From assembly GCA_963779415.1 (NCBI GenBank), contig CAVZYA010000001.1:896001-960000 (forward strand): 64,000 nucleotides of DNA, given 5' to 3'. Positions 1 through 64,000 of this stretch are shown one piece after another. Position numbers and translations under genes: made by a program. The first letter of the stretch is position 1. Each line of letters starts with the position of its first letter. Below the pieces are notes generated by a model that was given only the letters and a program-made list of their open reading frames with translations, searched no databases and had not been told where the DNA came from. The DNA comes from an uncultured Acidobacteriota bacterium (GTDB lineage: Bacteria; Acidobacteriota; Thermoanaerobaculia; UBA5066).

Positions 1-2
1 TC

Positions 3-794
3 GCGTCCCTCGTCGAGCCCGAGCTCGTGAACATCCCCGGCTACGACGGTCGCCCGATCTGGAGCTGGCTCTACCGGCCGAAGGGGGCCACGGGGCCGGG
101 CCCGCTCGTCTTCTCCTACCACGGCGGCCCGGAATCGCAGGAGCGCCCCACATTCCGGGCCGACTACCAGGCCCTCCTCGCGAGCGGCATCTCGGTCCTC
201 GCGCCGAACGTCCGCGGCTCGTCCGGCTTCGGACGGACCTTCCTCGGCCTCGACAACCAGCTGAAGCGGGTCAACGTCCTGCGCGACGTCAAGGCCTGCC
301 GCGACTGGGCGGTCGAGCGGAAGATCGCCGATCCCGCACGCCTCGGCATCATGGGGGGCTCGTACGGAGGCTGGGTGACGATGGCCGCGCTCACGGCCTA
401 TCCGGACGACTATGCGGCCGGCGCCGATCTCTTCGGCATCGTCAACTTCCTCAGCTTCTTCCGCGAGACCGAGCCGTGGATGGCCGAGATCTCGAAGGCG
501 GAGTACGGAGACCCGGACCAGCAGACCGAGCTCCTGAAGAGCCTCTCGCCGCTCTTCAAGCTCGACCTCGTCAAGGCCCCCGTCCTCGTCCTGCACGGGA
601 AGAACGACACGAACGTCCCGCTCGTGGAGGCCACTCAGCTCGTCGACGTCCTCCGGATGCGGGGGATCCCGGTCGAGTTCGTCCTCTTCCCCGACGAGGG
701 CCACGGCTTCCGCAGGCTCCCGAACCGGATCCGGGCGACCACCGCGGTCGTCCGCTGGTTCGACAGGTACCTCAAGGCGGCCCGGACCAAGTAA
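3..794 (+). CDS. S9 family serine peptidase (dipeptidyl/acylaminoacyl peptidase-like), C-terminal part; 5' end lies outside the window
   Basis: Frame open from position 3; HGGP, GGSYGG nucleophile elbow, catalytic D (NDTNVP) and H (DEGHG). Confidence 0.92.
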   Translation, partial: ASLVEPELVNIPGYDGRPIWSWLYRPKGATGPGPLVFSYHGGPESQERPTFRADYQALLASGISVLAPNVRGSSGFGRTFLGLDNQLKRVNVLRDVKACRDWAVERKIADPARLGIMGGSYGGWVTMAALTAYPDDYAAGADLFGIVNFLSFFRETEPWMAEISKAEYGDPDQQTELLKSLSPLFKLDLVKAPVLVLHGKNDTNVPLVEATQLVDVLRMRGIPVEFVLFPDEGHGFRRLPNRIRATTAVVRWFDRYLKAARTK

Positions 795-806
795 GCTCCG
801 CTCTTC

Positions 807-2105
807 ATGCAACCGACGGCCGTTCCCGCCGACCGCCCCGAGCCGACGCGCGCCTGGCGCTGGCTCGTCCTCGTCTTCATCAGTGTCGGGATGTTCGGAA
901 ACTACTATGTCTACGACTGCATCAGCCCGATGGCGGACATCCTGAAGGAGCAGCTCCGCTTCTCGGACGCGAACATCGGGCTGCTCCAGGCCATCTACTC
1001 CATTCCGAACATCTTCATGGTGCTGCTCGGCGGCGTCCTGATCGACCGGATCGGGTCCCGCAAGGCCATGCTCCTCTTCGGCGCCCTCTGCTTCGTCGGC
1101 GCCGGCATCACCGCCGCCTCGAGCACGCTGCCGCTGATGGCCGCGGGCCGGCTCGTCTTCGGCCTCGGGGCCGAGTCGATGATCGTCTCGACGAACACCG
1201 GAATCGCCCGCTGGTTCAAGGGGAAGGAGCTGAGCTTCGCCTTCGGGGTCAATCTGACGATCGCTCGCCTCGGCTCGTTCGCCGCGCTCAACTCGCCGAG
1301 CTGGGCGAAGGCCGCGTTCGCGAGCTGGAAGATGCCGCTCCTGATCTCGGTCGGCTTCGCGACCTTCTGCGTCCTCGGTCCGGCCATCTACTACGCCCTC
1401 GAGGCCGGTGCCGAGAAGCGGTTCGCGCTCGGCAAGGAAGGCTCGACCGACAAGGTCGTCTGGAGGGACGTCTTCAACTTCAGCGCCTCGTACTGGTTCA
1501 TCGTCGCGCTCTGCATCACCTTCTACTCGGGCATCTTCCCGTTCCAGACGTTCGCCGTGAAGTTCTTCATGGAGGCGCACGGCGTCAGCCGCGAGTTCGG
1601 CGGTTTTCTGTCGAGCCTGCTGACCCTCTTCGCCATGATCGGGACGCCGCTCTTCGGCCTTTTCGCGGACCGGATCGGCAAGCGGGCCCTTCTCATGATG
1701 TACGGCTCGCTTCTCCTGATCCCCGTCTACCTCCTGATGGGCTACACGCACGTCTCGCTCTACGTTCCGATGGCGATCATGGGGATCGCCTTCTCCCTCA
1801 TCCCCGCCGTCATGTGGCCGTCGGTCGCCTACGTCGTCCCGGAGCAGAAGCTCGGCACGGCCTACGGGCTCATGACCCTCATTCAGAACGTCGGGCTCGC
1901 CGGCTTCAACCTCCTGATCGGCTGGGCGAACGACGTCTCGAACGCGAGCGCGACGAACCCGACCGGCTACCGGCTGGGAATGTGGCTCTTCTCCAGCCTC
2001 GGCTTCTTCGGCCTCCTCTTCGCGTGGCTCCTCCATCGCCGCGAAACCGGCCCGCACGGGCACGGCCTCGAGACGATCACGACGGCCGGCGAAACGAAGA
2101 AGTGA
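807..2105 (+). CDS. MFS transporter, MFSD1-like
   Basis: About 12 hydrophobic helices; motif A GVLIDRIGSRK and ADRIGKR; N-terminal FGNYYVYD resembles the MFSD1 family. Confidence 0.88.
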   Translation: MQPTAVPADRPEPTRAWRWLVLVFISVGMFGNYYVYDCISPMADILKEQLRFSDANIGLLQAIYSIPNIFMVLLGGVLIDRIGSRKAMLLFGALCFVGAGITAASSTLPLMAAGRLVFGLGAESMIVSTNTGIARWFKGKELSFAFGVNLTIARLGSFAALNSPSWAKAAFASWKMPLLISVGFATFCVLGPAIYYALEAGAEKRFALGKEGSTDKVVWRDVFNFSASYWFIVALCITFYSGIFPFQTFAVKFFMEAHGVSREFGGFLSSLLTLFAMIGTPLFGLFADRIGKRALLMMYGSLLLIPVYLLMGYTHVSLYVPMAIMGIAFSLIPAVMWPSVAYVVPEQKLGTAYGLMTLIQNVGLAGFNLLIGWANDVSNASATNPTGYRLGMWLFSSLGFFGLLFAWLLHRRETGPHGHGLETITTAGETKK

Positions 2106-2808
2106 CCCGGCCCCTCGCGCTCTCGCGTCCGCGGGCGAACCGGCAATCCTCCCGGAGCGGGCACCTTTCGCACCCCGGTCCGGAGCGCGTGCAGAGCTCC
2201 AGTCCGTGGCGGCGCAGGAGGCGATGGGTCGTCATCAGGACGTCCAGATCGTCTCCCAGCTCCCGGGCCGCCAGGTCGCAGGCCGCGGAATAGGACGCCG
2301 CGTAGCTCGTCTCCTCGCCGAGAAGGCCCAGCCGCGTCAGGACGCGCAGGCCGTTCGACTCCGGCGCGAGGGTGGGATGGCGCCGCAGGAAGAGGAGGAT
2401 CTTCTCGGCTCCGGGATTGCCGATCCCGGGGAACTTCCGGAGCGCCTTCCGGGCCGCCGGGACCGGCCCGGCCACGACCCGGTCGAGGTTTCCGCCGTAT
2501 TCGTCGACGGCGATCCGGGCCGCTTCACGCAGCTTCCCGGCGAACCGTTCCGCCAGGATGCCGTGTTCGGTCACGGCGCGGAGAGCCGAGACCCGCGCCT
2601 TGAGGATCGCCGCCGGCGTCGTCCCGACGGTGGACTTCAGAAGGGCAAGGGCCTTCGAGCGCCGCTCGTCATCGGCGAGATACGCCACGCTTTCCCAGAG
2701 GACCATCTCGAAAGCCCCGCTCGTCGGAGGCGCCGCCGGAGGACCGTAATGCGAGGCGAGCTTCCGGACGATCGTCTCCAGGGGAGGAGCTTCGGCGTTC
2801 ACCGGCAT
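2077..2808 (-). CDS. HhH-GPD / endonuclease III-like DNA glycosylase with 4Fe-4S motif
   Basis: HhH FPGIGNPGAEKILLF; C-terminal CTRSGPGCERCPLREDC (CX6CX2CX5C); start moved to ATG 2808, which follows CAGAAT by 6 nt. Confidence 0.8.
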   Translation of the reverse strand: MPVNAEAPPLETIVRKLASHYGPPAAPPTSGAFEMVLWESVAYLADDERRSKALALLKSTVGTTPAAILKARVSALRAVTEHGILAERFAGKLREAARIAVDEYGGNLDRVVAGPVPAARKALRKFPGIGNPGAEKILLFLRRHPTLAPESNGLRVLTRLGLLGEETSYAASYSAACDLAARELGDDLDVLMTTHRLLRRHGLELCTRSGPGCERCPLREDCRFARGRESARGRVTSSFRRPS

Positions 2809-2876
2809 CCCCCCATTCTGAACCTGTCCGGCCCGGAGGAGGACCCGGGGAAGCTTTCGGGGGCGAGTCGGGGGTC

Positions 2877-3611
2877 TCACTCCTCCCGCGCCGTCGCCGG
2901 ATCGAGCCAGCGGTCGGGAACCGGGCGCTTCCTCCAGTCGAGATACTCGACCACGGTCGTTCCGGGCCGGAGGGTGTCGACGATCGTCATCCTCCTGAGA
3001 ACGAGGGCTCCCCGTTCCGTCCCGTAGGCATCGAACGTCGCCTCCTTCGCCGTCCGGCCGGACGCGAGGAGAAAGACGGCCTTCCGGTAGAGCCCTTGCT
3101 TCTCGTCGATCCAGACCCGGACGACGGGATAGGAGATGGAGACCCCCTTGCGCGCCATCAGGCGGAGGACCGCGCATTTCATTCCCGCGAGTTCGTCCTC
3201 GCGCTCGAAGAAGGCGTCGTAGTCCTCGGAAAAGCCGGCCTCGGCCACCTCCGCCGCCGAAAGCCCGCCGCGGAGGCGCTGGCTCGCCGGCACCCGGATC
3301 GGGTTCTTCGCCGTCGGCAGGAGAAGCCACGTTTCCCGGCCGCTCATGACGACGAATTTCCCCTCGTCGGAGGGCTCGAGGAACTTCAGGCGCGATCTCC
3401 GCCCCTTCACGGCCACTTCGAACCGCGCCGGGGCCGGTTCCGGCGCTCCGGGCTTCGCGCCGGAGACCGTGACACGGATCGTGACGACCCCTTCCCCGAA
3501 CTCCCTCCGGACCCGCTCGGCACGCGTGAGGAGCGCGGCCGGATCGGGGGGCGCCGCGAGGCCCGCCGCCGCGACGAAGAGCGCGAGCGCCGTCCCGCGG
3601 AGGTCAGACAT
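2877..3611 (-). CDS. Outer-membrane lipoprotein-sorting (LolA-like) periplasmic protein
   Basis: Signal peptide; KFLEPSDEGK, WLLLP, SQRLRGG, YPVVRVWID pattern; coupled to the ABC permease. Confidence 0.75.
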   Translation of the reverse strand: MSDLRGTALALFVAAAGLAAPPDPAALLTRAERVRREFGEGVVTIRVTVSGAKPGAPEPAPARFEVAVKGRRSRLKFLEPSDEGKFVVMSGRETWLLLPTAKNPIRVPASQRLRGGLSAAEVAEAGFSEDYDAFFEREDELAGMKCAVLRLMARKGVSISYPVVRVWIDEKQGLYRKAVFLLASGRTAKEATFDAYGTERGALVLRRMTIVDTLRPGTTVVEYLDWRKRPVPDRWLDPATAREE

Positions 3612-4836
3612 GCGCCAGCGCCTCGACCGGGTTCAGGCGAGAGGCCCGCCGCGCCGGCCACCAGGAGGCGACGAGGAGCGTCGCCGTCATCAGGAGGAAG
3701 CCCGCGGCGTAAGCGATCGGGAAGAAGCGGATGAAGAGGAGCGTGCCGCGGGTTCCCCCCGGCGGCGGCGGCATCTGGATCGAGAGAGCGTTCAGTCCGG
3801 CGCGGAGGACGAGCGAGAGGAGAGCGCCGACGAGCGTTCCCGCCGCGGCGAGAAGGAGGCCTTCGAGGAGGAAGAGCTTCTTCACCTGCCCGCGCTCCAT
3901 CCCGATCGCGAGGAGCGTCCCCATCTCTCGCGTCCGCTCGAAGACCGACATCGTCATCGTGTTGGCGACCGCGAGGATGACGACGACGGCGAGAACGATC
4001 CCGGTGAAGAAGAAGATCCCGATGTAGAGGAGGCGGACCTGCTTGTAGAAGGCGGCCGTCTCGAGCCACGTCTTGACCGCGACCGGCCGCCCGGCGGCGC
4101 GCGCGACCTCGGCCAGCGAACGGGCGACGGCGTCGGTCTCCTCGTCGTGCGAGAGCCGGACGGCGAGGACGTTGACCTTCCCCTCCGCCTTCAGGAGCCG
4201 CGCGGCGGCCCGGTAAGGAAGGAAGAGGACCCGGTCGTCCATCTCCTTGACGGGATACTGGAGGATCCCGACCACGGTCGCGTCCACCGCGTTCAGCGAC
4301 CCGTCGGTCGCGGTCGTCATCACCGTGATGAGATCGCCGGGCCTGGCGCCGAGCGAGCGCGCGAGCCCGGCTCCGAGCATCACGTCGTCGGCGTCGGGGT
4401 TCGAGAAGAAGCGCCCCGCGATGACCAGGTCGGGGGCGAAGCCGGAGGCGCGCTCCAGCTCCGGCTCGGTCCCGGTGCCGAGGTAGCCAACGCTCCGATC
4501 GCCCTTCGCCGCGAGACCGAAGAAGGAGAGCTTCGGCATCACCCGGACGACGCGGGGGTCCTTCCGGACGAGGCGCGCGAGCCCTTCCCAGTCGTCGAGG
4601 AGGTAGCTCTGCGCCTCCTCGTCCGTCTTTCCCTCGGCCCGCGGGTCGAAGAGCCGGACGTGCCCGCCGAGGGCGTCGATCGTCGCGAACCGGAGCGCCT
4701 CGAAGGTCTGGACGATGAAGCCGGCCGTCATCGTCACGGCGACGAATCCGACGACGACGATGGAGCCCGTCAGGAGCGTCCGGCGGCGGTGGCGGAGGAG
4801 GTTCCGCCCCGCGAATCGCCACCAGCGGAGGCTCAC
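3604..4836 (-). CDS. ABC transporter permease, FtsX/LolE/MacB family
   Basis: RNLLRHRRRTLLT; NTMTMSVFERTREMGTLLAIG; PARRASRLNPVEAL; GTG 4836 overlaps the ATPase stop (GTGA). Confidence 0.9.
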   Translation of the reverse strand: MSLRWWRFAGRNLLRHRRRTLLTGSIVVVGFVAVTMTAGFIVQTFEALRFATIDALGGHVRLFDPRAEGKTDEEAQSYLLDDWEGLARLVRKDPRVVRVMPKLSFFGLAAKGDRSVGYLGTGTEPELERASGFAPDLVIAGRFFSNPDADDVMLGAGLARSLGARPGDLITVMTTATDGSLNAVDATVVGILQYPVKEMDDRVLFLPYRAAARLLKAEGKVNVLAVRLSHDEETDAVARSLAEVARAAGRPVAVKTWLETAAFYKQVRLLYIGIFFFTGIVLAVVVILAVANTMTMSVFERTREMGTLLAIGMERGQVKKLFLLEGLLLAAAGTLVGALLSLVLRAGLNALSIQMPPPPGGTRGTLLFIRFFPIAYAAGFLLMTATLLVASWWPARRASRLNPVEALAHV

Positions 4837-5537
4837 GCGAACTCTCCCCCGGGGGTCGCCGCCGAATCCGATTCGATCCGCCCGTCGCGGAGCTTCAGCC
4901 GGCGGCGCGCCCGGGAGACGATGGCCGGGTCGTGGCTCGAAAAGACGAACGCCACGCCCCGGTCGCGATGAAGCGCATCGAAGAGGTCGAGGAGCTTCAG
5001 GGCCGTCTCGGAGTCGAGGGAGGCCGTCGGCTCGTCGGCGAGGATGACCGCCGGTTTCCCGACGAGAGCCCGCGCGACGGCCACGCGCTGGCGCTCCCCT
5101 CCCGAAAGGGCGTCGGGGCGGCGGTCGGCGAGGCGGGAGAGACCGACGGCGTCGAGCGCTTCGAGGGCCCGCCGGCGGCACTCGGCTTCCGGGACGTTCC
5201 GGATCCAGAGCGCGACGGCCACGTTCTCGGCCGCCGAGAGAACCGGAACGAGCTGGTGGGCCTGGAAGACGAACCCGATCCGCTCACGTCGGAGACGGGA
5301 CCGTTCCCGGTCGCCCTGTGCCGAGACGTCACGCCCTTCGAAAAGAAGCGTTCCCTCGTCGGGGCGGTCGAGCAGTCCGAGAAGGTTGAGGAGCGTCGTC
5401 TTCCCGCTTCCGGAGGGCCCGGCGAGAACCGCGAACTCGGCCGCCCCGACGGAGAGCGTCGCGTCCCGTATCCCCGCCACCCTCTCCTCGCCGAGGCGGT
5501 AGATGCGGGTCAGGCCGCGCGCCTCGACGATCTCCAC
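4833..5537 (-). CDS. ABC transporter ATP-binding protein, LolD-like
   Basis: Walker A GPSGSGKT, LSGGERQRVAVARAL, ILADEPT, SHD. Confidence 0.95.
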   Translation of the reverse strand: MEIVEARGLTRIYRLGEERVAGIRDATLSVGAAEFAVLAGPSGSGKTTLLNLLGLLDRPDEGTLLFEGRDVSAQGDRERSRLRRERIGFVFQAHQLVPVLSAAENVAVALWIRNVPEAECRRRALEALDAVGLSRLADRRPDALSGGERQRVAVARALVGKPAVILADEPTASLDSETALKLLDLFDALHRDRGVAFVFSSHDPAIVSRARRRLKLRDGRIESDSAATPGGEFA

Positions 5538-5543
5538 ATGACG

Positions 5544-5549
5544 AGTATA
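5544..5549 (-). promoter_or_regulatory. -10 element TATACT, 6 nt upstream of GTG 5537 (leaderless promoter)
   Basis: TATACT-cgtcat-GTG with no Shine-Dalgarno. Confidence 0.55.
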
Positions 5550-5573
5550 GGGAAGGCGCGCGGCCCGCCCTCG

Positions 5574-6512
5574 TCAGAACGAGAACGTCAGCCCCGCGCT
5601 GACGACGGCGTACTCGGTCTGGAATCCGTTCAGGTTCCTGAAGGTCGGGATCAGAACGGCCGCGCGCGCCACGACGTCCTCTCCGAGACTCACGAGAACC
5701 CGCGGAGTGACGTAGAGCAGCGCGCCGCCAGTGTCCGGATCCTGACTTCCCGCGGCGTCCACCGTGTCCTTCCCCGCCCATCTGTAGTTCAGTTCGAGAA
5801 CCGCGTCCACGACCCGGCCGAGCTTTCTCTCGTAGCCGAGATTGGCGAGGAAGATCCGGCCGTACTGATAGGCGTAGGGATTCGTCCCCGTCCATCGGAA
5901 TTGAACGGAACCGAAGACCGACGATCCGGCGTCGATCAGGTAGAACCCCCCGATTCCGCCGAAGACGTCCGTGGAGCCCGTTCCCGGCTGCACGTGCTCG
6001 TCCAGCCGGACGCCGTCGGGGCCGGTGAGGTCGTTCCGTCCCCAGGGCGTCTTCACTCCGACCTGCGCGGAGACCCAGGCGCGGCGGCCGACGCCGCGGA
6101 CCATGTCCGACGCCCAGAGACGGACCCAGGCGAAGAACTCCGGATCCGAGAGACCGTTCGTCCGGGTGACGTCCGACAGCTCGTCGCCCGTCGTCGTCAT
6201 CGTCTTGAAGCTGTACGGGACCCGGGCCACGAGATTGATCCGTTCCCCGAGCGAATACGACATCGTCGCGGTGATGCCGTTCTGGACCTCGGATTCCGCG
6301 TCCCCGGGAGGACCCTGGGATTTCTCCATCCTGTCCCAGTCGACGGCGACACGGAAGGCACCTGCCTGGAAGACGTCCGTCCCGAGGGCGTTGAAGGTGG
6401 CATCGCCGCAGCGGCACATGGAGCACGAGAGTCCCGTCGACGGTGCCGCGAGGATCAGGAGGATCGGAACAACCGGAGAGAGGCGCCCGTTTCCGAAGAG
6501 AAGCCTTCTCAT
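5574..6512 (-). CDS. Putative outer-membrane beta-barrel transporter with N-terminal CxxCxC
   Basis: Signal peptide then CSMCRC; GLSDP, QPGTGSTD; amphipathic strands; C-terminal Phe (LTFSF); SD AAGGAG. Confidence 0.7.
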   Translation of the reverse strand: MRRLLFGNGRLSPVVPILLILAAPSTGLSCSMCRCGDATFNALGTDVFQAGAFRVAVDWDRMEKSQGPPGDAESEVQNGITATMSYSLGERINLVARVPYSFKTMTTTGDELSDVTRTNGLSDPEFFAWVRLWASDMVRGVGRRAWVSAQVGVKTPWGRNDLTGPDGVRLDEHVQPGTGSTDVFGGIGGFYLIDAGSSVFGSVQFRWTGTNPYAYQYGRIFLANLGYERKLGRVVDAVLELNYRWAGKDTVDAAGSQDPDTGGALLYVTPRVLVSLGEDVVARAAVLIPTFRNLNGFQTEYAVVSAGLTFSF

Positions 6513-6565
6513 CCTGAGACTCCTTCCGAGGCGCCCTGGCCGGAAGGCTGATAATCTCCTTTCCC

Positions 6566-6862
6566 GTGAAGACGAAGGCCCTGCGCCGGACCCTCGCCGT
6601 GGCGGCGATTCTCGTCATCGTAATCGTATTCGCGCTCGAGGGGTTCCCGCACAACCACGTCGGCAGCGTGGACGGCCGTGACTGCCCCGCCTGCCAGGCG
6701 GCCCGGCAGCACGTCGGCGACGCCCCGCAATCCTCCCGCGCCCTTCTCCTCTTCACGAGGGTCGGGTCGCCGCTACCGGGCGAGCCCGCGATCGAGCGGG
6801 TCTCCGCCCCGTCCTTTGTCTCCAGCTCCTCCCCCCGAAGCCCTCCCTCCGTCTCCGTCTGA
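6566..6862 (+). CDS. Leader peptide 1: DUF2946/CruR/CutF-like putative metal-sensing ribosome-arrest uORF
   Basis: 98 aa: hydrophobic signal, HNH, DCPAC, C-terminal PRSPP; ends 46 nt upstream of the outer-membrane protein gene. Confidence 0.78.
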   Translation: MKTKALRRTLAVAAILVIVIVFALEGFPHNHVGSVDGRDCPACQAARQHVGDAPQSSRALLLFTRVGSPLPGEPAIERVSAPSFVSSSSPRSPPSVSV

Positions 6863-6908
6863 CGCGCGTTTCCCTCCACCGACCAGACGCCGCAGCAAGG
6901 AGAATCCC

Positions 6909-7967
6909 ATGCACTTACGAACGGCCGCCCTCGCCGCCCTGCTTGGCGCGAGCCTGCCGTCCCTGGCCCAGACGCCCCAGACCGGAAACGTCTTCAACCC
7001 GAACATCTCCGCGATCGGGGATTTCCTCGCCTCGACCGGGCACAACGAAGTCGACCCGATGCCGAGCCTCGCCCTCCACGAGGCGGAGCTCGGACTCCAG
7101 GCGATCGTCGACCCGTACGCCCGGGCCGACTTCTTCCTGACCTACGGGACTGATACCGGGGACGTCGCGGTCGAGGAGGGGTACGTCACCTTCCTGAACC
7201 TCCCCGGCGACATCCTCCTGAAGGCCGGCAAGCTGAAGGGAGCCTTCGGGAAGCTGAACACCGAGCATCTGCACGTCCGCCTCTTCGCCGACGTGCCGCT
7301 GCCGATGCAGAACCTCCTCGGAAGCGAGGACGGGATCGAAGACGCGGGAATCTCGATCTCGCGAATCATCCCGGCGCCGGCGGGGATCTTCCTCGAGGCG
7401 ACGGCGCAGCTCTTTCGCGGCACGACCGAGAATCTCTTCTACGCGTACACGCGAAGCGACGTCGAGCCCCTCTTCCACCTGAAGGGCTACGGAGACCTTT
7501 CCGAGTCGGCGAATCTCGAGATCGGCGGATCGTGGACGCAGGGGAGCAACCTCCAGGGGCCCGGCTACCGGACCAGCCTCACGGGGGTCGACGCGACGTA
7601 CCGCTGGAGGCCGCTCCAGCAGGGCCTCTACCACTCCCTCATCGTCCAGGCCGAGCTCTACCTCTCGGACCGGGAGGCGCCCGGGGGAACGGTCCACGCG
7701 GCCGGGTTCTACGCGCTCGCGCAATACCAGCTCGGGCGCCGCTGGTTCGCCGGCTACCGGCACGACGAGTCGGACCACGCGGACGACGCCTCGCTCCACG
7801 ACCGGGGCAACTCGCTGATGCTCACCTTCTGGCCCTCGGAGTTTTCCCAGATCCGGGCGCAGTTGCGCCAGAACCGGTACGAACTCGTCACCGGAATCTC
7901 CCAGGCGACCGAACTGATCCTCCAACTGCAGTTCTCGATCGGCGCCCACGGCGCCCACACCTTCTGA
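6909..7967 (+). CDS. Outer-membrane beta-barrel of a metal (Zn-type) uptake operon, C-terminal AHGAHxF family
   Basis: SD AAGGAG then ATG 6909; signal peptide; FNPNISAIGD, EAELGLQAIVDPY, FWPSEFSQIR, IGAHGAHTF. Confidence 0.8.
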   Translation: MHLRTAALAALLGASLPSLAQTPQTGNVFNPNISAIGDFLASTGHNEVDPMPSLALHEAELGLQAIVDPYARADFFLTYGTDTGDVAVEEGYVTFLNLPGDILLKAGKLKGAFGKLNTEHLHVRLFADVPLPMQNLLGSEDGIEDAGISISRIIPAPAGIFLEATAQLFRGTTENLFYAYTRSDVEPLFHLKGYGDLSESANLEIGGSWTQGSNLQGPGYRTSLTGVDATYRWRPLQQGLYHSLIVQAELYLSDREAPGGTVHAAGFYALAQYQLGRRWFAGYRHDESDHADDASLHDRGNSLMLTFWPSEFSQIRAQLRQNRYELVTGISQATELILQLQFSIGAHGAHTF

Positions 7968-7968
7968 C

Positions 7969-8892
7969 ATGAAAAAGAAGCTTCTTCTCGCCGCCGCCCT
8001 CCTCCTCGCGTTCCTCGCCCCCGCTCCGGCCCGGGCCGCCCGAAAGCTCCGGGTCGTCACGACGCTCTCGGACTTCGCCTCGCTCGCCCAGACGGTCGGC
8101 GGAGACCGCGTCGACGCGTCCTCGCTCGCGAAGGGGTACCAGGACCCCCACTTCGTCGAGCCGAAGCCGTCGTTCATCCTGAGGCTCCACGACGCCGACC
8201 TCTTGATCGTGGCCGGACTGGAGCTCGAGATCGGCTACCTTCCACCCCTCCTCGACCAGGCGCGCAACGACGCGATCCGCCCGTCGGGCAAGGGATATCT
8301 CGACGCCTCCATCGGCTGCGAGATCCTCGACAAGCCGACGACCCAGGTCACACGGGCGATGGGCGACGTCCATCCGTACGGCAACCCGCACTTCTGGCTC
8401 GCCCCGGCGAACGGGCGCGTCATCGCCGAGGCGATCGCCGCGAAACTCTCCGAGCTCGACCCGGACGGGGCGGCCGTCTACCGGAAGAACCTCGCCGACT
8501 TCGAAGCCCGCCTCGCGGAGGCGGAGGCGCGCTGGACGAAGATGATGGCGCCGTACGCCGGGACGAAGGTCGTCACCTATCACAGCTCCTGGCCCAACTT
8601 CGCGAAGTACTTCAATCTCGACGTGGTCGGCTTTCTCGAGCCGAAGCCCGGCGTCCCGCCGACGCCGCAGCACAAGCTCGAGATCATCAACCTGATGCTC
8701 GAGAAGAAAGTTCCGCTCATCCTGATGGAGGTCTACTTCGACCGGAAGGACCCGGACTTCGTCGCGCAGAAGACCGGCGCGAAGGTCGTGATGCTCACGC
8801 CGTCGGTCGGCGGGCTGCCGGAGGCCAGGGACTACATCGCCCTCTTCGACGTCGACATCGGCTTGATCGTCCGGGCGCTCGGAGGGAAGTAG
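7969..8892 (+). CDS. Metal ABC transporter substrate-binding protein (cluster A-I, Zn/Mn)
   Basis: DPHFVEPKP, GDVHPYGNPHFWL, YHSSW, EPKPGVPPT. Confidence 0.92.
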   Translation: MKKKLLLAAALLLAFLAPAPARAARKLRVVTTLSDFASLAQTVGGDRVDASSLAKGYQDPHFVEPKPSFILRLHDADLLIVAGLELEIGYLPPLLDQARNDAIRPSGKGYLDASIGCEILDKPTTQVTRAMGDVHPYGNPHFWLAPANGRVIAEAIAAKLSELDPDGAAVYRKNLADFEARLAEAEARWTKMMAPYAGTKVVTYHSSWPNFAKYFNLDVVGFLEPKPGVPPTPQHKLEIINLMLEKKVPLILMEVYFDRKDPDFVAQKTGAKVVMLTPSVGGLPEARDYIALFDVDIGLIVRALGGK

Positions 8893-8893
8893 C

Positions 8894-9727
8894 GTGTCGA
8901 TCTTCCAGATCCTCCTTCCGGCCTTCGTGGCGGCCGTCATCCTGACCGGGATCCACGCCTACCTCGGCGTCCACGTGGTGGAGCGCGGCGTCATCTTCGT
9001 GGACCTCTCCCTGGCGCAGATCGCCGCGTTCGGCGGCACCGTCGGCTACCTCGCCGGCTACGACATCCACTCGCCAATGGCGTATGTCTTCTCGCTCGGC
9101 TTCACCGTCCTCGGAGCCGCCATCTTCGCGTTCACCCGCGTTCACCGCCGGACCCGGATCCCGCAGGAGGCGATCATCGGGATCGTCTACGCCGTGGCCG
9201 CGGCCGCCTCGGTCCTCGTGATGTCCAAGGCGACCCGCGAGACGGAGCACCTGAAAGAGATGCTCGTCGGGAACATCCTCTCGGTCTCCTGGGAGGAGCT
9301 CGGGAAGACCGCCGTTCTCTACGCGCTCGTCGGCCTCTTCCACTTCGTCTTCCGCAAGAGGTTCCTTCTCATCTCCCGGGACGAGCCCGAAGCCGAGCGG
9401 CAGGGCATCAACATCCGCTTCTGGGACTTCCTCTTCTACGTCTCGTTCGGGTTCGTCGTGACGAGCTCCGTGGCGATCGCGGGCGTTCTCCTCGTCTTTT
9501 CGTTCCTCATCGTGCCGTCGGTCGCCGCGATGCTCTTTTCCGAGCGGCTCGGAATCCGGCTCTTGATCGGCTGGACGATGGGGGTCGGCGTCTCGGCGGC
9601 CGGCGTCGCCCTCTCGTTCTTCCTCGACCTGCCGACGGGCACCGCGATCGTCGTCACCTTCGGAATCACCCTCGTTCTCCTGGCCGGGATCCGGTGGGCG
9701 TTCGGGCTCCGCTCCGCCCGGGCCTGA
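8894..9727 (+). CDS. Metal ABC transporter permease (ABC-3 family)
   Basis: GVHVVERGVIFVDLSLAQIAA, EAIIGIVY, GVLLVFSFLIVP. Confidence 0.92.
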   Translation: MSIFQILLPAFVAAVILTGIHAYLGVHVVERGVIFVDLSLAQIAAFGGTVGYLAGYDIHSPMAYVFSLGFTVLGAAIFAFTRVHRRTRIPQEAIIGIVYAVAAAASVLVMSKATRETEHLKEMLVGNILSVSWEELGKTAVLYALVGLFHFVFRKRFLLISRDEPEAERQGINIRFWDFLFYVSFGFVVTSSVAIAGVLLVFSFLIVPSVAAMLFSERLGIRLLIGWTMGVGVSAAGVALSFFLDLPTGTAIVVTFGITLVLLAGIRWAFGLRSARA

Positions 9728-9736
9728 AACCGGAAC

Positions 9737-9759
9737 AGGGCCGGCGCGAAGCCGGCCCT
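9737..9759. terminator. GC-rich hairpin between convergent genes (possible bidirectional terminator)
   Basis: AGGGCCGGC-GCGAA-GCCGGCCCT, a perfect 9-bp stem; U-tract weak. Confidence 0.55.
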
Positions 9760-9784
9760 TCCTGATTCGGTGATCCGAACGCCG

Positions 9785-10495
9785 TCAGCCGGCTTTCGCG
9801 AGGTTTTCCGCGGCGAACTCCCAGTTGACCAGCTTCTCGAGATACGCGGTGATGTAGTCGGGGCGCCTGTTCTGCCAGTCCAGGTAGTAGGCATGCTCCC
9901 AGACGTCCATCGTCAGGAGCGGCGTGGCGGCGGTCGTGAGCGGCGTTTCGGCGTTCGGAGTCTTTGCGCACTTCAACTTTCCGCCGTCGAGAACGAGCCA
10001 GGCCCAGCCGCTGCCGAACTGGGTCACCCCGGTCGTCGCGAACTCCTTCTTGAAGTTCTCGAGCCCGCCGAAGTCCTTCTCGATCATCTCCTTCAGCTTC
10101 CCCGACGGAGAGCCGCCCCCCTTGGGCCTCATGCTCTTCCAGTAGAAGGTGTGGTTCCAGACCTGCGCCGCGTTGTTGAAGATCCCGGCCTTGTCGGGCT
10201 TCCCCGCGACGGCCCTGACGATCTTCTCGAGGGGCAGGTCGGCCAGCTCGGTCCCGGCGATCAGCTTGTTCGTGTTGTCCACGTATGCCTTGTGGTGCTT
10301 GCCGTAGTGGAAGGAGATCGTGTTCGCAGAGATCTCCGGGGCGAGGGCGTTGTCGGAGTACGGGAGAGGCGGAAGTTCGATCATCGAGGCTCCTTTCAGG
10401 ATTGCCGGCGAGCCGAGAACCACCGCCGCGGCGCCGGTCGCCACGACGAGGTCGCGTCGTGTGAGCATAGAGGATTCGCTCCGGCCGTTGGTCAT
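9785..10495 (-). CDS. sodB: Fe superoxide dismutase with twin-arginine (Tat) signal peptide
   Basis: HYGKHH, FNNAAQVWNHTFYW (Fe-type), QFGSGW, DVWEHAYY; N-terminal TRRDLV plus hydrophobic stretch. Confidence 0.92.
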   Translation of the reverse strand: MTNGRSESSMLTRRDLVVATGAAAVVLGSPAILKGASMIELPPLPYSDNALAPEISANTISFHYGKHHKAYVDNTNKLIAGTELADLPLEKIVRAVAGKPDKAGIFNNAAQVWNHTFYWKSMRPKGGGSPSGKLKEMIEKDFGGLENFKKEFATTGVTQFGSGWAWLVLDGGKLKCAKTPNAETPLTTAATPLLTMDVWEHAYYLDWQNRRPDYITAYLEKLVNWEFAAENLAKAG

Positions 10496-10573
10496 GGCTC
10501 CCCTTTTCGCATCCGCATCCCATTATCCGACGGAAAAAGCCGAGCGGATGCCCGCCGGCGCGGCTCGGAGGCC

Positions 10574-13012
10574 TCAGAAGAGAAACGTGAGCTTCCCGGC
10601 GACCGTCCGGGGCGGGATGACGTGGGTTCCGCCGAAGACGGACTGGAAATTATAGAGACCCTGAACGTCGAAGGCGTTGAGGAGGTCGACCTGAAGCTCG
10701 AGCGGAAGGCCATACTTCTGGAGGCCCGCGCCGATGGAAAAGTTCCAGATCGTCCGCGACTTCACGCGCTGAGGGTCCTCGTTGAAGTTGATGTAGGGAG
10801 CGGCATAGGCCGTGTCGGGGCTCGAGAGAACGTCCTGGATCGTCCCGGCGTCCGTGACGAGGCCCGAATCGTACCGCTGCGTCATGCCGACCCAGACCCC
10901 CGTGCTCCCGAAGTTGTAGAAGAGGCCCACCTGCTCCTGGATGTCCTGGTCGTGGTCGATGACGAAGCAACCGCCTTCGAGAGACGACAGAAAGTCGGCC
11001 GTCAGGAAGAGGCCGCCGACGTTCGGATTGCAATACACCGCGTGCACGTGTCCGATCGACGCGTACCCGTAAAGGCCGCCGAGGACGGGGGCCAGGTCGA
11101 GCCGGACGTTCCAGCCGTTCAGCTTCCCGCTCGCGAAGTTGAGAGGGAAGACGATGCCCGTATTGAAGAACTGGTCCTGATCGGCGGCGTTCGTCACGTT
11201 CCGGTACCAGTACGAGACGTCCAGCCGCAGCTTCGTCCCGATCCCCTGCTGGACCCCGACGTTGTAGACGTCGTGCCGCTCCGAGACGTTGTAGAGGTCG
11301 CCCCCCCCTAGCTGCGGCGCCTCCTGGATCTGGGGCGGGGCGATCGACGCCGCCTGGGGTGACGAGGAGAGAAGGATGTTCTCGTACTCCGGCGTAATGA
11401 ACATCCGGTCGTAGGAAGCCCGGAAGACGGTGTTCGTGGCCCCCAGGAAATAGGCGACGCCGACGCGAGGCTGGAGCTGGTGCTCGGATTCGAAGAGATA
11501 GTTGTGGTCGAACCGGATGCCGACATTCGCGGTCAGGTCGTTCCACCGGATGCTGTCCTGGAGAAATCCGGCGACGTAAGCGCCCGTCCTCGATCCCGTG
11601 AAGTAGAAGGGGGAGCCTCCCCGCGTTCCGTCGTACGGGGCGAGGTTCGGGTTGTAGCTCTCCGACGCCGGGTCGTTGTAGGCCGGGTCGGTCACGAGGA
11701 AGGAAAACTGCTCCGAGATCGGAAAGCGCTTCGCCTGGATGCCGGCCTTGAATTCGTTGATCCCGATCGTCTTCGACAGGGCGACGTTGAATCCCTGGTT
11801 CTCGAGCGACCGGTTCTGGTCCGCCTGGACAGGGGTGTCGAAGGACGACCCGTAGAGGATCAGGCGGTTGTCCCGCGCGTAGAGCTGTCCCTCCAGCACC
11901 CAGGCGTCCCCGAAGACGTGCTGGTAGCCGAGGTTGAGGTTCCAGTCGTTCGAGACCACCTGGTCGCTCTGCCCGGCCAGCTCCTGGGACGGGAGGTTCG
12001 TGACGTCGCGCTCCGTCCGCCCGAGGTTGGCGCTGAGCCTCCAGCTGTCCGATGCGCTCGCCGAGACCGAATCGAGGCGCACGAAGCCGCGTACCGCGCT
12101 TCCCGTGTTGTGGGAGTTGTCGAACGAGACTGGATCGAGAAACCGGTCGGAGCGCGAAGCGTCCGCGTCGGCGAACCAGCCGAACCGGCTGTCGCCCCCT
12201 CCGGCCGAGACCGAGCCGACTCCCGTCCCGAACGAGGCGCCTCCCAGGGAAACCTCGCCCCTGACTCCGTTGGTCCCGAGGCCCGACCGGGTCGTCAGGT
12301 TGATGACGCCATTCGCCTTCTCTCCGTATTCCGCCGGGATCCCCCCCGTGATGACCTCGACGCCCTCGGCGACTCCGGGATTGAGGGAGTTCGAGAACGT
12401 GATGCCGATCTGGTCTCCGATCGGCTGGCCGTCGACGACGAGGAGCTGCTGCGAGTGTCCTCCCTGGAAGTGGTACCGCCCGTTCTCGTCCTGCGAGAAG
12501 CCGGGGGTCGACGTCACGAGCGACTCGAAGGCCCGGCTCGGCATTCCGCCCGGGGACCGCCGGATGAGCGACTTGTCGATGTCCACGTGCGTGGACGGGT
12601 CGTCGGTCTCCAGCGCGACCGGCTCCTTCTCGGCCTCGACCGTGGTCGATGCCGTGGCCGAGAGGCTCAGGACGATGTCCCGGACCACCGGTGCGGAGCC
12701 TCTCACGTCCAGATCGGTGTGATAGGGAGCGAAGCCGTCCAGAGAGGCGGTGAGGTGATAGGGGTTGGCGGGGACGTTGTAGAGGAGGTAGGCACCGTCC
12801 AGCCCGGACGTCGCCTGCTGGCGATACCCGGTGATGTCATTCGTCAGGGCGATGCTCACGCCGGGGAGCGGCATGCCGTCGGGGCCGATGACGTGCCCCC
12901 GGACCCGGCCGGCAACGGCGGTCATTGCAGAGACGGGACGGGAGACGACGACGGCAACCAAGAGAAAGACGAGCGCAAACGCGACGCGGCGAGCGATGTC
13001 TCTGGGCCTCAT
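10574..13012 (-). CDS. TonB-dependent receptor with N-terminal carboxypeptidase-regulatory-like domain
   Basis: SD AAGGAGG then ATG 13012; signal peptide; GRVRGHVIGPDG..LPGVSI; plug VDGQPIGD..GGIPAEYG..GVINLTTRSG; C-terminal PRT..LTFLF. Confidence 0.9.
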   Translation of the reverse strand: MRPRDIARRVAFALVFLLVAVVVSRPVSAMTAVAGRVRGHVIGPDGMPLPGVSIALTNDITGYRQQATSGLDGAYLLYNVPANPYHLTASLDGFAPYHTDLDVRGSAPVVRDIVLSLSATASTTVEAEKEPVALETDDPSTHVDIDKSLIRRSPGGMPSRAFESLVTSTPGFSQDENGRYHFQGGHSQQLLVVDGQPIGDQIGITFSNSLNPGVAEGVEVITGGIPAEYGEKANGVINLTTRSGLGTNGVRGEVSLGGASFGTGVGSVSAGGGDSRFGWFADADASRSDRFLDPVSFDNSHNTGSAVRGFVRLDSVSASASDSWRLSANLGRTERDVTNLPSQELAGQSDQVVSNDWNLNLGYQHVFGDAWVLEGQLYARDNRLILYGSSFDTPVQADQNRSLENQGFNVALSKTIGINEFKAGIQAKRFPISEQFSFLVTDPAYNDPASESYNPNLAPYDGTRGGSPFYFTGSRTGAYVAGFLQDSIRWNDLTANVGIRFDHNYLFESEHQLQPRVGVAYFLGATNTVFRASYDRMFITPEYENILLSSSPQAASIAPPQIQEAPQLGGGDLYNVSERHDVYNVGVQQGIGTKLRLDVSYWYRNVTNAADQDQFFNTGIVFPLNFASGKLNGWNVRLDLAPVLGGLYGYASIGHVHAVYCNPNVGGLFLTADFLSSLEGGCFVIDHDQDIQEQVGLFYNFGSTGVWVGMTQRYDSGLVTDAGTIQDVLSSPDTAYAAPYINFNEDPQRVKSRTIWNFSIGAGLQKYGLPLELQVDLLNAFDVQGLYNFQSVFGGTHVIPPRTVAGKLTFLF

Positions 13013-13023
13013 GGGGATTCGAG

Positions 13024-13111
13024 CCTCCTTCTGATGAATCAGGCAGGAAAGGAGACCGCGGCAGGCGGCCTCCCGGACCACGGACGACGGGCGTCTCTAC
13101 GCGGCCGGGAG
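13024..13111 (-). promoter_or_regulatory. Putative translational attenuator (segments 1:2, 2:3, 3:SD) between leader 2 and the TonB receptor
   Basis: mRNA segment 1 CUCCCGGCCGCG (13111-13100); segment 2 CGUGGUCCGGGAGGCCGC (13082-13065); segment 3 GCGGUCUCCUUU (13059-13048); SD AAGGAGG (13030-13024); pairings are mutually exclusive. Confidence 0.6.
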
Positions 13112-13375
13112 ACGGGGCGGGGAACGCCCCGTGAGATCCGGAAGGGACGGCCGGGCGACAGGGGTCTCTGCAGACGGCACGACCCCGGGCACCGAGCCCG
13201 GCTGAGCGACGATTGTCGGACCGGCGGCACCTTCGTGGGCGCTCGCGAGAGCGCACGCGAGGCACGCTCCGTCCTGCGTTCCCGTCGCCGCAGCGTGGGC
13301 GTGAAGCCCTGCAAGCGCTGCCAGGAAGAGCGCGAGAAGCCCCGCGGAGAGGAGGCGACGCGCGAGTCCCCTCAT
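13097..13375 (-). CDS. Leader peptide 2: DUF2946/CruR/CutF-like uORF
   Basis: 92 aa: signal peptide, HAH, ACLAC, C-terminal GRSPPRLPAA; paralogue at 16470-16748. Confidence 0.82.
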   Translation of the reverse strand: MRGLARRLLSAGLLALFLAALAGLHAHAAATGTQDGACLACALASAHEGAAGPTIVAQPGSVPGVVPSAETPVARPSLPDLTGRSPPRLPAA

Positions 13376-13439
13376 GGGTTCGGGAATTCTGGCAAGTGCG
13401 TCCTAGTCATCCGTCTCGTGCCCCGACAATTCGGTTTCC

Positions 13440-15893
13440 CTACTGCGGGAGGAGCGTCGCCGGGTCGTTCGTCCCGTTGTTGACGAGCGAGGCGAATCCC
13501 GTGAAGGTCGCTCCCGGAGTCGTCGTCCAGACGACGAGGGTCCCCGCCGATCCTTTTGGCGCCCCGACGCCCGTCGTGACGACCCGGTTGATCTGCGTCA
13601 TCCCGAGCTGCGCGAGTGTCACGCTCTGCGTCGTTCCGAGCTGCGTCCCGTCGTCGGCGTACAGGGCGTAACCGACGGTGATCGGGTAGGGGGTGACCCC
13701 TCCGTCCGGCGGCCCGTTCACGAGGACGAGGTTGGTCCTCACCTTGTCATCCTCGCGGACTCCCACGATCGCCACATTCGTCCCGGGCCGGAACCACGAC
13801 GCACTCGGGATCCCCGGCACGCTCTGGCCGAAGCGCCCCGGCCCGGATGGCGCCGGGGTCGTCGTCACGCTGTCGATGGCGAGACCCGGCGAGCTGCTCG
13901 TGACGAGGATGGCGCCGAAGTCCCGGTTCGACGAAAGGCCGAAGACAGAGCCGAGGACGTCGCGGAACGTGTAAGCCGTCTGCGGGTTCAGCGAGTAGCT
14001 CTTCGTCGGTCCCGTGCTTCCGTCGGGCGTCCCGAACGCGAGATAGCGCAGCGTCACGTTCGCCGACGTGGAGCCGACGTTCGCGAGGAAGAAGTCGGTG
14101 GTGTACATGGCCGGGGCTGCCACCGTGCCGCCGGCGGACCGGGCGACCGAGGGGACGATGAAGCTGGCGGCGCCGCTTCCGCCGAACCCGGTCGAGGCGA
14201 AGAGAGTCGCCGGGTCGTTCGTCCCGAGATTGTCGAGGAGGGAGGCGAAGGCCGTGAAGGCGCCCCCCGAGGTCGTCGTCGAGAGCGTGATCGTCGCGTT
14301 GGACGTGCTGCGGGTCCCCGTGATCGTCTGGATGACTCGGGGGAGCTGGGTCATCTCCAGCGGCTGCAGCGTCGGCGGCGTCAGCGTCCCGAGGTTCGCG
14401 CCGTTGTCGTCCCGGAGGCCGATCAGAACGTCGAGCGGCTGGTCGGTGGTGTTGACGAGGACGAGGTTCGTCCGGGCGGTGGAATCCTCACGGACTCCGG
14501 CGATCGCTCCCGGGGAGCCGGGCGAGATGAGCTGGGACGCCATCACCGCCGGAACGCTCTGGCCGAAGGCTCCCGTGCCGTCGGGCGTCGGGGTCGTCGT
14601 GACGCTCGAGACCTTCAGCGACGCCGAATTCGCGCTGACCCGGATCGCGCCGTAGTTGTTCCCCGTGAGGCCGAAAAGAGACGAGAGGACGTCCGCGTAG
14701 GTGAGGGCGTCCCCCGGGGCCACCGTCGCCGTCAGCTCGGGGCCCGAGGTCCCGTCCCCGTCGTGGCCGAGAAACTTGAATATCATGGTCGCGTCCGAGG
14801 ACCCTTCGTTCGCGACGAAGAGGTCCGTCGTGAAAAACGCCGGGGCGGCCGGCGTGCCGCCGGCCGTATGGGCGACCGATGCGACGTAGTAGTACGTCGG
14901 ACCGATCGGCGACGAGCCCCACCAGCCGATGTCCCGGAGGGCGTTCGGCGTGATGTCGACCCCGATCGGGAGATCGTCGTTGATGACCGGCTCCATCAGG
15001 ATGTCCGGGACGCACGACGTGTCCCAGTGCGACACGTTCGAGCCCGCCTGCACCGGGTTCGGCGCGTAGAGGAGCATCTGCCCGGCCGTGTTCATCCCCT
15101 TTCGCTGGACGAGGTACGCCGCCCCCGCCGCGTTCGCGGACGGGCCGGTCCAGACGAGGTTCCCCGTGTTGATCGCCGAAGCTTGCCGCTCGGCATCCGT
15201 CGCCATGTCGTTCCAGCTCTTCTTCGCCGTCGTGTCGTAGACGAAGGCGTCGAAAATGTCGGGCTGCGGCTGGTCTTGACAGCAGAACGTACCGGTCGTC
15301 TCGTCCGCGAGAGAGAGGAAGCCGAGGCCGTGGGCCGTCTCGTGAAGAGCGACCGTCAGGAGGTTGATGTCGCCGGAAGGGGTGTTCGTGTCGAAGCCGT
15401 AATAAAAATTGGTTCCGCTCAGGCAGCCGGACTGCCCCAGCATGCTGTTGAACTGCGTCGTCATGTATCCGACGTACCCTGCTTCGTAGGGGGGCTCGAG
15501 GTCGTAGCCCGCGAGCTGGCTCGCCTCGGCCACGACGTACCAGACGCCCGGGAGGACTCCGTCGGCGAAATCGGACTCGACGTAGTTCGGCGACGTCCCT
15601 CCGAGGACAGCCGTCGTCGATGAGCACGAGAGGGACTCGAAAGAGGCCCAAACGGTGATGTTGACGTTCCCGGGAAGGATGCCGCCCCAGATATCGGCGG
15701 CCTTTTGCAGCACGTTCATCCGCTGCTGGCCGATCGTCGTCCCGGGGTTTCCGCCGACGGGCGTGGCCGGTGTCGGGTCGTTCAGTCCCTGACCGGCGGC
15801 GTCCTTGTTGACGATCGTGATCGTCACGGCATGGGCGGGGAGGACGGCGAGAAAGACGAGAAGGACCGCGAGAAGAAGCGTCGTCCGGCGCAT
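13440..15893 (-). CDS. Secreted HEXXH zinc metallopeptidase with two tandem copies of an uncharacterised C-terminal domain
   Basis: Signal peptide; GLNDPTPATPVGGNPGTTIGQQR; LHETAHGLGF; SHWD..LMEP; repeats begin VASVAH..TTDLFVAN and VPSVAR..TTDFFLAN, and both end in GTNDPATL. Confidence 0.82.
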   Translation of the reverse strand: MRRTTLLLAVLLVFLAVLPAHAVTITIVNKDAAGQGLNDPTPATPVGGNPGTTIGQQRMNVLQKAADIWGGILPGNVNITVWASFESLSCSSTTAVLGGTSPNYVESDFADGVLPGVWYVVAEASQLAGYDLEPPYEAGYVGYMTTQFNSMLGQSGCLSGTNFYYGFDTNTPSGDINLLTVALHETAHGLGFLSLADETTGTFCCQDQPQPDIFDAFVYDTTAKKSWNDMATDAERQASAINTGNLVWTGPSANAAGAAYLVQRKGMNTAGQMLLYAPNPVQAGSNVSHWDTSCVPDILMEPVINDDLPIGVDITPNALRDIGWWGSSPIGPTYYYVASVAHTAGGTPAAPAFFTTDLFVANEGSSDATMIFKFLGHDGDGTSGPELTATVAPGDALTYADVLSSLFGLTGNNYGAIRVSANSASLKVSSVTTTPTPDGTGAFGQSVPAVMASQLISPGSPGAIAGVREDSTARTNLVLVNTTDQPLDVLIGLRDDNGANLGTLTPPTLQPLEMTQLPRVIQTITGTRSTSNATITLSTTTSGGAFTAFASLLDNLGTNDPATLFASTGFGGSGAASFIVPSVARSAGGTVAAPAMYTTDFFLANVGSTSANVTLRYLAFGTPDGSTGPTKSYSLNPQTAYTFRDVLGSVFGLSSNRDFGAILVTSSSPGLAIDSVTTTPAPSGPGRFGQSVPGIPSASWFRPGTNVAIVGVREDDKVRTNLVLVNGPPDGGVTPYPITVGYALYADDGTQLGTTQSVTLAQLGMTQINRVVTTGVGAPKGSAGTLVVWTTTPGATFTGFASLVNNGTNDPATLLPQ

Positions 15894-15897
15894 CTCG

Positions 15898-16383
15898 TCA
15901 CTTCTCCTCGGCGGCGGGCTTGGCCGCGGGGGCGGGGGCTTTCAGGGCTTCGCCGACCTTCGAAGCCGGCACGCACTCCTCGGAGAGCGTTCCGTCCGCG
16001 TTCTTCCGGACGACGGAATAACGGAAGTACTCGGGGCCTAGCTGCGCCCGCCTCCGCCCCGACGGGAGAGTTTCGACGGTCGTCGTCCGGACCCCCTTCG
16101 AGAAGGCCGGCTTGATCGCCGCCCCCGCGGCGCGAAGAGCCTCGATCTCCTTCGCCGTCGGCGCGCGAAGCTTCCCGGTGTCCGGATCCCTCACCACGAT
16201 CATCCGCGGTGCGGTCTTGCCGGCAGGCTCGGCGGCCGCCGGGGACTTCGGCGCGTCGCAGGCTGGCACAGTTTCCTTCGTGTCTCCTGCGAGAGCGCCA
16301 GTCGAGGCGAATAGAGCCCCCGCGAGAACCACCAATCCCGTCGGAGAAATCTTCATGCGGCAGGTACTGTTCCGGAGTGTCAT
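15898..16383 (-). CDS. Small secreted partner protein (DPxTGxLRAPT motif; post-PEP-CTERM-like domain)
   Basis: SD AAGGAGG then ATG 16383; signal peptide; VVRDPDTGKLRAPTAKE; YSVVRKNADGTLSEECV; stop 4 nt before the peptidase ATG. Confidence 0.72.
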   Translation of the reverse strand: MTLRNSTCRMKISPTGLVVLAGALFASTGALAGDTKETVPACDAPKSPAAAEPAGKTAPRMIVVRDPDTGKLRAPTAKEIEALRAAGAAIKPAFSKGVRTTTVETLPSGRRRAQLGPEYFRYSVVRKNADGTLSEECVPASKVGEALKAPAPAAKPAAEEK

Positions 16384-16393
16384 GACCTTCGGG

Positions 16394-16484
16394 CCTCCTT
16401 CCGAATGACGAATCAGGGAGGGAGACCGCAGCAGGCGGCCTCCCGGACCACGGACGACGACGACCGTCTCTACGCGGCCGGGAG
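16394..16484 (-). promoter_or_regulatory. Putative translational attenuator, copy 2
   Basis: Segment 1 16484-16473 and segment 2 16452-16435 identical to copy 1; segment 3 GCGGUCUCCCUCCC 16429-16416; SD 16400-16394; UGA-UUCG-UCA cap in the 3:4 hairpin. Confidence 0.6.
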
Positions 16485-16748
16485 GAAAGGCGGGGAACGC
16501 CCCGTCAGATCCGGGAGGGAGGGCCGGGCGGGAGGAAGATCGGCGGAAGGTACGACCCCGGGCACCGAGTCCGGTTGGGGGACGATTGTCGGGCCGGTGG
16601 CACCCTCGTGGGCGCTCGCGAGAGCACACGCGAGGCAAGATCCGTCCTCCCCTCCCACCGTCGCCGCATGGACATGAAGCCCAGCAAGCGCCGTCAGGAA
16701 GAGCGCGAGAAGCCCCGCGGTGAGTAAGCGGCGCCCGAATCCCCTCAT
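16470..16748 (-). CDS. Leader peptide 3: DUF2946/CruR/CutF-like uORF
   Basis: 92 aa: signal peptide, HVH, SCLAC, GRSPPFLPAA; preceded by extended -10 TGcTAGACT (16767-16759). Confidence 0.82.
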   Translation of the reverse strand: MRGFGRRLLTAGLLALFLTALAGLHVHAATVGGEDGSCLACALASAHEGATGPTIVPQPDSVPGVVPSADLPPARPSLPDLTGRSPPFLPAA

Positions 16749-16775
16749 GGGTGACAGAAGTCTAGCAAACGGGTC

Positions 16776-17582
16776 TCAGTCCCCCCTCTGGCGACGCGAG
16801 AGAAGAAAGGCCGCGACGAAGAGAACGGCCCCGAGGAGGATGATGGCCGCCCCCGACGCGACGTTCAGGGCGACGGAGAGGAAGAGGCCCCCGAGGACCA
16901 TGACGAGGGCCGCGCCGATGGAGCCCGAGAGGAGCCCGGGCCACCGGTCGAAGAGGGTCCGTGCGGTGGCCCCCGGAAGGACGAGGAGGGCCGCGACGAG
17001 GAGGATGCCGACGACCTTCAGCGCGACGACGACCGCGAGCGAGATCAGGACGAGGACGAGGAGGCGCATCGCCCCGACGTTCACGCCGGCGGCCCGGGCG
17101 CCGTCCTCGTCCACGGAGGCGAGGAGAAGCGGCCGGAACCAGGCCGCGAAGACCACGAGGACGGCGAGCGCGGTGCCGACGAGGATCGCGAGGTCGGCGG
17201 GGCTGACCGTCAGGATGTTCCCGAACATCAGGCCGAAAAGGTCGACGTTCGTCTTCACGAAGCCGAGGGCCACGACGCCGACAGCCATCGCCGCCACCGT
17301 GGACACGCCGATGGCGGCGTCCTCCGAGACTCCCGAAGCTTCCGACGCGTGGGCCGTCGCCAGCGCCACGACGAGCGCGGCGACGAGCGCTCCGGGGCCG
17401 GGCGGGAGGCCCGCCAGCGTCGCCACGGCCACGCCTCCGAAGGCCGCATGCGCCACCCCCGATCCCGCGAAGGCGAGCCGCCGGAGGACGACGAAGAAGG
17501 AAAGCGCCCCGCAGAGGACCGCCGCCACGACGCCCGCGACGAGCGCCCGCTGGAAGAACGGGTAGGCGAGGAACTCGATCAC
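16776..17582 (-). CDS. znuB: Metal ABC transporter permease (ZnuB-like)
   Basis: FFQRALVAG, FVVLRRLAFAGSGVAHAAFGG, LMFGNIL, KVVGILLVAALLVLP. Confidence 0.88.
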   Translation of the reverse strand: MIEFLAYPFFQRALVAGVVAAVLCGALSFFVVLRRLAFAGSGVAHAAFGGVAVATLAGLPPGPGALVAALVVALATAHASEASGVSEDAAIGVSTVAAMAVGVVALGFVKTNVDLFGLMFGNILTVSPADLAILVGTALAVLVVFAAWFRPLLLASVDEDGARAAGVNVGAMRLLVLVLISLAVVVALKVVGILLVAALLVLPGATARTLFDRWPGLLSGSIGAALVMVLGGLFLSVALNVASGAAIILLGAVLFVAAFLLSRRQRGD

Positions 17583-18247
17583 CGCGGTGCCTCCACCGGC
17601 TCCTCCGTGACGACCCCGTCCACACGGAAGAGGGCGTCCGCCCCCCCCATCGAATCCGTGTCGTGGGAGACGAAGAGAATGGTCCGCCCAGCCGCCGTCT
17701 CCTCGGCGATGACGCGGCGAAGGGTCATGAGCCCGTTCGAGTCGAGGGCCGTGTCGGGCTCGTCGAGGACGAGCATCGCGGGGCTTCCCGCGAGCGCCCT
17801 CGCGAGCAGAACCCTCTGGCGCTGCCCGCCGGAGAGCTTCCCCACCGGGCGGTCGAGCGTCTCCGCAGGAAGACCAGCCCGGAGGAGGGCGGCGCGGGCT
17901 TCGCCCCGCGCCTCGTCGCGGCGCCCGAACCCCGGGCGCGGGTCGAGCGAGAGGGCCACGAGATCGACGCCGGAGACGGGAGCCAGCGCCGAGAGGGTCG
18001 AGCGCTGCGAGAGATATCCGACGCGGGGACGAGGGACCTCGCGTCCCGATTCGTCCACGAAAACGACCCGGCCCGAATCGGCCGCGATCGCACCGACGAG
18101 AACGCGAACGAGCGTCGTCTTCCCCCCGCCGTTCGGCCCGACGAGGGCGGTCCGGACGCCGGGAGGAACCGAGAAGGAGACGTCCCGGAGGACCGGACGC
18201 CCGCCGAGCGACGCCGTGATTCCCTCGAAACGGATGCCGACTCTCAA
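17579..18247 (-). CDS. znuC: Metal ABC transporter ATP-binding protein (ZnuC-like)
   Basis: TTG 18247 overlaps the binding-protein stop, SD GGAGG; GPNGGGKTT, LSGGQRQRVLLARAL, LDEP, VSHD. Confidence 0.88.
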   Translation of the reverse strand: MRVGIRFEGITASLGGRPVLRDVSFSVPPGVRTALVGPNGGGKTTLVRVLVGAIAADSGRVVFVDESGREVPRPRVGYLSQRSTLSALAPVSGVDLVALSLDPRPGFGRRDEARGEARAALLRAGLPAETLDRPVGKLSGGQRQRVLLARALAGSPAMLVLDEPDTALDSNGLMTLRRVIAEETAAGRTILFVSHDTDSMGGADALFRVDGVVTEEPVEAPR

Positions 18248-19149
18248 CGGACCTCCAGCCCGTCCCGGAATGCCCGCGCGTTGAAGAGGAGAAGCTCCTC
18301 GTATCCGAGGCGCCCCGGCAGGCCGCCGACCGGGTCGACCATCTCGACCCTGAGCCCCGCCTCGTCCGCGACGACGCGGGCCGCCTCGAGCGGAAACTGC
18401 GGCTCCGTGAAGAGCGTCCGGAGCCCCTCTCGCCGTGCCGCCAGGACGAGCGACTGGATCTCCCGCGGCGACGGCTCGCGTCCCGGCACCGGCTCGATGG
18501 AGCCCGCCGGCTTCAGCCCATAGCGATCGGCGAAGTAGGCCCAGGCGTTGTGCGCCGTGACGATGGACGATCCCGCGACGGGGCGGAGTGTCCGCGAGAT
18601 CTCGGCGTCGAGGCGCGAAAGCTCCGCCGAGAAGGCTGCCGCGCGGCCGCGGTAGCCCGCGGCGCCCGCCGGGTCGATTGCCGACAGCTCCCCGGCCAGC
18701 GCGGGGAGGATCTTCGCGACGAGAGGGGGCGAGAGCCACCAGTGAGGATCGTGGCCGAGGACGCCGTCCTCGTCCTCGCCGTGCGCCTCGCCTTCGCCCA
18801 GGGCCACGATCCCGGCCGCTTTCCCGCCGTCGAACAGCTTCGCGTCCGAGGCGCACGCCGCCGCCAGCTTCGCAACCCATCCGTCGTACCCCGCCCCGAC
18901 GGTCACGACGAGCCGCGCCCGCGCCACGAGGCGCACCTCCTTCGGAGTCGGCTCGAAGACGTGCGGGGAGACTCCCGGCGGAACGATCGTCCGGACCTTC
19001 CACCCGGGCCCCGCCACGTGCGCCACGACATCCGCGAGCGGCGAGATCGTCGCCGCGGCGGCCAGTGCCTCCGGCGCGGGCGCCCGCCCGGCGCAGGCGG
19101 CGATCAGGAGGGCGCCGAGGGAGGAGGCGAGCCGGGGCATCCTCCGCAT
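18244..19149 (-). CDS. znuA: Metal ABC substrate-binding lipoprotein (ZnuA-like); start may be 19140
   Basis: Lipobox LIAAC; SPHVFEP; His/acidic loop EGEAHGEDED..HDPHWW; AHNAWAYF. Confidence 0.88.
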   Translation of the reverse strand: MRRMPRLASSLGALLIAACAGRAPAPEALAAAATISPLADVVAHVAGPGWKVRTIVPPGVSPHVFEPTPKEVRLVARARLVVTVGAGYDGWVAKLAAACASDAKLFDGGKAAGIVALGEGEAHGEDEDGVLGHDPHWWLSPPLVAKILPALAGELSAIDPAGAAGYRGRAAAFSAELSRLDAEISRTLRPVAGSSIVTAHNAWAYFADRYGLKPAGSIEPVPGREPSPREIQSLVLAARREGLRTLFTEPQFPLEAARVVADEAGLRVEMVDPVGGLPGRLGYEELLLFNARAFRDGLEVR

Positions 19150-19200
19150 TGTCGGGGGTCGGCCCCGATTTCCTCAAGCGCGATCGTCCCGCGCACGCCG

Positions 19201-19983
19201 TCAGAGGTAGCGGAGCGCTTCTTCCGCTTCGCGCCGTATGACGTAGGCCCGGTCCCAGTCGAACGCCTCGTCGTCGCCCACGATCCGATGGCACGCCTTC
19301 CCGAGCGCCTCCCGCTCCGCCGGCCGGAGGTGCCCCTTTTGCGCCATCTTCCCGACGGCCCGGATCGCCTTGGCGCGGACGCCGGTGTTCCGGTCCGCGA
19401 GGTTCGCTTCGAGACGCGCGAGGAACTCCACCCGGGTTTCCTCGGGCAGCTCCGCCGGAGGGATCGCCTCGGCAAACCGCCCGAGAGCCCGGGTCGCCGT
19501 GTCGCGCAGCTCGAGGTCCGGCGAGGCCGCCGCCTCGAGGGCCAGCCGCGCCGCCGCGATCACTCCCGGAGAGCGGATCTTCCCGAGCGCATAGAGGATG
19601 AACGCCCGGTGCGAGTCGTCCACCGCAACGGCGTACTCCTCGATCAGCGGTCGGATGGCGTCGGCTCCGATCCGGCCGAGGGCGTGCCCCGCGGCCATCT
19701 GCGCCTTCACGTCCCCGGCGTCGAGCTTCTCGACGAGCGCCGGGATGACCCGGTCTCCGAACCCGACGACGAGGTCCACCGCCTCGTCGAGGACCGGCAG
19801 GAGGTCGGGCCGGTCGAGCGGGTCGATGTAGAAGAGCATCGACACGAGCTCGAAAAGGGGAGGGGCCGCGCGGGAGCCGGCGCGAGCGATCTCCTTGCGG
19901 ACCAGGGCGAGCCCCTCGCGGAGCTTTTCGGGATCGTCGGTCGCGAGAAGAGCACGGATGGGGTCGTAGGCATCTCCGCTCAT
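19201..19983 (-). CDS. HEAT-repeat protein
   Basis: Repeated helical units (AAGHALGRIG, ILYALGKI, ATRALGRF, AIRAVGKM); start uncertain (19983-20028). Confidence 0.75.
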   Translation of the reverse strand: MSGDAYDPIRALLATDDPEKLREGLALVRKEIARAGSRAAPPLFELVSMLFYIDPLDRPDLLPVLDEAVDLVVGFGDRVIPALVEKLDAGDVKAQMAAGHALGRIGADAIRPLIEEYAVAVDDSHRAFILYALGKIRSPGVIAAARLALEAAASPDLELRDTATRALGRFAEAIPPAELPEETRVEFLARLEANLADRNTGVRAKAIRAVGKMAQKGHLRPAEREALGKACHRIVGDDEAFDWDRAYVIRREAEEALRYL

Positions 19984-20135
19984 GACGACACCCCCGAAGA
20001 TCATCTTATCGCCGCCGGCGGCAGGCATCGAACGCGCCGGTCTGGCCGGTACGACCGTTGCAAGAGACGGGGTGACGTGACGGCCCGGTGACGGACCGAG
20101 GGGGGTTCGGACGCCGGCCGCCCAAGGAGATCACG

Positions 20136-20633
20136 ATGTCGACCAGAGTTTTGTGGGGTGTCGTCGCGCTTCTGGGGGTCGCCTGCGTCGCCGAAGGGGC
20201 GTACATCGCATCGAATCGCGAGGCGGACCGGCCACCGGACGCCGCGAGCCCGGCCGTCGATCCGATCCGGGACGTCGACCGGTGGGAGCAGCGGCTCCAG
20301 AAGGAGCTGACCTCGGCCGGAAGGATCGAGGAGCGGATCGACCTGAGCGGTATCACGTCGAAGGTGGAGGACAAAGGGAAGAACGTCGCGGTCACCTTCG
20401 GCATTCCGGGCCTCGACACGGACTCCGTGAAGCTCGACGTCAACTCCGACAGGATCCGGCTCCGTTACGGCGCGCTTCAGACCGAGAAGAAGGGAAACAC
20501 CACCGCCGAGTCGGTCGAGAACTACGAGAAGATCATTCCGCTCCCGGACGGAGTCGATCCGGCGGGATTCACGGTCACGAAAGGGAAGGACAAGCTGACT
20601 CTCGTCTTCCGGAAGGCCGAACGCGCCTCCTGA
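20136..20633 (+). CDS. Hsp20/alpha-crystallin-family protein with N-terminal signal anchor
   Basis: SD AAGGAG; hydrophobic N-terminus; VTFGIPGLDTDSVKLDV..YEKIIPLPDGVDP..KLTLVFRK alpha-crystallin pattern. Confidence 0.72.
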   Translation: MSTRVLWGVVALLGVACVAEGAYIASNREADRPPDAASPAVDPIRDVDRWEQRLQKELTSAGRIEERIDLSGITSKVEDKGKNVAVTFGIPGLDTDSVKLDVNSDRIRLRYGALQTEKKGNTTAESVENYEKIIPLPDGVDPAGFTVTKGKDKLTLVFRKAERAS

Positions 20634-20635
20634 CG

Positions 20636-20835
20636 GCGCGTGAGGATGAAGGGGTGAATGTCGAGCGCTTCGGCCACGTCCAGAACCCTCACGCCCAAAA
20701 GCTCGCTGAGCTTCACTGCCTTCAGCTTAAACTCCGCCCCGTAAGGACGGTCTTTCCTGGGACCTTTGATTCTGGCCATCCCCACCTCCTCGAGCGTCAG
20801 GCCGGAGTGTCCACTTCATAGGGTCAACTGCCTCA
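20636..20835 (-). mobile_element. Truncated IS3-family element (left end plus 5' part of orfA)
   Basis: End sequence GGCAGTTGACCCTATGAAGTGGACAC; SD GAGGAGG; ATG 20779 gives YGAEFKLKAVKLS..VLDVAEALDIHPFIL (HTH OrfA), which breaks off; no orfB. Confidence 0.72.
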
Positions 20836-20858
20836 AGTTCCGGAGGAGTCCAGATAGG

Positions 20859-21525
20859 TGGTTAGGCTGCCAGCCGTGCTTCGAGGCCGGCGAGGCTACC
20901 GGCGACGACGGAGAGATGTTCGGGGATCTTCAGCGTGGCCTTCAGAGTGGCAGGCACGGTACGGACTGGGATCAGCTTTGACCCTGCAATAAGGAGAGGC
21001 ACTTCGACGAGCTCGCCAGACTCTGCGTGAATGTGGACGAGTGAGAAATCGGAGTTGGGAAAGCGAACCGATTCGTAGAAGCCCTGGCCAACCACGAACA
21101 GGACCCGCTCCGGTTCGACTTGAAAGGCGTAACAGGCGCCCTCATCCTCGATTTCTGCGAACGCCAGACACTGAGATGAGATGACCCGAACGACTTCGGC
21201 AGTATTCCCGCGAAGAGCGCTCTCCAGCCGACCGATAGACTTGCCGAAAGCTCGGCGACGCTCGAAGCTGACCCAGGCAATGAGGATAAGCGTAACTGCG
21301 AACCAGAAGCCGACAACGATGCGAGGATCGGTGGAAGAAGCGAGAAGAGTCAGGATGCACAAGGCGCCCGTCACGGGAGTGCCGGATGCGGCGACGCGAA
21401 AGACCGTGCGCCTGCGGGCCTTCTGAACCGAAGCGAGTCGCCTGGTCAGAAGACGAATCTCAGCCTTCAACAGAGGGCGTGTAGTGCGAGTGAGTGACAT
21501 CTTTCTGATCTTGGCAGCCTAACCA
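20859..21525 (-). mobile_element. Solitary integron-type gene cassette (core site GTTAGGC ... inverse core site GCCTAAC, attC truncated)
   Basis: On the gene strand, GTTAGGC (21523-21517) precedes the ATG and GCCTAAC (20867-20861) contains the TAA; 14-bp perfect inverted repeat 20859-20872 / 21512-21525. Confidence 0.65.
20862..21500 (-). CDS. Hypothetical two-TM membrane protein, integron-cassette-type gene
   Basis: Visibly lower GC than flanks; two hydrophobic helices; stop codon inside GCCTAAC. Confidence 0.7.
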   Translation of the reverse strand: MSLTRTTRPLLKAEIRLLTRRLASVQKARRRTVFRVAASGTPVTGALCILTLLASSTDPRIVVGFWFAVTLILIAWVSFERRRAFGKSIGRLESALRGNTAEVVRVISSQCLAFAEIEDEGACYAFQVEPERVLFVVGQGFYESVRFPNSDFSLVHIHAESGELVEVPLLIAGSKLIPVRTVPATLKATLKIPEHLSVVAGSLAGLEARLAA

Positions 21526-21533
21526 ACGCGGAG

Positions 21534-21555
21534 AATGGGGTCAGGTCTCATTTTT
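21534..21555. repeat. AATGGGGTCAGGTCTCATTTTT REP-like motif
   Basis: Single copy at the cassette boundary; resembles GGGGTCAGGTCT elements recalled from contexts with REP-associated tyrosine transposases (unverified). Confidence 0.35.
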
Positions 21556-21558
21556 CTA

Positions 21559-22614
21559 TTATAACCCCGCGGCCGGACGGCTTCCACCCGCCTCATGCCG
21601 ACGCTCGTCCAACGCCCGGCCGAGATGGGCGCGGACGGGCATCTCGAAGGTCCAGGCCGACGTCCTCTGAAGGGAGTGTTCGTGATGGGCCGACTCGTCC
21701 CAGGCGTCGAGGGCGACGCGGCGCTCGCGCACCCACTCGTCGGTCACCTCGCCACGTTCGGCCATCCGGTCGAGCCTTTCGCGCTGGAGCCCCTTGTCGC
21801 CGATCTCGGGGTGACAGTTCACGCCCCAGACGCGAGGCAGGACGCCGTCCGCATGGCGGACGAATTCGCACATCGTGACGGCGTCGGAGATGCCCGTGGG
21901 GCCCGGCGCCTCGTACGCGAGAAACGGCACGCCGGCGCGCCCGGTCGGAAGGAGATCGTAGAGACGACTGTCGAGAACCTTGATCTCCGCGCCGCCACAG
22001 TCGTTCCAGAAGCCGGAGAAGAAGGGGTGGTGTCGCGCTTCGGCCGTCAGGACGTTCCCGACGACCCCCTGGCTCTTCCCCCCCTTCAGCTCGCTTCGGA
22101 GGACGGCTTCGGCGATACCCGCCCAGCGAACGAGGACGCCGAAGGAATGGCAGATCGCGAAGAGAGTCGTCGTCGGCGTCCGCGCCACGTCCTCGAAGAA
22201 ACGGAAGAGCGGCGCCTCCCACGAGGGGTCCTCGGCGATCCCCTGCGAGCCGGCCGACCGGCCGTCGTTTTCGCGCGGGTCGAGAGCGCCCGGGCCCCCG
22301 GTACCGACGACGAGCGCGAACCGGGATGCGGGAAGGGACGGAACCGCCCCGCGGCCGCGGACGTCGTAGCTGATCACGCGGACGGCGGGCGCGCCTTCGC
22401 GTCCCTGCCGCTCCTGATGGGCGACGTTCAGGACCGTCTCGACGATGGAGTGGTGCCCGAGATTGGGGTAGCCGTGATGCATGTCCAGAACGGCCACGTC
22501 GAGCGTCCCCGGTTCCGGCACCGGCTCGTCCCCGGGCGCGTCGACGCGGGCGTACGAGAGCGAAAGTCCCGGAGGGACCCAGATGCTCGCGACGCGTTGA
22601 TAGGGACGTTCCAT
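21559..22614 (-). CDS. Class I glutamine amidotransferase-like protein
   Basis: GTGGPG oxyanion strand, AICHSFG nucleophile Cys, CHPE His-Glu. Confidence 0.75.
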   Translation of the reverse strand: MERPYQRVASIWVPPGLSLSYARVDAPGDEPVPEPGTLDVAVLDMHHGYPNLGHHSIVETVLNVAHQERQGREGAPAVRVISYDVRGRGAVPSLPASRFALVVGTGGPGALDPRENDGRSAGSQGIAEDPSWEAPLFRFFEDVARTPTTTLFAICHSFGVLVRWAGIAEAVLRSELKGGKSQGVVGNVLTAEARHHPFFSGFWNDCGGAEIKVLDSRLYDLLPTGRAGVPFLAYEAPGPTGISDAVTMCEFVRHADGVLPRVWGVNCHPEIGDKGLQRERLDRMAERGEVTDEWVRERRVALDAWDESAHHEHSLQRTSAWTFEMPVRAHLGRALDERRHEAGGSRPAAGL

Positions 22615-22646
22615 GGAAGAGGGGGATTCTGCCAGAGCGGACGCCG

Positions 22647-23648
22647 TCAGACGTTCTCCTGCTTCAGGCGGCGCGTCATCAGGGCGCGGAGTGCGTCCTT
22701 CGGAGAGACCTGTCCCGAGAGGATCTCGCCGACGATCTCGGCGATCGGCATCTCGACGTTCACCGAGCGGGCCAGCTCCACGAGGACGGCCGTGGTGGCG
22801 ACCCCCTCGGCCACCTCGCCGCCGAGAGCCGAGACGGCTTCCGAGACGGACTTGCCGGCCGCGAGGGCGAGGCCGACACGCCGATTCCGCGACAGGTCCC
22901 CCGTCGCCGTCAGAACGAGGTCCCCCATCCCCGCGAGGCCGGCGAACGTGTCCGGATTCCCGCCGAGCGTCGTCCCGAGGCGCCGGATCTCGGCCAGCGC
23001 GCGGGTCAGGAGGGCCGCGCGCGTGTTGTGCCCGAGGGCGAGGCCGTCCAAGATCCCGGCGGCGATGGCGACGACGTTCTTCGCGGCGCCGGCGATCTCC
23101 ACGCCGACGACGTCGTCCGAGCGGTAGAGACGGAATGTCGGCGAGGAGAGAAGCCTTTGCACCGAGAGGCAGACGGCCGGATCGGCGCTCGCGACGACGG
23201 CCGCGGCCGGAAGGCCCCGCGCGACCTCGACGGCGAACGTCGGTCCCGAAAGGACGGCGAGGCCGGTAGCACGGGAGAGGACATCGCCGAGGATCTGCGT
23301 CGTCCGCCGCCTCGACCCGATCTCCAGTCCCTTAGACATCGCGACGAGCGGGACCAAAGCCGGGAGGAACTCGCGGAGGCGCCCGGCTTCGTCGGCAGTC
23401 CCCTGCACCGAGACGGCCCAGAGAACGGCGGAGGCGTTCTCGAAGGCTTCGCTCGCGTCCGCGGTGATCGAGACGCTCTCCGGGATCGGCGGAGCGCCCG
23501 CGAGCGCCGGATGGCGGCGCGTCGCGGCAAGCGGCCCGACGGCGTCGTGCCCGCTTCCGAGGAGCGCCACCTCGAGCCCCGCGCTCGCGGCGTGCATCGA
23601 GAAGGACGTCCCCCACGCCCCGGCGCCGACGATAGCGATCTTCGTCAT
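22647..23648 (-). CDS. gpsA: NAD(P)H-dependent glycerol-3-phosphate dehydrogenase
   Basis: GAGAWG, SKGLE, LSGPTFA, GAAKNVVAIAAG, GDLVLTATGDLSRNR; ATG 23648 overlaps the plsY stop. Confidence 0.95.
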   Translation of the reverse strand: MTKIAIVGAGAWGTSFSMHAASAGLEVALLGSGHDAVGPLAATRRHPALAGAPPIPESVSITADASEAFENASAVLWAVSVQGTADEAGRLREFLPALVPLVAMSKGLEIGSRRRTTQILGDVLSRATGLAVLSGPTFAVEVARGLPAAAVVASADPAVCLSVQRLLSSPTFRLYRSDDVVGVEIAGAAKNVVAIAAGILDGLALGHNTRAALLTRALAEIRRLGTTLGGNPDTFAGLAGMGDLVLTATGDLSRNRRVGLALAAGKSVSEAVSALGGEVAEGVATTAVLVELARSVNVEMPIAEIVGEILSGQVSPKDALRALMTRRLKQENV

Positions 23649-24253
23649 TCGTCCTTCACACCCAGCCTCCGCTCCGTCCCCGAAAGGAGCCGGAGGATGT
23701 TCGCCCGGTGCGAGACGACGAGGAGGAGGGCCGCGGTCACCGCGGCCACGATCTCCCCCTCCGGCGCATGGAAGAGGAGACCCATGGTGAGCGGGAGGAG
23801 ACACGCCGCCGTGACGGATCCGAGCGAGACGTACCGCGTGAGGCCGACGACGAGGGCGAAGACCCCCACGATGACGAGAACCGACCATGGCGAGAGAACG
23901 GCGAAGGAGCCGACGGCCGTCGCGACTCCTTTCCCTCCGCGAAAGCCGAAGAAGAGCGGGAAGACGTGGCCGAGGATCGCCGCCACCGCCGCCGCGCCGA
24001 GCCATCGGGGGTCGTACGTGATCGTCTTCATCAGGAGAACGGCGACGACCCCCTTGAGGATGTCGAGGAGGGCCACGACGAGCGCGAGCCCTATCCCCGA
24101 GGTCCGGAGGACGTTCGTCCCGCCCGCGTTTCCGGAGCCGACCGTCCGGATGTCGATCCCCCGGGTCACCCGGACGAGAATCGTGGCGAACGAGAGCGAC
24201 CCGACCAGATACGCCACGACGAGCGCCGTCTCCTCGCGCCAGAGCCCGCTCAC
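23645..24253 (-). CDS. plsY: Glycerol-3-phosphate acyltransferase PlsY
   Basis: YLVGS, DIRTVGSGNAGGTNVLR, DILKG, GHVFP..GGKGVAT, HRANI; GTG 24253. Confidence 0.95.
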   Translation of the reverse strand: MSGLWREETALVVAYLVGSLSFATILVRVTRGIDIRTVGSGNAGGTNVLRTSGIGLALVVALLDILKGVVAVLLMKTITYDPRWLGAAAVAAILGHVFPLFFGFRGGKGVATAVGSFAVLSPWSVLVIVGVFALVVGLTRYVSLGSVTAACLLPLTMGLLFHAPEGEIVAAVTAALLLVVSHRANILRLLSGTERRLGVKDE

Positions 24254-25524
24254 GTCCCCCCTCCGTCGCGCATCTTCATGAGGTGCTGCCGGATCATGAC
24301 GAGGGCCGCCGAAACCGTCCAGCGACGGACGAGGGCGCGGTCCCCGGCGAAGAGGACGCTCCTGTGGAGGCGGGCGCCGTCCGCACCGTCGAGGGCCATG
24401 TGGACGGTCCCGACCGGCTTTTCGGCCGAGCCGCCCGTGGGGCCCGCGATGCCCGTCACCGAGAACCCGATCGTCGCGCCAAAACGGACCCGCGCCCCGG
24501 CCGCCATCTCGCGCGCCGTCTCCTCCGAGACCGCGCCGAACCGCTCCAGCGTCTCCGGCCGGACTCCGACGAGGCCCGCCTTCGCCGAGTTCGCGTAGGT
24601 CACGGCCGAACCGAGGAAATAGTCCGACGCGCCCGGCGCCTCGGTCAGCCGGCCGGCGATGAGGCCGCCCGTACACGACTCGGCGAGCGCGAGCGTCTGC
24701 CCGAGGCTCCGGAGCAGCGAGCCGACGTTTCCCTCCAGCGTCTCGGCGTCACGCCCGAAAATGCTGTCGCCGAGAGCCTTCCGGAAATCGGCCTCGATCC
24801 GATCGAGGATCGCCTCGGCTTCCTCCGCCGTTCCGCTCGCGGCGAAGTGGAGCTGGACCTCTCCGGCATTCGCGAGAATCGTGATCGGAGACCCCGCGTG
24901 GGCGGCGTAGACCGGCTGGATCCGCTCTTCGACGAAGCTCTCCGGAAGCCCTCCCACCTTGAGGATCCGCCGGTGAACGCCGGCCCTGCCGAAGAGCCGG
25001 GCAAGCCTCGGCGCCGCCTCGTCCGCCCACATCGTCTTCAGCTCGACCGGGACGCCCGGGAGCAGGACGACCGCCCGGCCTCCCTCTTCGACGAGGAATC
25101 CGGGGGCCGACCCGGGCCGGTTTTCGAGGACGACGGCGCCTTCGACGATGTCGGCCTGCTTCTCGTTCACGCTCGGCATCTCCCAGCCCCGCCGGCGGAA
25201 CCGTTCGCGGATGCGCCCGAGGATCTCCTCGTCGCGAACCAGCTTCCGGCCGAGGATCGCCGCGAGGACCTCCTTCGTCCGGTCGTCCGCCGTCGGGCCG
25301 AGCCCCCCCGAGACGACGAGCAGGGGCGCGCGCCCCATGGCGAGACGCATCTCCGCCTCGAGCTCCGGCCACTCGTCCCCCACGCACGCCTTCCGGACGA
25401 CCCGGAGCCCCATCGTCTCAAGCTCCCCCGTCAAAAAGAGCGAATTCGTGTCGAGCCGGGTCGTTCCCAGGAGCTCACTCCCGACGGCGAGGATCGAGGC
25501 GGTCGAAGAAACGGCATCGCTCAT
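24250..25524 (-). CDS. cinA: Competence/damage-inducible protein CinA (MoCF domain + NMN deamidase)
   Basis: GSELL..DTN, GGLGPTADDRT, LPGVP, AESCTGG, GIAGPTGG. Confidence 0.95.
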   Translation of the reverse strand: MSDAVSSTASILAVGSELLGTTRLDTNSLFLTGELETMGLRVVRKACVGDEWPELEAEMRLAMGRAPLLVVSGGLGPTADDRTKEVLAAILGRKLVRDEEILGRIRERFRRRGWEMPSVNEKQADIVEGAVVLENRPGSAPGFLVEEGGRAVVLLPGVPVELKTMWADEAAPRLARLFGRAGVHRRILKVGGLPESFVEERIQPVYAAHAGSPITILANAGEVQLHFAASGTAEEAEAILDRIEADFRKALGDSIFGRDAETLEGNVGSLLRSLGQTLALAESCTGGLIAGRLTEAPGASDYFLGSAVTYANSAKAGLVGVRPETLERFGAVSEETAREMAAGARVRFGATIGFSVTGIAGPTGGSAEKPVGTVHMALDGADGARLHRSVLFAGDRALVRRWTVSAALVMIRQHLMKMRDGGGT

Positions 25525-27557
25525 CGCACCGCGGGCTCCTCTTCCTGAAGCTTTCTCAGAAGCTCCTCCCACTCGGCCATCTTCTCCGAAACCGACTTCT
25601 TTCTGCTTTCGATCTCCGAGCGGACGGCGCGAACCCGGTCGCCGTCACGCGCGACCGAAGGATCTGCGAAAGATTCTTCAAAGGAAGAAATCTCCCGTTC
25701 GAGCCCCGTGATCTCCGATTCGAGGGCCTCGATGCGAGCCCGGTCCTTCTGGCGCCGCCTCTCGGCGGTGCGGTCGGGGCGACTTGCCCTCGGCTGGCCG
25801 GTGTCAAGGGTCTCCGACCGCCCCGCGGCGCGCGAAGCGCGCCCTTGACTCCGGCCAGCCGGGCGCACGTTTTCCTCTATCGGCGGCTGCGCCTGCAGCC
25901 GCCGCATATCAGAAGAACTCTTCTCCTTCTTTCTTCGAACCAGATCGCCGTAGTTGCCCTCGAAGTCTTCTATCGTCCGCGCTCCGGGTGGCCCCGAGAT
26001 CTCCAGCACCCGCGTCGCGATCCGGTCGACGAACCAGCGGTCGTGCGAGACGAAGATGATCGCGCCTTCGAACTCCAGGAGCGCCTCTTCGAGCCGCTCG
26101 CGGGCCTCGAGGTCGAGGTGGTTCGTCGGCTCGTCGAGAAGAAGGAGGTTCGCGCCGCCGAAGACGATCCGCGCGAGCGACAGCCTCCCCCGCTCGCCCC
26201 CGGAAAGCGTTCCGAGGCGCTGCTCCACCTCGTCCCCCCGGAAATCGAAGAGGGCGAGGAAGTCGCGCGCCTCCTGCACGGTGAGCGTCGGGTCGAGATC
26301 GGTCACGACGTCGAGGACCTTTGCCGACGGCGCAAGGTCGGCCATCTCCTGGTCGTAGTAACCCGCGAGGACTCCCGTGCCCCACTTCATCGATCCGGAG
26401 AGAGGCGGGATGACGCGCGCCAGAGTCTTCAAAAGCGTCGTCTTTCCGCAGCCGTTCGGCCCCCAGAGCGCGAGCCGCTCTCCCCGCCTGAGGAGGAAGG
26501 TGAGCGGGGGGAGGAGCGGCCCGGTCCCGGCCCACCCCGCCTCGATCCCGAAGGTCTCCAGGACCCGCCCGCCCGAGACGCGCGCCTCCTCGAAGCGGAA
26601 GACGACCTCATTCGTGTCTTCTCCAGGAGCCTCGACCCGCTCGAGGCGCGCCAGCATCTTCCTCCGCGCCTGCGCCTGCTTCGTCTTCTGGCCGGCGATG
26701 TTCCGGCGGATGAAATCCTCGGTCCGTTCGACCAGCTTCCTCTGCTCCTCGGCCGCCTTCGATCGAAGCCGCTCGCGCTCGGCTTTGAGCTTCCGGTAGG
26801 TGTCGTAGTCGCCGGGATAGTCCTCGAGCTCTCCGTGGGCGACCTCCACGATCCGGTCGCAGACGGCGTTCAGGAACCGGCGGTCATGCGAGACGACGAG
26901 CGCGGCCTGTCCGGCCGTCCGCTTCCGTTCCGAGAGCCATTCCTCGAGGAACTCCATCCCGGCGACGTCGAGATGGTTCGTCGGCTCGTCGAGGAGGAGG
27001 ACCCGGGCCGACGTCAGGAGGAGCCGCGCGATCTGCGCCCGGTGCTTCTGCCCGCCGGAAAGCTCGCCAACCGGGCGGTCCCACGTCCCGGCGTCGAGCC
27101 CGACGCCCGTCAGGACTCGCGCCACCCTCGCATCGGCCTCGTATCCGCCGTCCCGCGCGAACTGCTCGCGGAGATCGTCGTACTCGTGGAGAAGCGCTTC
27201 GAGCGCCGCCCGGTCGGCAGGCTCCCCCATCGCGGCGATCTCCTCCTCCAGCCGCTGCATCTCCCGCTCGTCGGCGGCGAAGTGCTCCTGCGCGCGCGCG
27301 ACGAAAGCGCGGAGCGCTTCCTCCCCTTCGGGCTCGACGGCCTGCTCCAGCGAGGCGAAGGTGGTCGTCCCCGCGAGCAGCCGGCGACCGGCGTCGGGCT
27401 CGAGGAGTCCCTGGACGATCTTCAGGACCGTCGTCTTCCCCGCGCCGTTCCGTCCCACGAGGCCGACGACCCGCCCCGGATCGTGCTGCCACGTCGCCCC
27501 CGCGAGGACATCCTTCGTACCGAAGCTCTTCGCGACGTTCTCCAGCCGGTAGAGCAC
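25521..27557 (-). CDS. ABC-F family ATP-binding protein
   Basis: Two ABC cassettes (GRNGAGKT, GPNGCGKT; LLDEPTNHLD twice), no TM segments, C-terminal coiled coil. Confidence 0.93.
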   Translation of the reverse strand: MLYRLENVAKSFGTKDVLAGATWQHDPGRVVGLVGRNGAGKTTVLKIVQGLLEPDAGRRLLAGTTTFASLEQAVEPEGEEALRAFVARAQEHFAADEREMQRLEEEIAAMGEPADRAALEALLHEYDDLREQFARDGGYEADARVARVLTGVGLDAGTWDRPVGELSGGQKHRAQIARLLLTSARVLLLDEPTNHLDVAGMEFLEEWLSERKRTAGQAALVVSHDRRFLNAVCDRIVEVAHGELEDYPGDYDTYRKLKAERERLRSKAAEEQRKLVERTEDFIRRNIAGQKTKQAQARRKMLARLERVEAPGEDTNEVVFRFEEARVSGGRVLETFGIEAGWAGTGPLLPPLTFLLRRGERLALWGPNGCGKTTLLKTLARVIPPLSGSMKWGTGVLAGYYDQEMADLAPSAKVLDVVTDLDPTLTVQEARDFLALFDFRGDEVEQRLGTLSGGERGRLSLARIVFGGANLLLLDEPTNHLDLEARERLEEALLEFEGAIIFVSHDRWFVDRIATRVLEISGPPGARTIEDFEGNYGDLVRRKKEKSSSDMRRLQAQPPIEENVRPAGRSQGRASRAAGRSETLDTGQPRASRPDRTAERRRQKDRARIEALESEITGLEREISSFEESFADPSVARDGDRVRAVRSEIESRKKSVSEKMAEWEELLRKLQEEEPAVR

Positions 27558-27593
27558 CGGGCGAGGATAAACGAAGGCCGTCGGGTCTCCCGG

Positions 27594-28904
27594 TCAGAGC
27601 CGCTCGACCGCGAGCGGAAGGGGCGATACGAGGGTCCCGGGGGGCGCGATCTCGAAGCAGGCGGCGAGGCGCCGGAAGTACGTGTCGTCGGGGTTCGCCG
27701 TCTTCCCCAGCTCGACGGTGACGAGCGGCTCTCCCTTTTCGACGACATCGCCCGGCTTCCTCCGGATCCGGAAGCCCGAGGCCGGGTCGATCCCGTCGTC
27801 CTTCGTCCGCCGCCCGCACCCGATCTCGATGGCGAGGAGGCCCAGCTCCCGCGTCGCGACGCGGGCCACGACACCCGACTCGCGGGCCGTGATGTCCCGC
27901 CGTCCGGCGGGCCGGGGGAGTCGAGTCGGGTCGTCACAGACCGAAGCGTCGCCCCCCTGCGCGTGGACCAGCCGGGCGAAGGTCTCGAGAGCGCGCCCGT
28001 CCGAGAGCGCCGCGTTGAGCCGCGTCCTCGCCGCCTTCTCGCTCCGCTCGATCCCGGCCGCCAACACGAGATCGATGCCGAGCAGGAGGACGTTCTCCCG
28101 GAGGTCGGCAGGGCCTTCGCCTCCGAGCATCCGGATCGACTCGGCCACCTCGTTCGCGTTCCCGACGGCCTCCCCGAGCGGACGGTCCATCGCGAGGATC
28201 CAGCCGGAGGCCCTCCCTCCGGCGGCGCGTGCCGTGTCGACGAGCGCCCGTCCGAGCGTCCACGCGTCGGCGGGGTCCGACATGAAGGCCCCGTTGCCGG
28301 TCTTCACGTCGAAGACGACGGCGTGAGCCCCCGTCGCGAGCTTCTTCGAGAGGATCGAGGCCGTGATGAGCGGGATCGATTCGACGGTCCCCGTCACGTC
28401 GCGAAGGGCGTAGAGCCGTCGGTCCGCGGGCGCGACGCTCTCCGTCTGCCCGATCAGCGCGCAACCGACGGTGTCGAGCAGCCGGTCGAACTCGGGCTTC
28501 GGGAGCGCCGTCCGGAATCCGGGGATCGCCTCCAGCTTGTCGAGCGTTCCCCCCGTGTGCCCGAGGCCGCGCCCCGACATCATCCCCGACTTGACGCCGA
28601 CCGCGGCGAGAAGCGGCGCGAGGACGAGCGTCACCTTGTCCCCGACCCCGCCCGTCGAGTGCTTGTCCGCGACGAACCCGTGGGGCGAGAGATCCCACGT
28701 CTCGCCCGAGCGCATCATGGCGAAGGTCAGCGCGGCCGTCTCGGCCGTCGTCATCCCGCGGCAGCAGACCGCCATCAGAAAGGCCGCCGCCTGCTCGTCG
28801 GGGATGGTCCGGTCCGTGACTCCGCGGACGAAGTCGGCGATCTCCCCTTCCGAGAGCTCCGCGCCCTCCCGCTTCCGGACGATCGTCCGGACGAAGAGGC
28901 TCAT
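27594..28904 (-). CDS. pdp: Pyrimidine-nucleoside/thymidine phosphorylase
   Basis: DKHSTGGVGDK, SGRGLGHTGGTLDKLE, LRDVTGTV, SILSKK; ATG 28904. Confidence 0.95.
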   Translation of the reverse strand: MSLFVRTIVRKREGAELSEGEIADFVRGVTDRTIPDEQAAAFLMAVCCRGMTTAETAALTFAMMRSGETWDLSPHGFVADKHSTGGVGDKVTLVLAPLLAAVGVKSGMMSGRGLGHTGGTLDKLEAIPGFRTALPKPEFDRLLDTVGCALIGQTESVAPADRRLYALRDVTGTVESIPLITASILSKKLATGAHAVVFDVKTGNGAFMSDPADAWTLGRALVDTARAAGGRASGWILAMDRPLGEAVGNANEVAESIRMLGGEGPADLRENVLLLGIDLVLAAGIERSEKAARTRLNAALSDGRALETFARLVHAQGGDASVCDDPTRLPRPAGRRDITARESGVVARVATRELGLLAIEIGCGRRTKDDGIDPASGFRIRRKPGDVVEKGEPLVTVELGKTANPDDTYFRRLAACFEIAPPGTLVSPLPLAVERL

Positions 28905-30355
28905 TTCGCGGCGGTCTCCCCGAGCGACTTCCTGATCCTGTCGCGCCATTCGTCCGCCGTCTTCTCCGCAGCCGCGGCGTCGACGCTCCGGAACCTCGCG
29001 CCGTCCCAGAGGATCTTCCCGCCCACGACCGTGAGAGAAACGTCGCTCTCCTTCACGGAATAGACGAGCGCCGACGCCAGGTCGTAGACGGGATGCGTCC
29101 GCGGGACGGAGAGGTCGACGGCGATGAGATCGGCCGCCTTCCCGGCCTCCAGCGAGCCGGTCACCTTCTCGAGGCCGAGGGCCCTCGCCCCGTCGATCGT
29201 CGCCATCCGGAGGAGGTCGCGCGCCGGAAGGACGGTCGGGTCGAGCGCCGCCACCTTGGCGAGCTTCCCGGCGAAGTCCATCGCCTCCCACATGTCGAGG
29301 TCGTTGTTCGAGCCGGCGACACCATCGGTCCCGAGGGCCACCGTCACGCCCGCCTTTCGGGCGGCGACGATCGGCGCCACTCCCGAGCCGAGCTTCATGT
29401 TCGACTCGGGGTTGTGCGAGAGGGCGACGCCCTTCGCCGCGAAGAGGGCGAGGTCCCCGGCGTCCAGCCAGACGCCGTGCGCCGCGACGACGCGCGGGCC
29501 GAGAAAGCCGATCGAGCCGAGCCACTTCGCCGGCGTCGTCCCGTATTTTTCGAGTATCTGCCTCTGCTCGTCCTGTGTCTCCGAGACGTGGATGAGGAGC
29601 GGCGCCCCGTACTCGTCCGCGAGCGCCCGGGCGGCGACGAGAGTCTCCTTCGAGCAGGTGAACGGCGCGTGCGGCGCGACGGCGGCGACGATCCTCGGAT
29701 GCCCCTTCCACTTCTCGAGGAACGCCCGGGTGACCGTTCGGGTCTCCTCGAGGTCCTTGTGGTCCGGCACGGGGAAATCGAGCCAGGTCTCACCCAGGAC
29801 GGCCCTCATCCCGCACGCGTCGACGGCTGCCGCGACGTCCGACTCGTAGTAGTACATGTCGGCGAACGTCGTCGTCCCGCCCCGGACCATCTCGAGGCAG
29901 GCGAGCGTCGTCCCGGCCTTCACGAAGCCGGGCGAGACGTTCTTCGCCTCCGCCGGGAAGATCGTCTTTCCGAGCCATTCCATCAGCGGCTTGTCGTCCG
30001 CGATGCCGCGCATCAGGCTCATCGCGGCGTGCGTGTGCGTGTTGACCAGGCCCGGCATCACGACGGCCGAGGGGCGCGAGATCTTCTGCTTCGGCCGAAA
30101 ACGGGACGACAGGTCGTCGGGAGAGCCGATGGCGACGATCTTTCCATCCGAGATCGCGACCGCGCCGGGAGAGAGCACCCGGTCCGCTTCGTCCATCGTC
30201 ATGACGTACCTCGCCGTGACGAGGAGATCGACCGGAGAGAGAGTCTTCTTAGAGGAGACGCGGGACGGCTGATCAGCGGCGACCAGAGCCGCCGCGCCCG
30301 TAAACGCGGCGCACAACGTGACGAAAGCCCCGACGCGACCTAATCGAAGAGACAT
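28901..30355 (-). CDS. Amidohydrolase, MtaD/SAH-deaminase-like, with apparent signal peptide
   Basis: PGLVNTHTH, APHAPFT, IHVSET, AHGVW, HNPESNMKL, LGTDG..NDLD. Confidence 0.88.
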   Translation of the reverse strand: MSLRLGRVGAFVTLCAAFTGAAALVAADQPSRVSSKKTLSPVDLLVTARYVMTMDEADRVLSPGAVAISDGKIVAIGSPDDLSSRFRPKQKISRPSAVVMPGLVNTHTHAAMSLMRGIADDKPLMEWLGKTIFPAEAKNVSPGFVKAGTTLACLEMVRGGTTTFADMYYYESDVAAAVDACGMRAVLGETWLDFPVPDHKDLEETRTVTRAFLEKWKGHPRIVAAVAPHAPFTCSKETLVAARALADEYGAPLLIHVSETQDEQRQILEKYGTTPAKWLGSIGFLGPRVVAAHGVWLDAGDLALFAAKGVALSHNPESNMKLGSGVAPIVAARKAGVTVALGTDGVAGSNNDLDMWEAMDFAGKLAKVAALDPTVLPARDLLRMATIDGARALGLEKVTGSLEAGKAADLIAVDLSVPRTHPVYDLASALVYSVKESDVSLTVVGGKILWDGARFRSVDAAAAEKTADEWRDRIRKSLGETAAK

Positions 30356-30435
30356 CGCAGACTCCCTATTGACCTTCTAAGAAAATCTCTCCTCGTCTCT
30401 CTTCGAACCTCACAACCCACTCCCGCGCCCGTCAC

Positions 30436-30861
30436 TCACGCCTTCGGCCCGAACTCGAAGGCGTACGGGAGGAGCGCCGCGAGGCGGATCTCCGCCCGCC
30501 GTCCGCCGGTCGTCTGCATGACGACGTCGATGTCGCGGCACTGGTCCCAGAGGACCTGGCGGCAGGCTCCGCAGGGGGCGGTCGGCTCGTCGGCCGCCGT
30601 CACGACGGCGACGGCCCGAAAACCCCGGACTCCCTCGGAGAGCGCCTTGAAGACCGCCGTCCGCTCGGCGCAGACGGTCAGCCCGAAGGAAGCGGATTCG
30701 ACGTTACAACCGGTGAAGAGACGTCCGTCCTCCGAGAGGAGCGCGGCGCCGACCCGGAACTTCGAGTAAGGGGCCGAGGCGTGGCGCCGCGCGTCTGCGG
30801 CGGCCGCCACGAGCGTCCTCTTCTCGGCATTCGTGAGAGGCCGGCAGGCCTTCGGCTTCAT
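30436..30861 (-). CDS. cdd: Cytidine deaminase (homotetrameric type)
   Basis: APYSKFRVGAAL, GCNVE, CAER, PCGACRQ; ATG 30861 overlaps the PNP stop. Confidence 0.95.
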   Translation of the reverse strand: MKPKACRPLTNAEKRTLVAAAADARRHASAPYSKFRVGAALLSEDGRLFTGCNVESASFGLTVCAERTAVFKALSEGVRGFRAVAVVTAADEPTAPCGACRQVLWDQCRDIDVVMQTTGGRRAEIRLAALLPYAFEFGPKA

Positions 30862-31760
30862 CGCCGCCGCGCCCTCTTCTTCCGGCCGAAAGCCCGCAGC
30901 ACGCGGGCGACCGGCGTGTCGGGCGGCGCCTCGCCGGTCCGGCCCGATCCGATCGCCTCGACGAGGCCGCTCAGGAGCCGGACGAACCGGACCTTCACCC
31001 GCTCCGTCGTCTCGAGGACCTCGGTGTGGACGAGCGGCTTCTTCACGACCCCCGCGGCCATGTTCGTGACGCACGAGATTCCGACGACGCCGACTCCCAT
31101 CTGGGCCAGCGCGATCACCTCCGGCACTGTCGACATCCCGACGGCATCGGCGCCGAGCGTCCGGAAAGCGCGGATTTCGGCCGGCGTCTCGTACGACGGC
31201 CCGTGGAGACCGACGTAGACGCCGCGCTTCAGAGGGACGCGCTCCCGCCGGGCCACGCGGATCGCCACCTTGCGGAGGTCCGCCCGGTAGGCGTCCGACA
31301 TGTCCGGAAAACGCGGGCCCATGTCGTCTTCGTGCAGCCCGACGAGCGGGTTCGACCCGAAGAAGTTGAGATGGTCTTCGATCAGCATCAGGTCGCCCGG
31401 ACGCATCGAGCGCGCGATCCCCCCGGCCGCGTTCGTCACGATGACGTCGCGGCAGCCGATCAGCCCGAGGACGCGGGCCGGGAAGACGACGAGCGACATC
31501 GGGTGCCCTTCGTAGTAGTGGACGCGCCCTGACAGCACCACCGTCGGGACTCCGCGGACACGTCCGGCGACGAGCTTTCCGGCGTGGCCGACGACGGCCG
31601 AGGCCGGAAAGCCCGGGATCTTCCCGTACGGAATGGTCACGGCCCCCGTCATCCCTTCGGCGAACTCCCCGAGGCCCGAGCCGAGGATGACCCCGACGGC
31701 GGGAGGCTCCGGGAGCTTCTCGGTCAGCCAGTCGGCCGCGGCTTTCAGCTTCGCATCCAT
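30858..31760 (-). CDS. punA: Purine-nucleoside phosphorylase (trimeric type)
   Basis: ILGSGLG, GRVHYYEG, TNAAGG, GPSYETPAE, VGMSTVPE. Confidence 0.95.
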   Translation of the reverse strand: MDAKLKAAADWLTEKLPEPPAVGVILGSGLGEFAEGMTGAVTIPYGKIPGFPASAVVGHAGKLVAGRVRGVPTVVLSGRVHYYEGHPMSLVVFPARVLGLIGCRDVIVTNAAGGIARSMRPGDLMLIEDHLNFFGSNPLVGLHEDDMGPRFPDMSDAYRADLRKVAIRVARRERVPLKRGVYVGLHGPSYETPAEIRAFRTLGADAVGMSTVPEVIALAQMGVGVVGISCVTNMAAGVVKKPLVHTEVLETTERVKVRFVRLLSGLVEAIGSGRTGEAPPDTPVARVLRAFGRKKRARRR

Positions 31761-31770
31761 GTCGTTCCTT

Positions 31771-33024
31771 TCACGAGAGGATTCCGGCGATCGTCGCGCT
31801 CATGAAGGTGGCGAGCGATCCCCCGAGAAGCGCCCAGAGCCCGAGCCGGGCGATGTCGCTCTTGCGGCTCGGGGCGAGCCCGCCGATGCCGCCGATCTGG
31901 ATGCCGATCGACGAGAAGTTCGCGAAGCCGCAAAGGGCGAACGAGGCGATGAGCCGTCCCTTCGCGCTCCACTCGCCGATCGGGATCTTCGTCATCTCGG
32001 CGTAAGCCACGAACTCGTTGATGACCGTCTTGAAGCCGATCAGCCGCGCCACCTTGTCGCAGTCGACCGCCGGAACCCCCATGACCCACGCGAGCGGCCA
32101 GAGGGCCTTCGAGAAGATCCACTGGAGCGACAGCCCGGGGAAGCCCGCCTTCGCCCCGGCCCAGCCGAGCGCCCCGTTGAAGAGGGAGATCAGCGCGATG
32201 AAGGCGATCAGCATCCCGCAGATGTTGATGGCGAGCGCGACGCCCTGCGAGGCGCCCGAGGCGGCCGCCTCGATGACGTTCGCCTGCTCGTGCTCGATCT
32301 TCACCGTCACGTGCCCCGCGGTCTGCGGCTGATCCACCTCGGGGCGGAGGATCTTCGCGATGACGATCGTGGCGGGCGCCGCCATGACCGACGCCGTGAT
32401 CAGGTAGTTGGCCGGAATCCCCATGGCCGCGTAGGCGAGGAGGACGGCGCCCGAGATGTGCGCCATCCCGCCCGTCATCATCGTCAGCAGCTCCGAGTTC
32501 GTCATCTTCGGAATGTACGGAGCGACGATGATCGGCGCCTCGGTCTGGCCGATGAAGATGTTGGCCGCGACGGCCAGAGACTCGGCTCCCGAGACCTTGA
32601 GCAGCTTCGTCATGACGATCGCGAAGAGCTGGACGACCCTCTGCATGATCCCGAGGTAGTAGAGGATCGTGAAGAACGACGCGATGAAGATGACGATCGG
32701 CATCACCTTGAAGGCGAAGATGAACGGCGCGAAATCGACCCCCGTCGCCTTCGCGATCTGAGCGCCGATCGCGGGCTGCGAGATCCACCCGAAGACGAAC
32801 TCGGCCCCCTTGTCCGAGAAGGCGATCGCCCCTGTGATCCCGTCCGAGAAGCTCTTCAGCGCCGACGCTCCCGACGGCCAGGCGATGACGAGCCCTCCGA
32901 GCGCGAACTGAAGGACGACGCCCCACGAAACCGTCGCCCACCGGATCTTCGACCGGTTCTTCGACAGAAGCACCGCCACCGAGAGAATCACGGCCAGACC
33001 GATGATCCCCGTGAAACGATCCAA
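31771..33024 (-). CDS. nupC: Concentrative nucleoside transporter (NupC/CNT)
   Basis: SGAESL..ANIFIGQTEAP, INEFVAY, FALCGFANFSSIGIQIGG; SD GAGGAGG then TTG. Confidence 0.93.
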   Translation of the reverse strand: MDRFTGIIGLAVILSVAVLLSKNRSKIRWATVSWGVVLQFALGGLVIAWPSGASALKSFSDGITGAIAFSDKGAEFVFGWISQPAIGAQIAKATGVDFAPFIFAFKVMPIVIFIASFFTILYYLGIMQRVVQLFAIVMTKLLKVSGAESLAVAANIFIGQTEAPIIVAPYIPKMTNSELLTMMTGGMAHISGAVLLAYAAMGIPANYLITASVMAAPATIVIAKILRPEVDQPQTAGHVTVKIEHEQANVIEAAASGASQGVALAINICGMLIAFIALISLFNGALGWAGAKAGFPGLSLQWIFSKALWPLAWVMGVPAVDCDKVARLIGFKTVINEFVAYAEMTKIPIGEWSAKGRLIASFALCGFANFSSIGIQIGGIGGLAPSRKSDIARLGLWALLGGSLATFMSATIAGILS

Positions 33025-33076
33025 GCTCTCCTCCTCGATTCCGTGGGACGGGACCGGCGAAGGATAACCCGGCGCG

Positions 33077-35155
33077 TCAGCGCAGCATCATCCAGAGATA
33101 CGCGTACTGGAGCGCGGTGACTCTCGCCGTCTGCCGGTTCACGGCGCCGCTCCCGTGCCCCCCCTCGGTGTTCTCGAAGTAGTAGACGGGATGCCCCTGG
33201 GCCTCCAGCTTCGCCACCATCTTCCGGGCGTGCGCAGGGTGCACGCGGTCATCGCGGGTGTTCGTCCAATAGAACGGCGTCGGGTACTTCGCGTCGGCCT
33301 TCAGCAGCTCGTAGGGCGACCAGGTCTGAATGTATGCCCAATCCTCGGGCTTGTCCGGGTCGCCGTACTCGGCCATCCAGCTCGCGCCCGCGAGGAGGTG
33401 ATTGAACCGGCGCATGTCCGCGAGCGGCACCTGAGCCACCACGGCGTGGAACAGCTCCGGGTAGAGCGTGAAGGTCCCGCCGACGAGGAGCCCCCCCTGC
33501 GATCCGCCCATGATCCCGAGATGGCGCGGGGAGGTGATCTTCCGCGCGATCAGGTCCCGGGCGACCGCGGAGAAGTCCTCGAAGTTGTGGATGTGCTGCG
33601 CCTTCACGGCCGCCTTGTGCCAGGCGGGGCCGAACTCCCCGCCGCCCCGGATGTTCGCGAGAACGTAGACGCCGCCCCGCGCGAGCCACGCGGAGCCGAT
33701 GACCCCGCTGTACCGCGGGACCTCGGAGATCTCGAAGCCGCCGTACCCGTAGAGGAGGGTCGGCGCCGACCCGTCCGCCTTGAAACCCTTCGGGGTCACG
33801 ACGAAGTACGGGATCTTCGTGCCGTCCTTCGACGTGGCCTCGAGCTGCTCGGTTGTCACGTCCTTCGAATCGAAGAAGGCCGGCATCGTCTTGATCTTCG
33901 CGGGCGGGCCGCCCCCCTCGACGAGCCAGAGGGACGACGGCGTCCTGAAGTCCTGGTAGGTGAAGAAGAACGGGCCGGCGAGATCGTTCGCCGCCGAGAG
34001 CGTCGCCGTGCCGACTCCAGGCGTCGGAATTTCGGTCCGTTTCCAGGTTCCCCCATCGAGATCGAGTGCCGTGATGCGGCTCCGGACGTTGTCCAGCGTC
34101 TGAACGAGGACGCGGTCCTTCGTCCGATCCACGCTCGCGAGCGACACGCGCTCGCCGGGCTCGAACAGGACGTCGAAGCGCTTCGCGCCGCGAAGGAGGT
34201 CGTCGACCGTCGACGCGAGGAGCGAGCCCGCGTGGAACGTCTTGCCGCCCGTCGTCCAGTCGCTCCTCAGGGAGAAGAGGAGACGGTCGCGGAAGAACAC
34301 CCGCGGCTCGGAATCCTCCGGCAGGTCCAGCTTCACGAGACGGTCGCCGAGGAGGAGGAAGGACTCCTGCAGGTAGAACGCCGGCACTCGCGTGACGACG
34401 TCGTAGCGGCCGTCGGTCAGGATTTCGCTCCGGCCGGCGGAGGCGACGTCTTCGGTGCGTCCCTCGAAGACCGTCCGGGCCGACGAAAGCGGCGTGCCGC
34501 GCTTCCACAACTTCACGATCCGCGGGTAGCCGGAGGCGGTGAGCGACCCCGGCCCGAAGTCGGTTCCGACCCAGAGCGTGTCCTCGTCGCGCCACGCCAC
34601 GCTCGACTTCGCCTCGGGGAGAGAAAAGCCGTTCGGGACGAACTGCATCGTTCCCGTGTCGAACTCGCGCTCCACGGACGCGTCCGACCCGCCGGCCGAC
34701 AGGCTGATCATGCAGCGCACGTATTTCGGTGCGAGGCAGATCGCGCCATGGAAGACCCAGGCCTTCCCCTCGGCCTTCGCGAGCGCGTCCACGTCGAGAA
34801 CGGTCTCCCACTGCGGGCTGGCCGTGCGGTACGAAGCCAGCGACGTGCGGCGCCAGATCCCGCGTTCGTGGGCGTCGTCGCGCCAGAAGTTGTAGACCGT
34901 CTCGCCCCGCAGCTCTGGCGAAGGGATCTTCTCCTTCGAGTCGAGGATCTCGAGCGTTCGGTCGAAGATCGGCTTGTACTCCGGGCGGGCCTCCAGGAGC
35001 GCCGTCGTCTTCGCGTTGTGCTGCTTCACCCACGCCAGGGCCTTCTCGCCCTGGACCTCCTCGAGCCAGGCGAACGGGTCGTCGGCCGCCGAAGCCGCCA
35101 TCGCTCCGCCGAGGACCACCGCGACCGCCACCACGCCTCTCACGAAACTCCGCAT
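33077..35155 (-). CDS. Secreted prolyl oligopeptidase (S9A)
   Basis: SD GAGGAG then ATG 35155; DPFAWLEE, YGYGGF, NIRGGGEFG, GGSQGG, DDRVHP, GGHG. Confidence 0.93.
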   Translation of the reverse strand: MRSFVRGVVAVAVVLGGAMAASAADDPFAWLEEVQGEKALAWVKQHNAKTTALLEARPEYKPIFDRTLEILDSKEKIPSPELRGETVYNFWRDDAHERGIWRRTSLASYRTASPQWETVLDVDALAKAEGKAWVFHGAICLAPKYVRCMISLSAGGSDASVEREFDTGTMQFVPNGFSLPEAKSSVAWRDEDTLWVGTDFGPGSLTASGYPRIVKLWKRGTPLSSARTVFEGRTEDVASAGRSEILTDGRYDVVTRVPAFYLQESFLLLGDRLVKLDLPEDSEPRVFFRDRLLFSLRSDWTTGGKTFHAGSLLASTVDDLLRGAKRFDVLFEPGERVSLASVDRTKDRVLVQTLDNVRSRITALDLDGGTWKRTEIPTPGVGTATLSAANDLAGPFFFTYQDFRTPSSLWLVEGGGPPAKIKTMPAFFDSKDVTTEQLEATSKDGTKIPYFVVTPKGFKADGSAPTLLYGYGGFEISEVPRYSGVIGSAWLARGGVYVLANIRGGGEFGPAWHKAAVKAQHIHNFEDFSAVARDLIARKITSPRHLGIMGGSQGGLLVGGTFTLYPELFHAVVAQVPLADMRRFNHLLAGASWMAEYGDPDKPEDWAYIQTWSPYELLKADAKYPTPFYWTNTRDDRVHPAHARKMVAKLEAQGHPVYYFENTEGGHGSGAVNRQTARVTALQYAYLWMMLR

Positions 35156-35211
35156 TTGTCGACTCCTCACGGGACGGGATCATAGGGCCGCCGTGACATC
35201 ATTCTCGTCGC

Positions 35212-35442
35212 ATGGATGCCGTAAGACTGCTGAGGGTCCTTCGACCGATCCTGGACAGGTGCTCGGCGCGCTGGATGCTGGCCGGCGGCTTCGCGATGGC
35301 GGCATGGGGCTCGGCGCGCGAGCGGATCTTCGCAGCCGCCGTCGAGAGGAGCGGGCCGGATGGCCTGACGGCCCTCGTCCCCTCCCTGGAGCACCTCGTT
35401 TCGATGAGAGTGAAGGCGATCCGGACTCCTCGAACTCTATGA
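35212..35442 (+). pseudogene. Internally deleted nucleotidyltransferase-like gene
   Basis: N-terminal WMLAGGFAMAAWGSAR jumps to C-terminal VPSLEHLVSMRVKA; the expected TxDxD catalytic segment is absent. Confidence 0.55.
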
Positions 35443-35645
35443 CAGGCTTAAGGCCGAGCCCTGAGCCTCTGGACCTCGACGTAGCCTTCAACGCCTCTCC
35501 CGAGGTCAGCGAGGCACTCGAACGGAACAGGCCGGGGCCCGTCAGCCTGGAGGAGTACGCCCGTTTCATGAAGCAGTTCCAATGGACCGAGGAGCAGCTC
35601 CGGGCGATCCCGCTCTCGACGGGACCGCGGTTCACGCTGGACTGA
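35439..35645 (+). CDS. Small hypothetical protein, probable partner (antitoxin-like) of the nucleotidyltransferase
   Basis: ATGA overlap with the upstream remnant; 68 aa; SLEEYARFM..PRFTLD. Confidence 0.5.
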   Translation: MTGLRPSPEPLDLDVAFNASPEVSEALERNRPGPVSLEEYARFMKQFQWTEEQLRAIPLSTGPRFTLD

Positions 35646-35663
35646 GGCGAGCTTTGGGAGAGA

Positions 35664-38375
35664 TCACCGCGACGCTTCGGGAGCCCACCCGAGGACGACG
35701 GTGAGAGGCTGCTCGCTGGCGACGACCTCCGGGACGATGGCGAGAAAGCGCTTCCCGTCCGGCAGGACGTCGAATGCGGTCCAGCCCGCCTTTCCGGAGA
35801 TCGGGAAGAGGACGGTGGGAGTCCCGAGCCAGAGCGAAGGCGTCGTCCGGACCGGGACGGAGACCAGCTTCCTGTCCGGCGACACGTAGAACAGCTCACG
35901 TCCGTCCCGGCTCCACCGGATGATGCGCGCTCCCTCCGACGAGACGCGGGTTCTCTCGCCCGGCCCCGGATAGGGCATGACGTAGGCCTCGGGCCGGCCC
36001 GATTCGTCCGAGATGAACGAGAGAAAGCGGCCGTCGGGCGAGAAACGGACATCGTCCTTGCTGAACCGGGATTTCAGCAGCACGGCCGGCTTTTCCCGGC
36101 CTGAAAGAGAGAGCGTCCAGATGTCGAAGGGAGTGGTCGCCGTCCGCTCGACGTAGACGAGAGTCTTCCCCTCGGGCGAGATGTCCTCCGCAATCTGGAA
36201 GGTCCCGAGGCCGGGGGCGAGAGGCTCTTCGCGGCCGGTCGCCAGATCCGCGCGATAGAGCTGGGGCTGGGCGTCACGGGTCGCGGAATAGATGATGCTC
36301 CTCCGGTCGGGAACCTCCAGCCCCGCGATCTCGGTCTCGGGCGACGACGTGATGCGCGATTCAACCCCCCGTTCGAGGTCGAACGACCAGACGTCATAGC
36401 TTCCGATCCCCGGCTGCCTCCGGTCGTAGTAGATCCGGCGCCCGTCCCGCGTCATCCAGAGATCAAGGTAGTCGCCCGGTGATCCGATGGCGCCCGTCTC
36501 GCGCCCCGCGCGGTCGAAGAAGACGAGCCTGCTTACGCTCTCGTGGGACTGATAGGCCAGCGCGCCGGAGAGCGAGACGGAGAATGACGCGTGGCCGTTC
36601 GTCTCGAAGTAGCTCACATGCTCCGCGATCGAGATGGCCTCGCCGGAGAGCCGTCCGCTTCGCCAATCGAACCGTTGCGCGAGGAGCGCGCCATCGCGGG
36701 CGAAGAAGAGAAAGCCCGGCTCGGCGTACTGGACGATGGAGGAGACGGAGAGGAGCGCCCGAGGAGGTTTCCCCGGCTCCGACAGCATCACGCGTGCGCT
36801 CTTGTCCCGAAGCCGGACACAATATAGGAACCGTTTTCCGTCCGGGAGATACCAGGGCCAGTTCAAGCGGATCTCTCCTCGCGACGCATCCGCCTCGATG
36901 ACGTTGGCGGGCGTTCCCCCCGCCGCCGGTACCCGGGAGATCGCCACCCCCTGGATGTTCGTGATCAGGATGTCGCCCAGGGCGCCCCAGGTTCCGGACT
37001 TCCCGGCGCCGACCGGAATGTCGCAGATCGTGACAGGGGCTCCGCCTCCGAGGTCGATCCGTTTCAGCTTGTCCGGCGTGAAAAAGCCGAGGGATCGGCC
37101 GTCCGGAGACCAGAAGAGCGAGGACGCGCCCTCGGTTCCAGAGATCGGGCGCGGCTCGAGCACCGACAGGTCGCGGACCCAGATCGCGCGTCCCCCTCCG
37201 GACTCCGTCGCCCCCGTCACGCCGGGACCGCTGCGTGGCGTTCCTGTCGCCACGAAGGCGATCTGCGACCCGTCGGGCGAGACGGCGAGCTCCGTCGTCT
37301 CGACGGTGGAGAGGAAGGCCGTGCCTCTCGGAGGCGGAACAGCGAACCGGACGAGGCGCAGTGGCGGCGTTTTCGGACTTTGTGACCGGACGAGCGCGAC
37401 TCCGACCAGGACGACCGCTGCGGCCGCGATGATCCAGGGGAGAACGCGAAAAGCTGCACGGCGGGTCGGGACTTGCTTCGGCCCTGAGGCGGGCGCGTCG
37501 CCTTTCGCCCCGGAGGCCTCGTTCTCGATCCACGACAGCTCGCGCCCCAGATCCGCGGCGCTCTGCCAGCGGTCGTCGGGGCTCTTGGCGAGGCAGGTCC
37601 GGACCGTCCGATCGAAGGCGGGCGGAGACAGCGCCCTGAGCGTCGAGACGGCGGGCGGCTCCGAGGTGAGGATCGCGGTGATGAGCGCCGTCGAGGTGTC
37701 GCCGGAGAACGGTCGCTTTCCGGTGGCCATCTCGAAGAGGACCGTCCCGAGCGCGAAGAGATCGGTCCGCGCGTCGGCGGGTTTTCCTTCGAGCTGCTCG
37801 GGCGCCATGTAGGCGAGGGTCCCGACCACCGTTCCCGCTCCCGTCAATGTGGACGCCTCCCGGGTCTGAAGCTGGGACACCTCTCCTGCCTCGACCCGCT
37901 CGCGCAGCTTCGCGAGGCCGAAGTCGAGGAGCTTCACCCCGGACGACGTCAGCATGACGTTCGCCGGCTTCAGGTCCCGGTGAACGATCTCCTTCCGGTG
38001 CGCGGCGGCGAGCGCGGCACAGATATCCCGCCCGATGCGGAGAATCTGCGAGAGCCCAAGCGGCCCCTTCGCCAGGCGGTCCGCCAGAGACTCCCCTTCG
38101 AGCAGCTCCATCACGAGGAAACCGGTCCCCTCGTGCGAGCCGACGTCGAAGATCGCGCAGATGTTCGGGTGCGAGATCCGGGCGATCGTCCGTGCCTCGC
38201 GCTCGAAGCGCTCGCGCGCCTCCGCGTCCGCCGCGAACCTCGCGGGCAGCACCTTGACGGCCACCTCGCGCCCGAGCCGCGAATCCTTAGCCCGGTAGAC
38301 CTCCCCCATCCCGCCCGCTCCGAGGAGCGAGAGGATTTCGTAAGGGCCTAGCCTCATACCGGGGGCGACGGTCAT
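35664..38375 (-). CDS. Ser/Thr protein kinase - TM - TolB/PD40-like beta-propeller (K1)
   Basis: LGAGGMGEVY, VAVK, HRDLKPAN, DFGLAK, YMAPE; TM helix; many SPDG repeats. Confidence 0.93.
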   Translation of the reverse strand: MTVAPGMRLGPYEILSLLGAGGMGEVYRAKDSRLGREVAVKVLPARFAADAEARERFEREARTIARISHPNICAIFDVGSHEGTGFLVMELLEGESLADRLAKGPLGLSQILRIGRDICAALAAAHRKEIVHRDLKPANVMLTSSGVKLLDFGLAKLRERVEAGEVSQLQTREASTLTGAGTVVGTLAYMAPEQLEGKPADARTDLFALGTVLFEMATGKRPFSGDTSTALITAILTSEPPAVSTLRALSPPAFDRTVRTCLAKSPDDRWQSAADLGRELSWIENEASGAKGDAPASGPKQVPTRRAAFRVLPWIIAAAAVVLVGVALVRSQSPKTPPLRLVRFAVPPPRGTAFLSTVETTELAVSPDGSQIAFVATGTPRSGPGVTGATESGGGRAIWVRDLSVLEPRPISGTEGASSLFWSPDGRSLGFFTPDKLKRIDLGGGAPVTICDIPVGAGKSGTWGALGDILITNIQGVAISRVPAAGGTPANVIEADASRGEIRLNWPWYLPDGKRFLYCVRLRDKSARVMLSEPGKPPRALLSVSSIVQYAEPGFLFFARDGALLAQRFDWRSGRLSGEAISIAEHVSYFETNGHASFSVSLSGALAYQSHESVSRLVFFDRAGRETGAIGSPGDYLDLWMTRDGRRIYYDRRQPGIGSYDVWSFDLERGVESRITSSPETEIAGLEVPDRRSIIYSATRDAQPQLYRADLATGREEPLAPGLGTFQIAEDISPEGKTLVYVERTATTPFDIWTLSLSGREKPAVLLKSRFSKDDVRFSPDGRFLSFISDESGRPEAYVMPYPGPGERTRVSSEGARIIRWSRDGRELFYVSPDRKLVSVPVRTTPSLWLGTPTVLFPISGKAGWTAFDVLPDGKRFLAIVPEVVASEQPLTVVLGWAPEASR

Positions 38376-41065
38376 CGGGCATTCCCATTCCGGCGTTCAA
38401 GTCCCGGGACTCCTTCGGCGATCATCAGGCTGAAAACACGCTCGGACTCGGAGAGCACCAGGCGTTTCCCGTCGGGAGAGAGACCGAGGGATTCGGTGAT
38501 CCAATCGGGATCGAAGCCTGCGAAGGGACGTCGCGTCGGCGCGGTGTCCTTTCCCGGAATGAAGTCCTGGATGAAGACGCCATCCAGACCCTTCTCGTCC
38601 TGCCCGGTGAAGATGATGTGCTTGCCGTCCGGAGTCCATCGCGCGCGACCGGGGAAGACCGAGGTCTTGCGCCGCGGTTCAGGAAAGACGGCGAAGGTCA
38701 TGTCCATTCCGTCCTCGGTCCGGATGACGTGGAGGACGGAGGTCGTCCGGACCGTGATCAGGTACGTGGACCAGACACCGTCGGGCGAAACCTCCGGAAT
38801 CTGCACGGCGCCCGGCGCCAACAACTCGGCACCGCTGCCGTCCGGATGGATCTTCCAGAGGCCGGGGTGCCTGCGGTTTGCGCAGGAATAGACGATCCAC
38901 CTTCCATCCCGGGTCTGGGTCGGGTTCTGGGCATCTTCGCCGTCATGGGTGACCTGGTGCGCACCCGAACCGTCGGGGTTCGAGGCCCAGATCTCCAAGT
39001 TTCCGCTCCGGTTCGAACTCCAGAGCAGGGTACGGCCATCCGGAGAAAAGGCAGGATCCCAGTCGTCCGCCGGGTCGTCCGTGAGGCTCCGCACCACGCC
39101 CGTGCGGGTGGAGATTTCCCACAGATCGAGGTTTCCCGAACGGTTGGAGGAGAAGACCACCCATTCGCCCCCCGGGGCGAAAACCGGCTGACGATCGTTG
39201 ATGGTGCCGTGGGTGATCCAGCGCGGCGGACGGTGTCCGTCCAGGGCGTATTCCCGGAGGTTCTGGCGCCCGCTCATGCTGTCGAAGACGACCCGCCCGT
39301 CCGGGAGGAGGTCGAGCGTCGTGCCGCTGTTGCCCACCCAGAAGAGGGGATGATGGCCGCGCGTGTGGATGTCTTCACGGAACGCCCGGGCGGCGCTCAC
39401 GGCCGTACCGCCCCCGGTAATCGATTCGGACTGGAGATAGACGATCTCGTTGGAGGAGAGCCAGGCGGCGGAGGAGAGCATGCCGGAGGGCTCGAGCCGG
39501 ATTTCCCGGAAGCTTCCGTCCTTCACATCCACGAGAATGAGCTTGCGGAAGACACCGGACGTGATGACGGGCGGAGTGTTCAGGATGATGTGCCGGCCAT
39601 CCGGACTCCACCTCGGAAATCCGACAAGTTCTCCCTCGAAGCGGGTGAGTTCCCGTTCCACGCCACCCGCCGGATCGATGAGATAGAGGTCCGAGAGAAT
39701 CTTCTCCTGCTGGTGGCGGAGACGGACGAAAGCGATCTGCTTCCCGTCCGGGGACCAGTCACCCTGCTCGGCATCCTCCACCACCTTGTGGGGGTCGTTT
39801 CCCAGGAGGGTGATGCGATGAAGGGAGGACCTTCCACCCTGGGAATGGATGAACAGAACGGAGGCGCCATCGGGGGAGAAGCGTGGGAAGTCATCGGGTC
39901 CGGTGGTGATTGCCACCTCGCCTCCGCCCTTGAGCTGCTTGAGCCAGATACGCGGCTGTCCGTCCCGGTCCGACGTGAAGGCGAGAGTCTTCCCGTCGGG
40001 ACTAGCGGCAGGGGATGTGTCGTGGCCGCTGTACGTCACGAGCCGGATCGCCACCGCGGAGGTTTGCTCGGGAGCCTTGCGGAGAGTCCATACCAGCCCC
40101 ACGGAAAGCAGGAGGATGACGCCCGCGGCACGGATCAGCAGGGAATTGGGTTTCCACCTGGAAGGAGCTTCTTGTTGGGGTTCTCCCGGCCCCGACTCCC
40201 CACGAGTTGATTCGAGGGCGAAGACAAGGTCCCTCGTCGACTGAAACCGCTCCCCCGGTTTCTTCTCCAGGGAGTGCTGCACGATGCGCGAGAGCGCGGG
40301 TGACGGTCCGGAGACGCTGGCCGTGATCCCCGGCGGTTCTTCCTTCAGAATCGCCGACATCGTGTCGGCGGCCGTCTCCCGCTTGAACGCTTTCTTCCCC
40401 GAGAGCAGCTCGTAGAGAATCGCCCCGAACGAGAAGATGTCCGAGCGGTGGTCGACGGGCAGGCCGCGCACCTGCTCGGGGGACATGTAGCCCACCGTCC
40501 CCATGACGACGCCGGGTTCCGTCTGCTTCGATTCGGTCGGCGCGCTCGTTTCCTCGGTGTTGTCCCGCTCGGTCCTCTTGGCGAGGCCGAAATCGAGGAT
40601 CTTCAGGTGGCCGTCGTTCGTGACGATGACGTTCTCGGGCTTCAGGTCCCTGTGCACGATCCCCTTCTCGTGCGCGGCGGAGAGACCTCTGGCGATCTGG
40701 AGGGCGTAGTCCACGGTCTGCTTCGGCGGGATCGGCCCCGAATCGAGCCTGTCGCGAAGCGTCGTCCCTTCGAGGAGCTCCATCACGAGAAGGTGGCGGG
40801 CCGAGGCGGGTGAGGGACCGGGGATTTCTTCGAATGAATGGATGGAGGCGATGTTCGGATGGGACAGCGCGGCGAGTAGCTTCGCCTCGCGCTCGAAACG
40901 CGCCGCCATATCCCTGTCTTCAAAGAATTCTTCAGGCAGGACTTTCAGCGCCACCGTCCGCTCGAGGCGTGTGTCCTTCGCCCGGTAGACCTCCCCCATC
41001 CCGCCCGCTCCGAGCTGCCCGACGATCTCGTACGAACCGAGCTTTTCGCCCGTCTTCAGAGCCAT
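38372..41065 (-). CDS. Ser/Thr protein kinase - TM - TolB/PD40-like beta-propeller (K2)
   Basis: HRDLKPEN, DFGLAK, YMSPE; TM helix; PD40 repeats (FSSNRSGNLDLW); ATGA-coupled to K1. Confidence 0.93.
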   Translation of the reverse strand: MALKTGEKLGSYEIVGQLGAGGMGEVYRAKDTRLERTVALKVLPEEFFEDRDMAARFEREAKLLAALSHPNIASIHSFEEIPGPSPASARHLLVMELLEGTTLRDRLDSGPIPPKQTVDYALQIARGLSAAHEKGIVHRDLKPENVIVTNDGHLKILDFGLAKRTERDNTEETSAPTESKQTEPGVVMGTVGYMSPEQVRGLPVDHRSDIFSFGAILYELLSGKKAFKRETAADTMSAILKEEPPGITASVSGPSPALSRIVQHSLEKKPGERFQSTRDLVFALESTRGESGPGEPQQEAPSRWKPNSLLIRAAGVILLLSVGLVWTLRKAPEQTSAVAIRLVTYSGHDTSPAASPDGKTLAFTSDRDGQPRIWLKQLKGGGEVAITTGPDDFPRFSPDGASVLFIHSQGGRSSLHRITLLGNDPHKVVEDAEQGDWSPDGKQIAFVRLRHQQEKILSDLYLIDPAGGVERELTRFEGELVGFPRWSPDGRHIILNTPPVITSGVFRKLILVDVKDGSFREIRLEPSGMLSSAAWLSSNEIVYLQSESITGGGTAVSAARAFREDIHTRGHHPLFWVGNSGTTLDLLPDGRVVFDSMSGRQNLREYALDGHRPPRWITHGTINDRQPVFAPGGEWVVFSSNRSGNLDLWEISTRTGVVRSLTDDPADDWDPAFSPDGRTLLWSSNRSGNLEIWASNPDGSGAHQVTHDGEDAQNPTQTRDGRWIVYSCANRRHPGLWKIHPDGSGAELLAPGAVQIPEVSPDGVWSTYLITVRTTSVLHVIRTEDGMDMTFAVFPEPRRKTSVFPGRARWTPDGKHIIFTGQDEKGLDGVFIQDFIPGKDTAPTRRPFAGFDPDWITESLGLSPDGKRLVLSESERVFSLMIAEGVPGLERRNGNAR

Positions 41066-41067
41066 CT

Positions 41068-41086
41068 ATTGATACAGGGTATCAAT
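41068..41086. promoter_or_regulatory. Perfect AT-rich palindrome ATTGATAC-AGG-GTATCAAT next to the K2 start (putative operator)
   Basis: 8-3-8 inverted repeat 2 nt upstream of ATG 41065, overlapping a possible extended -10 TGaTACCCT. Confidence 0.55.
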
Positions 41087-41295
41087 TCGGCGGGCCGACG
41101 ACCGCCTGATAGACGAGGACGCGGAACTTGTCCTGGAGGTCGAGCCCTCCCGCCGGGAGGAGCCGGGCGTAATCGGAGGCCGTCGAGAAACCGTAGACCC
41201 ACTTCTCCCCGGGCTGCGCGTCGAACGGGAGAGCGTAGCGGCGGCGCCAGAAGGAGGGCGGCGAAAAAGAGCGCCGTCCGTCCCCTCGTTCCCAT
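41082..41295 (-). pseudogene. Collapsed serine hydrolase (beta-lactamase class C/esterase-like) remnant
   Basis: Signal MGTRGRTALFFAALLLAP, then in another frame ALPFDAQPGEKWVYGFST|ASDYAR|LLPAGGLDLQDKFRVLVYQAVVGPPN*. Confidence 0.62.
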
Positions 41296-42195
41296 CTACT
41301 TCAGGTTCTCCCGGAGGAAGGCGAGCGTCGCCGCCCACGCCTTCTCGGAGGCTTTCATGTTGGCGCCGTCGCGCCCCGTCTGCTGCCGGAGAAAGCCGTG
41401 CCCGGCTCCTTCGAAGACCATCGGCGTGTAGCGCTTCCCGAGCTTCTTCATCTCCGCCTCGGCCTGCGGGATCGTCGCGTCGACCCGCGCGTCGTCGCCT
41501 CCGTAGAGGCCGAGAACCGGGGCCGCGATCTTTGCGTAGGCCGCCGGATCGGACGGCGAGGTGCCGTAGTAGACGACCGCGGCGTCGAGCTTCGGCTGCG
41601 CGACGGCGTAGGCGAAGCTGGAGGTTCCGCCCCAGCAGAAGCCCACCGTGCCGGACTTTCCGCTCGCGGCCGGCAGCTTCAGGGCGTAGTCACGCACCGC
41701 GTCGAGCCGCACCGCGACCATCTCGGGAGTCAGATTGCGGATCGTCTTCGTGACGTCGGCGCCGAGGGCATCGGTCCCGCCGCCATTCGGTCCCATTCCG
41801 GAGAGAAGGTCGGGCGCGAGAGCGATGAAGCCCTCCTTCGCGAGCTGGTCCGTCACGCCCCTCACCCAGTCCGTCAGGCCGAAGATCTCGTGAATGACGA
41901 GGACGACTCCCGCCTTCCCCTTCTTCTCCGGGTAGACGACCCACGTCAGGAGCTTTCCGCCATCGGGGAGCTTGATGTCCACCCATTCCCCGTGGCGCGG
42001 AGATTTCGCGAGCGCTCCCTTCGCCTGGTCGGCGTCCGGAGGCAGCGCCTCGTTTCGCGGCGCGGCCGTTGCCGTCGCGGGCGCCGCCGGCTCTCCCATC
42101 GTGTGTCCGGCGTGAGCGTCGTCCTGGGCCGACGCGGAGAGAGCGAAGGCGCCGGCCGCGAGCGCCCCTCCAAGTACCCATGAAGCCTTCTTCAT
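41296..42195 (-). CDS. Secreted dienelactone hydrolase family protein
   Basis: Signal peptide; IHEIFG, GFCWGG, DARV, GAGHGF. Confidence 0.92.
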   Translation of the reverse strand: MKKASWVLGGALAAGAFALSASAQDDAHAGHTMGEPAAPATATAAPRNEALPPDADQAKGALAKSPRHGEWVDIKLPDGGKLLTWVVYPEKKGKAGVVLVIHEIFGLTDWVRGVTDQLAKEGFIALAPDLLSGMGPNGGGTDALGADVTKTIRNLTPEMVAVRLDAVRDYALKLPAASGKSGTVGFCWGGTSSFAYAVAQPKLDAAVVYYGTSPSDPAAYAKIAAPVLGLYGGDDARVDATIPQAEAEMKKLGKRYTPMVFEGAGHGFLRQQTGRDGANMKASEKAWAATLAFLRENLK

Positions 42196-42311
42196 CGATT
42201 TTTCCCCCTCATCTCGCGGCTCACCTTATCGCAGCCGCCCGTCTCCTGGTTAATGGGCCTCATTGCCTTCCCCGGATCCGGGTTGCATAGGGTGTTCAGG
42301 AGGTCTCCGCC

Positions 42312-43574
42312 ATGCATCCAGGGAAGCATCTCCTGCGCCTGTCGCTGGTCGCACTCCTCGCGTTCCCGGCCGAAGGCCTCGCCCAAGACCTCCTCGGCAA
42401 CTCGTTCTTCGACACGAACCTCGAAAGCTGGACCAGCTTCGGACCCAGCGGCTCCTACGCCAACGCGTGGGACCCGCTCGACTCCGCGGGCTCGCCGACA
42501 TCTGGCTCGGCTCTCCTGACGAACAGCGCCCCGGACCCCACGAGGTCGAGCGGACTGTTCCAGTGCGTCCCGGTCGAGCCGGGCACGTCATACGTCGCCG
42601 CGATGAAGGTCCGCGTGCCAGGCACGGTCACCGCGACCGGTTACCCCGCCCTTCAGGTCAACTGGTACACGGGGGTGACCTGCAGCGGAACGATCACCCC
42701 GACCAGCGCGCAGTTCCATCCCTCCGCCGACACCTGGACGGCGGTGGCGACGGCCCCGCTCACGTCGCCCGCGAACGCGGCATCGGCGTACGTGATGCCT
42801 TACATCTTCAAGAGCAGCGCCGGAGGCGTCTTCACGGCCTGGGTCGACGACGTCACCCTGATGCCGAACAGCGTGACGCTGACCATCCCGGCATCGGCCT
42901 CGATCCACGGGGTACCCCCCACCTTCTTCCATACGGACCTTTGGATCGTGAACAATTCCTTCCAGAACTTGGCGACGGTCACATTCCGCCACAGATGCTT
43001 CGCCACACAGTCGTGCGGCGGGGGGACATCGGCCGTTGGCATCCCGGCCGGCGGCACGGGGTATTTCCGGGACGTCATCGGGGCCACCTTCGGGGATCCG
43101 GAGACATCCGGCGCCATCGAGATCGCCTACGACCCATCGGTGGCGGGGATCACCGCCGGCTCCCGGACATACACGCCGGAAGAGACCCCCACGAACGGCG
43201 CGGGGATCCCGGCTCTCCTGCGACGCGAGGCGAAGACGCGCGGCGTCTTCTGGGGACTCTCGGCGAACGCCGGCAGCCAGAACGGCGGGTTCCGATCCAA
43301 CGCGGGCGCGTACAACCCGAATGACAGTTCCGTGGACGTGACGTTTACGATGTACGACACTAACGGCAGCATCGCCGGTAGCCCGTGGATGAGGACGCTC
43401 GGGCCCCACGAGCCGTACCAGGCGGACATCTTCAAGGTCACGGGGAACGGCTCGGTCGCGACGGTGAGCTACTCCCTCCGGATGACGGCGACCGCTCCGG
43501 TTTTCGGCTACGTCACGGTCGTCGACAACCTCTCCGGCGACCAGATCTTCATCAACGCCGCAGACGACCGGTAG
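42312..43574 (+). CDS. Secreted protein: CBM-like beta-sandwich plus the same C-terminal domain as the 13.4-kb peptidase
   Basis: SD AGGAGG; signal peptide; LLGNSFFD..WVDDV; IPASASIHG..FHTDLWIVN..RSNAGAYN..VVDNLSGD. Confidence 0.75.
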   Translation: MHPGKHLLRLSLVALLAFPAEGLAQDLLGNSFFDTNLESWTSFGPSGSYANAWDPLDSAGSPTSGSALLTNSAPDPTRSSGLFQCVPVEPGTSYVAAMKVRVPGTVTATGYPALQVNWYTGVTCSGTITPTSAQFHPSADTWTAVATAPLTSPANAASAYVMPYIFKSSAGGVFTAWVDDVTLMPNSVTLTIPASASIHGVPPTFFHTDLWIVNNSFQNLATVTFRHRCFATQSCGGGTSAVGIPAGGTGYFRDVIGATFGDPETSGAIEIAYDPSVAGITAGSRTYTPEETPTNGAGIPALLRREAKTRGVFWGLSANAGSQNGGFRSNAGAYNPNDSSVDVTFTMYDTNGSIAGSPWMRTLGPHEPYQADIFKVTGNGSVATVSYSLRMTATAPVFGYVTVVDNLSGDQIFINAADDR

Positions 43575-43647
43575 GAGACGGGCCTCCCCGGAAGAGGCAT
43601 GATCCCCGCGCCCGGCTCGCCACGAAGCGGACGGGCGGAGGACGACG

Positions 43648-46600
43648 TTGCGCCAACTCTTCCGAATCGCCGGCCTCGCTCTTTTCGGAACCTGCGCCTT
43701 CGCGGCTGCCGTCGAAAGCTACCCGCCCGACCTCTTCCGGGAGATGCACTGGCGGATGATCGGCCCGTTTCGCGGAGGGCGAACGGTCGGCGCGGCGGGT
43801 GTCCCCGGCCACCGCGGCGTCTTCTACGTCGGCGTGAACAACGGCGGGGTCTGGAAGACGAACGACTACGGCCTCACCTGGACCCCGATCTTCGACGGCC
43901 AGCCGACGCAGTCGGTCGGCACGCTGGCCGTCGCCCCCTCGGACCCGAATGTCCTCTATGTCGGGAGCGGCGAAGGACTGCAGCGCCCGGACCTCTCCGT
44001 GGGGGACGGGATCTACCGGTCGACGGACGGCGGGAAGAGCTGGAAGCACGGCGCTCTTCGCGACGGGGAGCAGATCCCGGCGATCCTCGTCGACCCGCGC
44101 GACCCGAAGACGCTCCTCGTCGCCGTCCTCGGCCATCCTTACGGACCGAGCGAGGAGCGGGGCGTCTTCCGCTCGACGAACGGCGGGGAGAGCTTCCGGA
44201 AGGTTCTCTACAGGAACGAGAACACCGGGGCGGTTGCCCTCGCCGCCGATCCGAAGAACCCCGAGGTCGTCTACGCGGCCCTCTGGGAGGCGAGGCAGGG
44301 ACCGTGGGAGAACGGCGATTTCCGCGGGCCCGGGAGCGGCCTCTACAAGTCGGCCGACGGAGGGAAGAGCTGGAAGCCCCTCGGGAACGGGCTGCCGACC
44401 TTCGCGGAGGGACTCGGGCGGATCGGGCTCGCGGTGGCCCCGAGCGACCCGAGAAGGCTCTACGCCGTCGTCGAGGCGGCTCCCGCTCACGGAGGCCTCT
44501 TCCGGTCGGACGACCGAGGCGAGAGCTGGCGGCGCGTCAATACGGAGATGCGTGTCTGGGGGCGCGCCGACGACTTCGCGGAAGTGAAGGTCGACCCGAA
44601 GAACGCCGACGTCGTCTGGCTGGCCAACACCTCGACGTACCGCTCGACGGACGGTGGGAAGAGCTTCATCGCCGTGAAGGGGGCTCCGGGGGGCGACGAC
44701 TACCACACGATCTGGATCGACCCCGACGACCCGAAGACGATCCTCCTCGCGAGCGACCAGGGGGCGACGCTGACCGTGAACGGCGGCGAGAGCTGGAGCA
44801 GCTGGTACAACCAGCCGACCGCGCAGCTCTACCACGTCTCGACGGACAGCCGCTTCCCCTACTGGGTCTACGGCGGGCAGCAGGAGAGCGGCTCGGTCGG
44901 AATCGCGAGCCGCGGCGACTACGGCACCATCACCCTCAGGGACTGGTATCCCGTCGGCGCCGACGAGTACGCCTACGTGGCCCCCGACCCGCTGAACCCC
45001 GACGTCGTGTACGGGGGGAAGGTCTCGCGCTTCTCCCATTCGACGAAGGACGTGCAGGACGTCAGCCCCGAAGCGGTCCGCTCCGGAAAGTACCGTTTCC
45101 TTCGCACCGAACCGGTCGTCTTCTCCCCCGCCGATCCTCACGTTCTCTTCTTCGCCGGGAACGTCCTCTTCAGGACGACGACCGGCGGGAAGAGCTGGGA
45201 CGTCATCTCTCCCGACCTTTCGCGCGAGGCCCCCGAGGTCCCACCGAGCGTCGGCGTCTACCAAAAGCCCGAGGTCGAGAAGTCGCTGAAGGAGCACCGC
45301 CGGGGCGTCATCTACGCCGTGGCTCCGTCGCCCCTCGACGTGAACCTGATCTGGGCGGGGACCGACGACGGGCTCATTCACGTCACGAAGGACGGCGGGA
45401 AGAGCTGGTCGAATGTCACGCCGCCGGCCCTCACTTCGTGGAGCAAGGTCTCGATGCTGGAAGCCTCGCGCTTCGACGCCGGGACGGCGTATGCCGCGAT
45501 CAACCGGATCCGAATCGACGACCTCAAGCCGCACGTCCTCCGGACGCGCGACTTCGGGGCGACCTGGACCGAAATCGTTGCCGGGCTTCCAGAGAACGCT
45601 CCCGTCAACGCCGTCCGCGAGGACCCGGTCCGGAGAGGGCTCCTCTACGCCGCCACCGAGCGGGGTGTCGGCGTCTCCTTCGACGACGGCGAGAGCTGGC
45701 AATCGCTCCAGCTCAATCTCCCCGCCACTTCGGTTCGGGACCTCGTCGTCCACGAGGACGACCTCGTCGTCGGGACGCACGGGCGCTCCTTCTGGATCCT
45801 CGACGACGTGACCCCGCTCCGGCAGCTCGCGGCCGGGACTCTGAATTCGCCCGCCCACCTCTTCGCGCCACAGCTCGCCACGCGCGTCCGCAGAAGCCGG
45901 TACACCGACACTCCGATGCCGCCGGAAGAGCCCGCCGGCGAGAATCCTCCCGACGGCGCCATCATCAACTACTACCTGAAGTCTCAGCCGGCGAGTCCCG
46001 TGACCCTGGAGATCCTCGACGCAAACGGCGCTGTCGTTCGCCGGTACTCCAGCACCGACCTCCCCGAGCCGATCGATCCCGCCCTCAACGTCCCGACCTA
46101 CTGGGTCCGTCCGCCGCGAATCCTCGCGAGCGGGCCCGGCCTCCACCGCTTCGTCTGGGACTTCCGATATCCCGACCCCCCGGCGTCCGAGCACGACTAT
46201 CCGATTTCGGCCGTCTACCGCGACACCCCGCGCGTCCCGCAGGGGGTTCTCGCCCTGCCGGGCCCTTACACGGTGAAGCTGACCGTCGACGGGAAAAGCA
46301 CCACGCAGCCGCTCGAGATTCGGATGGATCCCCGCGTCCCGACGCCGCCCGAAGGGCTCGCCGAGCAGTTCGCCCTCGCCATGAGGATCAGCGCCGCGCT
46401 CGAGAAGAACGACCGGGCCCTGAAAAGCGTCCGGGCTTATCGCGCGAAGCTCAAGGAGCGGATCGCGAAGGCTTCCGATCCCGCGGAGAGGGAGAAGTTC
46501 GAAGCTCTCGACGCGAAAGCCTCCGCGCTCGAAGGCGTCCGCAGCGGGCGCCGCGGCCGCCGCGGGGCGGCCACGGCCGAGATGGACTTCGGCCGGATTG

Positions 46601-46749
46601 CGGGCGCGCTTCTCGGGCTCCTCGACATCGTGGAATCGACCGACGCCGCCCCGACGATGCAGGCCGTCACCGCGACGGGCGATGTCGAGAAAGCCCTCCA
46701 CGCGGCGCTCGCGCGATGGGAAAGCGTCCCCGCGATTTCGAAGGAATAG
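43648..46749 (+). CDS. VPS10/sortilin-like BNR-repeat beta-propeller protein (often annotated glycosyl hydrolase)
   Basis: WRMIGPFRGGR; many SxDGGxSW Asp-boxes; GDDYH, QPTAQLYHV, GTHGRSFWILDD. Confidence 0.88.
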   Translation: MRQLFRIAGLALFGTCAFAAAVESYPPDLFREMHWRMIGPFRGGRTVGAAGVPGHRGVFYVGVNNGGVWKTNDYGLTWTPIFDGQPTQSVGTLAVAPSDPNVLYVGSGEGLQRPDLSVGDGIYRSTDGGKSWKHGALRDGEQIPAILVDPRDPKTLLVAVLGHPYGPSEERGVFRSTNGGESFRKVLYRNENTGAVALAADPKNPEVVYAALWEARQGPWENGDFRGPGSGLYKSADGGKSWKPLGNGLPTFAEGLGRIGLAVAPSDPRRLYAVVEAAPAHGGLFRSDDRGESWRRVNTEMRVWGRADDFAEVKVDPKNADVVWLANTSTYRSTDGGKSFIAVKGAPGGDDYHTIWIDPDDPKTILLASDQGATLTVNGGESWSSWYNQPTAQLYHVSTDSRFPYWVYGGQQESGSVGIASRGDYGTITLRDWYPVGADEYAYVAPDPLNPDVVYGGKVSRFSHSTKDVQDVSPEAVRSGKYRFLRTEPVVFSPADPHVLFFAGNVLFRTTTGGKSWDVISPDLSREAPEVPPSVGVYQKPEVEKSLKEHRRGVIYAVAPSPLDVNLIWAGTDDGLIHVTKDGGKSWSNVTPPALTSWSKVSMLEASRFDAGTAYAAINRIRIDDLKPHVLRTRDFGATWTEIVAGLPENAPVNAVREDPVRRGLLYAATERGVGVSFDDGESWQSLQLNLPATSVRDLVVHEDDLVVGTHGRSFWILDDVTPLRQLAAGTLNSPAHLFAPQLATRVRRSRYTDTPMPPEEPAGENPPDGAIINYYLKSQPASPVTLEILDANGAVVRRYSSTDLPEPIDPALNVPTYWVRPPRILASGPGLHRFVWDFRYPDPPASEHDYPISAVYRDTPRVPQGVLALPGPYTVKLTVDGKSTTQPLEIRMDPRVPTPPEGLAEQFALAMRISAALEKNDRALKSVRAYRAKLKERIAKASDPAEREKFEALDAKASALEGVRSGRRGRRGAATAEMDFGRIAGALLGLLDIVESTDAAPTMQAVTATGDVEKALHAALARWESVPAISKE

Positions 46750-46815
46750 CATCTTCGCAGTATCACGACCCGGACAGGCCGCCGGATCGGGCCCGATGAC
46801 ACCCGTCCGGGAGCC

Positions 46816-47424
46816 CTATTTCCCGGAGGTCATCTGGATGCTGGCGATGGGACGGGCCCCCCCTCCCGAGTAGCTCTTCAGGTCGAACTCGCCGTTCGCG
46901 ATTCTGGGCTGCAGCGAGGGTATGACGATTCCCTCGCCCTTTCCGTCGGGGCCGACCGTGATCTCGACCATTCCGATGTCGTAGTCGACGATTGCCAGTT
47001 GTGTGTACTCGGCCACCATCGACATCGGCCGGGCGGCGACGAAGAGGACTTTACGGCCACCGTTTGGAAGCGCCGTCGCCCGGATGATGGGAATCGGGTA
47101 GCCCACTCTCGAGGCGAAGCGGACCCAGCCTCTCTGGTCCGCATTGAAGAGTGCGTTGACGAAGGCCGTCTGGCCTTTCTCCCTGAACAGGGTCTCCCAC
47201 TGCGTGATCTCGGCGTCGGTACTCAGACTGTCCACGCGAGCCTGGAACATGGTCGTCTCAGGGCCGACCCCTCCCATCGTCGGGACGACGCCGGAGAAGG
47301 CGAGGGGCAGCGGCATCTGCGCCGCCGGCACGGCCGGCGCCCCGGACGAGGCCGAGGGCGAGCCGGAGCAGCCGAGAATCGTCATCGCGAAAAGCAGGAA
47401 AAAAGGGAGCGTTCTCCTGGACAT
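46816..47424 (-). CDS. Hypothetical lipoprotein
   Basis: ATG 47424; lipobox TILGC; globular C-terminal part. Confidence 0.65.
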   Translation of the reverse strand: MSRRTLPFFLLFAMTILGCSGSPSASSGAPAVPAAQMPLPLAFSGVVPTMGGVGPETTMFQARVDSLSTDAEITQWETLFREKGQTAFVNALFNADQRGWVRFASRVGYPIPIIRATALPNGGRKVLFVAARPMSMVAEYTQLAIVDYDIGMVEITVGPDGKGEGIVIPSLQPRIANGEFDLKSYSGGGARPIASIQMTSGK

Positions 47425-47666
47425 GACCCTGCGCCTTTCTTTCAGGCTGGTGGACTCTCGACTCTGAGGATCGTCATACCCTCGCCGACAGCGAGTCTCC
47501 CACACACCGCCGCCCCTGACTGTCCCGGGTCGCTTCCTCGAACGCCTCGACCGGAATCGGGAATAGACTTCCCCCAGTAACACGACCCTGACGGGCCGCC
47601 GGATTGAGCGCTGCCGCGCCGGGGGGCACGACCCGCCCCTTCCTCCGACCCGGGGAGGCACTTGGC

Positions 47667-50399
47667 ATGGGCCTCTCCGCCGGCACGAAGCTCGGCCCAT
47701 ACGAAGTCCTTGCCCCTGTCGGCGCGGGGGGGATGGGTGAGGTTTACCGGGCGAGGGACACGCGACTGGGGCGAGAGGTAGCGGTCAAGGTCCTGCCGGA
47801 GAATTTCCTGGAAAGTGAAGAAGGAAAAGCGCGCTTCGAGAGGGAAGCTCGCGCGCTCGCGGCGCTGAACCACCCGAACATCGCAGTTGTCTACGCATTC
47901 GAAGAGATCCCCGGCTCTTCCGGCTCCCCGTCTCGCCACCTCCTCGCTATGGAGCTTCTGGAGGGCCAGACGTTACGCGAGGCGCTGGCCAAAGGGCCGC
48001 TTGTACTCCGGAAAGCTCTCGACATCGGGCTGCAGGTGGCGGAAGGGCTCGCGGCAGCGCACGGGAAGGGGGTCGTCCACCGCGACGTCAAGCCGGAAAA
48101 CATCTTCCTGACGAAGGACGGCCACGCCAAGCTCCTCGACTTCGGCCTGGCCCGGCACGACGTCTCCCGCCACGACGCCTCCGACACACGGTCTCCCACG
48201 CTCGCGGCAGTAAGCGAAAAGGGGGTCGTCCTCGGGACGGTGGCTTACATGTCGCCGGAGCAGGCGCGAGGGGAGACCGTCGACTTTCGGAGCGACCAGT
48301 TCTCGCTCGGGACGGTTCTCTACGAGATGCTGACAGGTGAGCGCCCGTTTGTCCGCGACTCCGCGGCCGAGACGATGGCAGCCATCATCCGGGACGAGCA
48401 GGACCCGGTGACGAAGGTCGATCCGAAGCTTCCGCCGGTTCTCGGCTGGGTCGTCCAGCAATGTCTCTCGAAGGATCCGGAGGAGCGTTATTCCTCGACC
48501 AAAGACCTCGCAAAGGAGCTTCAGAACCTCCTGACGCACCTCTCCGAGGCCGTCAGTGCGACCGACCTAGCGCCCGGCGAAACGCCGCGTCTCCGCCGCC
48601 GGGTTCCCTTCTGGGCGCTGGCGGCTGCTGTCGTGTTCGCCGTCGCACTCGGCCTCTTCGTGGGCAACCGATTCGTTCGAACCGGATCTCCTCGGGCTTC
48701 GTCCCTCAGCCTTACGCTTTCGTTCCCGGTCGATGCGGCACCAGATACAAGCGAAGTGAACCCGCTTGCCCTCACACCCGACGGGAAGACCCTCGTCTAC
48801 TCGGGATCCAACAGTGGCAAATCGATGCTCTTCGTCCGCCGGCTCGACCTCGACGAGATCAAGCCGATCCCGGGGACTGAAGGGGCGTGCCTTCCGTTCA
48901 TCTCCCCGGACGGTCTGGAGGTTGGCTTCTTCGCCAATAGAAAGCTGAAGAAGGCGGCGCTCGGCGGAGGCCCCCCGATCGTTCTTTGCGATGCTCCGGT
49001 CTCCCGCGGGGGGAGCTGGGGGAGGGACGGAACGATCGTCTTCGCGCCGAGCGCGATTTCGGGTCTCTGGCGTATCCCGGCGTCGGGTGGAGAGCTGCGA
49101 CAGCTGACGACTCCGGATGCCGCGAACGGCGAGAGACACTACTTTCCGCAGTTCCTTCCGGACGGAGAGCACATCCTCTTCGATCTCAAGGACCGGAATC
49201 TGACGAGCCGGGCCGCCGTCGTATCTCTTCGCACGGGCGAGACGCGGATCGTGGCTCAGGACACCGCGAACCCCCGGTTTCTACCGACCGGGCATCTCGT
49301 CTTCTCGCGCCCCGGCACGCTCTTCGCCGTCCCTTTCAATCTGCAGCGTCTCGAAACGTCCGGCGCTCCTCTTCCGATCCTCGACGATCTTGTGACGAGT
49401 TGGGCCGGAATAGCCCAGGCCTATTACGCGTTCTCGCAGGAAGGGACGCTCGTCTACGTACCCGACCAGCAGCTTCGGCGGACACTCGTCTGGGTGGACC
49501 GGAAAGGCGCGGCGGAGCGGCTTCCTTTTCCCCCCGCGGGCTACTACGAAGTGGCCCTTTCGACCGATGGAGAGCGGCTCGCGGCCACCACTGCTGACAA
49601 AGGCGAAAAAGAGGCGCTCCTGATCGGCGATCTCGCCCGGGGAACACTCAGCCGTTCCACGGCGGACGGAGCTTTCCACGGTCTGGCCTGGGCGCCCGAC
49701 GGAAAACGGGTTGCCTTCAGCTTCGCGCCTGGCGGAAGAGGGCTTCTTCACGTCTACTGGCAGGACGCCGATGGAAGCACGCCGCCCGTGCGCATGACGG
49801 GCGAGTCGGCGGAGCAATCAGACCACCCTGCTTCTTTCTCGCCCGACGGCAACGTCCTGCTGGTCAAGGTGTGGAACTACGCCGACACCAGCCCCACCCG
49901 CACGGGCTGGGACCTCTTCGTCCTTCCGCTCGGCGGGGGGAGAACACCCCGTCCCTTCCTCCAGACAAAGTTCAATGAAGTCAACGCCCAGTTCTCGCCT
50001 GACGGCCGATGGGTCGCGTACGAGTCGGACGAGTCCGGGCGCCTTGAGGTCTTCGTCCGGCCGTTTCCGGGACCGGGTGGAAAGTGGCAAATCTCGACGG
50101 AAGGGGGGAGCGGTCCGCGCTGGCTCCGCAACGGGCGGGAGCTTTGCTACCGGAACGAGGACAAGATGATGGTCGTGGATGTCGAGACCAAGCCGACGTT
50201 TCGGCCCGGGCGGCCACGGACGCTCTTCGAGGGGCATTATTTGCAGCTATTCGAGGGTTGCCATGACTATGACGTCGCACCCGACGGCCAGCGATTCCTG
50301 ATGATCAAACCGGACCCCGCCGAGTCGGGCCCGGCCCACGTCAAGGTCGTCCTGAACTGGTTCGAGGAGGTGAAGCGGCGAGTCCCGGGGGCGAAGTGA
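47667..50399 (+). CDS. Ser/Thr protein kinase - TM - TolB-like propeller (K3)
   Basis: SD GGAGG then ATG 47667; HRDVKPEN, DFGLAR, YMSPE; TM helix; SPDG repeats. Confidence 0.93.
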   Translation: MGLSAGTKLGPYEVLAPVGAGGMGEVYRARDTRLGREVAVKVLPENFLESEEGKARFEREARALAALNHPNIAVVYAFEEIPGSSGSPSRHLLAMELLEGQTLREALAKGPLVLRKALDIGLQVAEGLAAAHGKGVVHRDVKPENIFLTKDGHAKLLDFGLARHDVSRHDASDTRSPTLAAVSEKGVVLGTVAYMSPEQARGETVDFRSDQFSLGTVLYEMLTGERPFVRDSAAETMAAIIRDEQDPVTKVDPKLPPVLGWVVQQCLSKDPEERYSSTKDLAKELQNLLTHLSEAVSATDLAPGETPRLRRRVPFWALAAAVVFAVALGLFVGNRFVRTGSPRASSLSLTLSFPVDAAPDTSEVNPLALTPDGKTLVYSGSNSGKSMLFVRRLDLDEIKPIPGTEGACLPFISPDGLEVGFFANRKLKKAALGGGPPIVLCDAPVSRGGSWGRDGTIVFAPSAISGLWRIPASGGELRQLTTPDAANGERHYFPQFLPDGEHILFDLKDRNLTSRAAVVSLRTGETRIVAQDTANPRFLPTGHLVFSRPGTLFAVPFNLQRLETSGAPLPILDDLVTSWAGIAQAYYAFSQEGTLVYVPDQQLRRTLVWVDRKGAAERLPFPPAGYYEVALSTDGERLAATTADKGEKEALLIGDLARGTLSRSTADGAFHGLAWAPDGKRVAFSFAPGGRGLLHVYWQDADGSTPPVRMTGESAEQSDHPASFSPDGNVLLVKVWNYADTSPTRTGWDLFVLPLGGGRTPRPFLQTKFNEVNAQFSPDGRWVAYESDESGRLEVFVRPFPGPGGKWQISTEGGSGPRWLRNGRELCYRNEDKMMVVDVETKPTFRPGRPRTLFEGHYLQLFEGCHDYDVAPDGQRFLMIKPDPAESGPAHVKVVLNWFEEVKRRVPGAK

Positions 50400-50462
50400 G
50401 TTGAGAGCCTCCGAATCAACCCGATTGCGGGGCTAGAATCTCCGCGGTAGCACCAAAACGAA

Positions 50463-53195
50463 GTGAGCCTCGCCGCAGGCACTCGCCTCGGGCCGTACGA
50501 GATCCAAGCCCCTCTTGGCGCGGGTGGGATGGGAGAGGTCTACCGGGCGACGGACACGCGGCTCGACCGGCCGGTCGCGCTGAAAGTCCTGCCGGACGCT
50601 TTCTTCGAGAACAGGGAGAGCCTCGCGCGTTTCGAGCGGGAGGCGAAGGCGCTGGCCGCCGTCAGCCACCCGAACATCGCCGTCATCTATTCATTCGAAG
50701 AGGTCTCTGGCCGGTACCTTCTCGTCCAGGAGCTTCTGGAAGGCGAGACGCTCCGCGAGGCGCTGACCAAGGCACCCTTGCCCCTGCGGAAGGCCCTCGA
50801 CGTGGGGCTACAGGTGGCGGAGGGGCTCGCGGCGGCGCACGGGAAAGGGATCGTCCACCGCGACGTCAAGCCCGACAACGTCTTCCTGACGAGGGACGGT
50901 CACGCCAAGCTCCTCGACTTCGGCCTCGCCCGGCGGGAGGCCACGCGCCACGATCCGGCCGACACCCGATCTCCGACGCTCGCCGGCGTGACCGAAAAGG
51001 GGGTCGTCCTCGGGACGGTGGCCTACATGTCGCCGGAGCAGGCGCGCGGCGAGACCGTGGACTTCCGGAGCGATCAGTTCTCGCTCGGGGTCGTCCTCTA
51101 CGAGATGCTGACCGGGAAGCGCCCCTTCGCAGGGGCCTCGGCCGCCGAGTCAATGGCCGCCACCATCCGGGACGAGCCGGAGCCGGTGACGAAGGTCGAT
51201 CCGAAGCTTCCGCCGGTTCTCGGCTGGATCGTCCAGCGCTGTCTCTCGAAGGACCCGGAAGAGCGCTATTCCTCGACCAAAGACCTCGCCAAGGAGCTGC
51301 AGAACCTCCGGACGCATCTCTCCGATGCCGTCAGCGCGACGGAGGTCTCGACCGGCGAAACGCCCCGGCTCCGCCGACGAGTCCCCCTCTGGGCGCTCCT
51401 GTCCGCCGGTGCGCTCGCCGTCGTGCTCGGCCTCCTGCTCGTCATCCGGCTCTTTCGGCCAGGACCTGTCCGACCCCTTCCCCTCGACCTCTCGCTCTCC
51501 TTCCCGGTCGACGCCTCACCGGACATCTTCAACACGAACCCGCTTGCTCTCACGCCCGACGGGAAGACCCTCGTCTATGCGGGAATGCGGGACACCAAGC
51601 CAATGCTCTTCGTCCGTCGGCTCGACCGCGACGAGATCCGGCCGATTTCCGGGACGGACGGAGCGGCCCTGCCCTTCCTCTCCCCGGACGGTCTCCAGGT
51701 GGGGTTCTTCGCCGACGGAAAGCTGAAGAAGGTGGCGCTCGACGGCGGGTCGCCGATGACTCTCTGCGATGCCCGGATCCCCCGCGGCGGGAGCTGGGGA
51801 GTGGACGGCACGATCGTCTTCACGCCGAGCGCGATGTCCGGCCTCCAACGCATCTCGTCTTCGGGCGGAGAGCCTCGCCCGGTGACGACTCCGGACGCGG
51901 CGAAGGGTGAGAGGCACCTCTTTCCTCAGTTTCTTCCGGATGGAGAGCACGTCCTCTTCGACCTCACGGATCGCGATCGGACGGGCGGGGCTGCCGTCGT
52001 CTCGCTCCGGACCGGCGAGCAGAAGATCGTCGCGGAAGACGCCCCGTACGCGCGCTATCTCCCGACAGGACATCTCGTCTTCACGCGCCCCGGTTCGCTC
52101 GTCGCCGTCTCGTTCGACCTGAAGAAACTCGAGGCGTCCGGGCCTCCCGTCCCGATTCTCACCGATCTCGTGACGAATCTCAGTTTCCTGCGGACGGCCG
52201 AGTACGCTTTCTCGCAGGACGGAACGCTCGTCTACGTCCCGACCCGGTCGCTTCAGCGGACGTTCGTCTGGGTGGACCGGAAAGGAGCCGTGGAGCGAAT
52301 TCCGTTCCCGGCCGGAGGCTACGAGGAGGTCGTCCTCTCGCCGGACGGAGGGCGGCTCGCCACGAGAGCCATCGACAAGAGCGAGAAGATGACGCTTCTG
52401 TTTGGAGACCTCGCCCGGGGGACTCTCACCCGGTCGACGGCCGAAGGATCCTTCCAGTGCCTCGCCTGGGCACCGGACGGGAAACGGGTGGCCTTCGGCT
52501 TCAAGCCTGCCGGAGGACGAGGGCTCTTCAGCGTCTTCTGGCAGAACGCCGACGGAAGCGCCCCTCCGGAACGGCTGACGGGCGAGACGCGGCTCCAGAT
52601 GGAGCTGCCGACGTCCTTCTCGACCGACGGCAGCCTGACGCTCGTCCAGGTGATGGACTACGCGGATACGAGCCCGGCCAATACCCGCTGGGACATCTTC
52701 GTCCTTCCGCTCCGAGGGGAACGGCAGATGCGTCCCTTCCTGAAGACGCGGGCAAAGGAGGAGCTTGCGCGGTTCTCGCCCGACGGCCGCTGGGTCGCGT
52801 ATCGGTCGGACGAGTCGGGCCAGCTGGAGATCTTCGTCCAGCCCTTCCCGGGCCCGGGTCCCAAGTGGCAGATCTCGACCGAAGGCGGGAGCGAGCCTCG
52901 CTGGTCCCGGAGCGGCCACGAGCTCTTCTACCGGCAGGACGACAAGCTAAATCGCCAGAACGACAAGATGATGGTCGTCGATGTCGAGACGGCGCCGACG
53001 TTCCGAGCCGGCCGTCCACGGGTGCTCTTCGAAGGGCAGTTCTACGACTTCGGCATCAACTGCTATGACGTCACGCCCGACGGCTCGCGCTTCATCATGA
53101 TCAAGGAGGACCCCGCCGAGCTGGGCCCGGCGCACGTCAACGTCGTCCTGAACTGGTTCGATGAGGTGAAGCGGCAGGTCCCAGGGGCGAAGTGA
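50463..53195 (+). CDS. Ser/Thr protein kinase - TM - TolB-like propeller (K4), tandem paralogue of K3
   Basis: Same length as K3 (910 aa); shared DNA runs (e.g. GACGAAGGTCGATCCGAAGCTTCCGCCGGTTCTCGGCTGG); both end VPGAK. Confidence 0.93.
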   Translation: MSLAAGTRLGPYEIQAPLGAGGMGEVYRATDTRLDRPVALKVLPDAFFENRESLARFEREAKALAAVSHPNIAVIYSFEEVSGRYLLVQELLEGETLREALTKAPLPLRKALDVGLQVAEGLAAAHGKGIVHRDVKPDNVFLTRDGHAKLLDFGLARREATRHDPADTRSPTLAGVTEKGVVLGTVAYMSPEQARGETVDFRSDQFSLGVVLYEMLTGKRPFAGASAAESMAATIRDEPEPVTKVDPKLPPVLGWIVQRCLSKDPEERYSSTKDLAKELQNLRTHLSDAVSATEVSTGETPRLRRRVPLWALLSAGALAVVLGLLLVIRLFRPGPVRPLPLDLSLSFPVDASPDIFNTNPLALTPDGKTLVYAGMRDTKPMLFVRRLDRDEIRPISGTDGAALPFLSPDGLQVGFFADGKLKKVALDGGSPMTLCDARIPRGGSWGVDGTIVFTPSAMSGLQRISSSGGEPRPVTTPDAAKGERHLFPQFLPDGEHVLFDLTDRDRTGGAAVVSLRTGEQKIVAEDAPYARYLPTGHLVFTRPGSLVAVSFDLKKLEASGPPVPILTDLVTNLSFLRTAEYAFSQDGTLVYVPTRSLQRTFVWVDRKGAVERIPFPAGGYEEVVLSPDGGRLATRAIDKSEKMTLLFGDLARGTLTRSTAEGSFQCLAWAPDGKRVAFGFKPAGGRGLFSVFWQNADGSAPPERLTGETRLQMELPTSFSTDGSLTLVQVMDYADTSPANTRWDIFVLPLRGERQMRPFLKTRAKEELARFSPDGRWVAYRSDESGQLEIFVQPFPGPGPKWQISTEGGSEPRWSRSGHELFYRQDDKLNRQNDKMMVVDVETAPTFRAGRPRVLFEGQFYDFGINCYDVTPDGSRFIMIKEDPAELGPAHVNVVLNWFDEVKRQVPGAK

Positions 53196-53233
53196 CGATT
53201 TGATGCAAGAATGGTTGATGCTATGATGTCATC

Positions 53234-53500
53234 ATGAGGACCACGTTGACACTCGATGACGACGTCGCCGCTCTGCTGAAGGAAAGAGCCCGCCGCCAGG
53301 ATCTCACCATGAAGAGGGCGGTGAACGACGCGTTGCGGGCGGGGCTGCTCAGGACGGGCTCGGGCCGGCCCCGTCGCTACCGACTCAAGCCGGCGTCGCT
53401 CGGGGGTCCCCTTCCGGGCATCGACCTCGACAAGGCGCTTGGCCTCTCCGGGACGCTCGAGGACCTCGAGATCTACCGGAAGCTGGAGCTCCGGAAGTGA
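53234..53500 (+). CDS. vapB: VapB-type antitoxin (RHH/CopG)
   Basis: MRTTLTLDDDV..AVNDALRAGL; TATGAT 6 nt upstream; overlaps vapC. Confidence 0.88.
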   Translation: MRTTLTLDDDVAALLKERARRQDLTMKRAVNDALRAGLLRTGSGRPRRYRLKPASLGGPLPGIDLDKALGLSGTLEDLEIYRKLELRK

Positions 53501-53925
53501 TCCTCGTCGATGCCAACCTCCTCGTCTACGCCGTGGATGCGGACTCCCCCCGCCACCGCCCGGCCCGGCGCTGGCTGGAGGAGACCCTCTCGGGCTCGTC
53601 TGCGGTCGGCCTTCCCTGGATCGTTCTTCTCGCCTTTCTTCGACTGACGACGCGCACGGGGATCCTGAGAAAGCCGCTTCGGCCGGAACGCGCGCTAGGG
53701 TACGTCGACTCCTGGCTGGCCCAGCCCTACGTCGCGGCGGTCGGGCCGGGCCCGGGGCACTGGGCCGTCCTCAGAAACCTCCTGAGGACGACCGGCCTCG
53801 CAGGGAACCTCACCTCGGATGCGCATCTCGCGGCCCTCGCAATCGAGCGCGGCGCTCCGGTCTACTCGACCGACCACGACTTCCGGCGGTTCCCCGGCGT
53901 CGAGCACGTCGACCCGCTCGCGTAA
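53497..53925 (+). CDS. vapC: VapC PIN-domain toxin
   Basis: ILVDANLLVYA, GNLTSDAHLAALAIE, STDHDFRRF. Confidence 0.92.
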   Translation: MILVDANLLVYAVDADSPRHRPARRWLEETLSGSSAVGLPWIVLLAFLRLTTRTGILRKPLRPERALGYVDSWLAQPYVAAVGPGPGHWAVLRNLLRTTGLAGNLTSDAHLAALAIERGAPVYSTDHDFRRFPGVEHVDPLA

Positions 53926-53967
53926 CGGCAGGACCCGCGCCATGGGCTCGTCCTCACTCCCGGCGCG

Positions 53968-55596
53968 CTACGACGTCAGCCCGACGACCTTGCCGTCCAC
54001 GAGGTCGATCCGCTCGGCGGCGGGGAAGGTCGGAAGGCCCGGCATCCGGAGGACTTCGCCGAGGAGCGGCACGAGGTAGCCCGCCCCCGCCGCAAGGAGA
54101 ACGCCCCGGACGGTGATCCCGAAGTCCCCGGGGCGCCCGAGGCGCCTTGGGTCGTCGGAAAGCGACGTCTGGGTCTTGGCGACGCAGAGCGGAAGCAGCT
54201 CGTACCCGAACCGCATCGCCATCTCGAGGTCGCTCTCGGCCTCGTGGCTCCATGTCACGTCCTTCGCACCGTACATGGCGTGGGCGATCTTCAGGAGCTT
54301 CACCTTGGGCGGGTCGTTCCGTTCGTAGAGGGGCCGGAAACGGCCGGCATCTCGCGACGCGACCCCGACGACGGCCTCCGCCAGCGCGGTTCCCCCTTCG
54401 CCCCCCTTCATGAAGACGTCGGCAACGGCAAAGGGGACCTTCAGCCGCTCACACTCCGCCCGGACGACCGCGATCTCCTCCTCCGTGTCGGCGGCGAATC
54501 GGTTCAGCGCGATGACGGGCCCCTCGCCGAAGGTCCGGATGCTCTCGACGTGCTTGTCCAGATTCGGGAGTCCCCGTTCCACGGCCTTCGGGTCGGGAAC
54601 GGTCAGGGCGTCCTTCGAGGCACCGCCGTGCAGCTTCAGCGCCCGGATCGTCGCGACGAGGACGACGGCCGCCGTGTCGAGGCCGGCCGAAACGCTCTTG
54701 ATGTCGAAGAACTTCTCGGCGCCGAGATCGACGCCGAAGCCGGCCTCCGTCACCGTGTAGTCGGCGTATGCCAGCGCCATCTTCGTCGCGAGGACCGAGT
54801 TGCAGCCGTGGGCGATGTTCGCGAAGGGCCCGCCGTGGACGAAGGCGGGGACCCCCTCGAGCGCCTGGACGAGGTTCGGCTTCAGGGCGTCCTTGAGGAG
54901 GACCATCATCGCCCCGACGGCCTGGAGGTCCGCCGCCGTGATCGGGTCCTTCTCGCGGGTCAGGGCCACGACGATGCGCGAGAGGCGCGCCCGGAGATCC
55001 TCCGCGTCCTCGGCGAGGCAGAGGGCCGCCATCACCTCCGAGGCCGGTGTGATGTCGAAGCCCGTTTCGCGCGGCACCCCCTCCATGGCACCGCCGAGGC
55101 CGATGACGACGTGGCGGAGCGACCGGTCGTTCATGTCGATGACGCGCCGCCAGAGGACGCGGCGGGGGTCGATACCGAGGGCGTCGCCGTGCTGCATGTT
55201 GTTGTCGAGAAGGGCGGCGAGGAGGTTGTGAGCGGCCGAGACGGCATGGAAGTCGCCCGTGAAGTGGAGGTTGATGTCGGCCTCCGGGACGACCCGGGCG
55301 AGACCGCCGCCGGTCGCCCCTCCCTTCAACCCGAACGTGGGGCCGAGCGATGGCTCGCGCAGGGCGAGGCAGGCTCGTTTCCCGATCCGCGCGAGCCCCT
55401 GCGCGAGACCGATGGAGATCGTCGTCTTCCCTTCGCCGGCCTCCGTCGGGGTGATCGCCGAGACGAGGATCAGCTTCCCCGGCGACCGGCCCGAGTCCCG
55501 GGCCGCCAGCGAGACTTTCGCCTTGTCGTCCCCGTAGAGCGTCAATTGATGGTGCGGGATTCCGAGGGAGGCGGCCACGTCGACGATCGGGCGCAT
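53968..55596 (-). CDS. fhs: Formate--tetrahydrofolate ligase
   Basis: TPTEAGEGKTT, REPSLGP..KGGATGGG, HGGPFANIAHG, TEAGFG, MPGLP. Confidence 0.96.
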   Translation of the reverse strand: MRPIVDVAASLGIPHHQLTLYGDDKAKVSLAARDSGRSPGKLILVSAITPTEAGEGKTTISIGLAQGLARIGKRACLALREPSLGPTFGLKGGATGGGLARVVPEADINLHFTGDFHAVSAAHNLLAALLDNNMQHGDALGIDPRRVLWRRVIDMNDRSLRHVVIGLGGAMEGVPRETGFDITPASEVMAALCLAEDAEDLRARLSRIVVALTREKDPITAADLQAVGAMMVLLKDALKPNLVQALEGVPAFVHGGPFANIAHGCNSVLATKMALAYADYTVTEAGFGVDLGAEKFFDIKSVSAGLDTAAVVLVATIRALKLHGGASKDALTVPDPKAVERGLPNLDKHVESIRTFGEGPVIALNRFAADTEEEIAVVRAECERLKVPFAVADVFMKGGEGGTALAEAVVGVASRDAGRFRPLYERNDPPKVKLLKIAHAMYGAKDVTWSHEAESDLEMAMRFGYELLPLCVAKTQTSLSDDPRRLGRPGDFGITVRGVLLAAGAGYLVPLLGEVLRMPGLPTFPAAERIDLVDGKVVGLTS

Positions 55597-55658
55597 CGGA
55601 ATTCCCTCCACCCTAATTGTGGCTCCGGGAACGCCCCCGCCTCACTGGGGCGTCTGCA

Positions 55659-58406
55659 TCACTTCCGGCCCGGCTCCGGTGCCCAGTTCAGGACGACGTG
55701 CACCGCGCTCGTCTTCCCGGTACGGTCGTACGTGAGAACCAGGAACTTCGATCCGTCCGGGGCGGGGACGTAGAAGTTCCGGGTTCCACCGGGCGTCGTC
55801 TCTCCCGTCGCCGCGTCGAAGAGCGCCTGCGGGGAGCCGGCCGTGAAGGCCGGCGAGGTCGAGACGGGCACCGCCATCAGCCGCCCGTCCGCCGCGAGAT
55901 AGAAGAGTTCCTTCCCGTCCCGCCTCCAGAGCGCCTGGTCGCCGCCTCCCGATGAGACCTGCCACTTTCCGCCCCCCGGCGGGAACGACTGGACGTAGAT
56001 TTCGGACCGGCCAGTCTCGTCCGAGGTGTACGAGAAGAACCTGCCGTCCGGAGAGAGAGCGGCGTGGGCCTCATTGACGGGCGAGTTCAGGAGCGGGACC
56101 GGCTTCTTGTCCCCGCCGAGGGGAAGCATCCAGAGGTCCATCTGGCTTTTCGGGTTCTGACTCTCCACGAGGATCGCCCGACCGTCCTTCGTCCAGTCGT
56201 CCGGCCACTTGGCCTCGTCGGATTTCCAGACGAGCTCCTCGGCCCCGACGCCTGACGCAGCCCTGACGAAGATGTCCGACTTGCCATTCCGGTCCGACCC
56301 ATAGGCGATCCGCTCGCCGTCCGGGGAAAAAATCGGGCTCGCATCCTCTCCTTTTCCGAACGTCAGGCGCGAGACGGTGTTGCGGACGAGATCGAGCATC
56401 CAGACATTGTTTTCGGCCGTACCACCCGTCGCACCGGCAACGACGCGCTTTCCGTCGGGAGAGAGGTAGAACTCGAGGAACGATCCCGGGGGAAGGACGG
56501 TGTCGAGAATGCGGCCGGACCGGTCCCGGTAAGCCAGCCTCCCGGCAGCCTCGTCGTACTCGCGATAGGCGAGGACGCCGCCGCGTGACGCGGAAAACGG
56601 GGAGTAGGCCGTCGGTCCCGAGTTGCCGACATTGTCGAGACCCTCCGCGACGAGAACGGGCGCTCCCGGAGGCCGATCGCTCTTCAGCTCCATCGGCATG
56701 AAGACGAGCCGGTTGTTCCGGGCGGTCAGGAGACCGCCCGGTTCGGCCCACTGGGCAAGGCCGACGCCCCCGGTGAGGCGGCGCGGCTTCGACGCCCCGG
56801 GCTCCGAAAGGAAGACCCCCCTTCCCTCGTCGCTCACCGCCATGGAGACAAAGAGGAATCTCTTCCCGTCGGGGAGGAAGGACGGCCAACGGTGGCTCGT
56901 CTGCTTCAACTCGTCCGAGAGCTTCGTGGCGGCGACAGGCGTCCCTCCTCGGGCGGAGATCCGGTAGAGCGGGTCGCGGGTCGACGGCGCGAAGAGGATG
57001 ACGTCGTCCGCGCCCCATGCCCCGCCCCGCCCGTCCGGCGCGTCGCAGAGTGTCTGGACTATTCCCGTCGCCACCTCGATGACGACGAGCTTTCCGCCCG
57101 AGAAGAAGCCGAGCGACCGGCCGTCCGGGGACCAGAACGGGAACTTCCCGTTCTCCGCGCCCCGGACGGGCTTCGACGTGCTCTCCGAGAGCGTCCGGAC
57201 CCAGATCCCGCTGGCCTCGTCGGACGCGAAGCCGGTGAAGGCGACCTGCCTCCCGTCCGGCGAGACCGCTAGCGAGAGACCCAGCGTCGTCTTCTCGGGC
57301 AGCGGAATATCGAAGCGGACGAGGCCGAAGGATGACGGCACGGATTGTGGGGCGCGAGCGCGCAGCGCGAGCGCCCCCGCTGCGATTGCCAACGCGGCTG
57401 CAATCGCCCAGGAGAAATAGAGAGACTTTCTGCTCCCTCGCGCAGACACCGCCTGTGCGCTGCGACCTACAGCGGAACGCGGCTCCGCCTGCTCTTCTTC
57501 GAAGGGTAATTGACCGGAGGAGCTCGCCGACGCGCCGAGCTCTTCTTCTATGGCGATCCGCGCATCCCCGATGTCGCGCAGGCGCTGCTTTACGTCCCGC
57601 TGGAGGCATCGGTGCAGCAGCTCTCTCACCTTCGAAGAAACCGGCGCGCGAATCGCGCTCCAGTCCGGCTCCTTCATCAGGACGGCGGCGAGAGTGTCGG
57701 AGACCGTCTCCCCCTCGAAGGCCCGCTTCCCCGTCAGCATCTCGTAGAGAACGCAGCCGAACGCCCAGACGTCCGTCCGCTTGTCGAGCGGCTTTCCGCG
57801 GGCCTGCTCCGGCGACATGTACGCCGCCGTCCCGAGGATCATCCCGGCCGCCGTGGCGCGAGCCGTCAGCGTGGGCGATTTCGTCAGCCCCCCGCCCGAT
57901 CCCCCTTTCGAAGAATCCCCTTCTCCCTCGAACGCCTTCGCAAGACCGAAGTCCAGTAGCTTCACCCTTCCGTCCGGAGTCACCTTGACGTTCGCCGGCT
58001 TGAGGTCCCGGTGGACGATCCCCTTCTCGTGCGCCGCCTCCAGCGCCTCGGCGATCTGACGGCCGTACCCAAGGGATTCCTCGAGAGGAAGAGGGCCGGA
58101 GACGAGTCGCTGCCCGAGGTCTTCTCCCTCGACCAGCTCCATCACGAGCAGATGCCTTCCCCCAATTTCTTCGAATGAGTAGATGGCGGCAATTCCGGGA
58201 TGGTTGAGCGTTGCGAGCATGCGCGCCTCGCGTTCGAACCGCGCTCTCCGGTCCTCATCCTCGAAAAACTCTTCGGGGAGGACCTTGATGGCGACGTCCC
58301 TCCCGAGCCGCGTGTCCTTCGCCCGGTAGACCTCGCCCATCCCCCCGGCGCCGAGGGGCGCTGCGATCTCGTACGAGCCGAGGCGGGTGCCGGGCGCGAT
58401 CGTCAT
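55659..58406 (-). CDS. Ser/Thr protein kinase - TM - TolB-like propeller (K5)
   Basis: ATG 58406 overlaps the K6 stop; HRDLKPAN, DFGLAK, GTAAYMSPEQARG. Confidence 0.93.
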   Translation of the reverse strand: MTIAPGTRLGSYEIAAPLGAGGMGEVYRAKDTRLGRDVAIKVLPEEFFEDEDRRARFEREARMLATLNHPGIAAIYSFEEIGGRHLLVMELVEGEDLGQRLVSGPLPLEESLGYGRQIAEALEAAHEKGIVHRDLKPANVKVTPDGRVKLLDFGLAKAFEGEGDSSKGGSGGGLTKSPTLTARATAAGMILGTAAYMSPEQARGKPLDKRTDVWAFGCVLYEMLTGKRAFEGETVSDTLAAVLMKEPDWSAIRAPVSSKVRELLHRCLQRDVKQRLRDIGDARIAIEEELGASASSSGQLPFEEEQAEPRSAVGRSAQAVSARGSRKSLYFSWAIAAALAIAAGALALRARAPQSVPSSFGLVRFDIPLPEKTTLGLSLAVSPDGRQVAFTGFASDEASGIWVRTLSESTSKPVRGAENGKFPFWSPDGRSLGFFSGGKLVVIEVATGIVQTLCDAPDGRGGAWGADDVILFAPSTRDPLYRISARGGTPVAATKLSDELKQTSHRWPSFLPDGKRFLFVSMAVSDEGRGVFLSEPGASKPRRLTGGVGLAQWAEPGGLLTARNNRLVFMPMELKSDRPPGAPVLVAEGLDNVGNSGPTAYSPFSASRGGVLAYREYDEAAGRLAYRDRSGRILDTVLPPGSFLEFYLSPDGKRVVAGATGGTAENNVWMLDLVRNTVSRLTFGKGEDASPIFSPDGERIAYGSDRNGKSDIFVRAASGVGAEELVWKSDEAKWPDDWTKDGRAILVESQNPKSQMDLWMLPLGGDKKPVPLLNSPVNEAHAALSPDGRFFSYTSDETGRSEIYVQSFPPGGGKWQVSSGGGDQALWRRDGKELFYLAADGRLMAVPVSTSPAFTAGSPQALFDAATGETTPGGTRNFYVPAPDGSKFLVLTYDRTGKTSAVHVVLNWAPEPGRK

Positions 58407-61042
58407 TTCGTTCCCTTCAAAGCGGCCGCCCAGTTCGTGACGACGACGACGCCGTCGGGCTCGACGCCCGGCGCACGGCGTATGACGAGGAACCGCTGGC
58501 CGTCCGGGGAGACGTCGTAGGGGAAGAGATGCCAAAGGAGCTCGCCGCTCAGGTCGAACTGAAGGGGAAAGAGGGGCTGCGGCTCGCCGGGCTCCAGCCG
58601 GCCGCTCTCGGGCCGCAGGGCCACCGACATCAGCGTCCCGTCCCGTGCGACATAGAAGAGTTCGGCCCCGTTCCGGTTCCAGACCGGCATCTGCCCCCCG
58701 CCGATCGAGACCTGCCGCAGGGGGCCGTCCGGCACCGGCTGTACGTAGACTTCCCTCTGCCCCGACTCGACCGAGTCGAAGGTGCTCCACCGGCCGTCCG
58801 CCGAGATCGTGGCGTGCTCCTCCGAGAACCCCGATTCGCCGCCCAGGTGTACCGGCTGATTCGGAGCTTCCGGGGAAAGGACCTCCCGGGAATACCGGCC
58901 GGCGGCGAAGACGCTCACGAGCAGGCGCTCTCCGTCGCCGAGGAGCTGCGGGAGCATCTTGTCCTGCCCGGTCCGGGCCAGGACCTTCTCCGACCCCCCG
59001 CCCGCCGGGCGTTCGAAGATGTTGTAGAAGCCGAAGCGGTCGCCGACGTAGGCCACCCGCTCGCTGTCCGGGAACCACGCCGGGTTGAACTCGTCGGCCG
59101 GATCGGGGGTGATCCTCACGCCGGTCCCGCGTGCGGCGTCGAGGACCCAGATGTCGCCGTTCCGTGCGTGGGACGGGTCGCGGAGGGCGACGGCCACCTT
59201 CCGTCCGTCCGGCGAGATCCGGACGTCGATATACCCTGCGACCTCGCCGAGGGTCCCGAGCTCACGCCCTTTCCGGTCCACCCACACGAGACGTCGCTGC
59301 TGCGACCACGATTCGTAGGCAATACGGCTGCCGGCTGCCGAGAGCGAGAGGTAGTTGTCGACGACCGTCCAGTGGACGTTCTCGAAGGCCGGGAAGGGCT
59401 CTCCGAGGAGCCGGAGGCTGCGAGCGTCGAATCGCCAGGCGAGCACCGCGTCATCGCGGCCGAAGAGGAGGTAGCCGGGCTCCGCGTAGACGGCGGAGGA
59501 ATCCGCCGGGAAGAGGACCTTCGTCTCTCTCGAGTCGAGGGAGCCGAGCGCGATCTGCTTCTTCGTAAAGTCGGGGTTGCTCGCAAGGTAGACGAAATGC
59601 CTGCCGTCGGGGAGAAGCCAGGGCTGGTTCTGGTGAACGAACTCGCCGGCGGCGTCGGCCCCGACGGGTCCCGCCACGCCTCCCGACGCCGGAACCTTCT
59701 GAAGGGTACCGCCGAACTCCTTGGCGAAGAGGATCGTGCCGTCGGGGCCCCACGTGCCCCAAACGGCCCCCCCGCTCTCGCAGATCGACTGCGCCGGACC
59801 GCCGTCGGCGCTCATCCGCTTGAGCCTCCCCTCCGCGAAGAAGGCGATCTCCCGGCCGTCCGGCGACCAGAAGCCGCCCCGAGCGTCCTCCGTCCCGGGG
59901 AGGATCCGGAACTCGAGGCTGTCGAGGGGGCGGATCGCGAGCCGGTTCTTGCCTCCGTCGTCCCGGAGAAGCAGGAGAAGGCGCCTCGAGTCCGGGGAAA
60001 GGAGGGCGATGGGCATAAGGTTCTGACCCGGGGGCGCGAGGATCTTGAATCGCGTCCGCTCTCCGGACGGCGTCCCGCCCCGAGACCGGGCGAGGCCGGT
60101 GACTCCGAGCACGAGTGCGAGGGCGGCGACGGCCCACGCGAGCCACTCGCGCCCCGGTCGCCGTGAGGCCGCGGCGGCCGAGCCGGCCCCCGATCCTTCC
60201 CCGATCCACGCGAGCTCCCGGGCGATGTCGCCCGCGCTCTGCCAGCGCTCGTCGGGATCCTTGGCAAGGCAGGTCCTGACGAGACGCTCGAGCGCCGGCG
60301 GCGTCATCGGCTGGATCGTCGAGATCGAAGGGGGATCGCCCGATAGGATCGCCGAGATCAGCGCGGCCTGACTCTTTCCGGAGAAAGCCTTCTTTCCCGT
60401 CACCATCTCGTAGAGGACGGCGCCGAAGGCGAAGATGTCCGAGCGGGCGTCGGCCTCCTTTCCCTCGAGCTGCTCGGGCGCCATGTAGGAAGGCGTCCCG
60501 AGGATCATCCCCTCCCGGGTCACGTCCTTCGCGGACGTCGGGGCCGAGGTGAGGGATTCGACGGCGTCTCTCGTCGTCAGGGACTTCGCCAGCCCGAAGT
60601 CGAGAAGCTTGACGCCCGACGGGGTCACCATGATGTTGCCCGGCTTCAGGTCGCGGTGGACGATCGCCTTTCGATGCGCCGCATCGAGGGCCGAAGCGAT
60701 CCTCTCCCCGAGGCTCAGCGCCTGCCGCAAGGGGAGGGGCCCGCGCGCGATCCGGTCCGCCAGCGTTTCGCCCTCGACCAGCTCCATGACGAGGAGATGT
60801 CTTCCCCCAATTTCTTCGAAGGAGTAGAGGGTGGCGATCCCCGGATGGTTCAGGCTCGCCAGCATGCGAGCCTCTCGCTCGAACCTCTGCCTTCTCTCTT
60901 CATTTTCGAAGAACTCTTCCGGCAGGACCTTCAAGGCAACCGTTCGCCCAAGAAGGGTATCCGTCGCCCGGTAGACCTCGCCCATCCCCCCCGCGCCGAG
61001 GGGAGCCGTGATCCGGTAATGAGCCAGCACCGTGCCGATCAT
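58403..61042 (-). CDS. Ser/Thr protein kinase - TM - TolB-like propeller (K6)
   Basis: HRDLKPGN, DFGLAK, YMAPE; TM helix; SPDG repeats. Confidence 0.93.
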   Translation of the reverse strand: MIGTVLAHYRITAPLGAGGMGEVYRATDTLLGRTVALKVLPEEFFENEERRQRFEREARMLASLNHPGIATLYSFEEIGGRHLLVMELVEGETLADRIARGPLPLRQALSLGERIASALDAAHRKAIVHRDLKPGNIMVTPSGVKLLDFGLAKSLTTRDAVESLTSAPTSAKDVTREGMILGTPSYMAPEQLEGKEADARSDIFAFGAVLYEMVTGKKAFSGKSQAALISAILSGDPPSISTIQPMTPPALERLVRTCLAKDPDERWQSAGDIARELAWIGEGSGAGSAAAASRRPGREWLAWAVAALALVLGVTGLARSRGGTPSGERTRFKILAPPGQNLMPIALLSPDSRRLLLLLRDDGGKNRLAIRPLDSLEFRILPGTEDARGGFWSPDGREIAFFAEGRLKRMSADGGPAQSICESGGAVWGTWGPDGTILFAKEFGGTLQKVPASGGVAGPVGADAAGEFVHQNQPWLLPDGRHFVYLASNPDFTKKQIALGSLDSRETKVLFPADSSAVYAEPGYLLFGRDDAVLAWRFDARSLRLLGEPFPAFENVHWTVVDNYLSLSAAGSRIAYESWSQQRRLVWVDRKGRELGTLGEVAGYIDVRISPDGRKVAVALRDPSHARNGDIWVLDAARGTGVRITPDPADEFNPAWFPDSERVAYVGDRFGFYNIFERPAGGGSEKVLARTGQDKMLPQLLGDGERLLVSVFAAGRYSREVLSPEAPNQPVHLGGESGFSEEHATISADGRWSTFDSVESGQREVYVQPVPDGPLRQVSIGGGQMPVWNRNGAELFYVARDGTLMSVALRPESGRLEPGEPQPLFPLQFDLSGELLWHLFPYDVSPDGQRFLVIRRAPGVEPDGVVVVTNWAAALKGTK

Positions 61043-61088
61043 CCGGACGTAACCGTTCCTTCCTCGCCCTGTCGTCGCCGTGGTTCCG

Positions 61089-62580
61089 TCACCGCGCCTT
61101 CTTCCCGCAGGCTTCGGAAAACCCGAGCTGACAGGCCCTGCGGAAGAACTCGACCGCGCGGCGACGATCGCGAGTCACTCCGTTCCCCTTCTCGTAGGCG
61201 ACGCCGAGGTCGAAGCACCCCTCGCCGTCGCCGCCCTTGCAGGCGAGGTCCAGGAAGGAGGCGGCCTTCGCCGCGTCCGGCACCACGCCCGCGCCGGCGG
61301 AGTAGACGGCCGCCGCGTTGAAGCAGCCGAACGAGTCTCCTCTGCCGCACCCGAGCTCCGAAAGCTCGCGGCCCTTCGTCAGGTCCTTCGGAATGCCATC
61401 GCCGGCGATGAAAAGGCCTCCGAGGAGCGAACAGGCACGCGAGCCGTTCTCGGAGGAGTGAACGTCGTCGGGGTTGGGCGTCCGATCGCAGGCCTCCCGG
61501 AAGATGGCGGCCGCACGCGGTTCGTCCACCTCGACGCCGATTCCGTCTCGGTACGCGCGCCCGAGGTTCACGCAGCCGCCCAGGTTCGACGGCTGGCAGC
61601 TCGTGCCCTCGCACCCGCGCCGGTAGAGCGCAACGGCCCGGGACTTGTCCGTCGCGACTCCTCTGCCTTTCTCGTAGAGGAAGCCGAGGTTGGTGCAGCC
61701 GGTCGTGCTGCCGAGGGTGCAGGCCTCCTCGTACCCCGCCACGGCGCGCGCGACGTCGTGGGCGCCACCGCGCCCCTCATCGGCCATGAGCGCCGCGTTG
61801 TAGCACCCCTGCGCGTCGCCGAGGTCGCACGCCTCGTTGTAGAGCGCGGTGGCGCGGTGGTCGTCCTTCTTCACGAACTTTCCCGTTGCATGGAGGAATG
61901 CCAGGTTCGCGCAGCCGGCGCCGCTCCCGAGCTTGCAGGATCGTTCGGCCGCGGCGACGGATTCGCTTCCCTTGTCCGGCTCGTCCATGAGCTGCAGGGC
62001 CTCGTAGGCACATGCCTCTGCGGAGCCGGAATTGCAGGCCTCCTTGAAGAGCTCGAGAGCGCGCGCGACTTTCGGCCCTCCCCGGCGGCTCCAGAGGAGC
62101 CAGCCCTCCCGGAAGCAGGCGCTCGCGCGGCCGTCCTGACAGGCTTTCTCGAGGAGGGCGTCCTGGTCGACCGCAGACAACAGTCACGTCGAATCTCGTT
62201 CCCGCTCGCCACACCGAGACGCGGACGGGACCACACGAGCGGTTGAAGGCGGCGTCGCCGAAGTCGCAGTCGGTCGCGATGTGAGCCGTGCCGATTTCCT
62301 CCACGACGTCGTTCGGGCGGATCTCCGCCGCCTCGGCGGGGCCTCCGGGCCAGACGTCGGTCACGACCGCGCCCCGGAGCTCCTCCGGCAGAGCGAGCCT
62401 CTTCCGGAGCTGCCTCGAGAGGGGGCCGGCGTCGATGCCGAGCGTTCCGAGGCACCGCGCGGCCGCGGCGGGCGGCGAAGGCGCCGGCGCGGAGGAGGTG
62501 CCGGCGCAGCCTGCGGTCAGAACCGCGGCTCCCAAGGCGATTGCCGCGTCAAGCCGTGCCAAAACCCGTCCGGTCCTCAT
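61089..62580 (-). pseudogene. Lipoprotein with PDZ domain + Sel1-like (Cys-rich HcpA-type) repeats, split by a 1-nt frameshift near 62180
   Basis: ATG 62580 coupled to the K7 stop; lipobox LTAGC; PDZ GAVVTDVWPGGPAEAAEIRPNDVV; Sel1 repeats (ACDLGDAQGCYN etc.) continue in another frame from ~62180. Confidence 0.7.
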
Positions 62581-64000
62581 CGAGCGTCCTTCGTCCCTTC
62601 CCCGGCCCCCAGGCCCTGGCCCCAGTTGAGCGCGATGGCCACCTGACGGCCCTGCGACCCCTCTCTCCGAAACTCGACGAACGCAAAACGCTTTCCGTCG
62701 GACGAGACGTCCCAATTGACGATCGGGTTCGTCCTCCACGAGTACCCCTCGAGCCCTCCGAAGACGAGCTGGGCCGGCCCTGCCCGGAAAGACGGACGCG
62801 TCTCCACATCCACCTTCATCACACGGGAGTTCTGGATGAAGAAGAGCTCGCGGCCGTTCCCGGACCACTTCGGAAACCCTCCGAGGTCCGGCGAAACCTG
62901 CCATCTCGCGTCCCCCTCGAGTGGCCTGACGAAGACAGAGATGCTCCCCGATCCCGCGGCTCCGTTGTAGGCGATGTAGCGGCCGTCGGGCGAGAAGGCG
63001 GGAGCGGCGGCGTCGGGGGCGAAGACGCGGCTCTTGCCGGTCTGTACGTCGACCAGCCGAAGCTCTCTCGCGTTGACGTCCGTGTAGGCGAGAAGCCGGC
63101 CATCGGGGCTCCAGGCAGTCGGAATGACCGCACGGGTTGACGTCTCGCCGATGAGAGTCGCCGAGCCGCTCCCGTCGGCAGGCTTCCGGTGGATTCCCGG
63201 CGACTCGCCCGCCGTCACGACAAAGGCGATCTGCTTGCCGTCCGGGGACCAGACCGGTGCGGCACTGTACTCGTCGAACGTGAGACGGTTTGGCGCCATG
63301 TCGGAGAGCGAGAGCGTCCAGACGTCTCCCGCAAGGCCTCCCCGCCCCTTCCCCACGTTGAAGGCCAGACGCCGGCCGTCCGGCGAGAAGACCGGCGTGT
63401 TGTAGTCCTGCGGCGGCAACGGCAGCCGCGTCGGCTTTCCGCTCCGGTCGATCAGGGTCAGCCAGGACTGGCCCGTCATCGCGCTTCCCGGAACCCAGGC
63501 GAGAGTGCCGTTCCGGGCGACGGAGAGATAGGAGACTCCGCTCGTCGGGTCCCCTCCAAGCTCGCGGAGCACCGGATAGGGCTCCCCCCGGACGGTGGCC
63601 GTCTTCGGATCGAATGCGATCGCAAAGAGGGTCCCGAGACGTACGAAGACGAGCCGGTCGGGCCCCACGAAGCGTGCCGTGCTCGCACCCTTGACGAGCG
63701 TTCGGATCTTGCCTTCGGAGACGACCGCGATGTCGGCACCGTCGTAGTTCTGCGGGCTGTTCTCCCATCCGATCGTGAAGAGGATCCCGGCTCCGTTCGG
63801 CAGGGCCTCGGGCCAGCGGAACGTCCGTTCGTTCTTCTTCGGGTCGGGTTTGGCGAGCTCCATAGGGGCGCCACCGCCCGCCGGAACACGCATGAGGCCT
63901 GAGGCGTATTCCGGCGAATAGACGATCGTGTCGTCCGGCGCCCAGCAGCCTCCGCGAGGCGCCGGCGCGTCGGCGAGCGTCACGGGAATCCCTCCGGACA
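62577..64000 (-). CDS. C-terminal TolB-like propeller of a probable further kinase-receptor (K7); 5' end lies outside the window
   Basis: LADAPAPRGGCWAPDDTIVY..WDVSSDGKRF..IALNW, colinear with the K3-K5 propellers; kinase domain not visible. Confidence 0.8.
   Translation of the reverse strand, partial: SGGIPVTLADAPAPRGGCWAPDDTIVYSPEYASGLMRVPAGGGAPMELAKPDPKKNERTFRWPEALPNGAGILFTIGWENSPQNYDGADIAVVSEGKIRTLVKGASTARFVGPDRLVFVRLGTLFAIAFDPKTATVRGEPYPVLRELGGDPTSGVSYLSVARNGTLAWVPGSAMTGQSWLTLIDRSGKPTRLPLPPQDYNTPVFSPDGRRLAFNVGKGRGGLAGDVWTLSLSDMAPNRLTFDEYSAAPVWSPDGKQIAFVVTAGESPGIHRKPADGSGSATLIGETSTRAVIPTAWSPDGRLLAYTDVNARELRLVDVQTGKSRVFAPDAAAPAFSPDGRYIAYNGAAGSGSISVFVRPLEGDARWQVSPDLGGFPKWSGNGRELFFIQNSRVMKVDVETRPSFRAGPAQLVFGGLEGYSWRTNPIVNWDVSSDGKRFAFVEFRREGSQGRQVAIALNWGQGLGAGEGTKDAR

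Follow-up and report, generated by a model that had tools for sequence, protein, structure and literature searches.

CruR (Bp2923) of Bordetella pertussis is the DUF2946/PF11162 upstream ORF (uORF) of cruR-bfrG-bp2921; its report describes a CxxC and a RAPP motif, both required and separated by a spacing of 45, an action via Rho, and a signal peptide that is dispensable for function (PMC9426467). In vitro, CruR is reported to arrest the ribosome when Pro codons occupy its P and A sites (PMC12992588), while stalling on CutF is reported to melt a stem-loop that masks the Shine-Dalgarno (SD) sequence (PMC9973294; 10.1101/2025.02.05.636593). As to the motif, RxPP in which x is S, A, G or P is described as a staller (PMC7897499), RSPP as a partially permissive variant of RAPP (PMC7897499, PMC12992588) that is depleted from proteomes (PMC12992588), and RSPP uORFs as clustering with RAPP ones (PMC10987492). 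The variant status of RSPP is already published, and its novelty was overrated in the first-pass annotation of the DNA described here, whose background on CruR, CutF and ApdA/ApdP agrees with the parts of the published papers that bear on it. Likewise, the arrangement of a uORF (RAPP or RGPP) before a TonB receptor has already been reported as general in Gram-negative bacteria (PMC12992588).

Here, I show that three ORFs of an uncultured soil Acidobacteriota genome, located in a window of 64,000 nt (the whole stretch of DNA that was analysed), are unannotated cousins of the copper-sensing CruR and CutF; they add an example to a type of switch already known and do not establish another type. 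They are probably cis-acting CruR/CutF (DUF2946-like) leader peptides, in which a ribosome stalled at RSPP would keep the downstream genes on.

6566..6862, + strand: ORF1, 98-aa leader ORF with GTG start; export segment, HNH, CPAC, RSPP
13097..13375, - strand: ORF2, 92-aa leader ORF; HAH, CLAC, RSPP, then RLPAA and the stop
16470..16748, - strand: ORF3, 92-aa leader ORF; HVH, CLAC, RSPP, then FLPAA and the stop

All three are present where the first-pass annotation had placed them, and with the design it had described, namely a putative Sec-type signal, HxH, CxxC, a Pro-rich linker and RSPP four to five codons before the stop. The export segment was judged by 3-4 K/R followed by a 15-aa window with a Kyte-Doolittle mean of 2.3-3.45. 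In ORF1, four K/R precede a window of mean 3.45, with HNH at residue 29, CPAC at 40, RSPP at 91 and the stop 4 codons later; ORF2 (mean 2.48) and its paralogue ORF3 (mean 2.32; 82% aa identity) both have HxH at 25, CLAC at 38, RSPP at 84 and the stop 5 codons later. The linkers between CxxC and RSPP contain 6 Pro in 47 residues (ORF1), 7 in 42 (ORF2) and 9 in 42 (ORF3).

The recurrence of this design is not due to chance. Among 34,988 six-frame stop-to-stop segments of at least 60 aa in the 4.36-Mb genome, 298 carry R[SAG]PP in their last 4-13 residues and only 5 of these also have a CxxC, placed 40-48 residues before the motif; ORF1-3 account for three of the five, and the other two are Arg-rich alternative-frame segments lacking a hydrophobic N-terminus. 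Substitutions among ORF2, ORF3 and two related loci (L053, L054) fall mostly at the third codon position (e.g. 14/8/24 and 24/18/40 by position), and the R-x-P-P residues are spelled by many different codons across relatives; the third-position bias and the varied motif codons together indicate selection acting on the leader peptide. An orthologue of ORF1 is found in a genome of the same genus (L006/L058). GC3 is 0.89 in ORF1 and 0.73-0.74 in ORF2 and ORF3, below the 0.81-0.93 of neighbouring genes; such low values for this genome are a weak point of the coding evidence.

A search against DUF2946, proposed in the first-pass annotation as a check, gave no PF11162 match at E<=10 for any of the three ORFs, nor did a six-frame search of their own genome. 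Sub-threshold matches (the gathering score being 23.7 bits) occur in three of seven relatives (E 0.03, 0.31 and 0.66), and 2 of the 19 members of the family alignment match at E<=1. Compared by hhalign with an acidobacterial alignment that includes three proteins above the Pfam DUF2946 cut-off (L024-L026), the family alignment gives a probability of 96.1% and an E-value of 3.3e-9 over 83 columns, with HxH, CxxC and RxPP in register, the sequences being short and compositionally biased. Both Cys of CxxC are invariant in the two alignments. Membership of ORF1-3 in the DUF2946/CruR family is, in sum, an assignment by profile-profile and motif evidence.

Twenty-seven relatives were retained, namely 13 of 17 non-self places from a class search and 14 of 20 stop-free places from a phylum DUF2946 search, and all 27 share one architecture: a hydrophobic N-terminus, often HxH, CxxC, 42-47 residues, R[S/A/G]PP, then 1-9 codons to the stop. 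Over 33 leader ORFs the motif reads RSPP in 14, RAPP in 15 and RGPP in 4; a close relative (P0007) ends in GRAPPRLPAA, as against GRSPPRLPAA in ORF2. Homologues with RAPP or RGPP at the aligned position thus uphold the earlier reading of the ORFs as CruR/CutF-like leaders in which RSPP is a RAPP variant. A literal RAPP about three residues from the C-terminus is absent from ORF1-3, which have RSPP 4-5 residues from the end instead. CxxC and RxPP are spaced by 47 residues in ORF1 and by 42 in both ORF2 and ORF3 (relatives: 42 in nine, 43 in two, 44 in eleven, 45 in four, 47 in one), the latter two being near, and not inside, the tolerance of 1-2 residues around 45 given in the CruR report (PMC9426467). 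With the CruR family ORF1-3 have in common the CxxC, the N-terminal export segment, an operon position before TonB-dependent transporter or metal-homeostasis genes, and detectable homology; they also pass the filters described for CutF-like proteins (<150 aa, PP in the last 15 residues, an N-terminal signal, a same-strand gene within 1000 nt; PMC9973294).

The genes adjoining the leader ORFs are the following.

6909..7967, + strand: outer-membrane porin, 352 aa, with invariant His residues, after ORF1
7969..8892, + strand: ZnuA-type (cluster A-I) metal-binding protein of an ABC importer (PF01297, 4.4e-51)
8894..9727, + strand: ABC-3 family permease, ZnuB/AztB-like (PF00950, 8.6e-37)
9785..10495, - strand: Fe/Mn superoxide dismutase (Sod_Fe_N + Sod_Fe_C) with a twin-arginine-type N-terminus (RRDLV in translation)
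10574..13012, - strand: TonB-dependent receptor with an N-terminal CarboxypepD_reg domain, and Plug, after ORF2
13440..15893, - strand: secreted HExxH protein, 817 aa, metalloprotease-like (NF038122, 8.5e-10, below cut-off; no Pfam match)
15898..16383, - strand: secreted post-PEP-CTERM-1 domain protein, 161 aa (NF047450, 87.7 bits against a cut-off of 28), after ORF3
16776..19149, - strand: second ZnuA / ABC ATPase / ABC-3 permease set, immediately preceding ORF3 and co-oriented with it

At all three loci 46-86 nt separate the leader ORF from an operon for exported proteins, which bears out their earlier placing directly upstream of operons. The porin has no Pfam match and a weak one to the LbtU porin (6e-4); its AF2 model is a 16-strand barrel (pLDDT 75, pTM 0.75) for which Foldseek returns PorB/Omp32/OprP (TM 0.53-0.62). 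The ZnuA-type protein has its best PDB match in Synechocystis ZnuA (2ov1/1pq4), with the DPH, NPHFW and YHSSW histidines aligned. The operon of ORF1 (porin-ZnuA-ABC-3) lacks an ATPase gene; in the second set, ZnuA (18244-19149, 4.3e-63) and the ABC-3 permease (16776-17582, 2.9e-57) were matched by profile and the ATPase was recognised by a Walker A motif in translation. The TonB receptor has no sequence relative in the PDB, and the superoxide dismutase gene, directly downstream of it, is possibly in the same operon. The targets of ORF3, a secreted protein and a protease, have no obvious fit to a logic of uptake. Among relatives, 12 of the 27 downstream proteins are TonB receptors (Plug + CarboxypepD_reg), 10 are porin homologues (10 of 26 downstream genes being at least 28% identical to the porin), and all three extended loci, from three genera, retain the arrangement leader ORF, porin, ZnuA, ABC-3.

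The ORF2 and ORF3 loci are copies of a cassette of about 400 bp.

13018..13416, - strand: cassette copy 1 (~400 bp), from 41 nt upstream of ORF2 via the ORF and its leader to the SD
16388..16789, - strand: cassette copy 2, at the ORF3 locus, its upstream end overlapping the 3' end of znuB

In a local alignment the copies are identical at 332 of 392 ungapped columns, and the junction of znuB and leader ORF seen at ORF3 recurs at two related loci (L054 and L062).

The RNA between the leader ORFs and the next genes suggests how a stall might be read.

6863..6908, + strand: ORF1-porin leader, 46 nt, C-rich; predicted pairing of its SD for the porin (AAGGAGA) with the last codons of ORF1 (GUCUCC)
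13013..13096, - strand: ORF2-TonB receptor leader, 84 nt; 26-nt core, GGAGG SD
16384..16469, - strand: ORF3-post-PEP-CTERM leader, 86 nt; conserved core as in the ORF2 leader

The 26-nt core is invariant in the four loci compared, ORF2 included. Masking the stall footprint raises the predicted unpaired probability of the porin SD from 0.01-0.21 to 0.46-0.65; the same masking at ORF2 leaves the SD unfreed (0.07 to 0.07-0.21; in a second estimate, 0.23 to 0.20). In the RNAalifold consensus of five ORF2-type leaders (27 pairs), the last ORF codons pair with the invariant core, and the SD is paired to a CUCC tract; in the alternative, the core pairs with that CUCC tract, with 92% of cells paired as against 44-68% in slid controls. 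Compensatory base changes are found at none of the 27 consensus pairs and at none of the 10 pairs of the alternative helix. Across 25 loci the median predicted SD accessibility is 0.05 when free and 0.24 with the footprint masked, against 0.24 and 0.25 in 200 matched control genes (MWU p 1e-4 and 4e-4, values that overstate the effect, as the test loci are related and come from several genomes and the controls from one). In a first control, against 200 genes, the three SDs of the window ranked no lower than the 34th, 9th and 17th percentile.

The mechanism envisaged runs as follows. Each ORF would be translated from an SD-less, possibly leaderless start, its N-terminus being targeted for export. 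I infer, by analogy with the CruR toeprint, that the ribosome arrests at R-S-P-P with its P site on the first Pro codon and its A site on the second; the HxH/CxxC site, 42-47 residues behind the motif, would then be just out of the exit tunnel. The stalled ribosome would cover the last ORF codons, which are predicted to pair with the leader in the resting mRNA, and so make the next gene's SD accessible; it may in addition shield the C-rich tract from Rho, the genes being on for as long as the stall lasts. Rho-dependent termination, as in CruR or TnaC, might instead be the read-out of the same leader class, a tentative idea that is compatible with the explanation preferred here: with a ribosome stalled at the motif, Rho would be able to load neither on the leader nor on the C-rich 3' end of the ORF. 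Rho is encoded in the genome, C>G bubbles are present at all three ORF 3' ends (+0.33, the ORF1 value, taken at 6812-6889, +0.19 and +0.29, against 0.04 +/- 0.09 in neighbouring genes), the invariant 26-nt core might serve in pausing or termination, and Rho is the reported read-out of CruR, which of the characterised relatives preceding a TonB receptor is the closest (PMC9426467). Yet C-richness follows partly from Pro, Ser and Ala codons, the leaders, at 46-86 nt, are short beside the 162 nt of cruR-bfrG, strong structure is predicted for them where a rut site would be unstructured, and it is SD masking that has statistical support across loci.

Metal bound to the nascent HxH/CxxC site would alter the duration of the stall. 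The polarity of CruR, in which the genes are on while the ribosome stalls for lack of metal and off when bound metal releases it, is the more likely because the controlled genes are importers (porin-ZnuA-ZnuB, TonB receptor). The opposite polarity, metal inducing or prolonging the stall and the downstream genes being on in metal excess, is reported for CutF itself, together with a need for the signal peptide (PMC9973294; bioRxiv 2025.02.05.636593), and one surveyed relative precedes an OEP efflux gene; it is nonetheless unlikely here, for induction of ZnuA/ABC-3, porin and TonB receptor import in metal excess would be harmful. Less probable still, the products of the ORFs could be small, stable proteins that bind metal in the periplasm or anchored to the membrane (chaperones or transporter accessory factors) and in which RSPP has no regulatory role. 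HxH and CxxC could indeed make a Cys2His2 metal site, and the ORFs are co-located with transporters; yet from CxxC to RxPP the linker has a fixed length and a poorly conserved sequence, RxPP is invariant and always 1-9 codons from the stop, and the ORFs, themselves lacking an SD, are always followed at a distance of 5-303 nt (mostly 33-138 nt) by a same-strand gene with a strong SD. Moreover, CruR and CutF are themselves reported as undetectable as stable proteins (PMC9426467, PMC9973294). That they are precursors of metallophores or RiPPs, exported and re-imported via the neighbouring TonB receptor, is very improbable: small Cys/His peptides do adjoin a TonB receptor and proteases, but no modification enzymes are found among the genes examined at 3604-19149, conservation lies in the N-terminal export segment and the C-terminal RxPP and not in a leader/core layout, and the same design also precedes porin-ZnuA operons.

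For the cis-acting leader peptides, zinc is the most likely ligand, favoured by the ZnuA-type context, with copper as the alternative; zinc rather than copper is plausible from the neighbouring genes, and it is from context that both zinc and sensing in the periplasm are guessed, since CruR itself senses cytoplasmic copper. One may go further, with considerable doubt, and regard the ORFs as nascent-chain switches that sense zinc instead of copper, with a Cys2His2-like HxH...CxxC, a deliberately weak RSPP arrest and a duplicated, portable cassette of ~400 bp (start, leader ORF, four-segment leader, SD) that has captured new targets, among them, in a related MAG, an S53 peptidase and, in the window, the pair with the secreted metalloprotease. 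If so, porin, ABC importer, TonB receptor and proteases would form a translational zinc regulon beside or instead of Zur. As for the earlier idea that a nascent chain acts in place of a repressor, the window does lack a Fur-family gene; two are present on another contig of the genome, and "in place of a repressor" is left with no support.

CruR is matched in several respects: a small exported uORF directly before a TonB-dependent transporter (as at ORF2), CxxC, a spacer of ~45, RxPP separated from the stop by a few residues, a C>G bubble where the ORF ends, and control of an import function, from which the same polarity is expected. The ORFs differ from it in having RSPP instead of RAPP and an additional HxH after the export segment, in their length (92-98 aa as opposed to 145 aa) and lack of a Pfam model match, in their shorter, predicted structured leaders, in targets that also comprise a porin-ZnuA-ZnuB importer and a secreted protein/protease pair, in phylum (Acidobacteriota), and probably in a metal other than copper. 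With CutF (Rhodobacter capsulatus, cutFOG) they share an exported leader peptide, a Cys motif, a C-terminal Pro motif and the proposed SD unmasking by a stall, but CutF has CxxxC and an EF-P-dependent PPP and turns on a detoxifying oxidase at high copper, whereas the targets here are importers and the motif is RxPP, which in ApdA/ApdP EF-P is reported not to rescue (PMC12992588). The RAPP/RGPP arrest peptides, comprising ApdA, ApdP and a Streptomyces set (PMC7897499, PMC10951233, PMC12992588), likewise have an RxPP core near the C-terminus of a small exported protein. Those proteins monitor Sec/YidC function and lack a metal site, whereas the three downstream operons contain no secDF, secA, yidC or other protein-localisation gene. 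The ermC-type four-segment leader is the classical design of translational attenuation; here a metal site on the nascent chain, and not an antibiotic, would set the stall, and, in a pairing scheme that is only predicted, ORF2-type leaders can be written in the same form, with A:B and C:D paired at rest and, once A is covered, B:C forming and D (the SD) being freed.

Three small ORFs in the window share one design, as the first-pass annotation had described, and the ORF listing and motif positions bear the description out at the following places.

ORF1: 6566-6862, + strand, 98 aa, GTG start
ORF2: 13097-13375, - strand, 92 aa
ORF3: 16470-16748, - strand, 92 aa

Each N-terminus carries three to four Lys/Arg and then a 15-residue hydrophobic window (Kyte-Doolittle mean 3.45 in ORF1, 2.48 in ORF2 and 2.32 in ORF3). 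There follow an HxH motif (HNH at residue 29, HAH at 25 and HVH at 25, respectively), a CxxC motif (CPAC at 40, CLAC at 38 and CLAC at 38), a linker containing Pro at 6/47, 7/42 and 9/42 positions, and RSPP, which lies 4 codons before the stop in ORF1 and 5 in the other two. ORF2 and ORF3 are 82% identical in amino acid sequence; ORF1 is 33-36% identical to either.

The genome, 4.36 Mb at about 68% G+C, yields 34,988 stop-to-stop segments of at least 60 aa in six frames, 298 of which have R[SAG]PP within their last 4-13 residues, and the tail by itself is therefore common noise. Adding a CxxC 40-48 residues upstream leaves five segments, three of them ORF1-3, the other two being Arg-rich alternative-frame segments devoid of a hydrophobic N-terminus; a profile of ORF1-3 found no further copies in their own genome. 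Compared pairwise, ORF2, ORF3 and two orthologues from metagenomes differ at 14/8/24, 24/18/40, 8/7/20, 20/17/44, 12/9/25 and 18/18/40 sites by codon position, so that most differences fall at third positions. Across 32 leader ORFs compared, the codons for the motif Arg, Ser/Ala/Gly and Pro vary widely, which, together with the third-position bias, argues for conservation at the peptide level. The motif Ser is encoded by AGC in the ORF1 lineage and by TCN in the ORF2/3 lineage, one change away from Gly GGC and from Ala GCN, respectively. A reservation on coding status comes from GC3, which in ORF2 and ORF3 (0.73-0.74) is below that of neighbouring genes (0.81-0.93), ORF1 standing at 0.89.

Protein databases hold few relatives: six proteins of 5.8 billion searched and eight representatives of 1.84 billion. 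This scarcity indicates that such leader ORFs are rarely called as genes, and relatives were therefore sought by six-frame genome searches. The tails of the database relatives read ...LTGRSPPRLPAA, ...PRSPPSISV, ...GRAPPRLPAA (protein P0007) and ...GRAPPALPGSPA (protein P0013); over its ten-residue tail P0007 differs from ORF2 solely by Ala for Ser. A single-protein search of genome contigs found no related loci. The six-frame search of the class matched in 17 of 401 genomes, own genome included, and the full design was present in 13 of the 17 non-self places examined, four lacking it having been dropped before counting (L016, L018, L020, L022). The Pfam DUF2946 model, run over the phylum, matched in 29 of 301 genomes at E<=0.01, with three matches above the cut-off, and the same design was seen in 14 of 20 stop-free places examined; dropped before counting were six places without it (L032, L034, L038, L049, L050, L052) and nine with internal stops. 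In the 27 retained loci the CxxC-RxPP spacing is 42 (nine loci), 43 (two), 44 (eleven), 45 (four) or 47 (one), and the motif and the stop are separated by 1-9 codons (by 2-5 in 25 loci). When the window ORFs and the loci L053, L054 and L062 are added, the resulting 33 leader ORFs comprise 14 with RSPP, 15 with RAPP and 4 with RGPP; the RSPP leaders come from the family of the window itself (two genera), from a single Thermoanaerobaculia MAG and from unplaced metagenome contigs, and from nowhere else.

The kinship with DUF2946 uORFs proposed earlier fails at the level of a direct HMM search: Pfam and NCBIfam scans of ORF1-3 gave no usable match, and PF11162 does not match them even at E<=10. 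Sub-threshold matches to it occur in relatives (E 0.03, 0.31, 0.66) and always cover the C-terminal 70 model positions, ending at RxPP. A profile-profile comparison of the window leader family (A5, 19 sequences) with the acidobacterial DUF2946-type set (A6, 14 sequences, 3 above the Pfam cut-off) gives 96.1% at E 3.3e-9, with HxH, CxxC and RxPP in register. On this basis ORF1-3 are best read as a divergent branch of the DUF2946 superfamily, not as members by the Pfam criterion.

The genes behind the leaders bear on the metal. Starting 46 nt past ORF1, on the + strand, is a gene for a 352-aa protein with no Pfam match, the model of which is a 16-stranded barrel (pLDDT 75, pTM 0.75) matched in Foldseek by the porins PorB, Omp32, OprP and OprO (E ~1e-11, TM 0.53-0.62). 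The ORF1 operon goes on with a ZnuA-family binding protein and an ABC-3 permease, an ATPase gene being absent from it. The nearest PDB relative of the binding protein is Synechocystis ZnuA (2ov1/1pq4), and the histidines of DPH, NPHFW and YHSSW align; these we take to be the three zinc ligands of the Synechocystis protein. A TonB-dependent receptor (CarboxypepD_reg + Plug), with no PDB sequence relative at E<=1e-3, is encoded 84 nt past ORF2 on the - strand. Eighty-six nt past ORF3, also on the - strand, is the gene for a post-PEP-CTERM-1 domain protein (87.7 bits), followed by that for an 817-aa HExxH protein with a sub-threshold match to the NF038122 metalloprotease family; a second ZnuA/ATPase/ABC-3 set adjoins ORF3 upstream on the same strand. 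Further features of the neighbourhood are these.

6909-7967, + strand: porin, in the alignment of which with its homologues (A7) H120 and H122 within NTEHxH are invariant and the C-terminus reads GAHGAHxF
5574-6512, - strand: 312-aa exported protein, divergent from ORF1, unmatched in Pfam and NCBIfam, with CSMCRCGD close to the N-terminus
4833-5537 and 3604-4830, - strand: MacB-type ABC pair (ABC_tran ATPase; MacB_PCD + FtsX permease), after the 312-aa protein
9785-10495, - strand: Fe/Mn SOD whose N-terminus is of the twin-arginine type (…TRRDLV…), encoded immediately downstream of the TonB receptor

The invariant histidines and the GAHGAHxF end hint at a metal-selective channel. A search of the genome, which is 92% complete, for Sod_Cu gave no match, and the idea that the Tat-type SOD replaces a Cu,Zn-SOD was accordingly dropped. 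A table in a Caulobacter Zur paper lists a similar neighbourhood, namely CC1775 (DUF2946), CC1777 (sodA) and CC1778 (TonB receptor) (PMC4176598).

Among relatives, all three extended loci, which belong to three genera and include one RGPP locus, have leader ORF, porin, ZnuA and ABC-3 permease in that order. The 27 downstream proteins scanned include 12 TonB receptors (Plug + CarboxypepD_reg), two Band_7 proteins and one OEP efflux protein, and of the 26 from outside the window, 10 share 28% identity or more with the porin after ORF1. In one relative (L055, G272:C7) the porin gene behind the leader occupies two reading frames in the assembly; a frameshift is one possible cause, misassembly another. 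In a same-genus genome (G052) the orthologous leader-porin-ZnuA operon is followed, some genes further on, by the gene for a 105-aa His-rich protein with many HxH/HxxH repeats and no Pfam match (L058:525-842, - strand). With its ZnuA-type genes, the context of the leaders makes zinc the favoured metal, copper being the alternative.

No Shine-Dalgarno (SD) sequence precedes ORF1-3; the genes downstream of them carry GGAG or GGAGG. An extended -10-like element, TGnTAnnnT or TGnCAnnnT, is found 9-12 nt upstream of the three starts, and is kept in the orthologues L054, L053 and L058. The stretches that lack an SD and hold this element are as follows.

6545-6565, in front of ORF1
13376-13400, in front of ORF2
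16749-16775, in front of ORF3

Taken together, the missing SD and the conserved element suggest that the leader transcripts are leaderless or near-leaderless. A sigma-70 consensus scan of 6300-19400 gave no promoter-like site; the same stretch has 12 terminator-like sites vs 7.1 +/- 3.3 expected, none of them within the three leaders. No shared palindrome upstream of ORF1-3 is evident by eye. Since no Rfam family was matched in 6000-19500 at E<=1, a known riboswitch or leader is absent there. The window does lack Fur-family genes, as had been noted; two are present in the genome, on another contig, and the proposal that the leaders act in place of a repressor is unsupported.

ORF2 and ORF3 are parts of a duplicated cassette (13416-13018 vs 16789-16388; 392 ungapped columns, 85% identity), which begins 41 nt ahead of the start codon and ends at the SD of the following gene. 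In the metagenomic locus L054 the leader ORF comes directly after znuB and before a TonB receptor. In L062, a contig of a Thermoanaerobaculia MAG, the cassette (minus strand) lies after znuB and before a secreted S53/sedolisin-type peptidase with PKD domains (Pro-kuma_activ, 3e-29), which replaces the window's post-PEP-CTERM and HExxH pair. On the metagenome contig L053, the gene preceding the second copy has the same C-terminal residues as this peptidase ORF; of that copy the MAG itself has a fragment (L065), which agrees with L053 as far as it goes, and the second copy precedes a TonB receptor. It follows from the window and MAG arrangements that two cassettes bracket a secreted protease gene in two genomes, with different proteases. 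The duplicated cassette illustrates how such a switch can come to stand before new genes. L062 further contains a short ATG ORF, out of frame, in which the opening codons of the TonB receptor gene are copied.

The four aligned loci (ORF2, ORF3, L053, L054) share an invariant leader core of 26 nt, despite 82 of 276 nt differing between the L053 ORF and ORF2. A 22-nt pattern of this core matches on 11 genome contigs, of which only L062 and L065, both of the one Thermoanaerobaculia MAG, are relevant; the matches on the other nine (eight Actinomycetota, one Polyangiaceae MAG) appear fortuitous, in DNA rich in G+C. The RNAalifold consensus of five ORF2-type leaders has two helices and 27 pairs: the last ORF codons and stop (CUCCCGGCCGCG, segment A) pair with the core (CGUGGUCCGGGAG, segment B), and a CUCC tract (segment C) pairs with the SD of the next gene (segment D). 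The core also holds an SD-like GGGAGG able to pair with the CUCC tract instead, in a 10-pair helix with 92% of cells paired vs 44-68% in slid controls. The predicted layout is accordingly one of four segments, A:B and C:D forming at rest, B:C forming and D being free with a ribosome on A. Compensatory changes number zero in the 27-pair consensus and in the alternative helix, a count uninformative with five similar sequences.

Ranked for accessibility against 200 control genes in a first control, the window SDs were unremarkable (34th, 9th and 17th percentile). In a matched design, 25 loci with a recognisable SD had a median accessibility of 0.05 when free, against 0.24 once the stall footprint was masked, the gain reaching at least 0.15 in 10 loci and a loss of that size occurring in none; the 200 control genes, given matched masks, had medians of 0.24 and 0.25, with such a gain in 44 and such a loss in 15. 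The difference holds both for lower free accessibility (Mann-Whitney p 1e-4) and for larger gain (p 4e-4), values that are optimistic because the leader loci are related to each other. In this design ORF2 itself gains nothing (0.23 to 0.20). The 3' ends of ORF1-3 carry a C>G bubble (+0.33, +0.19 and +0.29 vs 0.04 +/- 0.09 in neighbouring genes), a likeness to cruR, and Rho is present in the genome.

The working most likely to apply is a CruR-like switch, in which the RSPP stall would hold the downstream importer genes on, read out through SD unmasking and/or Rho exclusion, and the stall would be released once metal is bound at the HxH/CxxC site as it emerges. CruR is described as a DUF2946 peptide with CxxC and RAPP spaced by 45 within 1-2 residues, with an export signal in >95% of family members, located upstream of the TonB-dependent transporter BfrG; its RAPP stall sustains transcription until copper relieves the stall and Rho terminates (PMC9426467). 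In vitro, the ribosome arrested on CruR has one of the two Pro codons in the P site and the other in the A site; RAPP arrest is not rescued by EF-P, and RSPP is 'partially permissive' and strongly depleted from proteomes; neither zinc nor porin is mentioned in the available text (PMC12992588). RSPP uORFs are reported to cluster with RAPP uORFs (PMC10987492). In CutF, copper-induced stalling melts an SD-masking stem-loop, and the 'CutF-like' catalogue counts 5,334 proteins, with TonB-like proteins as second most frequent neighbours and some His-only clusters thought to be Ni or Co sensors; acidobacteria, zinc and znua go unmentioned in the main text (PMC9973294; bioRxiv 10.1101/2025.02.05.636593). 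A literature search on RSPP and ribosome stalling found no metal-linked RSPP leader, and supplements, outside that search, may list these ORFs or their ZnuA neighbours.

To sum up, the first-pass interpretation was right in kind, the ORFs being probable metal-sensing arrest-peptide leaders with RSPP as a RAPP variant used three times, and set the novelty too high: ORF1-3 add an unannotated branch to a kind of system already known, and the understanding of such switches is unchanged. The three paralogues in a 10-kb island, along with RAPP, RGPP and RSPP relatives with otherwise matching tails, form a natural series with which one could study the effect of the middle residue on the strength of arrest, and the identity of the metal. 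ORF1-3 extend the CruR/CutF principle, in which the duration of a ribosome stall is set by metal sensing in the exported nascent peptide itself, to an acidobacterial branch, missed by gene callers and Pfam, whose leaders stand before TonB receptors, secreted proteases, and ABC importers of the Zn type that come with a dedicated porin.

Follow-up and report, generated by a model that had tools for sequence, protein, structure and literature searches.

Can a ribosome held on a metal-binding nascent peptide switch on the next gene through mRNA structure, and does the RNA between a small leader gene and a TonB-dependent receptor gene of an uncultured acidobacterium do so? For metal-sensing leader peptides the mechanism has, to our knowledge, been resolved in just two forms, Rho-dependent termination in CruR and the melting of one stem-loop in CutF; both come from Proteobacteria and concern copper. 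Attenuators of the ermC/cat type have short, cytoplasmic, antibiotic-stalled leaders on which the stalled ribosome masks segment 1, segments 2 and 3 pair, and segment 4, the Shine-Dalgarno (SD) sequence, is released. In the window analysed here (64,000 nt; contig CAVZYA010000001.1, positions 896,001 to 960,000), a preliminary description had proposed a four-segment attenuator of this logic in the 84-nt intergenic region (IGR) between leader 2 and the receptor gene. Taken as a whole, that interpretation is partly supported. The features are listed in Table 1.

Table 1. Coordinates of the leader, switch and receptor features in the window.
Feature	Position	Strand	Sequence, parts or remarks	Basis
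TonB-dependent receptor gene	10574..13012	(-)	CarboxypepD_reg and Plug domains; ATG 13012-13010	
Shine-Dalgarno of the receptor gene	13024..13030	(-)	AAGGAGG	
Cap hairpin	13031..13042	(-)	CUGA-UUCA-UCAG	
Second pyrimidine tract	13041..13049	(-)	UUCCUGCCU; predicted to go on pairing with the SD while segment 3 is locked away	folding
Segment 3 (anti-SD)	13050..13059	(-)	GCGGUCUCCU	
Loop of the 2:3 hairpin	13060-13064	(-)	CUGCC	
Segment 2	13065..13082	(-)	CGUGGUCCGGGAG (partner of segment 1), 13082-13070; overlapping SD-like GGGAGGCCGC (partner of segment 3), 13074-13065	
Leader 2 stop	13099-13097	(-)	UAG	
Segment 1	13100..13111	(-)	CUCCCGGCCGCG; last four sense codons of leader 2	folds and duplex test
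RSPP codons	13115..13126	(-)	CGU UCC CCG CCC; presumed arrest site	sequence and the available part of PMC12992588
CxxC codons	13253..13264	(-)	C38..C41	family alignments
Leader 2 ORF	13097..13375	(-)	92 aa; in order, N-terminal hydrophobic export-like segment, CLAC, 42-residue spacer, RSPP, tail RLPAA, stop	
Paralogous module	16381..16484	(-)	segment 1 16484-16473; segment 2 16452-16435; segment 3 16429-16420; SD 16400-16394; ATG 16383-16381	
Paralogous leader 1 ORF	16470..16748	(-)	ends GRSPPFLPAA; 82% aa identity to leader 2	

Leader 2 is probably a small secreted peptide that arrests its own ribosome. Its N-terminus reads by eye as a basic n-region followed by the hydrophobic stretch MRGLARRLLSAGLLALFLAALAGLHAHA. 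C38 and C41 are present without exception in two family alignments (A1, 12 sequences; A6, 31 sequences), as is RSPP. Over 44 distinct leaders the R(S/A)PP motif takes the form RSPP 40 times and RAPP 4 times, and a tail of 2-5 residues comes after it. The spacing between CxxC and RxPP is 42 residues in 41 of the 44 leaders, 43 in one and 47 in two. By these features the leaders form an unannotated family of Thermoanaerobaculia that is built like CruR/CutF. Neither of the two window leaders matches Pfam PF11162 (DUF2946) at E <= 0.1, and among 12 family members a single one matches it, at E = 3. A single-sequence comparison with DUF2946 gave a non-significant E of 0.2, and an hhalign comparison of 31 leaders with 18 genuine DUF2946 proteins gave E = 0.13 and a probability of 0.5%, with only 18 columns around CxxC aligned; this profile negative is weak because the 18-sequence alignment spans little diversity (57-90% identity to its first member). 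A precomputed Pfam domain is absent from all 120 homologs listed (of roughly 210), and DUF2946 itself occurs in 1 of 301 sampled genomes of the host phylum.

The helices of the preliminary description exist in the reported copy and are stronger than chance. Segment 1 does begin one codon past RSPP, at 13111 after 13126-13115 (-), and its helix with segment 2 (1:2) has 12 bp and a single bulged U, matching the one bulge described. The 10-bp helix between segments 2 and 3 (2:3) was also confirmed, with 2 of its 10 pairs being G-U and CUGCC as its loop, and the sequence allows the CUCCUU:AAGGAG pairing under the cap CUGA-UUCA-UCAG. The minimum free energy fold of 13000-13135(-) recovers helix 1:2 (z = -3.1; 0/200 shuffles as stable), and the duplex between leader tail and IGR reaches -27.3 kcal/mol against -16.2 +/- 2.6 in shuffled IGRs (z -4.3; 0/200). 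A 22-nt stretch of segment 2 has exact copies in the 4.36-Mb genome only at two leader-linked sites. Rfam covariance models gave no match at either IGR, and their two matches elsewhere (E 0.42 and 0.79) lie far under the respective gathering scores. Long-range pairs in whole-fragment folds varied with the fragment cut points, and for this reason we varied the fragment ends and used a sliding footprint, a two-state comparison and a 30S landing-site criterion.

A G+C-rich 2:3 hairpin followed by UUUCCU, as found in the reported copy, could also suggest trp-type transcription attenuation with 2:3 as an intrinsic terminator. We consider this very improbable, given that the U-run is absent in the paralog and most relatives, and that a trp-type attenuator would switch the gene off during arrest, contrary to CruR. 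A search for intrinsic terminators found 0 terminator-like sites in 12800-17000 on either strand (shuffles 2.3 +/- 1.6), and the candidate was rejected.

The idea that a ribosome at RSPP masks segment 1 and lets 2:3 form is supported by folding. When the P-site holds the first Pro codon, segment 1 occupies +9 to +20, counted from the first base of that codon, within the stalled footprint, and a footprint edge at +13 to +16 would cover CUCCC(GG) of segment 1. Helices 1:2 and 2:3 are, as had been claimed, mutually exclusive alternatives, which share the GGGAG part of segment 2. When the footprint was scanned along the leader, in what are equilibrium folds like all switch folds here, the mean pair probability of 2:3 rose from 0.55 to 0.98, only from P-site codon -1/0 onward, and that of 1:2 fell from 0.89 to 0.33 and then 0, the helix being lost from P-site codon 0 or +1 onward. 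The paralog shows the same flip behaviour. This dependence on ribosome position argues against a reading in which there is no switch, with 1:2 as an mRNA-entrance roadblock that reinforces the RSPP pause, or with the hairpins stabilising or processing the mRNA, and in which the likeness of the two copies reflects recent duplication or gene conversion. The same geometry also suits a roadblock, given that helix 1:2, judged from sequence, starts 9 nt past the P-site codon, at the ribosome entrance.

Conservation bears on the same choice. The layout recurs in the paralog of the window and in 20 related loci. In 15 of these 20 the strongest IGR hairpin is 2:3, sharing 6-12 nt of segment 2 with helix 1:2, and in the remaining 5 it is 3:SD. 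Of 42 loci, 15 have a tail:IGR duplex with z < -2, and values of z <= -3 occur in three subgroups of distinct sequence; by the same shuffled-IGR test, a significant tail:IGR helix was not found in the other 27. The covariation proposed as a check is modest in the 2:3 core and weak in helix 1:2. In the 2:3 core, 97.1% of cells are paired against 57-70% with the arms slid, a count favoured by arms that were picked by eye. Both-side changes occur in 3 of 7 pairs, a level reached by 11/500 shuffles, and the covariation score is 0.320 against 0.233 (0/500 shuffles). Two MAFFT alignments (A3, A4) place segments 2 and 3 one column out of register between subgroups; because of this shift they were left out of the pair counts, and helix 1:2 was judged by shuffles and a swap test. 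In the latter, cognate duplexes average -22.4 kcal/mol and cross-group swaps -20.0 kcal/mol. Helix 1:2 is thus kept mostly through sequence conservation, and this small partner specificity speaks for an absence of switching. So does the 82-91% identity of the two window copies throughout. In favour of the switch, the longest runs of identity between these paralogs, whose leader coding sequences are 82-85% identical, are the segment 2 region (29/29) and segment 1 with its stop (20/20). Likewise, complementarity among tail, SD mimic, anti-SD and SD recurs in sequence-distinct subgroups (e.g. L012: CCCGGCCGCG / CGCGGCCGGGGG / CUCCCGGC), and 2:3 shows both-side changes. Overall, we hold that it is quite unlikely that the helices have no switching role.

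The output step is where the reported copy departs from the proposal that the SD is freed when 2:3 forms, which was not borne out there (folding ddG about 0-1 kcal/mol). Folding with and without segment 1 occluded, the comparison that the preliminary description had suggested, leaves SD accessibility in this copy essentially unchanged. Between the free and stalled states, SD opening differs by a mean ddG of 0.9 kcal/mol (range -0.5 to 2.2; 16 fragment choices); the opening cost is 6.5 vs 6.4 kcal/mol with a 30-nt footprint and 7.0 vs 6.2 kcal/mol with segment 3 free vs locked, and the 30S landing site costs 16.7 kcal/mol when free vs 16.7 or 16.4 kcal/mol when masked (ddG 0.1-0.3). In these folds the SD stays closed because the second pyrimidine tract (13049-13041) re-pairs with it. 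This copy is predicted to keep its SD in a weak hairpin either way and would therefore be a blunted switch or have another output. The three other type-A loci (L055, L054, L003) behave alike, with a change at the SD or landing site that is < 1 kcal/mol or negative. In the paralog and most type-B relatives, folding opens the SD by 3-11 kcal/mol. Locking segment 3 frees the SD by at least 3.5 kcal/mol in 8 of 14 loci (5.2 in the paralog). An opening of the 30S landing site by at least 3 kcal/mol is predicted for 11 of 20 loci under the full 5' mask and for 8 of 20 under a single footprint, and these landing-site openers include 7 of the 8 type-B loci. A single footprint opens the paralog by only about 1 kcal/mol, and its SD counts as released with the full mask.

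The closed SD of the reported copy fits another route, CruR-type Rho-dependent attenuation. Here the arrested ribosome would cover a C-rich Rho loading site at the leader's 3' end, and after relief of the arrest Rho would terminate transcription either ahead of the TonB receptor gene or inside it. In that case the helices would mainly be pause or structural elements, or an extra translational layer. Rho is encoded in the genome (715 bits, over the family cut-off), the leader architecture and the downstream TonB receptor agree with CruR, and both leaders are C-rich and G-poor (C 0.48-0.53, G 0.22-0.25) between -96 and -6 ahead of the stop, resembling the C>G region of cruR as described in the available part of PMC9426467. 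However, the C-rich stretch measures only some 60-90 nt, part of it inside predicted helices, the IGR has 84 nt vs 162 nt in cruR, and SD opening is predicted in the paralog and type-B relatives. A purely Rho-based route also needs no covarying SD-mimic/anti-SD hairpin. We judge Rho-dependent attenuation to be unlikely as the main output.

The reading that we tentatively favour, at slightly less than even probability, is that a nascent-peptide sensor like CruR/CutF operates here, with the IGR RNA serving as its read-out half through a stall-driven relay from 1:2 to 2:3. A putatively exported leader would bear a CxxC metal-binding motif 42 residues ahead of an arrest-capable RSPP. In the free mRNA, segment 1 would pair with the SD-like segment 2; a ribosome held at RSPP would cover the 5' half of segment 1, and the freed segment 2 is predicted by folding to pair with segment 3, the anti-SD. 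For the paralog and most relatives, this would remove the anti-SD from the true SD and turn downstream translation on, as in an ermC-like relay, and in the reported copy the relay would be present while the predicted weak SD hairpin persists via the second pyrimidine tract. By analogy with CruR, metal would relieve the arrest, and scarcity of metal would leave the gene on. Directly upstream lies an AztABC/ZnuABC-type importer, which suggests Zn or Mn rather than Cu as the sensed metal. The genes downstream of related leaders (n=10) encode a TonB receptor in 3, an OEP efflux protein in 1 and a product without Pfam match in 6. A wider proposal, possible but doubtful, is that acidobacterial CxxC-42-RSPP leaders, without detectable kinship to DUF2946, couple metal-modulated arrest to an ermC-style relay as a portable cassette before uptake (TonB receptor) and efflux (OEP) genes, responding to Zn/Mn rather than Cu and forming a convergent, purely translational counterpart of CruR.

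What is seen here is the CruR/CutF peptide design in a family outside Pfam, with a different RNA read-out, beside a Zn/Mn-type importer. If the proposed sensing is true, nascent-chain metal sensing reaches new lineages and possibly new metals, and the loci offer a natural series of strong switches (type-B loci and the paralog) vs the blunted reported copy. Such a relay was not found in the literature searched; the supplements of PMC9973294 and PMC9426467, papers available in part, may include acidobacterial or RSPP-type clusters.

As far as the available part of PMC9426467 describes it, CruR is Bordetella pertussis Bp2923, a DUF2946 protein encoded upstream of the TonB-dependent transporter BfrG/CrtA, that acts via Rho, and the DUF2946 motif spacing is 45 +/- 1-2 residues. 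Leader 2 shares with it the small, putatively exported ORF, the invariant CxxC, R-x-P-P near the C-terminus at a fixed spacing, and a TonB-dependent receptor directly downstream across a structured, non-coupling IGR. It differs by lacking a Pfam DUF2946 match or significant profile-profile similarity, and, by the same portion of PMC9426467, by RSPP instead of RAPP, a spacing of 42 instead of 45 and an IGR of 84 instead of 162 nt. The output of CruR is Rho, whereas here SD mimic, anti-SD and SD form a relay, and CruR concerns Cu, whereas the neighbours here suggest Zn or Mn. CutF of Rhodobacter capsulatus, in the accessible portions of PMC9973294 and bioRxiv 10.1101/2025.02.05.636593, uses one stem-loop that is melted by a nearby stalled ribosome; its motif is CxxxC, its tail is rich in proline, and its output is a detoxifying oxidase that copper switches on. 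There a stalled, exported, metal-binding nascent peptide governs access to the downstream SD via mRNA structure, as would be the case here, but in leader 2 about 90 nt separate the arrest site from the SD, and an intermediate segment pair would have to bridge them. RSPP is arrest-permissive and under-represented in proteomes according to the available part of PMC12992588, and leader 2 has a C-terminal arrest motif of the same class as ApdA/ApdP and SecM; as described there, these monitor downstream-encoded Sec/YidC machinery and, unlike leader 2, have no CxxC sensor. With ermC/cat-type attenuators the locus shares the four-segment logic, although release of segment 4 is not predicted in the reported copy, and the stall here would arise from RSPP itself, an intrinsic signal that an exported, metal-binding nascent chain would modulate.

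All helices that the preliminary description had drawn between leader 2 and the TonB receptor gene, in which segment 1 pairs with segment 2 (1:2), segment 2 with segment 3 (2:3) and segment 3 with the Shine-Dalgarno sequence (3:SD), were found on the minus strand. The region of this reported copy folds better than its shuffles (z -3.1, 0 of 200 as good); that of the paralog, leader 1, is not outstanding (z -1.3, 20 of 200 as good). The duplex of leader tail and intergenic region (IGR) reaches -27.3 kcal/mol in the reported copy, versus -16.2 +/- 2.6 for shuffled IGRs. Taken as local structures, 2:3 has an energy of approximately -20 to -21 kcal/mol, compared with -14.2 kcal/mol for the extended pairing of 3:SD. 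A search of the genome for the exact 22-nt string of segment 2 gave only the two leader-linked sites. Another hairpin is predicted across the arrest site of leader 2 (13131-13112, minus strand; ACGGGGCG / UUCC / CCGCCCCGU), its arms consisting of T-G-R and P-P-R codons; the paralog version is weaker.

When the ribosome holds the first proline codon in its P-site, segment 1 occupies +9 to +20, and its 5' half is therefore covered by a footprint reaching +13 to +16. We moved a 30-nt ribosome footprint codon by codon and computed mean pair probabilities. Before P-site codon -1/0, 1:2 stands at approximately 0.7-0.9 and 2:3 at 0.5-0.7 (inner pairs only); at that codon 2:3 rises to 0.93-0.98, while 1:2 drops to 0.33 and then to 0. 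The paralog gives the same flip, which is therefore position-specific in silico. The earlier proposal that a ribosome at RSPP would mask segment 1, so that 2:3 forms, is thus borne out by modelling in both copies, and an arrest-dependent flip from 1:2 to 2:3, tied to P-site position, holds up in silico.

We assembled 54 distinct loci; conservation of this flip also holds up. The tail:IGR helix has z < -2 in 15 of 42 loci tested and z <= -3 in three subgroups of differing sequence. Of 20 module-carrying loci, 15 have 2:3 as their strongest IGR hairpin, with 6-12 nt of segment 2 in common between 2:3 and 1:2, and 5 have 3:SD; one related locus, L012, has the same topology with unrelated arms. 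Covariation favors the 2:3 core (score 0.320 versus 0.233, 0 of 500 shuffles, arms chosen by eye), for which 97.1% of cells are paired in a 15-sequence alignment, compared with 57-70% for slid partners. Both-side changes occur in 3 of 7 pairs, a count reached by 11 of 500 shuffles and biased upward because the arms were chosen by eye. For 1:2 covariation is weak: swapping partners costs little (-22.4 cognate, -20.0 kcal/mol swapped), and with such low partner specificity 1:2 is kept mainly by sequence conservation. The longest identical runs between the window paralogs cover segment 1 plus stop (20/20) and the region of segment 2 (29/29), against 82-85% identity in the leader coding sequence and 65% between segment 3 and the SD.

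The second half of the switch, release of the SD once segment 1 is occluded, is not predicted for the reported copy, which thereby falls short of the refuting test set in the preliminary description: the opening cost is alike with and without a stall. All costs come from equilibrium folding, and co-transcriptional kinetics matter in such relays. The mean difference is 0.9 kcal/mol (-0.5 to 2.2 over 16 fragment choices); opening costs 6.5 versus 6.4 kcal/mol with a single footprint, 7.0 with segment 3 free versus 6.2 when locked, and 16.7 versus 16.7 or 16.4 kcal/mol for the 30S landing site. In the models the SD stays closed because a second pyrimidine tract (13049-13041, minus strand), corresponding to a 4-nt difference from the paralog, re-pairs with it once segment 3 is taken. 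The three other type-A loci show the same lack of opening. For the paralog a two-state test gives an SD opening of 5.2 kcal/mol, and in its ON state 0-2.5 kcal/mol is needed to open the SD; under a single footprint the opening is only approximately 1 kcal/mol, since C-rich leader codons upstream remain able to pair with the SD. Opening is at least 3.5 kcal/mol in 8 of 14 loci overall, and 7 of the 8 type-B loci open by at least 3 kcal/mol with a single footprint. These models support SD release in the paralog and in many relatives; for the reported copy they do not. A CruR-like Rho route is rather doubtful but keeps some weight, because Rho is encoded in the genome and both leaders, immediately ahead of the stop, have a stretch rich in C and poor in G. 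An intrinsic terminator is unlikely, and the RNA has no Rfam family match. As a whole, the original observation is confirmed and its interpretation partly supported.

Of the 401 genomes of its class, profile searches find the leader in 25. It is concentrated in a single family-level clade, where 34 of 63 genomes carry it; it occurs in 28 of 29 genomes of genus g4 versus 2 of 7 of the window's own genus. One same-genus genome (G006) has a weak leader-like match, L013, that contains 4 in-frame TGA codons. A large protein collection holds 210 relatives; among the 120 listed, none has a Pfam domain and each source name given reads 'hypothetical protein'. CxxC and the presumed arrest motif RSPP are invariant in leader alignments, the motif reading RSPP in 40 and RAPP in 4 of 44 distinct leaders, with a 42-residue spacing in 41 and a tail of 2-5 residues. 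According to PMC12992588, RSPP is arrest-permissive and rarer than expected in proteomes, and CruR arrests with its two proline codons in the P and A sites.

Across the family (54 loci, L001-L088), the rare codon CCU occupies 64 of 108 arrest prolines of R(S/A)PP (0.59) and 95 of 1,499 other proline codons of leaders and downstream ORFs (0.06). An anti-SD pentamer (CCUCC, CUCCU or UCCUC) lies in the R-S-P-P-x codons of 39 of the 54; judging from sequence, direct pairing of the arrest site with the SD downstream could there give the switch a two-segment form. Both CCU and pentamer are absent from the arrest sites of the two window copies (13120-13115 and 16493-16488). One related leader, L015 (ending PSPA), precedes not an uptake receptor but an OEP/TolC-like efflux protein of the outer membrane, so the cassette may serve metal traffic of either polarity; L037 has a tail (LSPA) and IGR of the same kind.

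The genome has only two leader copies, both in the window and both directly downstream of an AztABC/ZnuABC-type importer. The neighboring importer and superoxide dismutase point to an economy of zinc or manganese, not of copper. At their starts the leaders share CACCC/AACCC-AUG-AGGGG (13376-13400 and 16749-16775, minus strand) and, approximately 12-25 nt before the ATG, TTGCYAGAMTTC, a candidate operator or promoter element. Neither leader has a recognizable SD of its own, and a scan gave no sigma-70-like promoter. A GTG inside segment 2 (13079-13081, minus strand), up to which the receptor frame is open, was rejected as the receptor start because a signal-peptide-like N-terminus and a strong SD go with the ATG at 13012.

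Features of the leader locus and its neighborhood
Feature	Position	Strand	Description
AztABC/ZnuABC-type (cluster A-I) importer	16776-19149	-	Directly upstream of leader 1; substrate-binding protein, ATPase, permease
Importer substrate-binding protein	18244-19149	-	
Importer permease	16776-17582	-	
Paralogous leader 1	16470-16748	-	82% aa identity to leader 2
161-aa post-PEP-CTERM-1 domain protein	within 13440-16383	-	Downstream of leader 1
817-aa protein	within 13440-16383	-	Downstream of leader 1; weak match to NF038122 family metalloproteases; HETAHGLGF motif
Leader 2 ORF, 92 aa	13097-13375	-	Basic and hydrophobic N-terminus, CLAC, 42-residue spacer, GRSPPRLPAA, stop
Segment 1	13111-13100	-	
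Segment 2	13082-13065	-	
Segment 3 (anti-SD)	13059-13050	-	
SD	13030-13024	-	
TonB-dependent receptor gene	ATG at 13012	-	84 nt after leader 2; CarboxypepD_reg and Plug domains
Fe/Mn superoxide dismutase	9785-10495	-	Directly downstream of the receptor gene; exported, N-terminal extension

By analogy, the peptide would work like the metal-sensing leader peptides CruR and CutF without being a demonstrable sequence member of DUF2946, and the intergenic RNA would act as a relay of the ermC type. Pfam, single-sequence and profile-profile comparisons detect no sequence similarity to DUF2946, and in a sample of 301 Acidobacteriota genomes Pfam DUF2946 itself was found in 1. A literature search covering article full texts returned no description of such a relay behind a CruR/CutF-like leader. 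Despite the undetectable similarity, the motif layout (CxxC, fixed spacer, R(S/A)PP, short tail) is like the defining CruR/DUF2946 design of CxxC, approximately 45 residues, RAPP and 3 residues (PMC9426467). CutF uses a single stem-loop (PMC9973294; 10.1101/2025.02.05.636593) and CruR the Rho route (PMC9426467), whereas the RNA behind leader 2 would use a relay instead.
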